DNA of 64,000 bases from an uncultured Chloroflexia bacterium (lineage in GTDB: Bacteria; Chloroflexota; Chloroflexia; Thermomicrobiales; UBA6265). The position numbers and the translations under genes are program-made. The stretch is taken from positions 1,968,513 through 2,032,512 of the forward strand of contig CAVXMV010000005.1 in the NCBI GenBank assembly GCA_963763125.1. Direction: 5' to 3'. This document shows positions 1-64,000 of the stretch, one piece after another (the stretch's first letter is position 1; each line of letters starts with the position of its first letter). A model generated the notes under the pieces. It was not told where the DNA came from. It searched no databases and saw only the letters and a program-made list of their open reading frames with translations.

Positions 1-132
1 CAGGTTCCGCGAAAGCTGGGCATTGCCCATCGCCATCTCGTAGCGCTCGGGAAATGGCCGGTCCTCGTGCCCATGGCGGTGGGCTTCCTCGTGCTCGGCG
101 TCGATTGGCTGGTCGATTGAAGAAGCGGCCAT
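1..132 (-). CDS. N-terminus of probable LutB/LldF lactate-utilization Fe-S protein (truncated by window edge)
   Basis: Manual translation MAASSIDQPIDAEHEEAHRHGHEDRPFPERYEMAMGNAQLSRNL; lies directly downstream of the LutC-like gene on the same strand. Confidence 0.5.
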   Translation of the reverse strand, partial: MAASSIDQPIDAEHEEAHRHGHEDRPFPERYEMAMGNAQLSRNL

Positions 133-178
133 GGAATCGGGAACCTTTCGTCGTGGCGGGCGGCCATTGATTCTTTTC

Positions 179-274
179 GTACTGGCCGGTCTTGTGCCGG
201 CCAAATGCACGGGCGGAGCACGCATCGCTGCGCTGCCGCTATCCTGCAAAACGCCCTCACCGACGCGCCCCTAC
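179..274. repeat. Cluster of REP-like GTAG/GTAC palindromes
   Basis: GTACTGGCCGGTCTTGTGCCGGCC at 179-202; near-identical copies in reverse orientation at 2731-2754 and 51353-51377. Confidence 0.7.
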
Positions 275-840
275 GTCAGATCGTCGATCAGGATGACGTG
301 GAAAACGCCCGGACCCTGCACGCCGACTGTCAGTTGTCTTTCGATATCGGCGGTGCGGCTGGGGCCGGTCACGAACGTCGCGTACGAGGCGCCATCGGCC
401 GAGATCGTCCGCAGTACCTTAGCCGCGTCATCAAGCGATGGCATCAGGGCGGCGGTCGGGCAAATCACGACCAGCGTCTCGGTCATCAAGGTCACCGAAC
501 GGTCATTGACCCGAGGCTCGGACAGGATAGAGGTGCCGGTTTCGGCGATCAACCCCTCCGCAATGGCGAGACCGAGCGGCTGATCGCGTACCTCGGCCGG
601 ACTCGCAGGGACCCTGGCCGTGAAGCCCAGACCTTCGACCCTGGCAACCAATCTGGGTGCCCGATGGGCGACATCGTCCGATGTCCAGATCGTGCGGTCT
701 AGGGTATCGCCCGCAATCAGGCGGATCGATTCCGCCGCCGAGTCGCTGTCGGTTACGACCTGAACATGTCCGCCTACCGCTGTCAGTCGCTCGGTGAACA
801 GGGCGATGAGATCATGAGTTGCGATTGTCGTGGTGGTCAT
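271..840 (-). CDS. lutC: LUD-domain lactate utilization protein C (LutC/YkgG family)
   Basis: IAETGT and FVTGPSRTADIERQLTVGVQGP motifs. Confidence 0.85.
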   Translation of the reverse strand: MTTTTIATHDLIALFTERLTAVGGHVQVVTDSDSAAESIRLIAGDTLDRTIWTSDDVAHRAPRLVARVEGLGFTARVPASPAEVRDQPLGLAIAEGLIAETGTSILSEPRVNDRSVTLMTETLVVICPTAALMPSLDDAAKVLRTISADGASYATFVTGPSRTADIERQLTVGVQGPGVFHVILIDDLT

Positions 841-895
841 GAATCCTCGAATTGCAATTTGGAAGCCAGTGACATTGGACCTACCCACCAAGGCC

Positions 896-1026
896 GTCAT
901 TCTGAGCGCTAGCGAAGAATCCCCCGGCGAAGCCGGTCCGCGTCAGCGGACGTGTGGCACCATCACCAGCGCCGACTTCGTCGTCGAGTGCTTCGCACAG
1001 GGATTCTTCCCTGCGGTCAGAATGAC
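896..1026. repeat. 131-bp palindromic MITE-like element (GTCATTCTGA...TCAGAATGAC)
   Basis: Perfect 10-bp terminal IR plus inner IR GAAGAATCCC/GGGATTCTTC; relatives near 3611, 8913, 13715, 32035, 51209. Confidence 0.7.
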
Positions 1027-1049
1027 GACCAATACATGAGCATTCACCC

Positions 1050-2639
1050 CTAAAGCGTCGCGCCGATGATCCACGGGTTGAACTCTTCCTCGCCGATGTC
1101 CGCCGCTTCGCTCTTGCTCTGCTGGCCGGAGGCGACCGCAAGGATCACGTCGAGGATTTCCTCGCCCATTTGCTCCAGGCTCAGGCCATCAAGCATCTTG
1201 CCGGCATTGATGTCCATGTCCGGTTCCTGCTTGGCATACAGGGCGCTATTGGTCGCGATCTTGATTGAAGGCGCGGGCTTGAAGCCAAACGCCGATCCGC
1301 GGCCCGTGGTGAAGACGACAATGTTGCAGCCGCCCGCGACCTGGCCGGTGCACGACACCGGGTCGAATCCGGGGGTGTCCATGTGGACGAAGCCCCGTGC
1401 GGTGATTCGTTCTGCATAGTCGACCACATCTGTCATCGGCGTCGTGCCGGCCTTGGCGATCGCCCCAAGGGATTTCTCGTAAATCGTGGTCAGGCCACCG
1501 AGCTTGTTCCCCGGCGATGGGTTGTTGTCGATCGAGGCGCCGAACATCGCGGTGTAGTCCTCCCACCAGTGGATCTTGTCCACCAGCTTCTGGCCGACCT
1601 CCGGTGTGACTGCCCGCCGCGTGAGGATGTGTTCGCCGCCGTAGACCTCGCTCGTTTCGCCAAGCACGATCGTGCCGCCCTGCTTGACGATCAGGTCACC
1701 CGCGTAGCCGAGGGCCGGATTCGCGGTCACCCCGGACCATCCATCCGAGCCGCCGCACTGGAGCGCGACCACCAGCTCGGAGGCGGGAACCGCTTCCCGC
1801 TTCGCCTCATTCGCTTTTGGCAAAAGCGCCTTCACGGCTTCGATCCCAGCCTCGACCGTTTTCAGGAAGCCACCATCTTCCTGGATCGTCAGCACCTGGG
1901 GTCGATGGCCATCGTCGAGATGGCCCACATCGATGATGTCATCTGGCTGGTTCGTCTCGCAGCCGAGGCTCATGATCACGTAGCCGCCAACGTTCGGGTG
2001 ATCGACCATCCCGGCCATCGTCCGCTGGAGCATCCCGAGGTAATCGGAGCCGTAGTGGGCTCCGCAACCGCCCTTGGTGGGGAAGGCCACGACGCCGTCG
2101 ACATTGGGATACTGCTCAAGGATCGGGTTGTCCCTGAAATGCGCGGCCACCCGGCTCACGGCCGTTGACGAACAGTTCACCGATGCCAGTAGTGCGACAT
2201 AATTCCTCGTTCCGACGCGACCGTCGGCCCGGCGATAGCCCATGAACGTTTTGCGCTCGGCTTCCGGAACCAATTCGACCGGCTGGACATCCTCGCTGAA
2301 GGCGTAGTCCAGGTCCAGTTCGCCTTGATGCACTTCGATGTTGTGCGTGTGGATATGCTGACCGGCAGCGATATCCTGCGATGCGAACCCGATGATCTGC
2401 CCGTAGCGACGCACCGGCTGGCCCTTGGGGACATTGCGGATTGCTACCTTGTGCCCGGGCGGAATCATCTGCGCAATCGTGATGTCGCCTGCTGCCGATT
2501 GGAGGATCGTCCGTGGCAAGAGCGGTTGTTTGGCGATCACCATGTCATCAATGGGATTGAGTTGCACCGTGACATCGGCGATCGGCACTGAACCGCGAAG
2601 CGCCCGGCCGAGTAGTGGAGTGGAGGGGGTAGTGGCCAT
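1050..2639 (-). CDS. UxaA/GarD family sugar-acid dehydratase (SAF domain + catalytic domain)
   Basis: IPPGHKVA..RYGQIIG..HTHN SAF motif; GTRNY, LQCGGSD, NPSPGNKLGGLTTIYEKSLG, FTTGRG. Confidence 0.92.
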   Translation of the reverse strand: MATTPSTPLLGRALRGSVPIADVTVQLNPIDDMVIAKQPLLPRTILQSAAGDITIAQMIPPGHKVAIRNVPKGQPVRRYGQIIGFASQDIAAGQHIHTHNIEVHQGELDLDYAFSEDVQPVELVPEAERKTFMGYRRADGRVGTRNYVALLASVNCSSTAVSRVAAHFRDNPILEQYPNVDGVVAFPTKGGCGAHYGSDYLGMLQRTMAGMVDHPNVGGYVIMSLGCETNQPDDIIDVGHLDDGHRPQVLTIQEDGGFLKTVEAGIEAVKALLPKANEAKREAVPASELVVALQCGGSDGWSGVTANPALGYAGDLIVKQGGTIVLGETSEVYGGEHILTRRAVTPEVGQKLVDKIHWWEDYTAMFGASIDNNPSPGNKLGGLTTIYEKSLGAIAKAGTTPMTDVVDYAERITARGFVHMDTPGFDPVSCTGQVAGGCNIVVFTTGRGSAFGFKPAPSIKIATNSALYAKQEPDMDINAGKMLDGLSLEQMGEEILDVILAVASGQQSKSEAADIGEEEFNPWIIGATL

Positions 2640-2768
2640 CGATGAATCCTTGCTTGTCGTCGTGCCGCCGATGCTGACAATGTATGCCGCAGGAGAGGAC
2701 CTTGAGTCCTCCTGTTCCCAATGCAACGTTGGCCGGCACAAAACCGGCCACTACGAGATGAGCGCGCG

Positions 2769-3545
2769 TTACCGAGCGGTCAAGCCGCCGTCGATCGTGT
2801 ACTGCGAGCCGGTTACGAAACCCGCCTCATCGGAGGCCAGATACAACGCCAGCGGCGCGATCTCGTCAGGGCGGCCCATCCGCCCAATCGGTTGCCGGGC
2901 GTGGAGCTGGGCCCGCGTTTCCTCGATTTCTCCCGCATGATACTTCTGCAAATAGCCTTCCACGAATGGACTCTCGACCGTTCCCGGGCAAATGCAGTTG
3001 CAGCGAATCCCCTGGTCCACGAAATCCATCGCCGTCGATTGGGTCATGGAAATCACGGCTGCCTTGGTCGTGCAATAGGCAAAGCGGCGCGACACCGCAA
3101 CCTGACCGGCGATCGAGGCGATGTTGACGATTGTGCCGCCCTTCGGATCCTGGGCCAGCATCTGGTTCACGGCGGCCAGCGAGCAGTTGTAAACACCGTA
3201 GATGTTGACCGCAACCAGCCGCGCGAAATCGTCCGGTCCGGTTTCGACCAGGTTCCCGACCATGCCAATACCGGCATTGTTGACCAGGATGTCGAGTTGG
3301 CCAGTCGTGGACACGATCTCGGCCACCGCCGCGTTGGCGGCATCGAGGTCCGTTACATCGAGTGCGAGCGGGAAGGCGTTGCCCCCGGCGGCGGTGATCT
3401 CATCGGTGACCCCGGCGCGGCCAGGCTCATTGATGTCAGCGACCGCGATGGTGGCGCCCTGTTTCGCGAAGAGGAGCGCAATCTCGCGCCCAATCCCGGA
3501 CCCAGCTCCCGTTATCAACGCCGTCTTTCCGTCCAGATTGAACAC
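2769..3545 (-). CDS. Short-chain dehydrogenase (BDH2 / 2-keto-3-deoxy-L-fuconate dehydrogenase-like)
   Basis: TGAGSGIG, NNAG, YCTTK, NCICPGTVESP; GAAGGAG RBS before GTG start. Confidence 0.88.
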   Translation of the reverse strand: MFNLDGKTALITGAGSGIGREIALLFAKQGATIAVADINEPGRAGVTDEITAAGGNAFPLALDVTDLDAANAAVAEIVSTTGQLDILVNNAGIGMVGNLVETGPDDFARLVAVNIYGVYNCSLAAVNQMLAQDPKGGTIVNIASIAGQVAVSRRFAYCTTKAAVISMTQSTAMDFVDQGIRCNCICPGTVESPFVEGYLQKYHAGEIEETRAQLHARQPIGRMGRPDEIAPLALYLASDEAGFVTGSQYTIDGGLTAR

Positions 3546-3702
3546 CAGGTCTCCTTCAACCACAACGTGCAGGGGAGGCTCGATGATTCCCCTGTCGCGC
3601 GCGCGTGAACTGTCATGCCGGGGAATGAGACGGCGCCGCAGTATCTTCCTGCTGGATCTTCGCCAGTGGCGAACATCGGTTGCCTCGTTCCATGCCCACA
3701 AA

Positions 3703-3712
3703 TTGTATACAA
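3703..3712. promoter_or_regulatory. Putative GntR-family operator TTGTATACAA
   Basis: Perfect palindrome upstream of the SDR-uxaA operon; same core CTGTATACAA at 11956-11965 upstream of the GntR gene. Confidence 0.55.
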
Positions 3713-3925
3713 CTCAACGGAATTCGTGAATAGCACTCGTGATTCCTGAATGAACAAATCCCCATCGACCCATGACGACGCCTGGTTGTGGCCGCTCTGG
3801 TGGCGGCCAATCACCGTGATTGGCGTCATGGACGATGGGGAAGGTGCAGGGCGCGTCTCAACCGGGGCGGGACCGGTAATCCCGCGAATGTCCCACACGA
3901 CGAGCCCTGGAGGGGAATCGACGAG

Positions 3926-4273
3926 CTAGACGCTCACGGATCGCATGACCGGGTCCGACTTCCTGGAGAGGTGAGCGGTGATTCGACCTGTGCGCTCAAG
4001 CCCGATCCGCACGACGTGTGCGGTGCTGCCGGTGCCTGCCGTTACGGTCGCGATTGGGATTTCGGTCATCTGTGAGGTGAGTGCCTGCTTCGCCAGGACA
4101 CGCGCCCTCGACTCGGACACCCGAATCTCTTCGCCCGAATTTCGTTGCCGCAAGTACACCTTGGCGATTTCCACGACAGGGACTGCGCGTTCGCGGACAT
4201 ACGCCGCAAGCTCAACTGCACGCTCGTCGCCGATCTTTTGGCCATCTGGCAGAGGCCACCATTCAATTGCCAT
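3926..4273 (-). CDS. Hypothetical protein, 115 aa, putatively LexA-regulated
   Basis: ORF with GGAGG RBS, downstream of a promoter containing a LexA-type box. Confidence 0.7.
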   Translation of the reverse strand: MAIEWWPLPDGQKIGDERAVELAAYVRERAVPVVEIAKVYLRQRNSGEEIRVSESRARVLAKQALTSQMTEIPIATVTAGTGSTAHVVRIGLERTGRITAHLSRKSDPVMRSVSV

Positions 4274-4386
4274 TGCCTGACCTCCAACGTTTCATAATTA
4301 TTGCGTTCGAGACGTATCGACAACTAGTCAACGCGATAGAAACTCTTGCGCCCCAATCCGACGATTCCGTCCCGCCATACACACAA

Positions 4387-4415
4387 AGTATAGAACATGC
4401 GTTCTAAACTGGCAA
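4387..4415 (-). promoter_or_regulatory. Sigma70 promoter TTGCCA-17-TATACT with LexA (Cheo-type) box GAACGCATGTTC in the spacer
   Basis: Read directly on the minus strand; box at 4393-4404. Confidence 0.8.
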
Positions 4416-4561
4416 CTGGCTGGTCATAACGCATGGCTTTGTGTTGCGATTTGTAGGCGAGGATTTCCGTCCCGATGCCGATGGCGTCGGTGGGCATCCT
4501 CATCCAATGGAGCGCTCAAAAGAAGACGTTCAGGATCCCGCTGATAGATGGGATACACCCC

Positions 4562-4590
4562 TTGCCAAAAGCGAACGCATGTTCTATTCT
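4562..4590 (+). promoter_or_regulatory. Sigma70 promoter TTGCCA-17-TATTCT with LexA (Cheo-type) box GAACGCATGTTC in the spacer
   Basis: Read directly; box at 4573-4584. Confidence 0.8.
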
Positions 4591-4640
4591 GGTCACCTAC
4601 AGAAGATGTACGTACATGCGTCGGGACAGGGGACCTTGCA

Positions 4641-4901
4641 ATGAACAACGAACCATTTGCGTTCACCTATCAGGATAGTAGCGGAGCTGAGGGTGCGATC
4701 GTTCTGGAGTCGATGCGCAAGCTATGGGTGGACCATGATCGGTCCGGCATCATCTTTGCCGAACCCACGGGAGATGGCTCCGAATTCCTGCATGAGGTGG
4801 TGATCGAGGGGCCAGAAGGGTGCAGATGGCATGGCCGAGATTATGGAGACGCTGCTTGGGATCCGGTCATTCGAACGTCTCGAGCAACCGTTGCACGATG
4901 A
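4641..4901 (+). CDS. Hypothetical protein (86 aa; frame may continue to ~5048 if disrupted), putatively LexA-regulated
   Basis: MNNEPFAFTY... after CAGGGGA RBS-like site; the same frame reads SSVRLVLEFRY...WVELWTHC past stops at ~4899 and ~4971. Confidence 0.55.
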   Translation: MNNEPFAFTYQDSSGAEGAIVLESMRKLWVDHDRSGIIFAEPTGDGSEFLHEVVIEGPEGCRWHGRDYGDAAWDPVIRTSRATVAR

Positions 4902-5153
4902 TCATCGGTCCGACTCGTGCTGGAATTCCGGTACCCGAATCCACACACGGTGGCCCTGGCGTTCCGAGCGTAGCGGATTGCCACAATGTTGACCGAAGAG
5001 AACTGGGTAGAGCTGTGGACCCATTGCACCCCGAAGCTGTGCCGTTGATAAGCTCCAATCCCGGGGCGGAGAAATTCGCCCCGCTGAATCTACGGGAATC
5101 CACAGGGGATCCCCGTAAAAAATCGAAGCGCGCGGGTCTTCTAGTACCATCTG

Positions 5154-6387
5154 CTACACGGCCCTCATCGCCAGGCTGGCGTTGATCCCGCCGAATCCGA
5201 ACGCATTGTTGAGCAGGTGAGCAATCCGGCATTCGCGGCCACCAGGACCGATCACGTCGAGGTCGCAGTCCGAATCCTTGTCAACCAGGTTGGCGGTGCC
5301 CGGCAGGTAACCTCGTTCCAGGGCGAGCGCGCAGATCGCGGTTTCCATCGCCCCGGTCGCGCCGAGCGCGTGACCGTGCATCCCTTTCGTGCCGCTGATC
5401 GGGATGCGTCCTGCATGCTCGCCCAATGCGAGCCGGATCGCGCGGCACTCGGTTGAATCGTTGAGCACGGTCGACGAACCGTGCGCATTCACGTAGTCAA
5501 TCGCCTCTGGCGGCAATCCGGCGCTGCAGAGCGCCGCGCTCATTGCGCCCGCGGCATGGATGCCCTCCGGATGCGGCGCCGTCATGTGGTGAGCGTCCAT
5601 CGTGGTGCCATAGCCAATCGAGCTCGGCGTAGATATGCGCTCCTCGCGCCAGGGCGTGGGCGAACGATTCGAGCACCAGCACACAGCCGCCTTCGGCAAT
5701 CACGAATCCATCGCGACCCTTATCGAACGGCCGGCTGGCAGTTCCGGGGTCCTCGTTGCGCGTGCTTAGCACACGAATCATCGCGAATGCGCCAAATGTG
5801 AGCGGCGCGAGTGGCGCTTCGGCACCTCCGGCAAGCATCACGGCCACGCGTCCATCCTCGATCAACCGGGCCGCTTCACCGATCGCGATCATCCCTGCCG
5901 CGCAGGAATTGCCGTTGCTGAGCGAAGGGCCGTGCAGCCCGAGCTCGATCGCGATATTCGAGGAGGCTGCCCCACCAAAAACCGAGAGCGCAAGCAGCGG
6001 ATTGACCTTCCCCGGTCCACTGCGGACGTAGGACTCGTGTTGCTCTTCTCCGAAGGCGACGCCACCCAGAGCCGACCCGACGTAGACGCCAGCACCCGAG
6101 CTGGCCGCATCGGCCGGGGTCAGGTCGGCATCTTCCAGCGCCATCCTGGCGCAGACGAGTGCGAACTGTGAGAACCGGTCGAGTCGCCTTGCTCGTTTGG
6201 CGGGTAAATGGTCCAGCGGATCGAAGTCGACCTCAGCAGCCACCTGGCTCGAGAAATGGGACGGGTCGAAGCGCGTGATCGTGCGAACCGCCGACGTGCC
6301 GGCGCGAACACCTTCCCAGAGCACTTCGACACCAGTCCCGATTGGCGTGATCGCGCCGATCCCGGTGATTGCTACGCGTTGCTTCAA
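5154..6387 (-). CDS. Beta-ketoacyl-ACP synthase II (FabF/KS-alpha-like); one frameshift near 5620
   Basis: Joined ORFs 5497..6387 and 5154..5699; NSCAAG Cys, SRPFDKGRDGFV, NAHGSST His, KGMHGHALGA His, NAFGFGG. Confidence 0.88.
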
Positions 6388-6866
6388 GCTCGTGGCCTTC
6401 CGTCTGGATCGAATCGTGGGTCGCGGTTTTCGACGATGGCCTTGATCGTGGCGAGCGTTTTACCGGCAATCGCGGCCACGAAATGGGGACCGATGATGTG
6501 ATCCGCGATAACGCCGCCGACTAGCGGCCACGGTGGCGCAAAGTCGTGGTCAATCCGGACCTTGACCCCAGTCGAATCGGGTTCGAAGGTCCAGGCGACG
6601 ATCATTCCCTTCGTTACCCCGCCGATATGGCGAAACCGGATCACGGGTATAGGCCCATTTCGCTCGATATCCTGCACTGCCCGCCACTTGACTGGAATCC
6701 GCCCACGCCGGGCCGCCATCTCGACCGTTTTGTGGTCACCGCCGCCTTCAAGCAGCGTGACCCAGCGGTAGTGGGGAAGGATCACCGGCCAGCGCTCGAT
6801 GTCCGCGGCGAGCGCCACGATCCTGTCCAGGGATCCTGCCATCTCGACTGTGTTGGCCGTCTGCAT
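6384..6866 (-). CDS. SRPBCC family polyketide cyclase/aromatase-like protein
   Basis: ADIERWPVILPHYRWV, W..F.HIGGVTKGM.V.W motifs; stop overlaps the KS start (ATGA). Confidence 0.8.
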   Translation of the reverse strand: MQTANTVEMAGSLDRIVALAADIERWPVILPHYRWVTLLEGGGDHKTVEMAARRGRIPVKWRAVQDIERNGPIPVIRFRHIGGVTKGMIVAWTFEPDSTGVKVRIDHDFAPPWPLVGGVIADHIIGPHFVAAIAGKTLATIKAIVENRDPRFDPDGRPRA

Positions 6867-6884
6867 GCGTTGACCAGTCCTTCA

Positions 6885-8087
6885 CTATGGGCGCAACAGT
6901 CGCGCCAGGAAAATGGGAGAGAGGGCATCAGTGGCGGGCCGGAAGTTGCCAAGCACACCACTCAACGTCAGCCCAAGCTCCTCGCGCTGGGCCAGACGGT
7001 CGGTGACGTAGTTCATCAGCGGTGGCATATTGATGAAGCCCTGGACGATCCAGCAGACTTCGCGCTTGGCGGTGAACGTGCGTCGCCGGGCGATACGGTA
7101 ACCGTCGAGAGCGGCGGCTGAGGTGTCTCCTGAGGTGAGTGCGGCATGTGCTACCGGTGCCGCGATCGCCGCCCCGCGCAACGCCTCGTATATGCCCTCA
7201 CCGGTAAAGGGATCGAGGAACGACGCTGCATCGCCGACCAGGAGGAAGCCGTCCCCTATGGTTCGGCGAGCGCGACGCGCCATCGAGCCGACTCCGCGAA
7301 TGCCACCGACCTGCTCGGCGCCATCCAGCTTGCGCGCGACGGCCGGAATCGACCGCAGTGAAGCGGAAAAGAACTCGTCGATCGATCCGGTTCGGGCTTC
7401 TACTGCGCGCACGTTGGCGACCACCGCAACATTGGTCAGCCCGTCTTCCAGCGGCGCCAATCCAACGTACGCTTGACGACCAACATGCATTTCCCCAAAC
7501 ATGCCGAGGTCGCGGACACCCCGGTAGTGCGCGACGAATCCTGTCTTCCGTGGCCAGCGCAGGGGAACATCCAGCTCCAATCCGCGCCCGATCACCGAAT
7601 TGTGGCCATCGGCGCCGATCACCAGCGGCGACCGGAGCAGTTCGCGGGACCCGTTGATCGTGGCCTCGACACCGACGACGCGGCCTCGTTGCTGGACGAC
7701 TTCCCGAACGTGGGCGCGTTCGCAAACTTCGACTCCGGCTGCCTTCGCGCGTTCGAGAAGGAGATGATCCAGGCGGTAGCGAGACAGGCCCAATGCCGCG
7801 CGGCCGGGATCCGCCTTCGCGAAATTGGCCGTGAACATGTGCCCGTTCGGAGCATGAACGATCATTGCATCCATCCGGTGGGCCCCGGCCAGAATCACCT
7901 CGTCGAGGACTCCCATTTTGCCGAGCAACTCGGCTGCCGCCGGGTTGATGTACTCGGAGCACGCCTTGTGGCGCGGGAAACTCGCCTTGTCCAGGAGCAG
8001 CACGCGGTGACCCGCTTCCGCGAGTGAGGTTGCCAGCGCACTCCCTGCCGGTCCCCCACCAACGACGATCGCTTCGGCATCAGGCAT
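6885..8087 (-). CDS. FAD-dependent oxidoreductase (geranylgeranyl reductase / halogenase-like family)
   Basis: VVGGGPAG, FPRHKACSE, IGADG, LVGDAASFLDPFTGEGI. Confidence 0.88.
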   Translation of the reverse strand: MPDAEAIVVGGGPAGSALATSLAEAGHRVLLLDKASFPRHKACSEYINPAAAELLGKMGVLDEVILAGAHRMDAMIVHAPNGHMFTANFAKADPGRAALGLSRYRLDHLLLERAKAAGVEVCERAHVREVVQQRGRVVGVEATINGSRELLRSPLVIGADGHNSVIGRGLELDVPLRWPRKTGFVAHYRGVRDLGMFGEMHVGRQAYVGLAPLEDGLTNVAVVANVRAVEARTGSIDEFFSASLRSIPAVARKLDGAEQVGGIRGVGSMARRARRTIGDGFLLVGDAASFLDPFTGEGIYEALRGAAIAAPVAHAALTSGDTSAAALDGYRIARRRTFTAKREVCWIVQGFINMPPLMNYVTDRLAQREELGLTLSGVLGNFRPATDALSPIFLARLLRP

Positions 8088-8844
8088 GGTTGGACCTGCC
8101 ATTCCTGACGGCGGCCATTCGGAACCACATATGCGTCGTGATCGTCGCGTTGTCGATCCCGGCGTGACGAAGCAACCCGTCAAGCTCCGCCGGGGTGTAG
8201 GCACGGCGGACGGAGAGTGGGGCATCGTTGCGGGTGAGCCGGTTGCGGGTCGTCAGCCGCGAGGCGATCCACGCCGCACCGAACCCGAGGCGGCTGCGAT
8301 GGAGATCGTTGAGGATGAACCCCCTGCGTGCGAGCCGGTCCATCTGATGGAGAACCTGAACGGCATCCACTGGTGAAAAATGATGGAGAGACAGTGAACA
8401 GAGCACAACATCGAAGCTCGTGTCCGGAAGCGGAACGGATCGCGCGTCGTAGCGCTCGATCGTAATATCCGGGATACCTGCCGTGTATTCCCGGGCCAGT
8501 TCCAGGATAGAAGGCGAGACATCGCTGGCGACGATGCACACAGGCTGGTTACGCCGTTTGGCCCATCGCGAAATGGCCAGTGGGATATCGCCGCAACCCG
8601 TGGCGAGATCGAGGATCGTGACCGGCTCGCTGGAACCGGATGCCGGGATCAGGGACGGTAGGTGCTTCAGGATCACCGACGTGCCGCCGAGAAGCTGGTT
8701 CACGCGGTGGATGTCGCGAAAGTTTTCGGCGAGTTCCGCAGCGTCATGGATCTCGCCATCCATCAGCTCCGCCTGGTCGCTCCGTGGCAGAGGGGAAAAG
8801 AGGTGTCTTCCTGAACCGCGAGAGGTTTGGACTGGATGCGACAC
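8080..8844 (-). CDS. SAM-dependent methyltransferase (family found next to aromatic-polyketide synthases)
   Basis: RSDQAELMD..VNQLLGG, LDLATGCGD, CSLSLHHF, DAPLSVRRAYT; start approximate. Confidence 0.85.
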   Translation of the reverse strand: MSHPVQTSRGSGRHLFSPLPRSDQAELMDGEIHDAAELAENFRDIHRVNQLLGGTSVILKHLPSLIPASGSSEPVTILDLATGCGDIPLAISRWAKRRNQPVCIVASDVSPSILELAREYTAGIPDITIERYDARSVPLPDTSFDVVLCSLSLHHFSPVDAVQVLHQMDRLARRGFILNDLHRSRLGFGAAWIASRLTTRNRLTRNDAPLSVRRAYTPAELDGLLRHAGIDNATITTHMWFRMAAVRNGRSNHA

Positions 8845-8912
8845 GCGCTGCTTGCTCCTGGCTGAGAGGGCAAGTATACGGTGCTGGCCCAAACGCAGCG
8901 CCGAACCCGTAA

Positions 8913-9130
8913 TTGTCATTCCGTCAGGAAGCACAGGCGACTAGAGGCAGCGTAGCGATATCTCTTCGCCGCAGCGAGCCGTGTTGCCCTCAAATCCGCC
9001 CCAGCTCTTCAACAACCCAGGTAGTGGCCGCCCTGCCCCGCTGGATGTGACGGCCAGTCATTGCGGGCGAAGCAGGACCATGCCAGCCTTTCACGCGGGC
9101 GGACACAAGGTCACCCCGCTGGACGCAGCC
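8913..9130. repeat. Intergenic cluster of REP-like and GTCATTCCG-type repeats
   Basis: TGTCATTCCG..., GTAGTGGCCGCCCTGCCCCGCTGGAT, GGGCGGACACAAGG. Confidence 0.6.
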
Positions 9131-9190
9131 CGACGCCATTCCCTTGAAGACGGTCCCTGATAACCTCTATCGACCCATCCGAAACGAACA

Positions 9191-10057
9191 TCAAGTGAAC
9201 AGAGCCGCCGTCCAGCCGATGCCGAGCGTCGCCGCACCAATCGCAATGCAGGGGAAACAGGCCATCTCTCCTGACCGCGCATTTCTTGCCCAAATCAATG
9301 CATTCAGGCCGACCAGACTGCCGGCGACGATTGCCGCGATCCAGACATACCCGGCGTGACTGGTCAACCAGGGAGCAAGCGCAGCGGCCAATAACGCGGC
9401 CAGGATCATCGCACTCCAGCAGGTACGACGCGCATTGTCCTCCCCGAGCATCACTGCCAGCGTCCGGACCTGGGCAGATCGATCGGCATCGACATCCGGC
9501 AACGATTGCGCGAGCTGGACGGCAATCACCGCCGCCGCCCCAATCGGGTAGATCGCGAAGAGACCGGGTTCTACCGAACTCAGGGCGATCCAGACCCAGA
9601 TCGGCAGGAGCGGCAAGGCGACCAGGTATGGTATCCATGACCAGATCGTCCGCTTGAACCACAGACTGTAGGCAATGCCGACCCCGGTGCCGAGGGCGCA
9701 AACGAGGAACACCGTGACGTTGAATTGCAAGCTGAATATCGTCATCAGGATCAGGCCGAGGATCGCCACGGCCCATGCGCCATCCCTTGATACCAGACCA
9801 GCCGGAATCGGCTTGTCCGGCTTCGACACCGCATCCAGATCGGCATCGACAAGCTCGTTGATCGCGCCGATCGCGAGTTGTCCACCAAACATCGCACCCA
9901 GCAGCCAGGTCATCGGCCCGAGTCCCGGCCAGCCACCCGCCGCGATGAGGGCAAATGCAGCCGTCGCGATCATCACCACGATGATGGGCACGGCGTGCGG
10001 CAACACAAGGTAGCCTCGCAGCACATCGCGACGGGAAGGACGTGGGGAGTGCGTCAT
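9191..10057 (-). CDS. UbiA family prenyltransferase
   Basis: NELVDADLDAVSKPDKPIPAG and LPDVDADR aspartate-rich motifs; multiple TM segments. Confidence 0.88.
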   Translation of the reverse strand: MTHSPRPSRRDVLRGYLVLPHAVPIIVVMIATAAFALIAAGGWPGLGPMTWLLGAMFGGQLAIGAINELVDADLDAVSKPDKPIPAGLVSRDGAWAVAILGLILMTIFSLQFNVTVFLVCALGTGVGIAYSLWFKRTIWSWIPYLVALPLLPIWVWIALSSVEPGLFAIYPIGAAAVIAVQLAQSLPDVDADRSAQVRTLAVMLGEDNARRTCWSAMILAALLAAALAPWLTSHAGYVWIAAIVAGSLVGLNALIWARNARSGEMACFPCIAIGAATLGIGWTAALFT

Positions 10058-10297
10058 CGACCGATCATGCAGCACCGCGAGAACAGCGTCAATTGGGGGT
10101 TCATCACTCGAACTGGCCGGTCCGGATTTGGCCAATGGTGCGGGCGGACTCGCTTCGCTGCCCACGCTGCGTTCTGGACAAGCGCCAGGTCGCCCCGCTG
10201 GATACGCAACCTTGTCCGACCCTGCAAATTGGTAGGGTTGCGGAGCTTGCTCCGCCCGTGCTCCATGCATCGCTCATGCGCTATCTGCGTTCGACTT

Positions 10298-10909
10298 TCA
10301 CCGCACGTCGCGTAGGGCTGGCAGCCACGGATGGTCGCTATACAGCAGCTCAATATTGGAGGCGAGCCATTCCCGTTTGGCGACAGGGAGATGCGGCAGG
10401 ACGTTGGCAAAGTCGTGTTCGTCCTTCGGGCGTCGGCCCGGCGCGGATTTGTACAGCAGCTGGATTTCCGGCGCCATGATCGGCAGGCCGGAGCGCGAGG
10501 TGGTGATCATGTCGGCCTTCGGTCCGCGAACACGTGCATCCCGCCGGAACACCCACTCCGTATCGGTGAATTCGGACACCATGAACTGAGCTTCGAAGAA
10601 TCCATCAGCGCGTTTGCACCAGATGTCGTGCGCACCATCGGGGAGTGGTTCGCCAGCGCTCCAAGGAGTCAGCTTCCCGTGCGCAGCCACCAGCGTCCAT
10701 TGCGGGAAAGATGCGTGAAGCAACGGGAGGTCGGAACGGGCTACCACCATGTCGACGTCCTCATGCGGCCGCGACTGTTCACCCGTGTAGAGATCGATTG
10801 CCCAGCCTCCGGCAATGCACCAGATGCCTGGATAGTGCGCGAAAAGCGTGCCTACTTCGGCAGGGTCCTCAATCGGACGCCACAGATGGTCCCAGGATTC
10901 AGGCTCCAC
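10298..10909 (-). CDS. Nucleotidyltransferase (aminoglycoside-2''-adenylyltransferase-like family)
   Basis: WCIAGGWAID, RPHEDVD, APEIQLLYKS, RPKDEHDF. Confidence 0.8.
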   Translation of the reverse strand: MEPESWDHLWRPIEDPAEVGTLFAHYPGIWCIAGGWAIDLYTGEQSRPHEDVDMVVARSDLPLLHASFPQWTLVAAHGKLTPWSAGEPLPDGAHDIWCKRADGFFEAQFMVSEFTDTEWVFRRDARVRGPKADMITTSRSGLPIMAPEIQLLYKSAPGRRPKDEHDFANVLPHLPVAKREWLASNIELLYSDHPWLPALRDVR

Positions 10910-11082
10910 AGTGCTTCACCCCTAACAGGCAATCCTGTGTCACGGCATACAAGAAGGTCGCTTCATCTGTCATGAAGTTGCCCGCAACTCCGATTTTCAT
11001 CACCAGTTCCCAGTCTACCTGACCCAGTACATAGGGCGCCCTGGCGACAGGTGGAACTACTCCCACCTCTCCGCAGGCTGGC

Positions 11083-11829
11083 TCATGAGATCGCGACCTC
11101 CAGGTCCTTGTCAAAGGCCAGGGTGGGCGCGATGTCCGCCAGAACCCTCGCCTTCATGTCCAGGATGTGATTTTCCAGCGCAACCGCCGCTTCCTCATTC
11201 TTGCCAGCGATCAGGAGATCGATGACCTGTTTGTGTTGCTCGAGCGCGATATCCATCCAGCCCGGAATGTGCGTGCCCGCACGCTGGAACACCGATATCT
11301 GTGCCCACAATCCATTGACGATATTGATCAGACGCTGATTCTGGGAGCCCTCGATCAACCATTGATGAAACCCCTGGTCGACGGCGAGGAAGGCGGCCGC
11401 CGCGTCGTGGCGCGCGTCACTGGTGTCGGCTTCCTGAATGAGTACCTCCAGTCGATCCAGTTCACTGCGGGCCCAGCGATATTCCTCAGGCTCCATTTTC
11501 GCCGCCACCGTTCTCAGGGCCAGCGCCTCCAGCACGGCCCGCAGATCGAAGATTTCGGCAATGTCGGCAGCCGAAAACGAGGCGACGAAGAAACCCCGAT
11601 TGGGGGAGTAAATCACCACACCGTCCTGAACCAGTCGATGCAGTGCTTCCCTCACGGGTGTTCGGCTGACCCCGAGTTCCTCGCTCAGGCGAAGGTCGGA
11701 GAGCTTTTCGCTCGGTTGCAGGTCGCGCGACAGTATGCGATCCCACATGATGCTGTACACATCGGAGCCGAGATTTCTCCGCACGATCTGCGACGACGGT
11801 CGACCCTTTTCGGTTGGGTCCTGGCTCAT
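11083..11829 (-). CDS. GntR family transcriptional regulator (FCD domain)
   Basis: LGVSRTPVREAL HTH; DQGFH, EQH, NHI FCD motifs. Confidence 0.9.
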   Translation of the reverse strand: MSQDPTEKGRPSSQIVRRNLGSDVYSIMWDRILSRDLQPSEKLSDLRLSEELGVSRTPVREALHRLVQDGVVIYSPNRGFFVASFSAADIAEIFDLRAVLEALALRTVAAKMEPEEYRWARSELDRLEVLIQEADTSDARHDAAAAFLAVDQGFHQWLIEGSQNQRLINIVNGLWAQISVFQRAGTHIPGWMDIALEQHKQVIDLLIAGKNEEAAVALENHILDMKARVLADIAPTLAFDKDLEVAIS

Positions 11830-12320
11830 GCCCTGGCTCCTCGCTTCGAGTTCCTCGATGCCACACAACGCGACCCTGGGCGATCGACAACGCCACCGGC
11901 AAAGGCAACCGGAATTACCCAGGCAGATCGCACGGCTATCTGAACGATTGCGTATCTGTATACAATAAACGGTCCAGCTGCGCTATGACCAAATGAAGCG
12001 TGATCGCATGAAATGCGGCTTCCCTGTGCCGTTTCGACCGGACCCCTGAGACGGTCAAGGGAGCCGGAGCTGCCCTGCTGGATGCGCCGCTCTTGCCGCG
12101 ACCGGGTGATACGATGAAGTTCCAGCGGAATGAATGCGTTTTCTCCACTTCGCTCCATTCCGGTCGAATTGACAAATCGGGCCGAATTGGACGTGACGAA
12201 AGCCGACGCGTGGACTGCCGCGATTCGCCGTGGTGTGGCATGCTCAGCGGCAGCAACCATTCATGGTCAGTTGGTGGAATGCAGCATCGCCGTCGTTGAA
12301 GCAATGAGGGGAACCGGAGC

Positions 12321-13496
12321 ATGTCAGTTCGTTTCGCGGAGAGAATGAGCCGCCTCGGCACGGAAACCGCCTTCGATGTCCTCGTGCGCGCCCGCGCGCT
12401 TGAGGCCCAGGGCAAGGATGTTATTCACCTCGAGGTGGGCGAACCCGATTTCGACACGCCGTCGAATGTGATCGGGGCCGGTGTCGAGGCGTTGCAGTCC
12501 GGTTGGACCCATTACGGTCCGACCGCTGGAGACGCCGAGCTTCGGCAGGCGATCACGACCTACATCAACGGCTCGCGGAACCTGAACTACACACCGGATC
12601 AGGTCGTGGTCACGCCGGGTGGCAAGCCGGTCATGTTTTTCCTGATCCTGGCGCTGCTCCAGGCTGGCGATGAGGCGATCTTCCCCGACCCCGGTTTCCC
12701 GATCTACAAGTCAATGATCGATTTCACCGGGGCGACGGCCGTCCCGATCCCACTCCGCGAGGAAAACGGATTTGGTCTCGACGTCGATGAACTCGAAAGC
12801 TTGATCAACGACAAGACCCGGCTCCTGATCATCAACAGCCCGGCGAACCCGACCGGTGGCGTTCTTAGCAAGGAACAACTCGAACGGATTGCGCAGTTGG
12901 CGGTCGAGCATGACCTGATCGTGATGGCCGACGAGATCTATGCCGAGTTGATCTACGATGGTGAACACACCTCGATCGCGACATTTCCCGGCATGGCGGA
13001 GCGGACCGTGATTCTCGACGGGTTCTCGAAGACCTACGCGATGACGGGTTGGCGGCTAGGCTACGGCATTTTCCCGAAGGAGCTCGTTCCGGCGATTACC
13101 CGGCTGGCGGTCAACAGCATCTCCTGCACATCGGTCGCCGTCCAGCGCGCCGGGCTCGAAGCGCTCACCGGCCCGCAGGATCGCGTGGCCGAGTTCCGCG
13201 AAGCGTTCCGTTCGCGGCGGGACTTGATCGTGACCGGACTCAACGACATCGAAGGCATTTCCTGCGTGATGCCGAAGGGCGCCTTCTACGCCTTCCCGAA
13301 CGTCACGGCAACCGGGCTCTCCAGCAAGGAGTTTGCCGACCGCCTGCTTGAGGAGTACGGCGTGGCCGGGATCGCCGGCACCTCGTTCGGTGATGCCGGT
13401 GAGGGGTATATCCGGTTGTCGTACGCAAATTCGGAGGCGAATCTGTCGCGGGCGATTGAGCGCGTCGCCGCGATGACGACGGACGTGCTCGGATAA
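12321..13496 (+). CDS. Class I/II PLP aminotransferase (aspartate aminotransferase family)
   Basis: GEPDF, NSPANPTG, DEIY, FSKTYAMTGWRLG, GYIRLSYA. Confidence 0.92.
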   Translation: MSVRFAERMSRLGTETAFDVLVRARALEAQGKDVIHLEVGEPDFDTPSNVIGAGVEALQSGWTHYGPTAGDAELRQAITTYINGSRNLNYTPDQVVVTPGGKPVMFFLILALLQAGDEAIFPDPGFPIYKSMIDFTGATAVPIPLREENGFGLDVDELESLINDKTRLLIINSPANPTGGVLSKEQLERIAQLAVEHDLIVMADEIYAELIYDGEHTSIATFPGMAERTVILDGFSKTYAMTGWRLGYGIFPKELVPAITRLAVNSISCTSVAVQRAGLEALTGPQDRVAEFREAFRSRRDLIVTGLNDIEGISCVMPKGAFYAFPNVTATGLSSKEFADRLLEEYGVAGIAGTSFGDAGEGYIRLSYANSEANLSRAIERVAAMTTDVLG

Positions 13497-13511
13497 TTCA
13501 CAGCGAATCAT

Positions 13512-13809
13512 GTAGGGGAACCCTTGGCTGGCTCGCTGGGTAGCGTCGCGAATTCACCCCCTCTCGGTCCCACCGGAAAATCGCCCTGTGCGCTCCAAGA
13601 ACGAACCCGGGTAGGGCTGCGAACCTTGTGTCCGCCCGTGCTCAGGAGAGGGATGCAACCTTAAAGCAAAAATGAATGCAAAGATTTCTATCTCTTTGGG
13701 CTGCTGCGGCAGGAGATACCGCTGCGCTGCCTCAGGTCGCTGCGCTCTCGGCGGAATGACATTTGACGGACTGTGCCGGAGAGGGCGGAGCAAGCTCCGC
13801 AGCCCTACC
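13512..13809. repeat. BIME-like cluster of REP palindromes between convergent genes
   Basis: GTAGGGCTGCGAACCTTGTGTCCGCCC (13611) and inverted GGGCGGAGCAAGCTCCGCAGCCCTAC (13783-13808), plus a ...CGGAATGAC element. Confidence 0.65.
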
Positions 13810-13931
13810 CAATTCAGATGGGGAAGCGGAGTCGACTGGGTCGCCCGCTGGACGCAACACTACACCAGTCGGTGAAACATCAACGCCGCCCCATCAAGAG
13901 GAACAGGTTGGCAACCCTGCGCCGGAACCCG

Positions 13932-15059
13932 TCATTCCTTCATCACGACCGCGTAGGGAATGCTGATCCTGGGTGTTCGGTTCGGGTTCGCGATTTGACC
14001 GGTGAGCAGGTCCACCGCCGTTTTGCCAATGAGTGTTTCATCCTGATGCACATGCGTGAACCGCGCTGGATCGAACAGCGTATCCGCGGCATCGAAGCAC
14101 GTGATGTTGGAGACAAGATCAGCGCGGCCACGCTCGATCAAAACCTGCTCGATGATCACGGCGAGCGGGTATTCGCAGGCCACGAATGCAGTGACGTCGG
14201 GATTGACGTCGAGATAGGCGTTCACTCGTTGGCGATCGGCGGCAATCGATTCCGGCAGGATCTCGTCTGGCAACGTGCAGAACAGGTTCATGCAGAGATT
14301 GGTCCGGTCGTACGGCAAGCCGGCTTCTCGCAATGCCGATCCGAATCCGCGCCGTCGATCCTCGATGCTCGATGTTCGCTCCGGGGGCAGCGAGAAGAAG
14401 CCGATTCGGCGATGCCCACGTTCGATCAGCAATTTGGTTAACGTCCGGCATGCCTCGTAATTGTCGGTGCCGACCGAATTGACGGCGATCCCCTTAAGGT
14501 AGCGATCGACGAGCACGACCGGATAGCCATCGAGGACGACCCGCAGCAGGGCGTCGTTGTAGAACTCGCCATGAATCGGGAACACGATCAATCCTCGCAC
14601 CCCGAGTTCGACGAGCCGCGAGATCGCGCTGTCTTCCACTTCGCGCTTGCCATAGGTACGTTTGAGGACGAGGCTATAGCCGAGTTCCGAGCAGCGTTCC
14701 TCGACAGCAGCCAGCATCCGGGTCCCGAACACGTCGGACATGTTTGGCAGGACGAATCCGAGCGTCGGCACCGTCAGGTTCTTGCGGGCGGTCAACTGGT
14801 GGGCGGCGTTCCCATTCGGACTTGCGGTTGGCGTAACGATACCGCCGTGACCATCCGCCACGAATGAACCCTTGCCCCGGAACCGAACGATCAGGCCGTC
14901 CTGCTCCAGGGTTTCGAGTGCCTTCTTGGAGGTGATGCGACTCACATTGAACTGTTCGGCCAGCGCAAGCTCTGACGGGATGCGATCGCCCGGACCGAAT
15001 CGCCCAGAGCGGATCTCGTCGAGCAGGTAGGCTCGCAAGCGTTCGTAGAGGAGCGGCAT
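13932..15059 (-). CDS. AraR-type regulator (GntR HTH + LacI-type sugar-binding domain)
   Basis: IPSELALAEQFNVSRIT, GKGSFV; periplasmic-binding-fold C-terminus. Confidence 0.9.
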   Translation of the reverse strand: MPLLYERLRAYLLDEIRSGRFGPGDRIPSELALAEQFNVSRITSKKALETLEQDGLIVRFRGKGSFVADGHGGIVTPTASPNGNAAHQLTARKNLTVPTLGFVLPNMSDVFGTRMLAAVEERCSELGYSLVLKRTYGKREVEDSAISRLVELGVRGLIVFPIHGEFYNDALLRVVLDGYPVVLVDRYLKGIAVNSVGTDNYEACRTLTKLLIERGHRRIGFFSLPPERTSSIEDRRRGFGSALREAGLPYDRTNLCMNLFCTLPDEILPESIAADRQRVNAYLDVNPDVTAFVACEYPLAVIIEQVLIERGRADLVSNITCFDAADTLFDPARFTHVHQDETLIGKTAVDLLTGQIANPNRTPRISIPYAVVMKE

Positions 15060-15087
15060 GGGTCATCCTTGGACAAATATTTAGTAT

Positions 15088-15105
15088 TGATATGGCAGCA
15101 TATCA
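15088..15105. promoter_or_regulatory. Palindromic operator TGATATG-N4-CATATCA upstream of the AraR-type gene
   Basis: Perfect 7-bp inverted repeat about 30 bp before the start; autoregulation inferred. Confidence 0.5.
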
Positions 15106-15152
15106 GATTTTTGGCAAAAGCGGATGATTCATGCCGGTTGGGGCTAATGGGG

Positions 15153-16829
15153 CTAAGCAGAGAGTGCCAGTCGGACGTGCAGAGCCAGATGCAGCCGGAG
15201 GCGGACATCTGAGGCGTTCAGATCGAGACCAGTGATTTCGGCGATCCGCTCCAGTCGATAGAGGACGGTATTGCGGTGAACGTGCAGCATTGTGGCTGCT
15301 TCCTTGGGGCTGCAATTCGCGGCGAAGAATGCCTCCAGCGTTTTGATCAGTCCGGCGCCGTGACCGCGATCGTATTCGATCAGTACACCCAGCGCCTCCT
15401 CCTGGAAGGTGGCAAGTTCTGGCAGGTTCTCGGCGGCGTAGATCAGGCGGTAGACACCCAGCTTCTCGAAATAGGTCACACTTCCCGTACCGTGCAGGCG
15501 GCGCCCAATCGTGAGTGCCTGGCGCGCGTTCTGGTGCGAGTGGCGGATCCCATCCAGCCCGGATCGAATCCGGCCAACACCGATCGAGACGACTTCCGAC
15601 GAGCCATTGGCGGACAGCGCATTGTTCAGGTCGTCGTGGACTTCCTTGATGATCGCTTCCAGTTCGGATTCGTCCGCTACCGGCCACACAATTTCGGCGC
15701 TGGTGTTCCGCACACGCCACAGGATACGGGCATGGCGAGTCCGCGCCGCGCGATGGAGACCCTCTTCGAGGGCGGACCAGCGTCCGTCGCGCGCGCGGGC
15801 CGGAGTGCCCGCAGTTGGATCGACACGGGCGATGATCGTGCAATATGACCTGGTCAGGTCGTGACCGAGTCGCTTGATCTGCTGCAACAGGGAAACTTCG
15901 CTGCGCAGGGCTCCGTCGAGAATCTCGTCGAGCACGTTGATCTCGATTTCGCGTCGAGCACCGGCGGCGGCCTGCTCCCGGGTCAGCGTGACCGCGCACG
16001 CGGCCGCCCCGCGAGAGGCCAGGATACCGTCATCCGCACTCTCCTCGCCGGTGGGAACGAACAGCGAGACGCTCCCGAGCAACCCCTCCCGACCGCTCAC
16101 GGGCGACACGATCCTTAGCCAGGCGCCACGCGTCGGATACATCGTGGAAGGTGGTTCGGCGGAACTCGACGCCGCCACCGTACGTAGCCACCCGAATACC
16201 GCATTCCGGGTCTCGGCCATGAAAGTCTCGACTGTGTCGCTCGCGAGACCGGATTCGCCCGGCTGGAATGTAAGCAACCGGCCATCGCGACCCTCGAAGG
16301 CGACAGCCCGGCCGGAAATCTCGTTGAGTTCACGGGCGAGTTCGGGTAACGGCTCGCCCGCGATCGCCAATTCCATCAACTGGCGACCGGCTTCCTGGCC
16401 ACGGCGCAGGATTTCGCGCCGACGCTCGGAGATGTAGCGGGAGGTGGCCCGTTCCAGCACGCCGAACTCGGCGCTTTCGGGAAGCACGATCAGCGGAATG
16501 CTGGTGTCGTCGGCCGCCTTGCGGGCCCGCGACGACGTGAGTCCGGTCAACGCAATCGCGGCGACCCCGAATGACGCCAGCTGGAGTATTGCATCCTCCA
16601 GGGAAAGCTGATCGTCGAGTAGCTCCAGCACATTGGGCGGGAGCAACACAAGCTCGCCACCGGACAGGTGCTCGAAGGCTGGTGGCGCCGGCCGCAAGCG
16701 CGACGCCCAGGTAACCTCGCGATGGAGACCCGCGCTGCCGGCCACCACCTTGGCGCCGTCGGGTAGGGCCTGGTGCAGCACGTCGAGCACGGAAATCGTG
16801 GCGAGAGAGCGGTCGGCGGAAGAGCTCAC
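15153..16829 (-). CDS. PucR/CdaR family transcriptional regulator
   Basis: N-terminal VAGSAGLHREVTW..GGELVL PucR domain; C-terminal LHVHRNTVLYRL HTH_30. Confidence 0.92.
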   Translation of the reverse strand: MSSSADRSLATISVLDVLHQALPDGAKVVAGSAGLHREVTWASRLRPAPPAFEHLSGGELVLLPPNVLELLDDQLSLEDAILQLASFGVAAIALTGLTSSRARKAADDTSIPLIVLPESAEFGVLERATSRYISERRREILRRGQEAGRQLMELAIAGEPLPELARELNEISGRAVAFEGRDGRLLTFQPGESGLASDTVETFMAETRNAVFGWLRTVAASSSAEPPSTMYPTRGAWLRIVSPVSGREGLLGSVSLFVPTGEESADDGILASRGAAACAVTLTREQAAAGARREIEINVLDEILDGALRSEVSLLQQIKRLGHDLTRSYCTIIARVDPTAGTPARARDGRWSALEEGLHRAARTRHARILWRVRNTSAEIVWPVADESELEAIIKEVHDDLNNALSANGSSEVVSIGVGRIRSGLDGIRHSHQNARQALTIGRRLHGTGSVTYFEKLGVYRLIYAAENLPELATFQEEALGVLIEYDRGHGAGLIKTLEAFFAANCSPKEAATMLHVHRNTVLYRLERIAEITGLDLNASDVRLRLHLALHVRLALSA

Positions 16830-16865
16830 TGGTGCCGGCTCCGGTACACCTGCCGACGTTCGAGA

Positions 16866-18242
16866 TCAAAGGTCGCCATAACGCAAATGCTCCCATGGAC
16901 TCACGTGACGCCTGTAATCGATCCATTCCGCGCGTTTGACGGTGAGCAGTTGGTCGAAGATATAGCTGCCCAGCGATTCCCGGATCACGTCGTCGGCTGC
17001 CAGCGCATCCAGACGCCTCTCCAAGGGTTGTTGGCAAGGGCGTGACCCCAAGGCGATTGAGCTCGTCGTCGTCGTAGGCCACGAGGTTTTCGTCCAACGG
17101 TGCACTCGGCTCTTCGCCATTACGGATGCCGTCAAGCGCGGAGCCGAGCGCCACGGCCATTGCCAGGTAGGGATTGGTCATTGCATCGGGACTGCGCAGT
17201 TCAAGGTCTGCGGCGGTGCCGGCGTGAACGAGGGCACACGGATCAGCGAGGCCTGGCTGACCCGGGCCCACGTTGCATGGCGTGGCGCGCGGTGACCATC
17301 CGCGAGTCGTTTGTAGGAATTTACCGTCGTGCAGAGGATCGGCACTCATACCCTGGGCGTGCGCGAGTTGCCCTCCAATGAAATGACGCGCCATCGTCGA
17401 GATGCCATCGCCGGAGTCGGAGTCGGTAAGCAGATCAAGACCGCCCGGGTACGACATCAGGCGCTGGAAGAGGTGCATCCCCGAACCGGGTGCATCGGGG
17501 AACGGTTTGGCCATGAACGTCACCCGCAATCCGCGACGCTGGGCGACCGAGCGGATCACTTGCCGGGTCGTGATGATCTGGTCGGCCAGCCGAATGCCGC
17601 CCGCGTGAAGGAGATCGAGTTCCTGCTGCCCGGGACCCGTTTCATGGTGGGCGCCACCGACCCCGATGTTCATCGCCTGGAGGGTGGCGATGATTTCGTC
17701 TCGCGTGCCGGAGAGGACATCCTCGCCGACATCGAAATAGCCGGCGCCATCGCATCGCTGGCAAGAGCCGGGAGTCGGTCTGGTTGCTCGCGGGCCAACA
17801 GGTAGAACTCCATCTCGATTCCGACCTGGTAGTCGAATCCCGCGGCGGCTGACTTCTTGAGTTGCGCCTGGAGGGTGGAGCGAGGATCGCCAGCAAACGG
17901 TTGGCCATCGCGGCGAACCACCCAACAGAAGAGTTGGGCGCGGCGGGGCTCATTCTCGCGGGGCGGAATCACTGCCAGCGTGGAGGGATCGGGCGCCAGG
18001 TACAAATCGAGCTCGACTTGGCGAGGCCCCCGGCCATCGCCGCGCCATCGAACCGGTAACCCTGGCGGAAGGTGCGTTCGACCAGATTCGTCGGGAATGG
18101 TGAGCGCTTTCATGCCGCCCGTGATGTCGCTGAACTGGAGATCCACCAGGGCCACGTTGTTCTCGGCGATCCGAGCCAGTGCCTCTTCGATCGCTTCCGG
18201 CTCGGGAATGGTCGGCAAGGCATCGTAGTTGAACCCGGTCAT
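16866..18242 (-). CDS. glnA: Glutamine synthetase type I family protein (several frameshifts)
   Basis: Pieces LQFSDITG, GIEMEFYL, HETGPGQQE, FMAKP..GSGMH, ELRSPD..NPYLA, VSPWEHLRY spread over 3-4 frames. Confidence 0.8.
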
Positions 18243-18297
18243 TCACATGCTCCTGTGCTCGAATGCGGGTTGCCTCATTGACGTGGAACCCGTTTGC

Positions 18298-18713
18298 TTG
18301 TGACATTGTGAACAATATGTGCGAAGAATCCAAATCGAACAATTGAACTGTGGCATGTTCGCCATACCGCCGCTCATCGTGTTTTTGTGCAAATTGAACC
18401 AGAAACGGCGCGGAAAACTCGCGTCGCCACGTTTGGGTTTCGAATACCTGGTTTACAGATCGCCGTCGTGACGGGAGTTTTTCGACGTCTTCCAATTGTG
18501 CATTCCCGAAGCAGTTTGGGCACAACGTCTAAATACGATAGACCCTATTCTTGGCGTTCTGTACCTGTCACTTACCTCACCATCTCCATAGAATTAAGGT
18601 CCCCACAATGGAGTGGATCTTGTTCGTCTTTGGTTGGAACGTTCACGCGCTGTTTGCTGAGCACCCATCCCCCACTACTATTTGACCCCAAACATTGTGC
18701 GATTGTTCACAAT
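18298..18713. promoter_or_regulatory. Divergent glnA/gltB control region with TTGTG-N8-(C/A)ACAA boxes
   Basis: TTGTGACATTGTGAACAA 18298-18315; ATTGTGCGATTGTTCACAAT 18694-18713; half-sites at 18385 and 18496. Confidence 0.55.
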
Positions 18714-18838
18714 TTCCCCGATTCCGCCTGGCGGCAATCGATCCTCAATAGTTCGTAACCGGGTGTCAACGCCCATCGCGTCAGGTCATGCGGAAACCTG
18801 TATTGACCTCGATCACTCAATTATATGAAGGAACGCCA

Positions 18839-23382
<4,544 letters not shown>

Positions 23383-23402
23383 CACGATTTTCCCGCAGAG
23401 AC

Positions 23403-23440
23403 GCAAAGCGACCGGTGACGATTGTCACCGGTCGCTTTGC
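23403..23440 (+). terminator. Strong hairpin after gltB
   Basis: GCAAAGCGACCGGTGAC-GATT-GTCACCGGTCGCTTTGC. Confidence 0.7.
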
Positions 23441-23578
23441 GTCACGTTGCCGTGGTAACCAACTCCCATTCCCGTCGGCGACCGTCAGTTCGGCGCTACC
23501 CGCCCCTTCTTTATGGGTTGGCCGAGGAATCCAGCAGTGTCTCCTTGGAGAACTGGGTAATCGGACGACCAACAAACG

Positions 23579-24061
23579 TTACGTTGGATCAAGCACCTGG
23601 TCCGGGAAGGGAATGCGGCCCGTTAGCTTGTTCGAGATGTACAAGATGACGATATCCGAAAACCGAACACTCCCATCGCCCGACACAGCCAAGGTAAGTT
23701 CATTGTCGGCAGGCTTTAGCGCCCCTGCGGGTATGATTTCGTGCCAGGTGTATGGGCCCTTATCTGAGAAAGTGTGCTGGGTCAGGCTGGTTGAGTTTAG
23801 CCGCACCGAGAATGACGGAGATCCAGTATGGGTCGTCCGGAAAAATATCACCGGGAGAGACCCGTTGGTGAGGCCGGGCGCCTGAATATCCTGAATGTGT
23901 CGATCACTGATTGGCAGCGGGGCAATTGGATCAGGAACCGTGAATCCAGTTCCAGATCCAGCCACAGTGATGTATCGTGCGACCTGCGTCTCTTCGAAGA
24001 GACTACCGATATGGGCGAATAATTTCCCAACCCGGCTGGCAATTGATTGCAGGATGGACAT
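23579..24061 (-). CDS. Hypothetical beta-rich protein, lower-GC insertion
   Basis: 160-aa ORF with GAGGG RBS; visibly AT-richer codons than its neighbours. Confidence 0.7.
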   Translation of the reverse strand: MSILQSIASRVGKLFAHIGSLFEETQVARYITVAGSGTGFTVPDPIAPLPISDRHIQDIQAPGLTNGSLPVIFFRTTHTGSPSFSVRLNSTSLTQHTFSDKGPYTWHEIIPAGALKPADNELTLAVSGDGSVRFSDIVILYISNKLTGRIPFPDQVLDPT

Positions 24062-24517
24062 CTGCCCCTCGCATTCTCTGTGGTTGTGGGTACTATGCTG
24101 TTGGCTGGGAACCCTTCAAGTGAATCGATGGTAGCACGAATTGTGAAAAAACAGGGAAAGGGCTCATTTGGGGAAACTACTGCTAGCTCGATTGAATCAG
24201 TGACGCCAGGAGACCGGTGGCACAATCGCCGCCGTCCCCTGGCGTCTCGTTGCCGTGGTAATCAGCTCGCCTTGTCGTAGGGGCGAACAAGCGGGCCGCC
24301 AACCGGAGAGGACATCTCACCAACCAGGCTGTGGTCGATCCTGTGTCCGCCCACTCGAAACTCTCCTCCGCGAGTTAGCTAGCGCCGTCCGCGCCGTTGG
24401 ATGTGTCCGGCCGTTCGGAGAGCGTTTCCTGACACTTGCCAAACCACCTGCTGACCGTCACCATAGATGTTATCCGGGTCCGACGTTGAGCGTGATTAGT
24501 TGGGGAGGCCTCGTGGC

Positions 24518-25694
24518 ATGGCAACTGCTGATGGCAAACAAGTGGCCAGCGAGATAGACAATCCACGCCGGCCGCGTTGGCGCCGGGTGGTTGGTCGCGT
24601 CCTGATCGTGTTGTTCAGCGTGCTCGCGGTGCTCTCGCTTGTCCTGAATTGGGCTGCCTACGAGCTGCTCAACACCGATCGCTTCGTCGAAACGATGTCA
24701 GAGCTTTCAGCCGATCCCGCCATCCAGGAAGCGATTGCAAACAACATCACGAACCAGCTTGTCGGATTGTTCAATGCCGATGCGGTAACCAACGAATCGA
24801 CTAATGAAAGCGATCCGTTCCTGCGAGGACTGGCAAGATCGGCCGCCACCGATTTCATCGATCGCACCGTTCTCCGGGTCATCCAGTCGCCGGAGTTCCA
24901 GCAGCGCTGGGACGAAGCGATCCAGATCGCCCATCCCCATATAGTTGCCCTCCTCGAAGGCGAGGAATATGAGAACGTCCAGATCGTGGACGGTCAGGTG
25001 GTGATCGACCTGGGGCCGCTGATCGTCAGGGTCGAGGATCGCCTTCGCGAGGCCGGACTCGATTTTGTGGATCGCATTTCGCCGGATGCGATCGACACCA
25101 CATTCGTGATTTTCGAGTCGTCGGCGCTGGCAAACGCCCAGCAGTTGATCGACTTCATGCTGACATGGCGAATCCTGTTTCCAGTCATTGCCCTTGTGAG
25201 CCTGATCGGATACTTCGTGTTCTCCGCCGACAGGAAGTCGGCGACGATATGGACCGGGATGAGCCTGGCGATCGCGATGACCACGTTGCTCATAGCGATA
25301 GCGATTGGACGACGATACCTCCTCGACCATTTGCCGCCGAGCCGGGATGTTGAAGCCATTTCGGTCGTGTTCGATGTTCTCATGGACGGTCTGAATCGAG
25401 GCGCGAGGATTCCTCGCGCTCGCTGGCGTGGTGGTTTCCGGTCTTGCCCTCCTTCTTTGGGAGGATATGCCGTATCGCGCGACGATCGCGTCATTCGCCA
25501 GCCGATACCGGACGGCCCTGCTGGCCGGTATCGCTGCCGCGACCTGCCTCCCGATCCTGCTGGTCGATTCGCTCTCGGTTTCGACCATGGTGCTGGTCGT
25601 GTTCTTCGGGTTGCTGGCTCTCGGCATCATCTGGTGGTTTGCGCGGAGTATTTCGGGAGAAGACGACATTGCAGCCAGTCCTGGCACTCCGTAA
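24518..25694 (+). CDS. Integral membrane protein of unknown function (frameshift near 25410)
   Basis: N-terminal TM, LLNTDRFVET.SEL..DPAIQ motif, multiple C-terminal TMs across two ORFs. Confidence 0.7.
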
Positions 25695-25760
25695 TTCCGT
25701 AGTTCGAGATTGTCAACGTGTTCGGCCCGGAGTTCTTGAGCGAAAGTGAGGAATTGCGTG

Positions 25761-26684
25761 ATGCCCACATCGATCAGGGTGATCAGGCGGGCAGTACCGG
25801 CTGAAGCACAGATGTTGGCCGACCTCCAGAACCGGTCCTCCACCCATTGGGGGTATCCACCAGGGTTCTTCGATTGGGCGCCGGGCGCCTCGGTCATTCC
25901 CGACGACTACGTGCGTGACAACCCGGTTTACGCTCTGGAGGAGGATGGCCGGGTCGTCGGCTTCTATGGATTCACCAGGGAGGGCGGCGATCTCCTGCTG
26001 GATAAGCTGTTCGTGGACATCGACCGAATAGGAACCGGCTGCGGCAAGCTGCTATGGCTGCATGCGGTAGGTACGGCGCGAGATCTGGGAAACGACGACC
26101 TGGTGATCGGGTCCGATCCGAATGCGGCGGCATTCTATGGTGCGATGGGCGCGGTATGGTATGCGGAGAAGCCGACCCCGAGTCCGGAATGGACCGTGCA
26201 GATGTTTCGCTATGCGATTCCGCCATTGGTCATCCGGCAGGCGACTCCGGAAGAAGCGCCAGTGCTGCACGCCCTGACCCAACGCTCCACCATGTACTGG
26301 GGCTATGAGCCCGAATTTCTGAACTGGGAACCCGAGGCGATAGCGGTTACCCCGGAGCTCGTCGCCAACTCCGAGACCATCATGCTCGAGGAAGGCGATC
26401 GCCTTGTCGGCTACTACACGCTGACCGGTGGCGTATCGAATCTCTCCCTGGACAAGCTGTTCGTCGATGCCGACCGAATCGGCACTGGCGCAGGCAAGCG
26501 ATTGTGGTTGCACGCGGTCCAGACAGCCCGTGAGATGGGCGCCTCGGAACTGACGTTCATGGCTGATCCGAATGCGGCGCCGTTCTATCGCGCGATGGGT
26601 GCTGAATGGTTGCGTGAGGAGGAAACCACGCGCCCCGGCTGGAAACTCCAGATGTTCCGGTACAGCTTGTCCGCCAATTCGTAG
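25761..26684 (+). CDS. Tandem GNAT acetyltransferase (two homologous domains)
   Basis: Duplicated RSS/T.HWGY...LDKLFVD.DRIGTG.GK.LWLHAV...DPNAA.FY.AMGA. Confidence 0.88.
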   Translation: MPTSIRVIRRAVPAEAQMLADLQNRSSTHWGYPPGFFDWAPGASVIPDDYVRDNPVYALEEDGRVVGFYGFTREGGDLLLDKLFVDIDRIGTGCGKLLWLHAVGTARDLGNDDLVIGSDPNAAAFYGAMGAVWYAEKPTPSPEWTVQMFRYAIPPLVIRQATPEEAPVLHALTQRSTMYWGYEPEFLNWEPEAIAVTPELVANSETIMLEEGDRLVGYYTLTGGVSNLSLDKLFVDADRIGTGAGKRLWLHAVQTAREMGASELTFMADPNAAPFYRAMGAEWLREEETTRPGWKLQMFRYSLSANS

Positions 26685-26754
26685 GGCTGCCGACCTTGTG
26701 TCGGCCCTCGATTGTTCCATGAACTTCACCCACGAGCCGCACCGCACAACCTCG

Positions 26755-27315
26755 CTAACCGAGCTTTGCCAGAACCTCATCGGTCGTGGCGATTGCCGCG
26801 AACTCGTCGTGGAGATTGGCAAGTGAAACTGCGTGGATCGTTTCTGCCGGCCAGGTGACGCCATCTGGCCCCGTACGGTCGAAAGTGGCGGTCGCGTCTG
26901 ATACGAGGATGGGGTTGAACCCGAGATTCCCCGCCATCCTGGTTGTCGTTTCCACGCAATGGTTCGTGGTGAGTCCCGTGATTACGACCTGGCCGATGCC
27001 ACGCTCGCGGAGGAAACGCTCAAGCTCGGTGCCGATGAAGGCGCTGTTTACGGATTTGGTCATCACCGCTTCGTCTGCCTTGGGTGCGAGCTCCGGTTTG
27101 AACTCCACTCCTTGCTGACCGGGACGCAAGGTGGACTCAGGTTCGGTTGACCAGTGCTGGATGTGAACCAACGGACGCTCGCTGGCACGCCACGCCTTGA
27201 GCAACCGAGCGGCATTCGCTTCCGCAGCCGGATTGTTGCGCGGACCCCATGATGGGTCGTCGAATCCCTGCTGGATGTCGATCAGGATCAGCGCTGCGTT
27301 GAGATCGAGCGACAT
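26755..27315 (-). CDS. Isochorismatase-family cysteine hydrolase
   Basis: LILIDIQQGF, KSVNSAF, GLTTNHCVETT. Confidence 0.9.
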   Translation of the reverse strand: MSLDLNAALILIDIQQGFDDPSWGPRNNPAAEANAARLLKAWRASERPLVHIQHWSTEPESTLRPGQQGVEFKPELAPKADEAVMTKSVNSAFIGTELERFLRERGIGQVVITGLTTNHCVETTTRMAGNLGFNPILVSDATATFDRTGPDGVTWPAETIHAVSLANLHDEFAAIATTDEVLAKLG

Positions 27316-27317
27316 GG

Positions 27318-28322
27318 CTACGCCTCTGCGCCATTCGGAAGGATGCACACCTTCAGGCCCGCACCGGTCTTGTGTACGTTCCACGCCTCGTCGAACCGCT
27401 CCAGCCCGAACTGATGGGTAATGGTCTCCCGCCATGGAATCTGTCCGGAGGCAAGCAGCGCGATCGAGCGGTCCATTGTGTACGGGTTGGTGTAGGTGCC
27501 ACGGATTGTGATTTCGCGGCGAAAGATGTCGAAGGGATTCACGGAAACCGTATCGTGCGGCGCGGCCACGCCCACCCAAACTACGGTTCCCCCGGAACGC
27601 ACAGCCGGAATCGCCGAGGCGAGTGTCGCCGGTTTTCCGACGCACTCCATCACGATGTCGAATGAATCGGCAGGGACATCGCCGGGCACAACTGGCGTTC
27701 CGCCGAATGCCGATGCCAAGGCGCGGCGCGAGTCGTTTGGCTCGCTCACCACGACCTCCGAAGCGCCGGCCGCCCTGAGCAGCGAGGCACAGAGCAACCC
27801 GATTGGTCCCGCCCCGATCACCAGCGACGATTGGCCCGGCTTGATTCCCGAACGATCCACGGCGTGGACGACGCACGCCAGCGGCTCGGTTAACGCGGCG
27901 GCTGCCATTGGCAATGAATCCGGAATTCGATAGGCGCGGTTGGCCGGAACGATGGAATAACTGCCCAATCCACCATCGATCGTAACCCCGAGCGTTTGTG
28001 GATTTGTGCACAGGTGCGACTTCGCCTCACGGCAAGCCCGGCACGCCTGGCAGGGAATATTGGGGTCGATCACCACGCGATCACCGCGCTGCCAATCCCC
28101 TGTGTGTGGACCGGTCGCGAAAATGGTTCCGGCGTATTCGTGACCGAGCGTCACTCCGCTCCTGGCGAGCGGGTACTCGCCGGATGCAATGTGGAGATCG
28201 GTGCCGCACAACCCGGAGGCGCCAACCTCGATCAGGATCTCGCCGGACTTGAGGGCCGGCACTGCCCGGTCGGTGATGGAGATTCCGGATTCACGGTCCC
28301 AGACGACACTGGTGGAAATCAT
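27318..28322 (-). CDS. Zinc-dependent alcohol/polyol dehydrogenase
   Basis: GLCGTDLH, GHE, CQACRAC...C, GAGPIG. Confidence 0.9.
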   Translation of the reverse strand: MISTSVVWDRESGISITDRAVPALKSGEILIEVGASGLCGTDLHIASGEYPLARSGVTLGHEYAGTIFATGPHTGDWQRGDRVVIDPNIPCQACRACREAKSHLCTNPQTLGVTIDGGLGSYSIVPANRAYRIPDSLPMAAAALTEPLACVVHAVDRSGIKPGQSSLVIGAGPIGLLCASLLRAAGASEVVVSEPNDSRRALASAFGGTPVVPGDVPADSFDIVMECVGKPATLASAIPAVRSGGTVVWVGVAAPHDTVSVNPFDIFRREITIRGTYTNPYTMDRSIALLASGQIPWRETITHQFGLERFDEAWNVHKTGAGLKVCILPNGAEA

Positions 28323-28446
28323 CGAGCTATTGTCCTCGAGAGAATGGCCGGCACGTGGCCGGCCATCGAAAGGGTCTGCTTCACGAATGTCGCCGGAGGC
28401 ACCCTCGGCGTTTCCATCACGTGCACATATCGAAAGGTGAGGGCTC

Positions 28447-29577
28447 CTAGCGCACCTTGCCGCGAGCCGCCACCTTCCAGGTGTCGATGATCTTGCCGTC
28501 GCGGGCGATGAACAGTTCATCCATCAGGTTTACAGTCGGGCAGATGTGGTTGGGGATGACCTCGACGCGATCACCGATATTGAGGCCCGTTTCACCCTCC
28601 GGAATCGAAATGACGCCGTGTTCCTCGCTCAATTTGGTGATGATCACATCCGGGTGGCCAACGATGTAGCCGTGACCCTTGTGCGACTTGCCTGGGTCCA
28701 TCGCCAGCGATTTCGATCCTGTATCGAGCACTCCACGATCGGGCGCGGTGCGGCTGACGACCGTCGCCACGAACCGGGCGGCGCAATCGTCGACCCCGAC
28801 GCGGCCGTATGGGAAGGCGGAGTTGTCGTTGAACACATACGTGCCGGGGCGCATTTCCGTCACACCAGGCACTGTGGGCGTGAAGAATGCGGCCGGTGTG
28901 GACCCCACGCTGACGGTCGGCAGCTCGATGCCGTGGGAGCGGATTGCCTCGGCCGTTTCGACCATTGCCCGGCCAGCCGCCACGGCGATCCCCTCGATCT
29001 CGTCCGGCGGAGCGCTGTTGGCGTGACCCTCGTGGGTCATGATCCCGGTCAGGTTGAGATTGGCCATCCGCGCGATCTCGAGGGCCATCGCAATTGCTTC
29101 CTCGCCGACCCTGGCGCCGGATCGATCCTGGCCGGTGTTCACTTCCAGCATCACGTCGAGGGTGCGATCATGCTGCGTCATTGCCCTGGACATCATCCTG
29201 GCCGCTTCCAGTGAATCGGTGGCGACCACGATTCGCGCCCGGTCCATCAGGGCCGCAATGCGCCGGAACTTGGCCTCGCCGATCGTCGGATAGGCCAGCA
29301 GCACATCTTCGATGCCCGCCTCGTTGACCATCACCTCGGCTTCGCCGACCTTGGCGCAGGTCACGCCAATTGCGCCAGCGGCGACTTGCAATCGCGCGAT
29401 CTGGACTGTTTTGTGAGTCTTGATGTGGGGGCGGAGATTGACCCCGATGCTTGCGGCAAACGCAGCCATCGTCGCGATATTGCGATGCAGTATTTCTTCG
29501 GAGACAACCAGGGCCGGAGTGTCGACCTCGGTTGCAGGCGACACGATCAACTCAGATGAACGCACGGCCGTAGCCAT
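28447..29577 (-). CDS. DSD1 / D-threonine aldolase family PLP enzyme (fold III)
   Basis: DTPAL, LRPHIKTHK, EMRPGTYVF, LSEEHG, IPNHIC. Confidence 0.9.
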   Translation of the reverse strand: MATAVRSSELIVSPATEVDTPALVVSEEILHRNIATMAAFAASIGVNLRPHIKTHKTVQIARLQVAAGAIGVTCAKVGEAEVMVNEAGIEDVLLAYPTIGEAKFRRIAALMDRARIVVATDSLEAARMMSRAMTQHDRTLDVMLEVNTGQDRSGARVGEEAIAMALEIARMANLNLTGIMTHEGHANSAPPDEIEGIAVAAGRAMVETAEAIRSHGIELPTVSVGSTPAAFFTPTVPGVTEMRPGTYVFNDNSAFPYGRVGVDDCAARFVATVVSRTAPDRGVLDTGSKSLAMDPGKSHKGHGYIVGHPDVIITKLSEEHGVISIPEGETGLNIGDRVEVIPNHICPTVNLMDELFIARDGKIIDTWKVAARGKVR

Positions 29578-29660
29578 AACCAGATCCTCCAACGCTTCGT
29601 TGCGACGTTACCGGGCTGCGCGCTGCCAATTCCCGGAAGGTTCCCCACGCGGGGACGCCA

Positions 29661-30770
29661 TTATAGAGGCGAATTCGGGAGAGCGGAACGGCCAACGCCG
29701 ACAAGCCAGCGGGTCCCGCTGGTGTCGATCCATCGGCCCTGGGCTGCCGAACGGACCACGCCATCGATGATTTCCTGTGCCTTGGCGCCGTCAGCGAAGG
29801 AAGGCGCGCTGACCGCCCACTCGCCGGTGCGGATCGCGTGGACCCAATCCTGCATCAGCAGGATCGTGGGGCGGGTCAGGTAGTGGGTAAATTCCGGGAG
29901 CCGTGGATTGAGGCGCTCCGGAATCGGTAGCTCGCGCAATCCGAGATCGCGTCGCCGGGCGCCGAACAGCTCGCCATCGCCCTGGATGATCAACATCCCT
30001 TCGGAGCCGGAGATCGTGATTTCCTCTCCGGCGTTGATCGGCGCCGTGGCAGAGAAATGCACCGACCCGATTGCGCCCTGGGCGAACTTGAGGAGGAACG
30101 CGAAATTGTCGTCCGCGTCGACTCCCGCCATCCCGGACGAATCCGGGAGCCGCCTTCGTTTCACCATCGTCGCCGTGGTGCCGGCGACCTCGTGGATTTC
30201 CCCGAGCCACCAGCGCAACGAGTCGACATAGTGTGAACCCGAGGCGCCAAGCATGCCGCCCGCCTTGTCCTGCTCCATCAACCAGCCAAACGGTCGCTCG
30301 TTGGGATCGGCAAGGGTCGAGCGGAAGACATTCATCGCCACTGATTGCGGATCGCCGATGTAGCCCTCGTCGATCAGCTCCTTGACCCGTATCCGGATCG
30401 GCAGGTAGCGGAATTCGTGGTTGATCATGGCGACGACCCTGGCGGATTCGGCCAGTTTCACCATGTCCCTCGCCTCGGCCAGGTTGCGGGCCATCGGCTT
30501 CTCGCAGAGTACGTGTTTGCCGGCTTCGAGGGCGGCGATCACCATCTGGTGGTGCAGGTAAGGTGGGGTGGCGACGACAACCGCATGGACCTTGGGATCG
30601 TTGATCACATCACGCCAGTCCGTTGATGCCATCGGGATATCGTGCCGTGCAGCAACCGCCTGCGCGCGATCGGCCCGCCGCGAAACGATCGCGACGATCT
30701 CGACACCATCGAGATACTTGAGCGCCGGAATGTGCACTGCGGCCCCGAAACCGGTGCCGAGCACCGCCAC
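29661..30770 (-). CDS. Gfo/Idh/MocA family oxidoreductase (start uncertain)
   Basis: GTGFG, GKHVLCEKP, GGMLGASGSH. Confidence 0.9.
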   Translation of the reverse strand: MAVLGTGFGAAVHIPALKYLDGVEIVAIVSRRADRAQAVAARHDIPMASTDWRDVINDPKVHAVVVATPPYLHHQMVIAALEAGKHVLCEKPMARNLAEARDMVKLAESARVVAMINHEFRYLPIRIRVKELIDEGYIGDPQSVAMNVFRSTLADPNERPFGWLMEQDKAGGMLGASGSHYVDSLRWWLGEIHEVAGTTATMVKRRRLPDSSGMAGVDADDNFAFLLKFAQGAIGSVHFSATAPINAGEEITISGSEGMLIIQGDGELFGARRRDLGLRELPIPERLNPRLPEFTHYLTRPTILLMQDWVHAIRTGEWAVSAPSFADGAKAQEIIDGVVRSAAQGRWIDTSGTRWLVGVGRSALPNSPL

Positions 30771-31078
30771 CCCAAGTGATTTCGATGTCGATCCGGAGGT
30801 GGATCCTCCCGCCTGGGTCAGGGTGTTGGGCAGAAAATGGCGTTGCCATAATGGACGTTTTGCTCCAGTCGGGCTACTAGGGTGCGGATTGGCTGGTTCA
30901 ATTCACGGCATACTATGGAACAAGTGCGGTGCCGATGGTGATCTCGTGGTGGAGTGGATCGAGAGTTGAGTTCACCGCGGCGTGGTCGGAAAGCTTGCCT
31001 GTAATCATTGATCTTAACATACGGACCCCGCGATTCCCGGTCGATTCGATCCCGGTGTTGCGATCCGAAAGGGATTCC

Positions 31079-31628
31079 ATGCGTATCTACACGGCCCGCG
31101 GAGATACCGGGCAAACCGATTTGCTAGGAGCACGTGTCGAGAAGGACGATCCCCGGATCGACTTGATCGGTACCCTCGATGAAACCACCTCTGCGATCGG
31201 GCTTGGACGTGCGCTGGCGCACGTGCCCGAGACGAACGAGCGCCTCAAGACCGTTCAGCGCGATCTCTACCAGATCATGGCCGAATTGGCCTTTACCGAC
31301 TCCACGAGACCTGGCTCGCTTCGACTTCCCGGCCGATCGCACGACGTGGCTCGAAGCCGAGCTTGAGTTGCTGAGCGCTTCTGTCGATTTACCCCGAGAA
31401 TTCGTGCTTCCGGGCGAAACCGTCGCTAGCGCGGCACTCGATGTGGCGCGCACGGTCAGTCGCCGGGCCGAGCGGCAGGCTGTTGGGCTGGCCCGCGAAG
31501 GGATCGTGGGCAACGCGGAAATCGTGCGCTATCTCAATCGCCTGTCATCGCTCCTGTTCATGGTTGCGCGGGCTGAGGATCTTCACGACACCGGGCACGT
31601 CGAACTGGCCAAACAACCTCCCGGGTGA
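31079..31628 (+). CDS. ATP:cob(I)alamin adenosyltransferase, PduO type (frameshift near 31310)
   Basis: MRIYTARGDTGQT, GTLDE, ARTVSRRAER, YLNRLSSLLF. Confidence 0.88.
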
Positions 31629-31649
31629 GCCGCGTTCGAGGCCGATTTC

Positions 31650-31814
31650 CGTAGATGTTGACCTGCAGCGCCAACAAGACAAACTCGAGTCGTTGATCCA
31701 TCGTGGTCTTCACCTCGAACGGCATGATCCGGTCCCCTTTCTGGAACCAGATCATCCGCCATCGGTGTCCGACATGTCTCCGGACAGGTGTCCGCTATGT
31801 CTCCGGTCTGAACA
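31650..31814 (-). mobile_element. Truncated IS481-family element (left end + transposase N-terminus)
   Basis: 5'-TGTTCAGACCGGAGACAT..GGACA..GGAGACAT..GGACA end with repeated motifs; MPFEVKTTMDQRLEFV resembles IS481 N-termini. Confidence 0.65.
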
Positions 31815-31819
31815 CTAGT

Positions 31820-32174
31820 ACCGGCCCACTACCAGGGTGGAGTGCTTTGTACGGGTGGGTCATCGTGATCTTCTGAAGGTGATTTTGTACGGCTGCCGAC
31901 CTGCCCCGCTGGATGTGTCCTCCCGCTGATCCTCGCAGCGAATCATCGTCCTCGGGAACGCGGGGCGGTGCATTTGTACGGTTGCGGCAGCGAAGCGATG
32001 CGTGCTCCGCCCGTTCCGGCGCAGCCGGTTTCTTGTCATACCGCTACGCTGCCGTCGGGAGCGCAGCGACCAGAGGAATCTGGCCCCGCTGGATACGCCG
32101 CAGCAGCCATTGAGCGATGTTCGCTGCGGCGAAGAGATTCCTCTAGTCGCGCGGGGCGCTCCTTACGGAATGAC
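31820..32174. repeat. Dense REP-like / GTCAT..GAATGAC repeat cluster
   Basis: GTACGGCTGCCGACC..., GTACGGTTGCGGCAGCGAAGCGATGCGTGCTCCGCCC, TGTCATACCG...CGGAATGAC. Confidence 0.65.
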
Positions 32175-32180
32175 GAATAA

Positions 32181-32700
32181 GAGCGACCGGCAATAGGTGA
32201 CAACCAGGCACGGGACCAGCGACGATCGTGGTGCTGACCCGCGTTAGTGCCGGAGGTTCCCGTGCTTGTGTTGCCAGTATCCGTGATGGAGCCCATCTGG
32301 GCCCAGTTTGCAGCGTTGCTCCCGGACCGCCCGGTTGTCGATCCGACCCATCCCCTGGGCTGCCACCGGCCACGCATTCCTGACCGGATCGTCATCGAGC
32401 AGGTGGTGGCCGCGCTGGTCCATGGGTCCGGGTACGAACGGATCGCACCATCCGGCGGCGACTGCACGACTGGGCCGACCTGGGTCTGGCGGAGACGCTG
32501 CACGAGCTGGTCCTGGATGAACGGCTATGGCAAGCTGCGGCGATGCACGGAGAAACGCGCGACCGTGGTGCGCTTCTATCTGGCGCTGGCTGCGGCGCTG
32601 GTGGTCACCCGGTGCCTCATTCGCGAGGCGCGGACTCGCTTTCGCTGGCCAGGGCGACCCACCACGCGCCGCCTCACATGATGCCTATTGCCGGTCGCTC
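32181..32700 (+). mobile_element. Internally deleted IS5-family element, 520 bp
   Basis: Perfect 17-bp TIRs GAGCGACCGGCAATAGG / CCTATTGCCGGTCGCTC; transposase N-term (HPLGCHRPRIPDR) joined to C-term (GKLRRCTEKR) with no catalytic core. Confidence 0.85.
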
Positions 32701-32806
32701 TTGGTGATTTGCCGACTCGCGCACGCGATGGATGGTTTCTTGCCGCTAGCTCATCATGTCGCGGCTGGGACTCCAACCAGGCTGCGCGATCTCGCGCCCA
32801 TGACAA

Positions 32807-32832
32807 TGGGGAGGTCGTTTCTGACCTCCCCA
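32807..32832 (-). terminator. Hairpin downstream of the secreted-peptide gene
   Basis: TGGGGAGGTC-N6-GACCTCCCCA. Confidence 0.55.
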
Positions 32833-32912
32833 CGTCCGTTCCGTTCGTTGTGGGTCTTCCTGGGGTCCTCGTGACTATCCTCGCGTCACTGTCCATGCCG
32901 TGAGCGCGGAGA

Positions 32913-33233
32913 TTACCCCGTCACCACCATTAATCGGTTGTGCCACCAGTAACTACCGTCGTCGTAAGAGCAGGACACGTAGTAGATGCCGCCCAAGTAG
33001 AAGGAGTTCGGATCGCCGCCGCTGGTAAAGCAATCGCCAATTAGCCCGTTTATATAATTAGGTCGCGCTGACGCGGGGGACGCCATCATGCTCAGCAGCG
33101 CCGTGCCCAGCATCAGGGTCAGGGTGATCGCCACCGCGAGCCGCTTGACGAAGCCGAACCGCCGTCCCCTCGGGGCCAGCGGCGCGGCTGTCTTCGTCTC
33201 CGTCGGTCCAGTCTCCAAAGTCTTCGCTTGCAA
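32913..33233 (-). CDS. Small secreted protein: signal peptide + ~50-aa aromatic/Gly-rich mature part with two Cys
   Basis: GAAGGAG RBS + TTG start; basic n-region, hydrophobic h-region, ASA cleavage motif. Confidence 0.7.
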   Translation of the reverse strand: MQAKTLETGPTETKTAAPLAPRGRRFGFVKRLAVAITLTLMLGTALLSMMASPASARPNYINGLIGDCFTSGGDPNSFYLGGIYYVSCSYDDGSYWWHNRLMVVTG

Positions 33234-33371
33234 GGTGTTCTCCTTCAATGTTGAGGGTAGTGGTCGTGGGCGGCATCGCACAGCGCGAGGCCCTGAACTT
33301 GAGGATAGGGTAAGGATCGGGCAGCGTCATACGCAAAATTGCGGAATCGCCGAGCGTAGTTTGTCGCAGCC

Positions 33372-33467
33372 CACGCCACATCACTTACGTGGTCGGCGCA
33401 GCGCACGCCACAACACGTACGTGGTCGGCGCAGTGCACGCCACATCACGTACGTGGTCGGCGCGCGG
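33372..33467. repeat. Three tandem 32-bp repeats with a palindromic CACGTACGTG core
   Basis: Units start at 33372, 33404 and 33436; consensus CACGCCACATCACGTACGTGGTCGGCGCAG. Confidence 0.9.
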
Positions 33468-33489
33468 GCAGTTTCGCGGTGGGTAGTGT

Positions 33490-33827
33490 CTCGTAGGCCA
33501 GGCGTCGGCCCATTCCCGCACCCGCCGCCGCATGGTGCGGTCCGAACCGCTCGGTGTGGCGATGCGTGCATCGCCGGAGCCATGCACCTGGGCCGCCACG
33601 ACATGGTCGAACACCACGCGATCGGGCACGCGCCGCCGGTGACAGCCGAGCGGATGCGCCGGGTCCACGGCGGGACGCGTGGGCAAGAGGGCAGCGAACT
33701 GCGCCCAGATCGGCTCGATCAGGCATACGGGGACAACAGGCACGGAACCCCCCGGGAATCATCGCGACGTCAGACATCGCGATAATCCTCGAAGCCGTGC
33801 CTGCCTGTCACCTATTGCCGGTCGCTC
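33490..33827 (-). mobile_element. Truncated second IS5-family copy (inverted; left end + N-terminus)
   Basis: Same TIR at 33811-33827; ORF 33381..33743 EPIWAQFAALLP..HPLGCHRRRVPDR. Confidence 0.82.
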
Positions 33828-34349
33828 TAGGACGCTGCGCTCCCGGGCGGACACAAGGTCCGCAGCCGTACACGACATTCTTGCGGTATGACAACAAGTG
33901 GCGTCGCCGGGAACCACCGAGACGATTGACCGGCACAATCCAGCGAAGCCACTAGATATGGCGCATATGTCCTCCCTCGCTGCGTTCGCATCGGAAACCG
34001 CCGCTGCGCCTGGTTTCAATCGCCACTACCGGTCGACCTTTTTGCGGAAGTTCATGGAGGATCGTGCGTGGTCGGTCCGCAAAAAGCTTCCCCGGAACGG
34101 CGTGGGTCTTGACCTCTTGGTGTTCTTGCAGCCTGAAGAAAACCACCTCAGTGTTCCATTGGTTCTGTCCGCCCTGTTTCTGCCCCGCAACTCAGCCACC
34201 GGCCAGACCGCTGACCACGGTCCCAGTCACCCTTGCTACGTGAGTTCCGATCGACCATAACCACCCCGAAATCGCGTACCCTTGTGCGGTACGTCTGGCG
34301 GCCGGTTCGCCAGCGAGTAATGGCGTCATACAGGAAGGTCGATTCACCC

Positions 34350-36070
34350 ATGCGGATGGCACATCTCTTCGGACGGACACTTCGCGAGGCGCCGGCGGAT
34401 GTCGAAATCCCCAGCCACCAACTGATGGTCCGAGCTGCCATGATCCGCCCCCTGGGGACCGGTATCTTTAGCCTGTTGCCTCTCGGCTACCGCGTGATTC
34501 GGAAGGTCGAGCAGATCATCCGCGAGGAAATGGATGCGATCGGTGGCCAGGAGCTGCTGATGCCGTTCGTGCATCCAGCCGACATCTGGCGCAAGAGCGG
34601 CCGGTACGACAAGATCGGTCCGGAAATGGCCCGCTTCAAGGACCGTGGCGATCGCGACATGGTGCTGGCAATGACCCACGAGGAGGTCGTTGCCGACCTC
34701 ACCGCGAGCGAGATCAACTCGTACCGGCAATTGCCGCAGATCGTCTATCACATGCAGTCGAAATTCCGCGACGAGCCCCGCGCACGCGGCGGCCTGATCC
34801 GCGTCCGTGAGTTCACGATGAAGGACTCGTACTCGCTCGATGCCGACGCCGCCGGTCTCGACAAATCCTACGAGCTCCACGCTCAGGCGTATCACCGTAT
34901 TTTCACGCGGATCGGCCTCGAGTTCATCCGGGTTGGCGCCGATGTCGGGATGATGGGTGGCTCGCTCTCCGAGGAGTACATGGCGTTCTCCCCGAACGGT
35001 GAGGACACGATCCTGATCGATCCGGAGAGCGACTACGCCGCGAATCGCGAGGTAGCGACGTTCAAGCGGGACGTTCCGGAACCGGAAGAACTCCTACCGA
35101 TGGAGGAAATCGAGACACCGAGCACGACCACGATCGAGGCGCTCGCCGAGTTCCTCGATGTGCCACTCGCACGCACTGCCAAGGCTGTGTTCTTCATGGG
35201 TCAATCGGGACGATTCATCTTCGCCGTGATTCGGGGCGACCTCGAAATCAACGAGACCAAGCTTCGCCAGGTCATCGCTGAGAACGACATCGTGCCGGCC
35301 ACTGCCGAGCAGATCCGCGCCATCGGCGCCGAGCCAGGCTACGGCTCACCGGTCGGCGTGCAGGATGCGGTGGTCGTCATTGATGAAAGCATCGCGCACT
35401 CGCCGAACCTGGTAGCTGGCGCCAACCGTGTCGGCTTCCACATGAAGAACGTGAACTATCCGCGCGATTTCGAAGCACATCACGTCGCTGACATCGCCGC
35501 CGCCGCCGAAGGTTATCCCAGCCCGGTTTCCGGAGTGCCGATGATCACCCGCCGCGCGATCGAGGTTGGTAACATCTTCAAGCTGGGTACCGATTTCAGC
35601 GAGACGCTGAACGCGAAGTACCTCGATGAGGATGGCGTTTCGCACCCTGTGGTGATGGGTTCCTATGGCATTGGGTCGGGCCGGAACGCCGCGACCGTCG
35701 CCGAGCAGAACTACGACGACAAGGGCATCAAGTGGCCAATCTCGATTGCCCCGTACCACCTCTCCCTGCTCTCGCTCGGAGTCGATGAGGAAGTCGTCAG
35801 CGCGGCAGACAGGCTCTACGACGATCTCACCCAGGCGGGGATCGAAGTGCTATACGACGATCGCCCAGATCGTCCGGGCGTGAAGTTCAACGATGCCGAG
35901 CTGATCGGAAACCCGATCCGGCTCTCGGTCAGCAAGCGCACGCTCGCGGAAGGCCAGGCCGAGTTGCGGCTTCGCGTCCGGAGACGGAGTCGACATTCGT
36001 GCCGCTGGATGGCGCGGTCGGCAAGGTGCAGGAGATCGTCCGCGACCTCCTCGCCGCCTTGGAGCCGTAA
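34350..36070 (+). CDS. proS: Proline--tRNA ligase (bacterial type with editing domain; frameshift near 35980)
   Basis: FGRTLREAPAD, MTHEE, KFRDEPRARGGLIRVREFTMKDSYS, IEVGNIFKLG, MGSYGIG; natural end ...LLAALEP* in the shifted frame. Confidence 0.95.
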
Positions 36071-36311
36071 GGCAGCCGCCTGGCTGGATTGCCATGCCTG
36101 GCAGGGGCGGACCCAAGGTCCCCTACCCGAATCCCCATGTCACACTGGGGTGGGACACAGTGTTCCGCCTTATAGATTCGATGCCGGCTTCGGACCGGAC
36201 GACACCGGGCTGTCCCCTCGAAGGACTACGATGGCGCCACCGCGCCCGATCGGCGAGCAGATCGCCCTCGAGGTCTGGCTCCCGGTTTCGGAGGCTCCTG
36301 GCTGGGCGATC

Positions 36312-36938
36312 CTACATCGATGATTCCTGGGCCTCTCGCATCGCGGCGTCGAGGAGGGCTTGGGTTGCCCAGAGCTTGACCGCCTCGGCTTCGTCGTCGG
36401 CGAGACCGCAGATGTCCTTGAGCACGGTCATGCTTTCCATGCCCATGCACATGGCGAGCGACTGAAGCAAGCGTTCGAAATGCGCCTCGCCCAGGTCGAT
36501 CCGTACCGCGTCGAGCGCCCGCGCCATGTAACGCAACCGGTTGCCCGGTCGCCGCACGCGCTCGGCGGAGTCGGGCGCGTCTCGCACGATCAAGGCGGCC
36601 ACTGCCCGTCGGATCGCGTCCTCGTGCCGAAGGTTCATCGCGAATTCGCTGCGGATGATCGCGTCGAGTCGCTGCTGGGGCGTTCCCGGCTGCTCGCTGG
36701 CGGCGTAAAGTGCGGCCATTTCGTCCTTCACGACCTCCTCGAGGCGGACTTCGACCAACAGCAATTCCTGCGACGGGAAGTAGCGGTAGGCCGTGCTCTT
36801 CGAGATCAGGGCGGCTTCGGCCACCTCGGCCACCGTCGGAGTGAGCCCCTGGCGCACGAGCTCGGTCGCCTTCTTGACAAGGGCCTGGCGCGTGCGCTGC
36901 TTCTGGTTCGTGCGGCCGGTCGCCTCATAGGTGCTCAT
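36312..36938 (-). CDS. TetR/AcrR family regulator
   Basis: TVAEVAEAALISKSTAYRYF HTH. Confidence 0.9.
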   Translation of the reverse strand: MSTYEATGRTNQKQRTRQALVKKATELVRQGLTPTVAEVAEAALISKSTAYRYFPSQELLLVEVRLEEVVKDEMAALYAASEQPGTPQQRLDAIIRSEFAMNLRHEDAIRRAVAALIVRDAPDSAERVRRPGNRLRYMARALDAVRIDLGEAHFERLLQSLAMCMGMESMTVLKDICGLADDEAEAVKLWATQALLDAAMREAQESSM

Positions 36939-36976
36939 GCGCAGAGCCTACCACGAAATGGCGCTTCATGGGACTG

Positions 36977-37005
36977 TTGACAATCATGGGACTCAGTCCC
37001 ATAAT
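36977..37005 (+). promoter_or_regulatory. Promoter TTGACA-17-CATAAT overlapped by operator ATGGGACT-C-AGTCCCAT
   Basis: Perfect palindrome 36986-37002 between divergent tetR and cupin genes; extra half-site at 36968. Confidence 0.75.
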
Positions 37006-37106
37006 GCAGCTGGGGCACGATAATGCGGGCGATGGACCGCCTGCACAAATTGGATGAGGTCAACGGTGACGTATGGTTCCGTCAACCTCAGAAGGAGCGA
37101 TGGTAT

Positions 37107-37736
37107 ATGGAATCCAGGCAACGTTCCACCAGGCGGCAGGTCGCGGGTGCACTGGCGCTCGCTGCCGCCGGCGGACATCGATGGGTCCAGATCGTATCAG
37201 CGGGCGAAGCGTCGACACCAGATACCAAGGAGCAACCCATGACGGACACCGCAACGGCCTTTCATGTCGTCGAGCACGACGATTCGGAGGCGATTTGGGG
37301 ATTCGGCATTCTGGGATTCATCAAGGGGGACAGCGACCGCACCGCCAACTCGTTCTGCATGGTTGAGTTCCTGCAGGGCGTGGGATTCGCCACCCCGTTG
37401 CACGTGCACCACACCCAGGACGAGATCTTTTACGTGCTGGAAGGGACGATGCATGGGGTCTGCGACGACGTGGAGTGGTTCGCGCACAAGGGCGCAGTCG
37501 TCTGGCTACCAAGCGGGAGCGTGCACGGCTGGGCTGTCTATGGCGATGAGCAGGTCCGGTCCCTGGCGATGACCGTGCCCGGAAGTTTCGACAAGTTCAT
37601 TCGTGAAACTGGCGAGCCGGCCAAGCAGCTTACGTTGCCCCCGGCTTCGATCGAGATCGATACCGAGTTGATTGCCGCTGTGGCCGAGAAGTACGACTTC
37701 GCCATTCTCGGGCCGCCGGTCAATTACTTGAATTGA
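37107..37736 (+). CDS. Cupin (quercetin 2,3-dioxygenase-like); alternative start at 37239
   Basis: PLHVHHTQDEIFYVLEG, LPSGSVHGW; STRRQV Tat-like leader. Confidence 0.85.
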   Translation: MESRQRSTRRQVAGALALAAAGGHRWVQIVSAGEASTPDTKEQPMTDTATAFHVVEHDDSEAIWGFGILGFIKGDSDRTANSFCMVEFLQGVGFATPLHVHHTQDEIFYVLEGTMHGVCDDVEWFAHKGAVVWLPSGSVHGWAVYGDEQVRSLAMTVPGSFDKFIRETGEPAKQLTLPPASIEIDTELIAAVAEKYDFAILGPPVNYLN

Positions 37737-37754
37737 CGAGGAACACTCCACCTT

Positions 37755-37784
37755 CGATCGGGCGGTCTCGAAACCGCCCGATCG
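37755..37784. terminator. Hairpin between convergent genes
   Basis: CGATCGGGCGGT-CTCGAA-ACCGCCCGATCG. Confidence 0.6.
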
Positions 37785-37870
37785 GTCAGCAAATCGACCT
37801 CGAAGCCTGGCCCATGGGCTTCGCGAGTGTTCGAGAACAGCGCCCTCGGGATGTGTCCGTTCGCAATGAC

Positions 37871-38170
37871 TCAGCCCAAGTCGTTCGCTGGAGTATCGCG
37901 ATCTGGATACATCGCACGCATCATGTCTTCGTAGTCGAGCTGTTCCTGAATTGCCTGGATGTCTTCGAGTGTGACTTTCCCGGCGCCAAAACGTCGGGGA
38001 AGCGGCTTGAATCCTTTCCAAAAACCATCCTGGCTCTCGTCAGCTTCATTAGCCAGCCCACTGCGTGCCATCTCACTCAATGCATCGCCCACTGTTTGTT
38101 CCCGATCTGCCGCGCTCGTTGCCGTGCAGCGGCCAAAACGTCATCTGCAATGGTTAGACGTAGTTCTCAT
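37871..38170 (-). CDS. VapB-like ribbon-helix-helix antitoxin (two apparent indels)
   Basis: AAGGAGG RBS; reconstructed MRTTLTIADDVLAAARQRA..EQTVGDALSEMARSGL...GFKPLPRR..KVTLEDI. Confidence 0.65.
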
Positions 38171-38396
38171 GCGACACCTCCTTTATCAACATACATCACG
38201 CATCAAGTGGCCCGGTTCATTAATCTGATGTGAACGACGAAGGAATCGCACGGATTCCCGATATTCGTGCTAAAATCAAGGTGACAAAGTGAATTGTTTC
38301 ACAGAGTTGACCCGTGCTGTGGCGGCCCGGGTTTTCCCTTGTGCGAACCTCCCGCCTCCCCGCATCGTATTGCCTGCCTATCGAAAGTGCCCTTCC

Positions 38397-40259
38397 ATGA
38401 CCACCGCAGTTGAAATCATGCGCCGTACCGATCTGCGCAATATCGCCATCATTGCCCACGTCGACCATGGCAAAACTACCCTGGTCGATGGCCTGCTCAA
38501 GCAGGCGCACATCTTCCGCGACCCCGATGCGGCCGGCGTCCTGATCATGGATTCCAACGACCTCGAACGAGAGCGCGGGATTACGATCCTCGCCAAGAAC
38601 ACCGCAATCGTTTACCACGATGTCAAGATCAACGTGATCGATACCCCTGGTCACGCCGATTTCGGTGGCGAGGTCGAGCGTGTGCTCAACATGGCCGATG
38701 GCTGCCTGCTGCTCGTCGATGCCGCCGAAGGCCCGATGCCGCAAACCCGCACTGTGCTTGCCCGGGCCCTGGAAATCGGTCTGCGCCCGATCGTGGTGAT
38801 CAACAAGATCGACAAGAGCGCGGCCCGCATCGAAGAAGTGGTCGAGCTCGTCAACGACCTCTTCCTTGATCTCGCGTTGGATACCTCCCAGCTCGAATTC
38901 CCGATCATCTACGCAATCGGTCGTGAGGGGCGAGCCGGTTTTTCTCCGGACAACCTCGCCTCGGATTTCCGCCCTTTGATGGAGACGATCCTGGAAACCG
39001 TGCCGGCCCCCGTGGTGGAGCCGGATGAACCCTTCCAGATGCTCGTCACATCGATCGATTACGACCTGCACCGTGGCCGAATTTCGATTGGCCGCATTCG
39101 CCGGGGTCAGCTGAAGGCTGGCGCGACCCTCGCACTGCTCACCGAGGGCAAGGATCCGGTCCGCACCAAGGTCACCTCCCTGCAAACATTCGCGGGCCTC
39201 GGCCGCATCGAGATCGAGGAGGCGATGGCGGGCGATCTCGTAGCCATCACCGGTTTCGGGGAGGCAAAGATTGGTTCGACCCTGGCCGATCCTGACCGCC
39301 CGGAAGCGCTGCCCACCGTTGCGATCGAGGAGCCGACACTCAAGTTGACCTTCGGGGTGAGTACCTCACCGCTTTCTGGTCGTGATGGTCAATTCTCAAC
39401 GTCGCGCCAGATCGGCGATCGCCTGCAGCGCGAACTGGAAACCAACCTTTCGTTGCGCGTCGAGCCAACCGATCAGGCAGACGTCTTCTCCATCGCCGGT
39501 CGCGGAGAATTGCACCTCTCGGTGCTGATCGAGACGATGCGCCGCGAAGGATACGAGTTCCAGGTCTCACGACCGGAGGTCGTGACTCGTCGTGACGACA
39601 ACGGGCAGGTCAAGGAACCAGTCGAGCACCTCGTGATCGATGTCACGGAAGAATTCGTGGGCCAGGTCACCGAACTTACGGGCAACCGCCGGGCCCGCAT
39701 GCTGGACATGGTCAACGACGGCCGCGGCGGAGTTCGCCTGGAATTCGCGATCCCAACGCGCGGCCTGATCGGTCTCCGTAACGCGATGCTGACGGCAACC
39801 AAGGGCAATGGCACGATGTCGTCTCGCCTGATCGACTTCGAGCCCTGGATGGGGCCGATCCAGCAAACGCGCAGTGGCGCGCTCGTTGCGTCCGAATCCG
39901 GCACCGCACTGGCTCATGGCCTTGCGAATGCGCAGGAACGGGGCGTCACTTTCATCGAGCCGGGAACCGAGGTCTATGAAGGCATGATCGTGGGTCAAAA
40001 TCCGCGACCAACCGATCTTGCCGTCAATGTCTGCCGCGCCAAGAAACTCACCAACATGCGGTCAAGCAATGCCGATATTTCGGTGCGCCTGACCCCGCCG
40101 ATCCTGTTCAGCCTGGAGCAGTCGCTTGATTTCCTGGCCGACGACGAGCTGCTTGAGGTGACGCCCAAGGCGCTCCGATTGCGCAAGCGATTCCTCTCCC
40201 AGGATGAGCGCGCCAAGCAGAAGAAGCGTTCCGATCAGGCGGCTGCCGCGCAGGGCTAG
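38397..40259 (+). CDS. typA: Translational GTPase TypA/BipA
   Basis: [58 protein letters not shown]. Confidence 0.97.
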
Positions 40260-40287
40260 CGTCTCCCAGTTGCATTCACACGGACAC

Positions 40288-40320
40288 AACGCCCCGGATT
40301 GAAAAATCCGGGGCGTTTTC
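40288..40320 (+). terminator. Rho-independent terminator of typA
   Basis: AACGCCCCGGATT-GAAA-AATCCGGGGCGTTTT. Confidence 0.8.
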
Positions 40321-40432
40321 ATTCCGGTCTGGGTCGACTATTGACATCATACTTGTGTGGTGATTCCACGCCCTGGTTGTGGCAGTGCTGCAGGGTGGTC
40401 ATCAGGTGAATCGAGCCAGGTGCAAAACGTCG

Positions 40433-41080
40433 TCAGGCAGCCTTGACCTTCTTTCGTTTGCCGGACGAGTCATCTCCTTCGGCGACGTCGGGGGCCGGGC
40501 CCGAGTCTACCTCGGTCGCGCTGGAAGCGCTTTCAATTCCCGCGAGAATCGCATAAATGGTAGACACCCGGTGCGGCTGAACCACAAACACGCCACGGTT
40601 TTCCTGGGTGATCAGGTCGGCCGATTGCAGCACGTTGAGATGGTGATAGGCGGCGCCGGTGGTGCCAAGATCGAGTGTGCCAACGAGCTCAGCCGCGGTG
40701 GTTGGCTTGTCGAGGATGGCCTTCAGGATTGCGAGCCGCTGCCGATGGCCGATCGCGGCGAGCACGCGAGACGCCCGGTCCTCGTCTTGCGACAGCAGCG
40801 CTTCGACGCTCACCTGCTGATCCCACCGGTACTCCCGATTGCCACCGGCATCACGCACCACGCCTCGCGTGACAACCACGCCACGGCCGTCGTGCAGCTC
40901 CGCAAGGTCGCGGGAGATATCAATGACCGGTGTCGCAGGCGCCGGGTGATGCGGGATCGAGGCCGCCGCTGCCGCGCTCTGGACTGTGACATGTTCACGC
41001 AAGGCCCAGACGGCTTCCGAAAGATTCTGCAATTCGTTGCGAATGCCCTCGACCTCGCTTTTGACTTTCTTGCCTGCCAT
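40433..41080 (-). CDS. ArsR-type winged-helix regulator with N-terminal extension
   Basis: LAAIGHRQRLAIL, GTTGAAYHHLNVL. Confidence 0.82.
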   Translation of the reverse strand: MAGKKVKSEVEGIRNELQNLSEAVWALREHVTVQSAAAAASIPHHPAPATPVIDISRDLAELHDGRGVVVTRGVVRDAGGNREYRWDQQVSVEALLSQDEDRASRVLAAIGHRQRLAILKAILDKPTTAAELVGTLDLGTTGAAYHHLNVLQSADLITQENRGVFVVQPHRVSTIYAILAGIESASSATEVDSGPAPDVAEGDDSSGKRKKVKAA

Positions 41081-41369
41081 TGTCAGACTCCCGGCACATT
41101 GTGCGGATTCGAACATGCGGAACTACGGAGATACTGACAACCGTAACATATTTTCTCGTTTGGTGGACATAGAGTTAATAGTTTGATACGGAAATCGGGT
41201 ACACACCCGGCAAACGGGATCGCGTACGGGCGGACCTGGATCGACGGCGACAGTGCACTTCCGCTGACATGGCGTGGTTGATCCTGTTGTCCGCCCTTTG
41301 GCAACGTTTCCCCGGAATTGCCACTGACCATCCGGATTTCGTATGAGGGGTGCGAGGGGGCCTGTGAAT

Positions 41370-42107
41370 CTACATGCCCAGGTTGTGATCGATGCTGGAA
41401 GTTTCCAGACAGGTGATCACTGCCCTGGGATCGGTGGTGATAATGCCATCCAGCCCGGCTTCGGCATGTTCCCGCACATCTTCCAGGCGTTCGAGGCGCG
41501 AGAACACCTTGAGTTGGTGACGATGGGCGTGCTGGACAAGGTCACGATCGACTGCCCCCCACGGCACGCTGACAGCCGAGGCGCCAAACCATTGCGCTTC
41601 CTCGAAATAGCGCGAGCGGTTCGCCGGAGTCCAGCCTGCGGGGCGGAGGAGCGTGACCCGCAATTCGGGCAGGCAGCGGGTCGCCCTGAAGACATCGTGC
41701 GGATGCTCCAGCCAGAGCCAGGTCCGGCCCGGCCTGCCTTGGCGTGCAACCAACCTGAGCACCGCGGGCAACGCCGCCCGGTCCTTCACGTGGAGGGCGA
41801 CTTGTGGTCCTTCGGGAAACTCACGTAGCACGGATTTCAGCGAGGTCACGCGATCCAGGTCGGGGCTGTCGCGGAGTGTGAGGTGGCTCAGGATGAACGA
41901 CGGCCAGATTCGCACCCAGCCGCGCCCTTTTGTGGATCGCCGGAGAAAGGCGTCGTGAAGCACCATCGGCTGGCGATCGAGGCTGAGCCTGATATCCAGC
42001 TCGATCATGTCGGCCCCGGACTGAGCGGCCACGGCAATTGCGCGTCGGGTATTCTCGGTCGAGCCGGGCGTAAGCGCTCGATGAGCGACGATCATCGGGC
42101 GCGTCAC
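41370..42107 (-). CDS. Glycerophosphodiester phosphodiesterase family protein
   Basis: IVAHR, ENT, IELDIRLS, VLHD, GIITTDP. Confidence 0.85.
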   Translation of the reverse strand: MTRPMIVAHRALTPGSTENTRRAIAVAAQSGADMIELDIRLSLDRQPMVLHDAFLRRSTKGRGWVRIWPSFILSHLTLRDSPDLDRVTSLKSVLREFPEGPQVALHVKDRAALPAVLRLVARQGRPGRTWLWLEHPHDVFRATRCLPELRVTLLRPAGWTPANRSRYFEEAQWFGASAVSVPWGAVDRDLVQHAHRHQLKVFSRLERLEDVREHAEAGLDGIITTDPRAVITCLETSSIDHNLGM

Positions 42108-42125
42108 TTGGTGTCTCTCGCCAGG

Positions 42126-43208
42126 CTAGTGGATTGCAGGAGCTTGCTCATCCGTGTGGTGTTCTCCAGTGGAAGCTCCGAACTCTCCGGTCATTGCCGG
42201 ATTGTGGCCCTTGAACATCGCGAACAGCAATACCAGCGACGGCACGAGGATGATCGCCCCGATACCATACGTGACCAGCGACACTTTCAGCATGGCGTCA
42301 GATGCTGCCGCGTTTTCGTAGGTGAGATCGGAGACCACGAGATACGGATACTGCGCCAGGGCCCACCCGGAAAGCATGACCACCACTTCGGCAAAGGCGC
42401 TCATTCGCGCAATCCGGTAATGCCGTTTCCAAACCGAGGTGAGGGTTACCAGGCCGAGCAAGACCGAAGCCGGGATCAACGTCCACGTGGTGCGATCCCA
42501 CATCCCGTCCCAGATGGTTGGGGCATACGTCCGTGAGATGGGCAAGGCAATGGTCCCGAGTATCGCGAATGCCACACCTGTGCCTAGCGCCCGCAGGCGA
42601 AAATCCTCCTGAAGCTCGCCCCTTGTCTCCACGCAAAGATATACGGCGGCGAGGTACGCGCAGGAGGTCAGCGCCAGCAGCCCGATCACGATCGGGAACG
42701 GACCGAGCCACGGCGTCCAGTAGCTGCTCACCACGTTGCCATCCTCGATCTGGATATCCCCGGACGCCACCGCCCCGGCACACATCCCGAACAGCATTGG
42801 GGTGATGGCGCTGGACACGGCGAATACCGCGCCCCAGTTGCGTTGCGCCGAAACGACATCGTGGGCATAGGCGCGGAAGATGAACGCTGCCCCTCGCAAG
42901 GTGATCCCGATCAGGATCAGGCCCAGGGGGACGTAGAGAGCCGTACTGATCGCGGCGAACACAGGTGGAAAGCAGGTAAATGTCAGCACGATCACGAAAA
43001 TCAGCCAGACATGGTTCGCTTCCCAAATCGGCCCGATCGCGCGGGCGATTTCGAGCCGCTGGTCCTTCGCCCGCTTGCCGCTGGCCAGGAGATCCCAGAT
43101 TCCGCCGCCGAAGTCGGCCCCGCCTGTCACCGCGTAAATCACGATCCCGATGAGGAGGATCGCCCCGAGCGTGAACGGAAGGTTGAATACAACCTCATCC
43201 GGCAACAT
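42126..43208 (-). CDS. cydB: Cytochrome bd ubiquinol oxidase subunit II
   Basis: GGADFGGG, IGPIWEANHVWLIF. Confidence 0.93.
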   Translation of the reverse strand: MLPDEVVFNLPFTLGAILLIGIVIYAVTGGADFGGGIWDLLASGKRAKDQRLEIARAIGPIWEANHVWLIFVIVLTFTCFPPVFAAISTALYVPLGLILIGITLRGAAFIFRAYAHDVVSAQRNWGAVFAVSSAITPMLFGMCAGAVASGDIQIEDGNVVSSYWTPWLGPFPIVIGLLALTSCAYLAAVYLCVETRGELQEDFRLRALGTGVAFAILGTIALPISRTYAPTIWDGMWDRTTWTLIPASVLLGLVTLTSVWKRHYRIARMSAFAEVVVMLSGWALAQYPYLVVSDLTYENAAASDAMLKVSLVTYGIGAIILVPSLVLLFAMFKGHNPAMTGEFGASTGEHHTDEQAPAIH

Positions 43209-44529
43209 TCGATATCTCCTCTGTCGTGTGCTCCAGAGGCGGACGCGACTTTGCCAGCAAGAGGAGTAGCCAGGCGGTGGTGATCCCCAGGATCACGTAA
43301 ATGATCGCGAAACCACCGAACGATACGAACTGATTCGGTACCTGCGTCACGGCATCTTCCGTGCGCATGATCTGGTCGATGATCCATGGCTGGCGACCCA
43401 CCTCGGTGACGATCCAGCCGGCTTCGATCGCGACAAATCCGGCCGGGGCCAGGGCGATCAGGGCGATCAATTGCCATTTGCCAGGGTTCAGCTGTTTCTT
43501 TCGCCACACCGTAAGCCAGAACCAGAGACTGATGAGAATCAGGGTCGTGCCGATGCCGACCATCACCTGGAATGCGAGATGGACCACCCGTGGCTCCGGC
43601 TGATCCTCCATCGGCACCTCGTTCAGGCCAATTACCTCGGCGTTGAAATCTCGCTCGGCGAGAAAGCTGAGCATTCCGGGGATCTTGATTGCCCAGCTCG
43701 TCTCCCGAGTTTCCGGGTTGGGCCAGCCGCCGATCGTCAGCGGTGCATTCATCCTGGTTTCGAACAACCCTTCCATCGCGGCAAACTTGACAGGCTGATT
43801 CTGGGCCACCCAGTGGGCGCTGATGTCGCCGCTGACTGCCTGCAGGATCGAGACCACCACGCCGAGCCCCATGGCGATCTTGAGCGCACTCCGGTGGTAG
43901 GTGTCGCGCTTGCCGTGGAGCATGCCCCAAGCGTATACGCCGGCTACCCCAAAGGCAGTCGCCGTGTACGCGGCGAGGGTCATGTGCAGCGCTTGCTGGA
44001 ACCAGGCGTCATTGAACATCGCCGCGACTGGATCGACATTGGTGACTTCGCCGTCTACGATGTCGAACCCGGCCGGGCTGTTCATCCAGGCATTGGCGGC
44101 CACCACGAAAATGCCCGAAAACGCTCCGGCAATCGCGACCGGGATGCCGCTCAACCAATGCGCCAGCGGTGAAAGCCGATTCCAGCTGTAAAGGTAGATC
44201 CCGAGGAAGATTGCTTCGATGAAGAAGGCGAACCCTTCCATCGAGAACGGCATGCCGATGATGCCGCCGGCGTATTCCATGAAGCGTGGCCAGAGCATCC
44301 CGAGAAGAAACGAGAGTATCGTGCCGGAGACAGCCCCGACCGCAAACGTGATCGCGAATGCTTTCGACCAGCGCTTCGCCAACGCGAGGTAATTCGGATT
44401 GCCGGTTTTCAGGTAGATTCCTTCGGCAATCACCATCAGGAGTGGCAAGCCGATGCCGAGCGCCGCGAAGATGATGTGGAACCCGAGCGAGGTTCCCATC
44501 TGAGTCCTTGCCACCATGAGCTCGCTCAT
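43195..44529 (-). CDS. cydA: Cytochrome bd ubiquinol oxidase subunit I
   Basis: GFHIIF, QPVKFAAMEG, FQVMVG, GWIVTEVGRQPW. Confidence 0.95.
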   Translation of the reverse strand: MSELMVARTQMGTSLGFHIIFAALGIGLPLLMVIAEGIYLKTGNPNYLALAKRWSKAFAITFAVGAVSGTILSFLLGMLWPRFMEYAGGIIGMPFSMEGFAFFIEAIFLGIYLYSWNRLSPLAHWLSGIPVAIAGAFSGIFVVAANAWMNSPAGFDIVDGEVTNVDPVAAMFNDAWFQQALHMTLAAYTATAFGVAGVYAWGMLHGKRDTYHRSALKIAMGLGVVVSILQAVSGDISAHWVAQNQPVKFAAMEGLFETRMNAPLTIGGWPNPETRETSWAIKIPGMLSFLAERDFNAEVIGLNEVPMEDQPEPRVVHLAFQVMVGIGTTLILISLWFWLTVWRKKQLNPGKWQLIALIALAPAGFVAIEAGWIVTEVGRQPWIIDQIMRTEDAVTQVPNQFVSFGGFAIIYVILGITTAWLLLLLAKSRPPLEHTTEEISNVAG

Positions 44530-44810
44530 GTACGCCCTTTCCTTTGATGAAGAACGACAGCGTTGTCGTTTTGACCAGTGTATTGCCATCCGCCAAGGAG
44601 GTGGGACAGGCAATCTCCGCGATCATCGCCGGTGGAGGTAAGGGAAACTCCGTCCGTCGCTCGGAGCAATCGACACCGATGACCTTCCCTCATCGCCTGG
44701 CGCCATTCCGATTCCTGTCGTGAAGATCGGTGTTGGTACACTTGAGGCATTGGTTGCCAGATCAGGCAGGCCGATTGGGTCCATATTCCGGATATCGCAG
44801 GAGCAAAGAC

Positions 44811-45245
44811 ATGGCTAGGGCCAAAGGACTGAAAGCGCTCATCAACGGTCTCAACGATGACCTTGCCGGTGAGTACAACGCGATCATTAGCTACATCCAG
44901 TACTCGGCCAAGGTGACCGGTCCCTACCGACCCCAACTCGTGCAGTTCCTGCAGGCCGAAATTCCTGATGAGCAGCGCCACGCGCAGTATCTCGCCGACA
45001 AGATCGCCTCCCTCGGGGGATCGCCGGTGGTGGAGCCGCGACCAGTCAAGACATCCGACGACACCCGCGAAATGCTGCAATTCATTTACGAGGCCGAGGC
45101 ACAGACTGTCGAGAATTACCGCAAGCGGATCGACCAGGCCGAGGCCGCCGGTGAAGTCGGGCTCAAGGTGACGCTTGAGGAAATGCTGTCGGACGAAACG
45201 ACCCATCGCGACGAAACGAAGAAGATGCTCGACGGCTGGGCGTAA
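44811..45245 (+). CDS. Ferritin-like / bacterioferritin family protein
   Basis: E..AI.SY, DEQRHA..I..LGG.P, EAE, DETTH di-iron ligands. Confidence 0.88.
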   Translation: MARAKGLKALINGLNDDLAGEYNAIISYIQYSAKVTGPYRPQLVQFLQAEIPDEQRHAQYLADKIASLGGSPVVEPRPVKTSDDTREMLQFIYEAEAQTVENYRKRIDQAEAAGEVGLKVTLEEMLSDETTHRDETKKMLDGWA

Positions 45246-45255
45246 CCTTCGATTC

Positions 45256-45446
45256 GTATGGGCGGACCTGAGTGCCCGACCCATCCTGGGCGAAACTGGC
45301 CTTGTGGGTTCCCGCGACCCGTTTGTGGTTGCGGTTCAGGCGGGAATCCACAGGGGGCTTCCCTACCAGATCAGGTTCGCACGTTGGCCGCCACATCCAG
45401 CGTATCCGCGTATCCAGCAGGGCCGGCCGGCAGGGCGGCCACTACC
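45256..45446. repeat. REP-like cluster between convergent genes
   Basis: ...ATCCAGCGTATCC...GCCGGCAGGGCGGCCACTACC, nearly identical to 47466-47513. Confidence 0.65.
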
Positions 45447-45464
45447 AGGTGATTTCGACGGAAG

Positions 45465-46529
45465 TCAGGCGGATGGCGTGGTTCGATGCCGCTCTGCCTT
45501 GCGGCGGATCCGGTTCCACGCTCCGGTGAGCCCCATCGCCTTCTTCATGGCGAACACAGTTTCCTGGGTTTCGATCCGCACCTGCCGGGTACCAGCCTCG
45601 ATCAGTTGTTCCACCAGCCCGGCCTGGGAGTATCGCTCCCGGCGCTCCCGCATCGGCTCCAGGACATCGTTGATGACCTTCGACAAGTACTCCTTGACCT
45701 CGACATCGCCAACGGCGCCAGTCTCATAGCGCCGTTTCAATTCGGCGACGCGGTTCGCGTCGGTGGCAAACACGTCGAGCCACGCAAACACCGGATTGCC
45801 CTCGACGGTGCCCGGGATGTCGGCCCGAATCCTGTTCGGATCGGTGTACATCCCCATGATCTTTTTGAGAACAACGCCGGCTTCGTCGCTCAGGGCAATC
45901 GCGTTGTCGAGACTCTTGCTCATCTTCCGTTTGCCATCGGTGCCAACCAGGGTCGGGGCTTCACCCGGAATGATCTCGGGAATGGGGAATACCTCGCCGT
46001 ATTTTCCGTTGAAGCGGCGCGCCAGCTCGCGAGTGATTTCGACGAACGCGTAGTTGTCCTTGCCGACGGGCACAGCGTTGGCGCGGACGGAGAGGATGTC
46101 GGCTGATTGCAGGATCGGGTAGCCCAGCAGGGCGAACGACATCTCGACCCCGGCATCGCGCGCCATGTCCTTCAGGGCCGGCAATCGCTCCAACCTGGAT
46201 ACCGTAGCCAGGCTCTGGAGCAATCCTGCGAGCTCGTGAATCTCGGGCACCGCCGATTGCAGGTAGAAAACGGCGCGTTCGGGATCGATCCCGGCACTGA
46301 GTGCGTCGAGCACGAGACCGTGCGCGCGCCGATCGAGCACCGCGATATCTTCCGGGGCGTTTTTCGTGGTCAGCATGTGAAGGTCGGCGATGATGAACCA
46401 GGCGTCGTACTCGGCTTGCAGGCGGACGCGATTGCGAAGCGATCCGACCAGGTGTCCAAGGTGTAGGGGGCCGGTGGGACGATCGCCGGTGAGCATCCGG
46501 GGGCGCGGGGATGTTTCTGTCAGAGACAT
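45465..46529 (-). CDS. trpS: Tryptophan--tRNA ligase
   Basis: TGDRPTGPLHLGH, YPILQSADIL, VPVGKD, KMSKS. Confidence 0.95.
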   Translation of the reverse strand: MSLTETSPRPRMLTGDRPTGPLHLGHLVGSLRNRVRLQAEYDAWFIIADLHMLTTKNAPEDIAVLDRRAHGLVLDALSAGIDPERAVFYLQSAVPEIHELAGLLQSLATVSRLERLPALKDMARDAGVEMSFALLGYPILQSADILSVRANAVPVGKDNYAFVEITRELARRFNGKYGEVFPIPEIIPGEAPTLVGTDGKRKMSKSLDNAIALSDEAGVVLKKIMGMYTDPNRIRADIPGTVEGNPVFAWLDVFATDANRVAELKRRYETGAVGDVEVKEYLSKVINDVLEPMRERRERYSQAGLVEQLIEAGTRQVRIETQETVFAMKKAMGLTGAWNRIRRKAERHRTTPSA

Positions 46530-46623
46530 AAGGATATCCAGTGTTGACGTGTCGCCGCTGCTGTCGACGGGTGTCGGATGGTTCGGGGACAAATGAGAGT
46601 GGGGTAGGCCGCGTGGGCGCTCA

Positions 46624-47139
46624 CTACGAGGCGAGGCCGGGCCGTGGAAATGTTTGGCGCGCGCTGCGCCAGTCCTGCCAGAGGCGGAGGATTTGAGGAT
46701 CGTGATCGAAGGCGAGTTCGGGCAGGTTATCCGGTGAGAACCAGCCGATCTCAGTGATGTCATCGCCAGGAATCGGTTCGCCGATGGCAGATGTGGTGGG
46801 GAAGATGAGGAGCACGACCGGTTCATCGACCTCAGACAGCACGCCAAGCACGGGGCCGACTTCGATGGTCAACCCGACTTCCTCTCGTACTTCCCGTATC
46901 GCCGCTGATTCCACCACTTCTCCACGCTCGACGAACCCGGCCGGAAAACTCCATTTGCCGGGCGATCGTGTCCAGTCGGCTCGCTTGCCGAGAAGGATGC
47001 GACCCTCACGTTCGATGATAATCGTTACCGCCAGTTTCGGGTCGAAATACGTGACGGCGCCGCAAGCTTCGCACACCGGGCGCGGCCTGCTGTCGTGCTC
47101 GCGGATTTCGGTGTTACCGCCACATCGTTGACAGAACAT
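46624..47139 (-). CDS. NUDIX hydrolase with N-terminal zinc ribbon
   Basis: FCQRCG..CEACG; Nudix box GFVERGEVVESAAIREVREEVG. Confidence 0.9.
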   Translation of the reverse strand: MFCQRCGGNTEIREHDSRPRPVCEACGAVTYFDPKLAVTIIIEREGRILLGKRADWTRSPGKWSFPAGFVERGEVVESAAIREVREEVGLTIEVGPVLGVLSEVDEPVVLLIFPTTSAIGEPIPGDDITEIGWFSPDNLPELAFDHDPQILRLWQDWRSARQTFPRPGLAS

Positions 47140-47630
47140 TCCTGCGTCGACCTCCCAGAAACTCGACTTCACGCATACCACCGTACCATGCCGCCCGGAT
47201 GCCGGAAAACGGCAGAAGGTCTTCTTTCGGTGCACAAACGCAACAAGGTCATCTACCCTGTCGTTCCGGGAAAATCTTTCGCGGGCTAATTGTGTTCGTG
47301 CGGAGTCCGGTTGGCTTCGATAGATACTTGGACTCCACTGCACCCACTCCCGTTTGAGCGAATGCATCGAGCAGGAGGAAGTGGGACAGAGTGATCACCG
47401 TACCCACGCAAGAACCGGGTGGATCACATGTTGAGCTGAACATGCACCTGGTCGATTACACATTGACCGCCACATCCAGCGTATCCAGCGGGGCCGGCAG
47501 GGCGGCCACTACCAAGGGTAGGTGTCCAGAGTAAGGGCTGGACCCCGGACAGGAAACGTCATGCCGTTGCATCTTCGCCGCCCGAGGTGCGGCCTTGTGC
47601 ACCCAGGTGTCCCCTGCGACATCGACATGT

Positions 47631-48170
47631 TCAGTCATCAACGGTTTGGACAGGCTTGCCTACGGGTGGTGAGCTCGTGTTCTCGAAAGCAAGCAGCAGC
47701 TTCCTGAGCAGCGCCGCGAGGTCGTTCTGTTCCTCTTCGGTGAGGGCGGAGAGCAGCGCTCGCTCATTGTCGACATGGCCCTGCGCCAGATCGTCGACGA
47801 GTGCCAAACCCTCTGGCGTCAATTCCACCATCATGCTGCGCCGATCGGCCGGATCGGCGATCCGTCGCACCCACCCTGCTCGTTCGAGAGTGTCGATCCG
47901 GCGCGTCATCGCTCCGGAGGTCCGCATTACCGCGCGGTAAAGTGCGGTCGGCGAAAGCCGGAAGGGGGAACCGGACCGGCGGAGGGTTGCCAGGATGTCC
48001 CAGCTCGGACGGCTGATGCCGTGTTGCCCGAAGAATTCGTCCATCCCATTGTCGAAAAATCGCGCGGCTCGCCCAATGCGCGCAACAACGGCCACCGGCG
48101 ATGTGTCGATGTCCGGCCGCTCCTTCGCCCATTCCTGTCTCAGCTTGTCGACCCGATCTTCTTGCGCCAT
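47631..48170 (-). CDS. MarR regulator, UrtR (HucR/PecS/TamR-like) subfamily
   Basis: W..ERPD, DILATLRRSG, SGAMTRRID.LE, DRRS. Confidence 0.88.
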   Translation of the reverse strand: MAQEDRVDKLRQEWAKERPDIDTSPVAVVARIGRAARFFDNGMDEFFGQHGISRPSWDILATLRRSGSPFRLSPTALYRAVMRTSGAMTRRIDTLERAGWVRRIADPADRRSMMVELTPEGLALVDDLAQGHVDNERALLSALTEEEQNDLAALLRKLLLAFENTSSPPVGKPVQTVDD

Positions 48171-48221
48171 TGTGATATCGTACTATGCAGATACTTATAC
48201 TGCAACTATCAGGAGCACCCA

Positions 48222-48542
48222 ATGATCGTTGAATATATCCGCTACACCATTCCCGAGGACCGGTCGCCAGCATTCGAGGCAGCGTATACCGAAGCCCGGT
48301 CCTCGCTTGACGAGTCCAGCCAGTGCCTTGGCTACGAATTGACGCGGTGCGTGGAGGCGCCGACGAGCTACATTCTTCGCATCGAGTGGGATTCGCTGGA
48401 AGGACACGAGAGTGGATTCCGGCAAAGTGCCGAGTTCAGGCGATTCTTCCAGTATGTCCGCCCGTTTTTCAGCGACATCGAGGAAATGCGCCACTACAAC
48501 GTGGTGTTTGCAACGTCAGGAGAGGGCGTGACCCATGTTTGA
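48222..48542 (+). CDS. Antibiotic-biosynthesis-monooxygenase (ABM) domain protein
   Basis: MIVEYIRY..FEAAY, YILRIEWDSLEGH..GFR.S, IEEMRHY; AGGAG RBS. Confidence 0.85.
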   Translation: MIVEYIRYTIPEDRSPAFEAAYTEARSSLDESSQCLGYELTRCVEAPTSYILRIEWDSLEGHESGFRQSAEFRRFFQYVRPFFSDIEEMRHYNVVFATSGEGVTHV

Positions 48543-48999
48543 ACTCACAGTATTCGATGTGGCTGGAGGAGCGCCTGCGTTTCTCGCCCTGACCACGGCC
48601 TTCTACGGGAAGGTCGTGCGCGACCCGGTGCTCGCGCCCGTGTTCGGTGAGATGACGGACGCCCACATCGAGGGCGTCGCGCTCTGGCTTGGCGAGGTCT
48701 TCGGAGGTCCGAAGGCATACACCGAGCAGCGAGGCGGCTATCCGACGATGCTCGCTCATCATGTGAACAGGGCGCTCACCGAGGACCAACGCGCGAGGTG
48801 GGCCGAGTTGATGATTGCCACCGCGCGCGAAGTACTCCCAGCCAACAAACGCGTTCAGGACAGGATCCGGACCTACATCGAGTGGGGCTCACGGATCGCG
48901 TTGCAGAATTCCCAGCATGGGTATGAACCGCCGGCTGAGTCCGATATTCCGGACTGGGGTTGGGGCAAGCAGGGGCCGCCATCAGGCGGGCTGGAATAG
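48535..48999 (+). CDS. Group II truncated hemoglobin
   Basis: AGG..F..L...FY.KV..DPVLAP.F, EVFGGP..Y, MLAHH, YIEWGS. Confidence 0.88.
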   Translation: MFELTVFDVAGGAPAFLALTTAFYGKVVRDPVLAPVFGEMTDAHIEGVALWLGEVFGGPKAYTEQRGGYPTMLAHHVNRALTEDQRARWAELMIATAREVLPANKRVQDRIRTYIEWGSRIALQNSQHGYEPPAESDIPDWGWGKQGPPSGGLE

Positions 49000-49199
49000 G
49001 GTGTTGGTGAAGGCCGGTTGAATGTTGACTTCCATTACGGGCTGTGTGTGGTGGATGCGTGCGGGCGCGCGTGGGTCAAAACGGATGTTGACGCTTATGA
49101 ACGGATGGGTAATTCTCCTGGATTGTGCACCACCCGTGACGAATGGGTCCGTGTGAGTTTGCACTTGGGCACCGGGCGTGGCGCAGGTAGCTGCAGATC

Positions 49200-51092
49200 G
49201 TGCATGCTTCCGGGATTGTTGCGCTCTGTCTCGCCCGGGAGGCTCCTATCCAATCCGTATCCGACCAATCAGCCGCGACCGTTTATGAAGCGCGCGGCGA
49301 ATTCTTCGAAGCCCAACGGTTGACCATCCACAAGCGGTGGAACCTGATCGCGAATCTCCGCCTGGTTGGCTTCGTGGCGCTCGCGCTTGCCGTGTGGTGG
49401 GCCTTGCGCGATCCACAGGTGGGTAAGTGGGTCGTGGTCGCCGCCCTGACCGTGACCGTGATTGCTCTCGTCGCCTACCATGCCTCGCTGCGGCGGAAGC
49501 GGGACAAGCTCGCGGGAATGGTTACCGTCAATCAGCTGGCAATTGCCCGGCTCAATCTCGAATGGGAGAGGTTGCCCGAACCGCCACCGGTCGAGACTCC
49601 CCGCAGTCATCCGTACGCCTGGGACCTCGACGTGGTTGGCCCGGCGTCGATCATCCGGCGTATTTCGACACCGACCCTGATGAACGGCTGGCAAACGATC
49701 CATGACTGGATGCTTGCACCCGCCGAAGCGACCATGATTGCCACCCGGCAGTCGGCGGTTCGGGAATTGGCCAGTGATCTCGACCTGCGCCAGGGAGTCG
49801 AAGTGGCTGGCCGGCAAATGAAAGGCGACACTCCGGATCCTGGTCCGTTCCTCGAATGGTCGGAAGCCCAACCATGGCTACTTACCCGGTCGTGGTTGTG
49901 GGGGATCGCGATCGTGAGCCCAATCGCGCTGGTCGTCCTTGTCGCGCTCAGCTTGTCAGGTGCGCTGGCTGGTCCGTGGTGGCTGCTGCCGATTACCATC
50001 AATGTCGTGCTGTTCCAGTTCATCGGCAAGCGGGTTTCCGACCAGGTCGCCCTGGCGACACCGCTCCAGGGCGCGATTGCAGGCTACGCCGAAGTGTTCC
50101 GGTTAATTGGGGAGTCGCAGGCGGAATCACCCATGCTGCGCCAGATTGGCGACGCCCTGGGTGATGGCACACATGGCGCCACCGCCCGTATGAAGCGCTT
50201 CGCCCGCATATGCAGCTTCGTGATTCCGCGTGGCTCGCTGATCTGGGCGCCAATGCAGATGGCGCTGCTGTGGGACGTTCACGTCTTGCACGCGTTGGAA
50301 CGGTGGCGGAAGGCATCACGTGGCGACACGCGAACCTGGTTCGCGCGTGCTGGAGAGTGGGAAGCGCTCGCGGCGCTGTCGACGCTGGCGCACGATCATC
50401 CGGTGTGGACGTTTCCTGACGTGAGCCCGGCCAACGGTGAGGTGAGTGGGGAGGCACTGGCGCACCCGTTGATTCATTTCCAGGAGGCGGTCGCCAACGA
50501 TGTCAGGGTTGGACCGCAGGGGACATTTTTGTTCGTGACCGGTTCGAACATGTCCGGCAAGAGTACCCTGTTGCGGGCAGTGGGACTCAACACCGTGCTG
50601 GCGATGGCTGGTGGCCCGGTTGCGGCCAAACGTATGTCGCTTCCCGAACTCGATGTCTGGACCTGTATGCGGGTCGAGGACTCATTGGCTCGGGGCGTCT
50701 CCTTCTTTATGGCCGAGCTGCAGCGGCTCAAGGCGGTAGTCGATGCCGCGAGCACGGCGGAGGTGCGGCCCGTACTCTACTTGCTCGACGAGATTTTGCA
50801 GGGCACGAACACGGCCGAACGACAGATCGCTTCGCGGGGAGTGCTTTCGCAACTGACCCGCTGCAACGCGATCGGCGGGGTCTCCAGTCACGATCTTTCC
50901 CTGATCGAGGGGTCCGGCCTGGAATCAAGCGCGGTCGCCGTCCATTTCGCGGAAACGTTCACGCGGGGCGCGTCCGGTCCGGAGATGACGTTCGATTACC
51001 GGCTGCAGCCTGGCCTGGCGACGTCGACGAATGCATTGGCGCTGATGGAGATGCTGGGTTTCGAAGTGGGCGCGATGAAACCGGGCGATTGA
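49200..51092 (+). CDS. Membrane-anchored MutS-related ATPase (domain V; no mismatch-binding domain); start uncertain
   Basis: Two TM regions; HPL, TGSNMSGKSTLLR, SFFMAEL.RLK, LLDEILQGTN, SSHDL. Confidence 0.88.
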   Translation: MHASGIVALCLAREAPIQSVSDQSAATVYEARGEFFEAQRLTIHKRWNLIANLRLVGFVALALAVWWALRDPQVGKWVVVAALTVTVIALVAYHASLRRKRDKLAGMVTVNQLAIARLNLEWERLPEPPPVETPRSHPYAWDLDVVGPASIIRRISTPTLMNGWQTIHDWMLAPAEATMIATRQSAVRELASDLDLRQGVEVAGRQMKGDTPDPGPFLEWSEAQPWLLTRSWLWGIAIVSPIALVVLVALSLSGALAGPWWLLPITINVVLFQFIGKRVSDQVALATPLQGAIAGYAEVFRLIGESQAESPMLRQIGDALGDGTHGATARMKRFARICSFVIPRGSLIWAPMQMALLWDVHVLHALERWRKASRGDTRTWFARAGEWEALAALSTLAHDHPVWTFPDVSPANGEVSGEALAHPLIHFQEAVANDVRVGPQGTFLFVTGSNMSGKSTLLRAVGLNTVLAMAGGPVAAKRMSLPELDVWTCMRVEDSLARGVSFFMAELQRLKAVVDAASTAEVRPVLYLLDEILQGTNTAERQIASRGVLSQLTRCNAIGGVSSHDLSLIEGSGLESSAVAVHFAETFTRGASGPEMTFDYRLQPGLATSTNALALMEMLGFEVGAMKPGD

Positions 51093-51208
51093 GGTAGCCT
51101 CCGTCTCCAACCAAGCTTCGCCGGGGGCGATCCCCCGGCACAGCCATGATGTTGTGTCCAACGGAGCGACCTTTTGTCCGCCCGGCGCGCAAACTTTAAT
51201 TGTCGTTC

Positions 51209-51377
51209 CGTAGCGAAGCGATATCTCCCGCCGCAGCGGTAACTTCCCATTTGGCAGCTCACGCTGAACTGCGATCCCGGAGATACCGCTGCGCTGCCGC
51301 AACCGTACAATGACTCGAGAAAGTGTTTTGGCTGCGCCCTGATCAGCCGATTGGCCGGCACAAGACCGGCCAGTACG
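51209..51377. repeat. REP-like and GAATGAC-family repeat cluster
   Basis: CGTAGCGAAGCGATATCTC (cf. 8951), GAGATACCGCTGCGCTGC (cf. 13713), GGCCGGCACAAGACCGGCCAGTAC. Confidence 0.65.
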
Positions 51378-51397
51378 ACGAAGTGGGATTGGCCACG

Positions 51398-52972
51398 TTA
51401 AGAAAGCGGTTCGATTGACTGGCGATGGTTGAAGATATTGAGCGGATCCCAGCGGCTCTTGACTGCCTGCAAGCGAGGGTAGTTGTCCTTGTAGTAGAGG
51501 TACTGCCAGTCCTCCAGGTCGACATCCGGATAGTTCACATAGCACCCGTCCAGAGCGTCATCAGGGACGGGACCTTTCTCGCCATACATGGCGGTGTAGA
51601 ACCCCCGGATCCATTCGAGATTGGCATCATCGTCGGCCGGGTCGGTCCAGTAGGTCTGGTATTGCAGCTTCATGATCGAGGAGCGTTGCGGAACCGCGGT
51701 TGCCGCCGGAGCCACCGCGTTCACCTGGCAGCCATAGGAGTCGATTTGCACGAGCGCCTGTGCGTTGGGGTGGACAGGTTCCGTGAGGCTCTGCCACATC
51801 GCCTCGATCTGATCATCGGGAAACGCGGTCAGCATATAGGCGGACTTGTATTTGCCGCGTTGGTTCCGCCCGGAACCGTTCAGGGTTTGCGTGGCGAACA
51901 GCCATGGCATCTGTCGAATACCGGTTGTGGGGGCAAGCGTCTGGTGATGGCCGACCGCCACCTGCTTCACAACGGGTTGTGGCAATCCATTCCCGATCGC
52001 GCGGGAAAACTCCGTGACCGGTGCCGGATCCGACCCCACGAATTGGGCCGTCAGCCCGACCTGGCCTGCTACCTGCTGCGAGAGGTGGAGCAGGGCAAAG
52101 AGGCCCTTGAAGGGGCTGTCGACATCACTATTCTCGGCCAGGAACTGACCGTAGTTGTTGATCAGGCTATCGAAGGTCGAACGATCGAGATCACTCCAGT
52201 TCCAGGCGTGTGAAAGAAGTTGAACTTCTTCGGGAGCCTGGGGAAGATCGCGGAACATGAATTTGGTGACGATCCCGAAATTGCCGCCGCCGCCGCCCAG
52301 ATGTCCCCACAACAGATCCTGCTCCGCCGGGTCGCGCGAATCGCGGCTGACCGTGATCACTTCAGCGCGGCCCGCCGACGTGACGTGGACTACCTCGACG
52401 GCGTCCAGGAAATCCACGGTCAGCCCATGGAGACGCGCCAGGAGGCCGTAGCCACCGCCGGTCACATGGCCGCCGATGCCGACGGAGTAGCAGGAGCCAC
52501 CGGGCAGGGTTACACCCCACTCGGTGTAGAGCCGCCGGTAGACATCCCAGAGCGTCGCGCCGCCTGCGACTCCGTGCAACCCGGTGTCGTCATCGCGCCA
52601 GACGGCGTTCATCGGAGTGAGATCGATGATGACGCCACCGTCGTTGTTGCTCACGAAGTCCTCGTAGCAGTGCCCGCCGCCGCGCACAGTGATGCGCCGA
52701 TCGTCGTCCAGGGCCCGCTGAACTGCCTGAACCACCTGGTCCGTATCCGCGCACACGGTGATATAGGCAGGCTGGCCGACCCAGCGCAGATTGAAGCCTC
52801 GCGACAGTGTCTGGTATCTGGGATCATCTGGCAGCACTTGCTGGCCTGAAAAGGCTGGAACGGGAGTTTGCCCCATGGCGCGAGCGTCGGGAAGGTGGCT
52901 GGCCACGGCCAATGCGCTCGCGCTCGCAGAGCTTGTCTTGAGGAAAGTACGGCGGTTGATGCGCGGAGTCAT
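51398..52972 (-). CDS. Tat-exported FAD-linked oxidase (berberine-bridge-enzyme-like)
   Basis: INRRTFLK Tat motif; RGGGHCYED, PGGSCYSVG (His/Cys FAD anchors), YVNYPD, WDPLNIF. Confidence 0.9.
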   Translation of the reverse strand: MTPRINRRTFLKTSSASASALAVASHLPDARAMGQTPVPAFSGQQVLPDDPRYQTLSRGFNLRWVGQPAYITVCADTDQVVQAVQRALDDDRRITVRGGGHCYEDFVSNNDGGVIIDLTPMNAVWRDDDTGLHGVAGGATLWDVYRRLYTEWGVTLPGGSCYSVGIGGHVTGGGYGLLARLHGLTVDFLDAVEVVHVTSAGRAEVITVSRDSRDPAEQDLLWGHLGGGGGNFGIVTKFMFRDLPQAPEEVQLLSHAWNWSDLDRSTFDSLINNYGQFLAENSDVDSPFKGLFALLHLSQQVAGQVGLTAQFVGSDPAPVTEFSRAIGNGLPQPVVKQVAVGHHQTLAPTTGIRQMPWLFATQTLNGSGRNQRGKYKSAYMLTAFPDDQIEAMWQSLTEPVHPNAQALVQIDSYGCQVNAVAPAATAVPQRSSIMKLQYQTYWTDPADDDANLEWIRGFYTAMYGEKGPVPDDALDGCYVNYPDVDLEDWQYLYYKDNYPRLQAVKSRWDPLNIFNHRQSIEPLS

Positions 52973-53460
52973 GGTTGGTTTGCTCCTTGCCGGTTCGCCA
53001 CGGGGCAACGCGACGTGGCTGCAACCAGTGTTCCTCACGTTCCTCGTCGCTCGATTGGTACTTTGCGGTCCCGCCTCGTGTGCAATCCATCGTACCGGCA
53101 GGTGACTGGCTCGGCAAGACTGCACCAAACGATCGATACAATAGGTCGAGTCAGTCGAGTTGGGCAGGACGCCTGATACGAAATCGGGATGATCAGTCGG
53201 GATGTTGGGGAATTGGCGCAAAAGGGGGACAACAGGTTCGACCGCGATCTACGACTGCGCAACCCGGATCCTGTCGATCCTGTTGTCCCCCCGTACGTGA
53301 TCAGGCGAGGGGGCTGGTCTCGCTGGTTTACCGTGGCAGGAGTTCTACTTGTTAGCCGTGGCGCCGATTCGGGAGGGCAATATTGCTTCGCTACCTTTGG
53401 CCGCAGCGCTCCCAGAGGAGCGACAAACGATTCGCTTCGTGAATCCGCAGGACACAAACC

Positions 53461-53484
53461 GGGCCGGATCATGCGATCCGGCCC
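53461..53484 (-). terminator. Hairpin downstream of the small membrane-protein gene
   Basis: GGGCCGGATC-ATGC-GATCCGGCCC. Confidence 0.55.
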
Positions 53485-53516
53485 GGTGCAATGTGCGAAT
53501 GAATTGTCTGTGTGCG

Positions 53517-53747
53517 CTAAACGCGCGGGTCGACTACGTCGCTTTCGAATTGCCCGGAAAGCGCCAGGGCCGCGATCACGATGATCGCCCCGAGAATGAC
53601 CACGCCAAGGATGACGGCCAGCATGACGATGTTGCCGAAGCCTTCACCGCCGACGCGCACGTCTTTCTCATCAGTCGAGGAGGAAGCTCGAGCGTCGCCG
53701 CCGACAACGCCAATCAAGGCCATGAGATAGAGAACACGCAGCAACAT
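53517..53747 (-). CDS. Small hypothetical membrane protein
   Basis: AGGAG RBS; signal-like N-terminus and one TM helix. Confidence 0.6.
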   Translation of the reverse strand: MLLRVLYLMALIGVVGGDARASSSTDEKDVRVGGEGFGNIVMLAVILGVVILGAIIVIAALALSGQFESDVVDPRV

Positions 53748-53928
53748 CGAACGCTCCTGATCATTGACTTGGCCACAGTCCCAAGCAGACTGCCGGTGAA
53801 TTCGTCATTCGGTGTCGCGAGCATGTTGGGTGGGCATTCCACCCCGACAACCAGACTATGTGTACAGACTTTACGAGATTCCGGCGTGATGGTCCAGCAA
53901 TCGGGCACCACGTCCGGAGTTTCCGCCC

Positions 53929-54180
53929 TTACGCGAGTGCGGACGCGATCACCTGGCGCAGCACGATCAACAGGAGCATCGTGACCATGATCGACAGATC
54001 GAGCATGCCCGTGGGGGGGATCACCTGCCGCACGGGCGCCACAATCGGCTCCGTGACATCCTTGAGGAACTTGCCGATCGTTGAGGTCATGCCCGGATCG
54101 AACCACGAGAACAGCGCCCGGGCGACGAGCAGGATTGTCAGGATATTGAGAATGGTGAGCAGAAAACCAGCGAGGTCCAT
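53929..54180 (-). CDS. YggT family membrane protein
   Basis: RALFSWF, VTEPIVAPVRQVIPPTGMLDLS. Confidence 0.9.
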   Translation of the reverse strand: MDLAGFLLTILNILTILLVARALFSWFDPGMTSTIGKFLKDVTEPIVAPVRQVIPPTGMLDLSIMVTMLLLIVLRQVIASALA

Positions 54181-54287
54181 GGGGCTATCATCCTGTGTAT
54201 TTTGGAGTCAGGTTGCGGCAACCGAGGTTGCGTGGAGAATAAGCAGGTAACGATTGATCATGTTGTCGCAAGTATAGTCAGACTTTG

Positions 54288-55160
54288 TTACGAGTTCCTG
54301 AGTGATGGCAGGAGATCGATGGCGATTCGCTCCTGAATGCCGCGTTTGTCCGGTGGCGGGGCATCGAAAATGAAGTCCGTGAATCCAATTTCCTGGTAGG
54401 AACCAACCCACTCGGCGAACGCATTCACCGAATCCCACGGACGCACTGACGTATGTGTCGGGAAGAAGCTCACTGAGCGAGTGATTTCGGACGGGTCGCG
54501 ATTGGCCTTCGCACAGGCGTCGTCCAGACGGGCACTGCGCTGGCGCATCTCAGCCGGGGAGCCACGCGAGTTCCAGATCTCAGCGTGCCTGGCGGCGATC
54601 CCGATCGTGCGGGGCCCGTGGGCACCGACGATGATCGGAATCCGTGGCTTCTGGACCGGCGCCGGTCGATTTGGCGCATCACGCAACTGGTACCACGCTC
54701 CATTGAAAGATGAGACATCATTGCCCAGGTACTGGTTGAGCAGGGAAAGCGACTCTGCGTACTGGTTGACGCGCATCCCGATTTCCGGCAGTTCGAACCC
54801 GAACGCGTGGTGCTCGGCGTCGAACCACCCTGCTCCGAGACCGAGGATGAGCCGTCCTCCCGATATGTGGTCGACCGTGACGGCCTGCTTCGCCAGGACT
54901 GCCGGGTGACGAAAGGTGTTGCTGGAAACCAGGACACCGATTCTGGCTCGTCCGGTAGCGGGCGCCAACGCCGCCAATGCCGTCCACGCTTCGAGGAATG
55001 GACCAGGTTTGCCGCCGGGTGGCATCAGGTGATCCGGCAGCCAAAGCGAGTCCCATCCGAGACGGTCGTAGCCGGTCCAGGCTTGGCGAAGGTCCGCCCA
55101 CGGCATCGACGACATGGTCTGGATGCCGAATGTGAGCGGTCGCGACCCCGATTTGCTCAT
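54288..55160 (-). CDS. Luciferase-like (LLM) flavin/F420-dependent oxidoreductase
   Basis: WLPDH, NTFRHPAVLAK, DHISGGRL.LG.GAGW..EH. Confidence 0.9.
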   Translation of the reverse strand: MSKSGSRPLTFGIQTMSSMPWADLRQAWTGYDRLGWDSLWLPDHLMPPGGKPGPFLEAWTALAALAPATGRARIGVLVSSNTFRHPAVLAKQAVTVDHISGGRLILGLGAGWFDAEHHAFGFELPEIGMRVNQYAESLSLLNQYLGNDVSSFNGAWYQLRDAPNRPAPVQKPRIPIIVGAHGPRTIGIAARHAEIWNSRGSPAEMRQRSARLDDACAKANRDPSEITRSVSFFPTHTSVRPWDSVNAFAEWVGSYQEIGFTDFIFDAPPPDKRGIQERIAIDLLPSLRNS

Positions 55161-56053
55161 GCGTTGCGGAGTCCGGGCATAACGTCATGCGCGATGCGTT
55201 CGACGATCGCGAACTGGTCAGGCTCAGGTGGCTGGAAGATGAACTCTTCTACGCCGGCATCGCTGAATCGACCGACGAAGTCTGTAAAGGCGTCGTATCG
55301 AGTGCCCACGGATTCTCATCTGGCATCTGGGCGATAACGAAGAGCAGTGACCGTTTGACGGTTTTGGGGTCGCGCCCGTTCTTGCGCGCAGGCGGCATCC
55401 ATCCGCAGGTTGCGCTCGCGCATCTCCTCAGGCGTGCCCCGCGTGTTCCAGGTGTCGGCATACTGGGCGGCGAGGTTGATCATGCGCGGCCCGTGGGCGC
55501 CGATCACGAGGGCAGTCGCGGTTTCTGGATCGGCGCCGGCCGGTTGGGTGCCTCCCGCAAGGTGTAGTACTCGCCCTCGAAGGTGGTGACATCGTTGCTC
55601 AGGTAAGCGATCGAGCAAATCGAGCGCCTCCGCATAGCGATCGACCAATTCTCCCGTCTCGGGGAAATCAAGCCCGAACATATCGTGTTCCTGCTTGAAC
55701 CAGCCCGCACCCATCCCAAGCTCAAGCCGCCCGTTGCTGATGTGATCGAGCGTGACCGCCTGTTTTGCGAGCACCGAGGGATGCCGGAAGGTATTGCTGG
55801 AGACCAGGACGCCGATCCTGACCTGTTCGACCTGAGTCGCCAGGGCGCTGAGCAGCATCCACGCTTCCAGGTAGGGTCTCGCCGGCTTCGCGGTTCGCGT
55901 GAGGTGATCGGTAACCACAGGCTGTCGAAGCCGAGCGACTCAAACCACTTCCAGCGCTCGCAGCGTGTCGTCCAGGTCCAGGTCTGGATCGATCTGCATC
56001 CCGAATTCGCGCGGCGCCTGTGTGAGCTCGCCCGACGATGCCGATTCGTCCAT
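55157..56053 (-). CDS. Second LLM oxidoreductase, tandem paralog (several frameshifts)
   Basis: Same motifs split over ORFs 55940-, 55504-, 55316-; stop overlaps the start of the next paralog. Confidence 0.8.
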
Positions 56054-56360
56054 ATGATTGCTTCTCCCTCTGATGCTCGATCGTGTAGCCCTGCCTTGAT
56101 GCGCATTGTCGCCAATATCGGCCGGGGTTGCCAATTCCAGGACAATGATCGGACACTGAGCTGACTTGCACGGTACGTTCGAGCGACCGTGACGGACGTT
56201 GGAGTGAACCAGCAGCCGTTGCGAGTTTCGTGCCGTCATCGTCGATAAATCCGAGTGAATATCATCGGCATTCAATATTTGTGACGCCACCTTCACAGAG
56301 AGGATATTCGGACCATGACCTCAGACGAATGGATCCAACGGATCTAACGGTGAATTCGAT

Positions 56361-58035
56361 ATGCGGTTCAATAGCCAGACCTTGTACGACGGCAACGACC
56401 GCGCCGGCGCCCGAGCCATGATGAAGGGCATCGGGTTCACCGATGAGGACCTCAAGAAGCCCATCATCGGGATTGCCAACACCTGGATCGAGACGATGCC
56501 GTGCAACTACAACCTGCGCCGGCTCGCCAAGCACGTCAAGGAGGGCGTCCGCGCCGCCGGCGGCACGCCGATGGAATTCAACACGGTCGCGATTTCCGAC
56601 GGCGTGACGATGGGCACCGAAGGCATGAAGGCCTCCCTCATCTCCCGCGAGGTGATCGCCGATTCGGTCGAGCTGGTTGGCCGCGGTCACATGTTCGACG
56701 CCATCATCGGCCTCGGCGCCTGCGACAAGACCCTGCCCGGCCTCGTCGATGGCCCTCGCCCGGCTCAACGTTCCGTCGATCCTGATCTATGGTGGCTCGA
56801 TCATGCCGGGCTACTGGCACGGCAAGGAAGTCACGATTCGCTCGATCTACGAGGCGATTGGCGCCAATGCCGCCGGCAACCTGAGCGACGAAGACCTCAA
56901 GTCGATGGAAGATGTCGCCTGCCCGGGCGCCGGTGCATGTGGCGGCCAGTACACGGCGAACACGATGGCGATGGCGATGGAGTTCATCGGCCTCTCGCCG
57001 CTGGGCAGCGCCTCGGCGCCGGCAATCGATCCCCGCAAGGAAGAGATCGGCGAAAAGGCCGGCGAGCTGATCATGGACGTGCTTGCGCCGCAATGTGCGA
57101 CCGCTCGACATCCTAACTCGCGAGGCGTTCGAGAACGCGATTGTCGGCGTGTCCGCCAGCGGTGGATCCACCAACTCCGTCCTCCACCTGCTTGCGCTTG
57201 CCCGCGAGGCCGGGGTCGAGCTTTCGATCGATGATTTCGACGTGGTTTCCCGCCGCACGCCACTGATTGCCGACCTCATGCCGGGCGGCAAGTACGCCGC
57301 CGCCGACCTCGACAAGGCGGGCGGCACCCAGCTGGTCGCCAAGCGACTGGTCGAAGGTGGATACCTTCATGGCATCGGCCGCGACCCCGACCGGGAAGAC
57401 GCTGGCGGAAGAGGCTGACGCCGCGGTGGAAACCGAAGGCCAGGATGTGGTCCACACGGTTGCGACCGCGATCAAGGCATCTGGTGGCCTCAACATCCTC
57501 AAGGGCAACATCGCGCCGGATGGCGCCGTCGTCAAGCTCTTCGGCTACGAGCCGACCTACCTCGAAGGGTCCAGCCCGCGTCTTCGACTCCGAGCATGCG
57601 ATGCGCACCTCGCGGTCGCCGATCGCCAGATCGTCGATGGCGACATCGTCGTCATTCGCTACGAAGGACCGGTCGGTGGACCCGGCATGCAGGAAATGCT
57701 CGGCGTCACGGCCGCGATCGTCGGCCAGGGCTTGAAGAACGTGGGCTTGCTGACCGATGGCCGCTTCAGCGGGGCAACGACAGGGCTGATGATCGGCCAC
57801 GTCGCGCCGGAGGCAGCGGTCGGCGGCCCGATCGCGGCGATTCGCGAGGGCGACACAATCGTGATCGATGCCGATAACCGCACGTTGAACGTGGAACTCA
57901 GCGACGACGAGATCGCCGGCCCGGATGAAGGATTGGGTCGCACCGAAGCCGCACTACACGCACGGCGTGATGGCGAAGTACGCGAAGCTCGTCACCCAGG
58001 CCAACGAAGGCGCGATCACCAAAGTGACGTTCTAA
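56361..58035 (+). CDS. ilvD: Dihydroxy-acid dehydratase (several frameshifts)
   Basis: [65 protein letters not shown]. Confidence 0.92.
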
Positions 58036-58102
58036 CACCGAGGTTGGCCGGGGATATCATGCACTGAGAACGCCCGGGCTGTGCGGACAATATGTGACAT
58101 GA

Positions 58103-58146
58103 GCGACGGTGCCCGGGTAAATCGCGGGCACCGTCGTCGCGTTTTT
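58103..58146 (+). terminator. Terminator after ilvD
   Basis: CGACGGTGCCCG...CGGGCACCGTCG followed by a T tract. Confidence 0.6.
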
Positions 58147-58235
58147 CGATCGCTGGATCTTACAGAGCCTTGGGAAAGTGGGTCAATGAAGCCGTGACAG
58201 ACTGCCCAGTGTGGTCTGGAGTGCCTGACAGACCA

Positions 58236-58625
58236 CTAGGCTTCTATTGCGGCAATGGCTTCGATTTCCACGAGTGCGCCAGGCACAGTAAGACTATCGA
58301 CCACCAGGGCACTGATAGCTGTGGGTGAGTTGCCCCACACTTCCTGTGCGGCAGCATATCCATCTCGAATATCCTGCCCCTTGGCAACGTAAATGGTCAG
58401 CTTAGCCACATTCCCCTGGTCAGCGCCGACAGCAGCCAGTATCTCAATGACGTTCCTGCATGCCTGTTTCGTTTGGGTGGCAAAGTCATTGCCGGCCAGG
58501 GTGCCATCGGGCAGGATCCCATTTTGACCGCCAATGTAAACCGTTTTGCCGCCTTCGATGACAACAGCCTGTGAAAAGACAGGGCTCTTGTAAAGACCGT
58601 CGGGATTGATATGGGTTATTTTCAT
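58236..58625 (-). CDS. Rid (YjgF/RidA superfamily) protein
   Basis: FSQAV, YIGGQ, ALVEIEAIA; GGAGG RBS. Confidence 0.88.
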   Translation of the reverse strand: MKITHINPDGLYKSPVFSQAVVIEGGKTVYIGGQNGILPDGTLAGNDFATQTKQACRNVIEILAAVGADQGNVAKLTIYVAKGQDIRDGYAAAQEVWGNSPTAISALVVDSLTVPGALVEIEAIAAIEA

Positions 58626-58645
58626 ACTCCTGTTTGAACCTCCTG

Positions 58646-59210
58646 TCACCTGTAATGCTGTTCAAGGATTTCCAGCAGCTTCGTGATCGTTTTCCAGTTG
58701 CGCATGGTTATGAACTGATAAACGGGGTTTCTGGCTAACCTTGCCAAGATGGCTCCTGGTAGCGTTTGGACTGGATAAGGAGGGCAGGCGATAGTAAATC
58801 GCTGAGTCGCCCTGCCAGACTGTATCGACTCCTTGCCGTACATCAATTTCCTTCATCGCATCGCCAGTACTCATTCCCATCGGGAACAAAACATAATAGC
58901 GATAGTTGGCGTTGTCTGTACCGAACTCTTTTGGTGCTTGCCTTACCACCGTCTCAAGTGTCTTGTGTTCAAGAGCCAGCATCCTGATGATTGAACTGTC
59001 CAGATCGAACTTCTTCGGCAGCATCTTTTCAATCCTCGTGGTGGTTGCCGTCGCGTCGAAGCGTGAACCTAAAATCACGTTGCCGCTCTGAATATATGTT
59101 TCAACTCTATTGAAGCCCAGCTCCTCAAGGCAGAGTTTTAACGCTTTCATTGGTATCTTGTTTTTGCCACCGACATTGATGCCGCGCATGAGTATGACAA
59201 ATGTGTTCAT
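58646..59210 (-). CDS. DUF1697 family protein (frameshift near 58725)
   Basis: LMRGINVGGKNKIPM, VETYIQSGNV, TMRNWKTITKL. Confidence 0.85.
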
Positions 59211-59647
59211 CGGCTCTCATTGTAGTTTGGAGTGCAAAACAGACTCCAGGAATCGGGCCATTCCTTCGAATCGATGTGCCAGGGCAGGCACCGCCTGGTG
59301 TATCACCGGCACCCTGCCGGGCGATGATCCCGCCTGCTTCGGACTGGGAAGGGAGTTCGATGACATTCCCACTGAGTCCAGTTCTCGCTTGCCCGGCTGG
59401 TCAATGCCGGGGTGATCGCATTTTCCTTTGGCACCTCGGAATGCGTATATTGGTCCTGATCTTTCGCCCCCAGAACTCGTTGGGCATCTGGAGGCAACGA
59501 TCACCATGGCGCCGATCCCGAGGGGCGCCTCGCGATGCTCGGACATGGTGAATTCGCGTCAAGCTTGTCCTCGCATGCGGTCGATCCATGGTTCCCAAGA
59601 CCACAATTGGCGCCGATCCCGCCGCCAGGGGAATGCAGAGCTACCTC

Positions 59648-59827
59648 TTGACAGGGGAAATACCGCACCATATAGTGCTAAAAGCATTTAGTAACAAAGC
59701 AGGTTGCATAGGACTGCCGGGAATCGCCGGTCGGTTCAATATGATCAGGTAAAACGATTTAGTCACTTGGGCATCCCACAAGGAACCTGGTGGCTCACCG
59801 AGCGCACGCACATAGTAAATCGATTTA
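59648..59827 (+). promoter_or_regulatory. Promoter TTGACA-17-TATAGT with three LacI-type operators
   Basis: TAAAAGCATTTA 59679-59690, TAAAACGATTTA 59750-59761, perfect TAAATCGATTTA 59816-59827. Confidence 0.78.
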
Positions 59828-59881
59828 GCATCGATCCCGATCGAAGGGCGCCATGATTCCGTTTCGTATTGGAGCCATCAT

Positions 59882-60946
59882 ATGAGGAACACCGCCCGGC
59901 GGTCTGCAAGGCGGCCGACAATCAAGGATGTCGCCACGGCTGCCGCAGTTTCTCCGACGACGGTCTCCTTCGTGATCAACGAGGTGGAGGCGGCGAATAT
60001 CTCGATCGAAACCCGGGAACGGGTGCTCGCTGCCGTCAGGGAACTCAATTATCGGCCCAACGCTGCCGCAGCGCTGCTGCGAACCAATCGCTCGCACAGT
60101 ATCGGCTTCGTGACCAACGGCGTCGCCTCGACTCCATTCGCAGGTGAAATCATCCATGGCGCCCAGGAAGCCGCGTGGCAATCGAACCAGTTGCTGACAA
60201 TCATCAATACCAATGGTGACGATGCGCTCATGGAAGCCGGCATCGGCATGCTGCTGGAACGCCGGGTAGATGGCTTCATCTATTCGGAAGTGGGTAACGG
60301 CATCGTCACTCCTCCGCATATCCTGCGGGAAGCCCCCTCAGTCGTTGTGAATGGTGCTTCCACCGACCCCGGCTTCTCGACAATCGTGCCGGATGAGGTG
60401 GGTGGAGGCTACCAGGCAACGATGGCCCTGCTAAAGGCCGGCCATCGCCGGGTCGGGTTCCTCAACATGGACCTGGATCCCGGGCACCGGCCGGCGAAAG
60501 GGCGGCTGCAGGGATACCGGCAGGCGCTTGAGGAATTCGACATTTTCTACGATCCGGCTCTCGTCAACTACGGGAACAGCAATGCCGACGACGGCTACCT
60601 CAATGCCCACAAGCTCCTGCAGCTCGCAGAGCCACCCACCGCGCTCTTTTGCGGTACCGATCGGATGGCCATGGGTGCTTATGATGCCATGCGGGAACTA
60701 GGGCTTTCGATTCCGGACCAGATGTCCATCGTTGGATTCGATGACCAGGAACTCATTGGCGCTTACCTGAGGCCGGCCCTGACTACCGTTGCCCTACCGT
60801 TCTTCGAGATGGGGTGGCGAGCCGTGATGCATCTCAACGCCAGTCGAGGCAATGGCGATCTCCATGCAGGCACGAATGAAATCGTCCCCTGCCGCTTCGT
60901 CGAACGCAATTCCGTCCATCAGCTGTCCTCGGAAAGGAGTGCCTAG
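59882..60946 (+). CDS. LacI family transcriptional regulator
   Basis: TIKDVATAAAVSPTTVSFVIN, YRPN, VGFDD, LTTV. Confidence 0.95.
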   Translation: MRNTARRSARRPTIKDVATAAAVSPTTVSFVINEVEAANISIETRERVLAAVRELNYRPNAAAALLRTNRSHSIGFVTNGVASTPFAGEIIHGAQEAAWQSNQLLTIINTNGDDALMEAGIGMLLERRVDGFIYSEVGNGIVTPPHILREAPSVVVNGASTDPGFSTIVPDEVGGGYQATMALLKAGHRRVGFLNMDLDPGHRPAKGRLQGYRQALEEFDIFYDPALVNYGNSNADDGYLNAHKLLQLAEPPTALFCGTDRMAMGAYDAMRELGLSIPDQMSIVGFDDQELIGAYLRPALTTVALPFFEMGWRAVMHLNASRGNGDLHAGTNEIVPCRFVERNSVHQLSSERSA

Positions 60947-61044
60947 CAAGGCCACACCAGCCAGTCGTAACACGACAAGGTCACGTCTTTCTTGCTGCCG
61001 AACCCGGCGGCGCGCCGGGCGCAGAAAAGCCTTGAGGTACAACG

Positions 61045-62760
61045 ATGCAGAACACCATGCTGACACGACGATCTTTGATTGGACAAACCGCCGCCGGCGC
61101 TACCGCAGCCGTGCTTACTGCGTCGGCGCCCGGCCTGGGCACGCCCGTGTTCGCTCAAGGCACGCCCGCGGTCGCTCAGGGCACCACGATCGATCCAGAG
61201 AGCATCCTGACGATCGGGCGAGAGGGAAATAACACCTACACCCGAAACTTCAATCCGTTTTCACCCAATGCGGTCTTCGGGACCCACACCGCCATTTACG
61301 AGCGATTGATCATTCGCAACCCCGTTACCGGTGAGACCATTCCTTGGCTCGCAACGGAGTTCGAAGCGGCGCCAGACGGCTTGAGTGTGACCTTCATCAC
61401 TCGGGAAAACGTGCTGTGGTCCGACGGCACGCCGTTCACCTCTGCCGATGTGGCCTTCACGTTCACTCTGGTCAAGGAGATAAGCGCCGGAGCGGCTTTC
61501 GCCTACGTCGAAACCATCACAGCCGACACAGCCACCTCCGTGGTATTCGCCTTCAACCGGCCCTTCTCGCCCGGTTTGTTCGAAATCGGATCCCAGCTGA
61601 TCGTGCCGCAACACATCTGGGAAACGGTCGAGACGCCGGCAGAGTTCACCAACGAGAACCCGGTCGGTACCGGACCATTCACCGAGATCGCCGTATTCCA
61701 GCCGCAGGTGTACGAAATTCACCGCAACAATTCGTACTGGCAGGAAGGCAAGCCCCATTTCCAAGGGATTCGCTACCCGGCCTTCCCGGCCAATGAGCAG
61801 GTGTCCTTGGCGCTCATCAACGGTGAGCTGGACTGGTCGGATATCTTCCTGCCGAACATCGAGGAAGTGTTCGTCAGCGAGGATCCCGAACACTTCTCGT
61901 ACTGGTTCGCCACTACGGGCGGCATGATTCAGTGCTACATGAATACGACGATCGCCCCTTTTGATGACCCGAACGTTCGCAAAGCTTTCAGCATGGCGAT
62001 CGACCGCGACCAAGTGTGCCAAATCGCGATGTCGGGATACACCCACCCGGCGGACTCGACCGGCCTCAGCGACAGTTTCAACGACTGGCGCAGCGAAGAA
62101 GCCCTGGCTGCAGGGGACTGGACCACCCGCAACGTCGATGCGGCGAACGCCCTCCTAGATGAGGGAGGCTATGCCAAGGGATCCGATGGCATTCGCACGC
62201 TGCCCGACGGCACCAAGATGGAATACTCGATCATCGTGAACGCGCCCTCCAGCGACTGGGTGTCGTCGTCACAGATCATCGCTCGCGGCCTTGGCGACAT
62301 TGGCGTGGATGTCTCAGTCGAAGGACTTGAAACCGGCACGCTGGTGGAGCGCCTGCAGGCCGGCGATTTCCAGATGGCCCATGCCTGGGCCGGGCATGGG
62401 CCGACACCTTACCAGTTCTACGACTGGACGATGTCGACCGAAACCGTGCTGCCAATCGGCGAGCTCTCGAATGAGAACTTTGCCCGGTACGGGAACGCGG
62501 AAGCGACGGCGCTGCTGGAGCAGTTCGCCGCGACCTTCGACGTCGACGAGCAGAAGGAAATCACCAACCAGCTCCAATTGATTTACGTTAATGAGCTCCC
62601 GGCCGCCCCGTTGTTCCCGTCGCCCGAATGGGGTGAATTCAACACTAGGCGCTTCACCGGGTTCCCGAGCGCGGACAACCCCTATGCGCTTGGACAGAGC
62701 CGGGCAGAAACCGCTGTGCTTGTGCTCACCACGGTCACGCCTGTTGAGTCCGAAGGGTAA
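61045..62760 (+). CDS. ABC transporter family-5 substrate-binding protein, Tat signal (probably oligosaccharide-binding)
   Basis: LTRRSLI leader; NFNPF, WSDGTPFTSADVAFTF, PVGTGPF. Confidence 0.9.
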   Translation: MQNTMLTRRSLIGQTAAGATAAVLTASAPGLGTPVFAQGTPAVAQGTTIDPESILTIGREGNNTYTRNFNPFSPNAVFGTHTAIYERLIIRNPVTGETIPWLATEFEAAPDGLSVTFITRENVLWSDGTPFTSADVAFTFTLVKEISAGAAFAYVETITADTATSVVFAFNRPFSPGLFEIGSQLIVPQHIWETVETPAEFTNENPVGTGPFTEIAVFQPQVYEIHRNNSYWQEGKPHFQGIRYPAFPANEQVSLALINGELDWSDIFLPNIEEVFVSEDPEHFSYWFATTGGMIQCYMNTTIAPFDDPNVRKAFSMAIDRDQVCQIAMSGYTHPADSTGLSDSFNDWRSEEALAAGDWTTRNVDAANALLDEGGYAKGSDGIRTLPDGTKMEYSIIVNAPSSDWVSSSQIIARGLGDIGVDVSVEGLETGTLVERLQAGDFQMAHAWAGHGPTPYQFYDWTMSTETVLPIGELSNENFARYGNAEATALLEQFAATFDVDEQKEITNQLQLIYVNELPAAPLFPSPEWGEFNTRRFTGFPSADNPYALGQSRAETAVLVLTTVTPVESEG

Positions 62761-62829
62761 CGGTAGAAGCCAATGTGATGGTGCGGGTCCCTCCGCGAGC
62801 CACCCGCACCATCCATTCGGAGCAATGCA

Positions 62830-63807
62830 ATGAGATTCATTCTCCACCGGTTAGGGTTTTATGCGATTGCCGCCTGGGTATCCGTCACGTTGAACTTCCT
62901 GTTGCCGAGGGCCATGCCGGGCGATCCCGCTTCCCGCCTTATGGGGTCGCTCGCCAATGAAATGACCCCCGACGAAATCGATGCACTCAGGAATGTCTAC
63001 GGCCTGAGCGATGCCCCGATCTGGGAGCAATACCTTGCATACCTGTCGCACCTGGCGCGCGGCGATCTTGGTCTCTCCTTTTCCTCATTTCCGACACCGG
63101 TCTCGACCGTGATCGGCACCAGCATATACTGGACCCTGCTCCTGGGACTGACGACGTTAATCATCGGGTTCGTGATTGGCAATCTGCTGGGAATGGTGGC
63201 TGCCTGGAGGCGCGGCGGCGTCGTCGATACGATCCTCCCACCCTTCCTTATCCTCATGGGGTCGTTTCCCTATTTTTGGCTGGCGATGTCGGCTCTCTAT
63301 GCCCTTGGGTTCAAACTGGGCTGGTTTCCAATGCGGCATGCCTATGGAATAGACGTTACTCCCTCTTTCAGCTGGGAGTTTATCCAGAGCGTGGCGCTGC
63401 ACCTGGTTCTTCCTGCAGCCACGATTATCGTCGTCTCGGTTGGTGGATGGATGCTGGGCATGCGCAACACGATGGTAGCCGTACTCGCCGAGGACTACAT
63501 CATGATGGCAGAAGCCAAGGGCTTGCCGGAGCGCTACATCATGACCCGGTACGCGGCCCGAAACGCGCTGTTGCCAGCAGTCACATCATTCGGCCTTGCC
63601 TTCGGGTTCATCATCAGCGGAGCGCTCCTGACTGAAATCGTCTTTGCCTACCCTGGCCTTGGATTCCAGCTTCTTTCCGCCGTACGCGGTTTGGACTATC
63701 CATTGATGCAGGGAATTTTGCTCATGATCACGTTTGCCGTGTTGGGAGCGAATTTTATCGTCGATCTCATCTATGTGCGCCTCGATCCTCGAGTACGCGT
63801 GTCGTAG
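62830..63807 (+). CDS. ABC transporter permease (DppB/OppB-like)
   Basis: MPGDP, EDYIMMAEAKGL, YPGLG, LDPRVR. Confidence 0.93.
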   Translation: MRFILHRLGFYAIAAWVSVTLNFLLPRAMPGDPASRLMGSLANEMTPDEIDALRNVYGLSDAPIWEQYLAYLSHLARGDLGLSFSSFPTPVSTVIGTSIYWTLLLGLTTLIIGFVIGNLLGMVAAWRRGGVVDTILPPFLILMGSFPYFWLAMSALYALGFKLGWFPMRHAYGIDVTPSFSWEFIQSVALHLVLPAATIIVVSVGGWMLGMRNTMVAVLAEDYIMMAEAKGLPERYIMTRYAARNALLPAVTSFGLAFGFIISGALLTEIVFAYPGLGFQLLSAVRGLDYPLMQGILLMITFAVLGANFIVDLIYVRLDPRVRVS

Positions 63808-63817
63808 GGAGGAGCAC

Positions 63818-64000
63818 ATGCAACCGACACCACTCCTGGAAGCCAACATCGAGGACATGGCCGAAACCGCGCCGCCGGCAGCCACCCCGGTCCGCCGGCG
63901 CCTGCCCGGCAGGGCGATCTTGAGGAACCCGAAAACCCTCATTGGCGTCCTGATCCTGCTCTTCTACACCCTGCTGGCCGTCGCGGCGCCCGTGCTTGCT
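63818..64000 (+). CDS. ABC transporter permease (DppC/OppC-like), truncated by window edge
   Basis: GGAGGAG RBS; MQPTPLL...RNPKTLIGVLILLFYTLLAVAAPVL. Confidence 0.75.
   Translation, partial: MQPTPLLEANIEDMAETAPPAATPVRRRLPGRAILRNPKTLIGVLILLFYTLLAVAAPVLA

What the first reader, a model, noticed from the sequence alone, without database searches (positions are those of the whole stretch)
3926..5050. Divergent pair of unknown genes driven by mirror-image promoters with identical LexA boxes: candidate new SOS module
Seen: both strands carry TTGCCA-N5-GAACGCATGTTC-TATWCT (4415->4387 and 4562->4590). Each has the same -35, a 17-bp spacer and the same 12-bp box abutting the -10. Each points to a small ORF with an RBS that I cannot assign to any family (115 aa; 86 aa, possibly ~135 aa). 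Known: GAAC-N4-GTTC is the LexA site of Firmicutes, Actinobacteria and Chloroflexota. Inference: two uncharacterised damage-inducible proteins (e.g. division inhibitor, toxin or repair accessory) whose promoter arose by inverted duplication.
Basis: partly seen in the sequence, partly recalled or inferred. Interest (0 to 1): 0.75.

Follow-up and report, generated by a model that had tools for sequence, protein, structure and literature searches.

The report
Two LexA-box promoters, two orphan genes
Two back-to-back promoters, each carrying the same probable DNA-damage (LexA) repressor site, drive two small proteins of unknown family in a Chloroflexota bacterium; one gene and its site are conserved in relatives, the other is a patchy neighbour, so this is a plausible but fairly ordinary addition to the damage response.

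Summary
TTGCCA-N5-GAACGCATGTTC-TATWCT occurs twice, mirror-wise (4562-4590 +, 4415-4387 -); no shuffle of the window gave a match.

The plus-strand gene (B) belongs to an unnamed family of about 110 aa: acidic, soluble, 47 clusters. Relatives lie in Thermomicrobiales, Sphaerobacteraceae and other Chloroflexota MAGs. All 4 related loci that hold upstream DNA keep the same layout in register: -35, N5, GAAC-N4-GTTC, -10. The arms are invariant and the spacer varies. This supports a LexA-type operator.

The window's copy of B is broken: one extra base near 4821 and one missing base near 4906-4912. The stop at 4899 follows from the shift. The true stop is TAG 4971-4973, so B is 110 aa, not 86 or 135.

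The minus-strand gene (A, 115 aa) is a real, confidently folding protein (pLDDT 92.5). It matches no family and no fold. It is absent from all 5 related loci, so the pair is not a conserved module. Its promoter looks like a local copy of B's.

LexA binding is inferred, not shown. The function of both proteins is unknown.

The parts
3926..4273 (-). Gene A: 115-aa soluble protein of an unnamed family. It is basic in the closest relatives (pI about 9.4-10.9) and has a conserved N-terminal WWPLPDG...G..R motif.
   Evidence: ORF. 4 close homologues including the window's own. 17 representatives at E<=0.001. Alignment A4. AF2 pLDDT 92.5, pTM 0.83. pI and absence of a hydrophobic segment.
4280..4284 (-). 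Ribosome-binding site of A (GGAGG), 6 nt before ATG 4273.
   Evidence: Read from the sequence.
4387..4415 (-). Promoter/operator of A: -35 TTGCCA (4415-4410), N5, box GAACGCATGTTC (4404-4393), -10 TATACT (4392-4387).
   Evidence: inverted repeat I1; 10 of 12 promoter matches.
4562..4590 (+). Promoter/operator of B: -35 TTGCCA (4562-4567), N5, box GAACGCATGTTC (4573-4584), -10 TATTCT (4585-4590).
   Evidence: The same layout is in register in L001, L003, L004 and L005.
4607..4616 (+). Perfect 10-nt palindrome TGTACGTACA, 16 nt after the -10 of B (about +11 to +20). Possible second operator; unexplained.
   Evidence: It is the only match in the window even with 1 mismatch allowed. It occurs once each in L001, L003 and L004 at the same place, and is absent from L005. 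The 5' leader RNA is not unusually structured, z +1.1.
4641..4973 (+). Gene B: member of a 110-aa acidic soluble family, here with two frame breaks. There is an extra base at about 4821 and a missing base at about 4906-4912. As written it yields 86 aa ending at TGA 4899-4901; the true stop is TAG 4971-4973.
3759..3841 (-). Long hairpin after the stop of A, followed by GAUUUGUUCAUUC. Likely terminator of a monocistronic A transcript.
   Evidence: Fold of 3745-3930 (-): -83 kcal/mol, z -3.4, 0 of 200 shuffles as stable. Terminator-like site at 3780-3763.

Best explanation
Two sigma-70-type promoters face away from each other. In each, the spacer is filled by a GAAC-N4-GTTC palindrome that abuts the -10, so a bound LexA dimer would shut out RNA polymerase. 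After DNA damage, RecA-stimulated self-cleavage of LexA would release both promoters.

Gene B is a stand-alone, vertically inherited chromosomal gene of Thermomicrobiales and related Chloroflexota. It is a lineage-specific member of their SOS regulon. It is small, acidic, cytoplasmic and without enzyme motifs. I therefore think it most likely acts by binding another protein or a nucleic-acid enzyme, in the way DinI-like modulators act, rather than as a catalyst or a membrane division inhibitor.

Gene A is an unrelated, patchily distributed small protein. In this lineage it sits next to B and has picked up a 29-nt copy of B's promoter-operator, which brings it under the same control.

Shown: the sites, their conservation for B, the reality of both proteins, and the frame breaks. 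Inferred: LexA as the binder, damage induction, the promoter copy, and all statements about protein function.
For: - Site and layout.
- Conservation for B: 4 of 4 related loci with upstream DNA hold one GAAC-N4-GTTC box 46-58 nt before the start. L002 has no upstream DNA. The layout is TTGCC(A/G)-N5-box-TA(T/C)... in exact register; the arms are invariant and N4 is ATGT, ACTT, GTTT or ACAT. In L001, L003 and L004 this box is the only such match in 4.7-10.3 kb.
- N4 shows a purine at position 1 and T at position 4 in 6 of 6 sites, as in the Bacillus consensus CGAACRNRYGTTYC (consensus recalled).
- GAAC-N4-GTTC is given as the LexA motif of B. subtilis and M. tuberculosis in PMC3323433 (passage seen). 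Its use by a Chloroflexota LexA (Dehalococcoides, J Bacteriol 2002) is recalled; that paper was not seen.
- B is under purifying selection: codon-position differences are 7/5/32 for L003 v L004 and 28/25/59 for L001 v L003. There are 47 clusters of 83-126 aa.
- B has pI 4.3-4.7 in 9 of 9 members. Neither protein has a hydrophobic segment.
- A and B are unrelated: hhalign probability 0.2.
- Promoter copy: the arms are 29 nt only, with the same non-consensus -35 and the same N4 in the same orientation.
Against: - No LexA gene and no classical SOS gene (recA, uvrA, lexA) lies among the 59 window ORFs scanned. The box could therefore not be compared with this organism's known SOS operators.
- No experiment of any kind bears on binding or induction.
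- B is broken in this assembly, so in this strain it may be inactive.
- A second conserved palindrome (TGTACGTACA) shows that LexA would not be the whole story for B.
- The B model is weak (pLDDT 59.9), so nothing about its mode of action rests on structure.
- No Pfam match to DinI or any other family at E<=0.1 in 0 of 14 B members.
Confidence: 0.6

Rival explanations
1. The palindrome is the operator of some other dimeric repressor, not LexA. The two genes then answer a signal other than DNA damage.
For: No SOS gene with the same box could be examined here. An 8-base palindromic core is short. A second conserved palindrome beside it shows other factors act at this promoter. I found no published SOS regulon for Thermomicrobia or Chloroflexota in the library.
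Against: The core, the spacing and the R...T pattern of N4 fit the LexA site of Gram-positive phyla (passage; the consensus is recalled). Its place between -35 and -10 is typical of LexA-repressed promoters.
Confidence: 0.2
2. A and B work together as a two-protein system: a basic and an acidic partner that bind each other, such as an inhibitor and its target or a toxin-antitoxin-like pair, co-induced by damage.
For: Opposite charge: A has pI about 10, B about 4.4. The operators are identical. The pair probably lies on one contig in two more relatives: P0040 and P0006 both come from a contig of 111001 nt, and P0002 and P0051 both from one of 1742 nt.
Against: B occurs without A in 5 of 5 related loci, with 0.9 to 5 kb of DNA held upstream except for L002, which holds none. 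The genes are divergent, not co-transcribed. No defence or toxin-antitoxin model matched any of 7 proteins scanned.
Confidence: 0.1
3. In this strain the locus is decaying. B is a true pseudogene with two real indels, and the mirror promoters are relics without present function.
For: There are two frame breaks within 90 nt, and a stop at 4899 lies before the second break, so the second break cannot rescue translation. Two breaks in 333 nt is more than the window's average.
Against: Read in the right frames, the three pieces stay 97% identical to an intact relative over the N-terminal part (P0006). Housekeeping genes in the window are also split: glutamate synthase in at least 4 pieces, dihydroxy-acid dehydratase in 2, ketoacyl synthase in 2. 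That points to indel errors of the assembly. Both promoters and gene A are intact.
Confidence: 0.25

Closest known systems
LexA (Cheo) box promoters of Gram-positive phyla, e.g. B. subtilis recA, lexA/yneA, dinB
   Same: GAAC-N4-GTTC palindrome overlapping the core promoter. Divergent arrangement of damage-inducible genes. A small lineage-specific gene under the box.
   Different: No lexA at this locus. There are two separate operators 180 nt apart, one per promoter, rather than a shared one. The host is Chloroflexota (Thermomicrobiales), where no regulon has been described in the papers I could search.
DinI (small acidic SOS protein that modulates the RecA filament)
   Same: Small, acidic, soluble, monocistronic, under a LexA-type box. 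This is the model for how B might work.
   Different: No sequence match: Pfam gave nothing at E<=0.1 for 14 of 14 B members. The predicted secondary structure is mostly beta. No structural match was found.
SOS division inhibitors YneA, ChiZ, DivS, SidA
   Same: Small lineage-specific LexA-regulated genes, often next to a divergent partner.
   Different: Those are membrane proteins (recalled). A and B have no hydrophobic segment; the highest 19-residue Kyte-Doolittle means are 0.96 and 0.77. Neither has a LysM match.
Sso7d/Sac7d SH3-like DNA-binding fold
   Same: Residues 5-72 of the B model (five strands and a helix) gave the best-probability PDB matches to Sso7d: probability 0.77-0.80, TM to target 0.47-0.49.
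   Different: E-values are 0.16-0.19, the model is of low confidence, and B is strongly acidic whereas Sso7d is basic (recalled). I treat this as a lead only.

Membership tests
LexA-regulated (SOS) promoter, Gram-positive type box | Palindrome GAAC-N4-GTTC | tested here: met
   Perfect boxes at 4573-4584 and 4393-4404.
LexA-regulated (SOS) promoter, Gram-positive type box | Box overlaps the core promoter, so that binding blocks RNA polymerase | tested here: met
   The box fills 12 of the 17 spacer bases and abuts the -10 in both promoters. The promoters themselves are consensus predictions.
LexA-regulated (SOS) promoter, Gram-positive type box | Box conserved upstream of orthologues | tested here: met
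   Gene B: 4 of 4 loci with upstream DNA.
LexA-regulated (SOS) promoter, Gram-positive type box | The same box upstream of lexA/recA/uvrA of the same organism, which must encode LexA | not testable with these tools
   None of these genes is among the 59 window ORFs scanned.
LexA-regulated (SOS) promoter, Gram-positive type box | LexA binding and damage induction | not testable with these tools
   Needs EMSA and RNA-seq or a reporter.
DinI family (Pfam DinI) | Match to the family profile | tested here: not met
   No Pfam family at E<=0.1 for 14 of 14 B members or for the window ORF.
Membrane SOS division inhibitors (YneA/ChiZ type) | Transmembrane segment and/or LysM domain | tested here: not met
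   No hydrophobic 19-mer. No LysM hit.
Toxin-antitoxin or defence systems | Match to a known toxin, antitoxin or defence profile, with conserved gene pairing | tested here: not met
   PADLOC matched 0 of 7 proteins. Pfam and NCBIfam gave nothing above cut-off. The pairing is absent in 5 of 5 related loci.
Diol dehydratase reactivase alpha (Pfam DDR, NCBIfam PduG) | Score above the curated cut-off and support across the family | tested here: not met
   Gene A scores 19.6 bits against a cut-off of 24.6 (Pfam) and 23.6 against 400 (NCBIfam). Only 2 of 21 family members match. No reactivase appears in the PDB profile search or the fold search.

The most novel reading that the evidence does not exclude
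The 110-aa B family is a previously undescribed SOS effector peculiar to Thermomicrobiales and related Chloroflexota, with a fold and a target of its own. Examples would be a new modulator of RecA, of replication or of cell division. Its promoter combines LexA control with a second, unknown regulator that binds the conserved TGTACGTACA palindrome at +11 to +20. Gene A would be a second new-fold protein recruited into the regulon by copying the operator, which would be a visible case of regulon growth by promoter duplication.
Probability: 0.35. Interest if true: 0.55.

Novelty: new member of a known kind. Interest (0 to 1): 0.4.

Why it matters
I found no description of the SOS regulon of Chloroflexota in the papers I could search. 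A conserved orphan gene with a sharply conserved LexA-type operator is therefore a clean entry point. It offers a ready EMSA and reporter target, and a candidate lineage-specific damage-response protein. The mirror copy of the operator in front of an unrelated gene would illustrate how a regulon recruits new members. Lineage-specific small genes under LexA are common in other phyla, however, so the kind of thing is familiar.

Tried and rejected
- Family searches for A and B gave nothing above cut-off: Pfam, NCBIfam, PHROGs and PADLOC.
- The weak DDR/PduG match of A was rejected: it is below cut-off, found in 2 of 21 members, and has no structural support.
- PDB profile searches: the best for A was mitochondrial IF-2 at E 0.01, not borne out by the fold search. 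For B there was nothing below E 0.2.
- Foldseek of the A model against PDB and BFVD, and of the B model against PDB: 0 matches at E<=0.001 in each.
- ESM Atlas: A scored 0.87 to an unnamed 114-aa cluster whose few classified members are mostly phage. That is below the 0.9 lead threshold. B had no usable hit.
- tblastn of A against phages and plasmids found no match. B against plasmids gave one weak Borrelia hit (E 7e-3, 48% coverage), taken as chance. B was not searched against phages by tblastn.
- Complex prediction of A with B returned 'no answer' (score 0.04, mark 0.32). It counts neither for nor against binding.
- Rfam on 3500-5500 gave only two sub-threshold chance matches.
- The B 5' leader as an RNA element was rejected: its fold is not more stable than shuffles.
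- Sites with one mismatch: 29 in the window, 8 outside listed genes. Only the two perfect boxes lie in promoter position, apart from one weak site 104 nt before the gene at 47775.
- The Dehalococcoides LexA paper could not be found or opened, so that point rests on recall.

Full report
**1. The observation**

- On the plus strand, 4562-4590 reads TTGCCA AAAGC GAACGCATGTTC TATTCT.
- On the minus strand, 4415-4387 reads TTGCCA GTTTA GAACGCATGTTC TATACT.
- A search for the 29-nt pattern with up to 3 mismatches finds only these two places, and none in 100 shuffles.
- The repeat finder reports them as one inverted pair: arms of 29 nt, 79% complementary, 146 nt apart, with no similarity beyond the arms.
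- A consensus scan of 3700-5300 finds 3 promoter-like sites against a mean of 0.9 in shuffles. These two score 10 and 9 of 12; the third is further left on the minus strand, at 3730-3702.
- GAAC-N4-GTTC occurs 3 times in 64 kb against 0.98 expected; 7 of 100 shuffles reach 3. The third site (26547) is inside a GNAT acetyltransferase gene and is probably chance.
- With one mismatch allowed there are 29 sites, 8 of them outside listed genes. Only the two perfect boxes sit in front of a gene in promoter position, apart from a weak one before 47775.

**2. The plus-strand gene (B)**

The gene starts at ATG 4641, with AGGGGA at 4628-4633. As written it gives 86 aa and ends at TGA 4899.

Its homologues are 110 aa long and match only the first 66-71% of the window ORF. 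Their remaining residues appear in the window in the next frame (ADGMAEIMETLLGIRSFERLEQPLHDDH), and then again in the first frame (RLVLEFRYPNPHTVALAFRA).

A DNA alignment with four orthologues places one extra base at window 4821 and one missing base at about 4906-4912 (pieces checked). This has three consequences:
- The stop at 4899 is a consequence of the first shift.
- The true stop is TAG 4971-4973, where 14 of 14 aligned homologues end.
- The stretch beyond it is not coding. The gene is 110 aa, not 86 or about 135.

An intact relative exists: P0006 is 97% identical over the N-terminal part.

Other genes in the window are also split:
- glutamate synthase in at least four pieces (18788-23382);
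- dihydroxy-acid dehydratase in two (56361-58067);
- a ketoacyl synthase in two (5154-6387).

Because housekeeping genes are affected, assembly indel errors are the likelier cause. Two breaks in 333 nt is nonetheless above the window's average, so a real pseudogene in this strain cannot be excluded.

**3. The B family**

- A profile search finds 47 clusters of 83-126 aa. None has a name other than 'hypothetical protein' and none has a Pfam domain.
- In one-genome-per-species contigs, the scan found 5 loci: MAGs labelled Thermomicrobiales, Chloroflexia, Sphaerobacteraceae (two) and Chloroflexota. This scan was limited to two peptide patterns.
- Differences between orthologues fall mainly on third codon positions: 7/5/32 for L003 v L004 and 28/25/59 for L001 v L003. 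The gene is therefore under purifying selection.
- The proteins are acidic (pI 4.3-4.7 in 9 of 9) and have no hydrophobic segment.
- The AF2 model is weak: pLDDT 59.9, five strands and a helix in residues 5-72, and a poorly defined C-terminal part.
- Its best PDB neighbours (Sso7d, E 0.16-0.19) are not significant.

**4. Conservation of the operator**

L002 begins inside the gene. In the other 4 of 4 loci, one GAAC-N4-GTTC box lies 46-58 nt before the start. In L001, L003 and L004 it is the only such box in 4.7-10.3 kb. L005 has a second one, inside a long ORF.

The alignment shows the whole layout in register:
- L001: TTGCCG-AAAGC-GAACATGTGTTC-TACTCT
- L003: TTGCCA-AAGGA-GAACACTTGTTC-TATTCT
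- L004: TTGCCA-AGGTC-GAACGTTTGTTC-TATTCT
- L005: TTGCCA-TAGTA-GAACACATGTTC-TATAGT

The arms are invariant. The N5 and N4 vary, and the surrounding non-coding DNA is poorly conserved. This is the footprint expected of a dimeric repressor site placed to block the polymerase.

The core matches the LexA motif given for B. subtilis and M. tuberculosis (PMC3323433, passage seen). Its use by a Chloroflexota LexA (Dehalococcoides, J Bacteriol 2002) is from my recall; I could not find or open that paper. In the library I found no paper describing an SOS regulon in Thermomicrobia or Chloroflexota.

**5. A second conserved element**

Sixteen nt after the -10 of B lies the perfect palindrome TGTACGTACA (4607-4616). 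It is the only match in the window, even with one mismatch allowed. It is present once, at the same place, in L001, L003 and L004, but not in L005.

The leader RNA is not unusually structured, so a DNA site for another factor is more likely than an RNA element. The palindrome is absent from the promoter of A. I have no explanation for it.

**6. The minus-strand gene (A)**

- The ORF 3926-4273 gives 115 aa, with GGAGG 6 nt before the ATG.
- It has 3 close relatives (60-87% identity) and 17 representatives at E<=0.001 in the full scan. These share an N-terminal WWPLPDG..IG..R motif.
- With this alignment AF2 gives pLDDT 92.5 and pTM 0.83: an extended N-terminus, a helical hairpin and a four- to five-stranded sheet.
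- No match reached E<=0.001 in PDB or BFVD, and no family reached its cut-off.
- The closest relatives are basic (pI 9.4-10.9); more distant ones are not.
- A is unrelated to B.
- After its stop lies a long stable hairpin (3759-3841) with a U-rich tail, a likely terminator. A is therefore probably monocistronic.

**7. Are A and B a module?**

tblastn with seven members of the A family finds A only in the window, and in none of the 5 related loci. In those loci the upstream neighbours of B are:
- a UbiA prenyltransferase in L001;
- an epimerase-like gene on the same strand in L003 and L004;
- a divergent 276-aa gene in L005.

Downstream, a nucleotidyltransferase, a GntR regulator and an aminotransferase recur in L001 and L004. 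In the window they lie at 10298-13496, after an inserted ketoacyl-synthase to UbiA cluster. B is thus a stable, stand-alone chromosomal gene, and A is a patchy neighbour.

The pair probably recurs in two closer relatives. A near-identical A (P0040) and the intact B (P0006) both come from a contig of 111001 nt. P0002 (A, 87%) and P0051 (B, 71%) both come from a contig of 1742 nt.

The promoter of A shares with the window's B promoter the non-consensus -35 (TTGCCA), the spacing, and the same N4 (GCAT) in the same orientation. The four orthologous B promoters have other N4 sequences. A local copy of B's promoter-operator, or conversion between the two, is the simplest reading. With only 29 nt it cannot be proved.

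**8. Mechanism and confidence**

I put 0.6 on the following reading. Both promoters are repressed by LexA and released after DNA damage. B is a lineage-specific SOS protein acting through binding rather than catalysis. A was recruited by operator copying.

The main rival is another repressor using this palindrome (0.2). A functional A-B pair is less likely (0.1). A genuine pseudogene of B in this strain is not exclusive with the main reading (0.25).

What stayed unchecked:
- the operators of lexA and recA in this genome;
- the DNA around A's homologues (collections closed);
- the reads over the frame breaks.

**9. Verdict**

This is a real, well-formed pair of LexA-type promoters. One of them is strongly conserved in front of an orphan gene family of Chloroflexota. 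It is a good experimental lead in a phylum whose SOS regulon I could not find described, but it is of a familiar kind: new members of a known regulatory scheme.

Noticed in passing
window 18788-23382; 56361-58067; 5154-6387: Housekeeping and other genes are split into pieces in different frames: glutamate synthase in at least 4 pieces, dihydroxy-acid dehydratase in 2, beta-ketoacyl synthase in 2 overlapping ORFs. This suggests indel errors in the assembly, or many pseudogenes.
   Followed up: partly
window 4607-4616; L001 823-832; L003 and L004 4968-4977: The perfect palindrome TGTACGTACA is conserved at about +11 to +20 of the B transcript in 4 of 5 promoters, and is unique in the window. It may be a second operator; its binder is unknown.
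   Followed up: partly
window 3759-3841 (and 3847-3909): Long, very stable hairpins lie between gene A and the short-chain dehydrogenase gene. The 186-nt stretch folds at -83 kcal/mol, z -3.4. This is probably the terminator of A, but a small repeat element at the edge of an insertion is not excluded.
   Followed up: partly
window 5154-10270; L001 2-619: A cluster on the minus strand holds a ketoacyl synthase, a polyketide-cyclase-like protein, an FAD reductase, a methyltransferase and a UbiA prenyltransferase. In the window it lies downstream of B. In L001 the UbiA gene lies upstream of B, which implies a local rearrangement between relatives.
   Followed up: no
window 26547-26558: The third GAAC-N4-GTTC (GAACTGACGTTC) lies near the 3' end of a GNAT acetyltransferase gene, not in a promoter. 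It is probably chance.
   Followed up: yes
window 32036-34260 and 24500-25702: Several ORFs of 115-400 aa have coding-like GC3 but no Pfam match at E<=1e-5. I did not look at them further.
   Followed up: no
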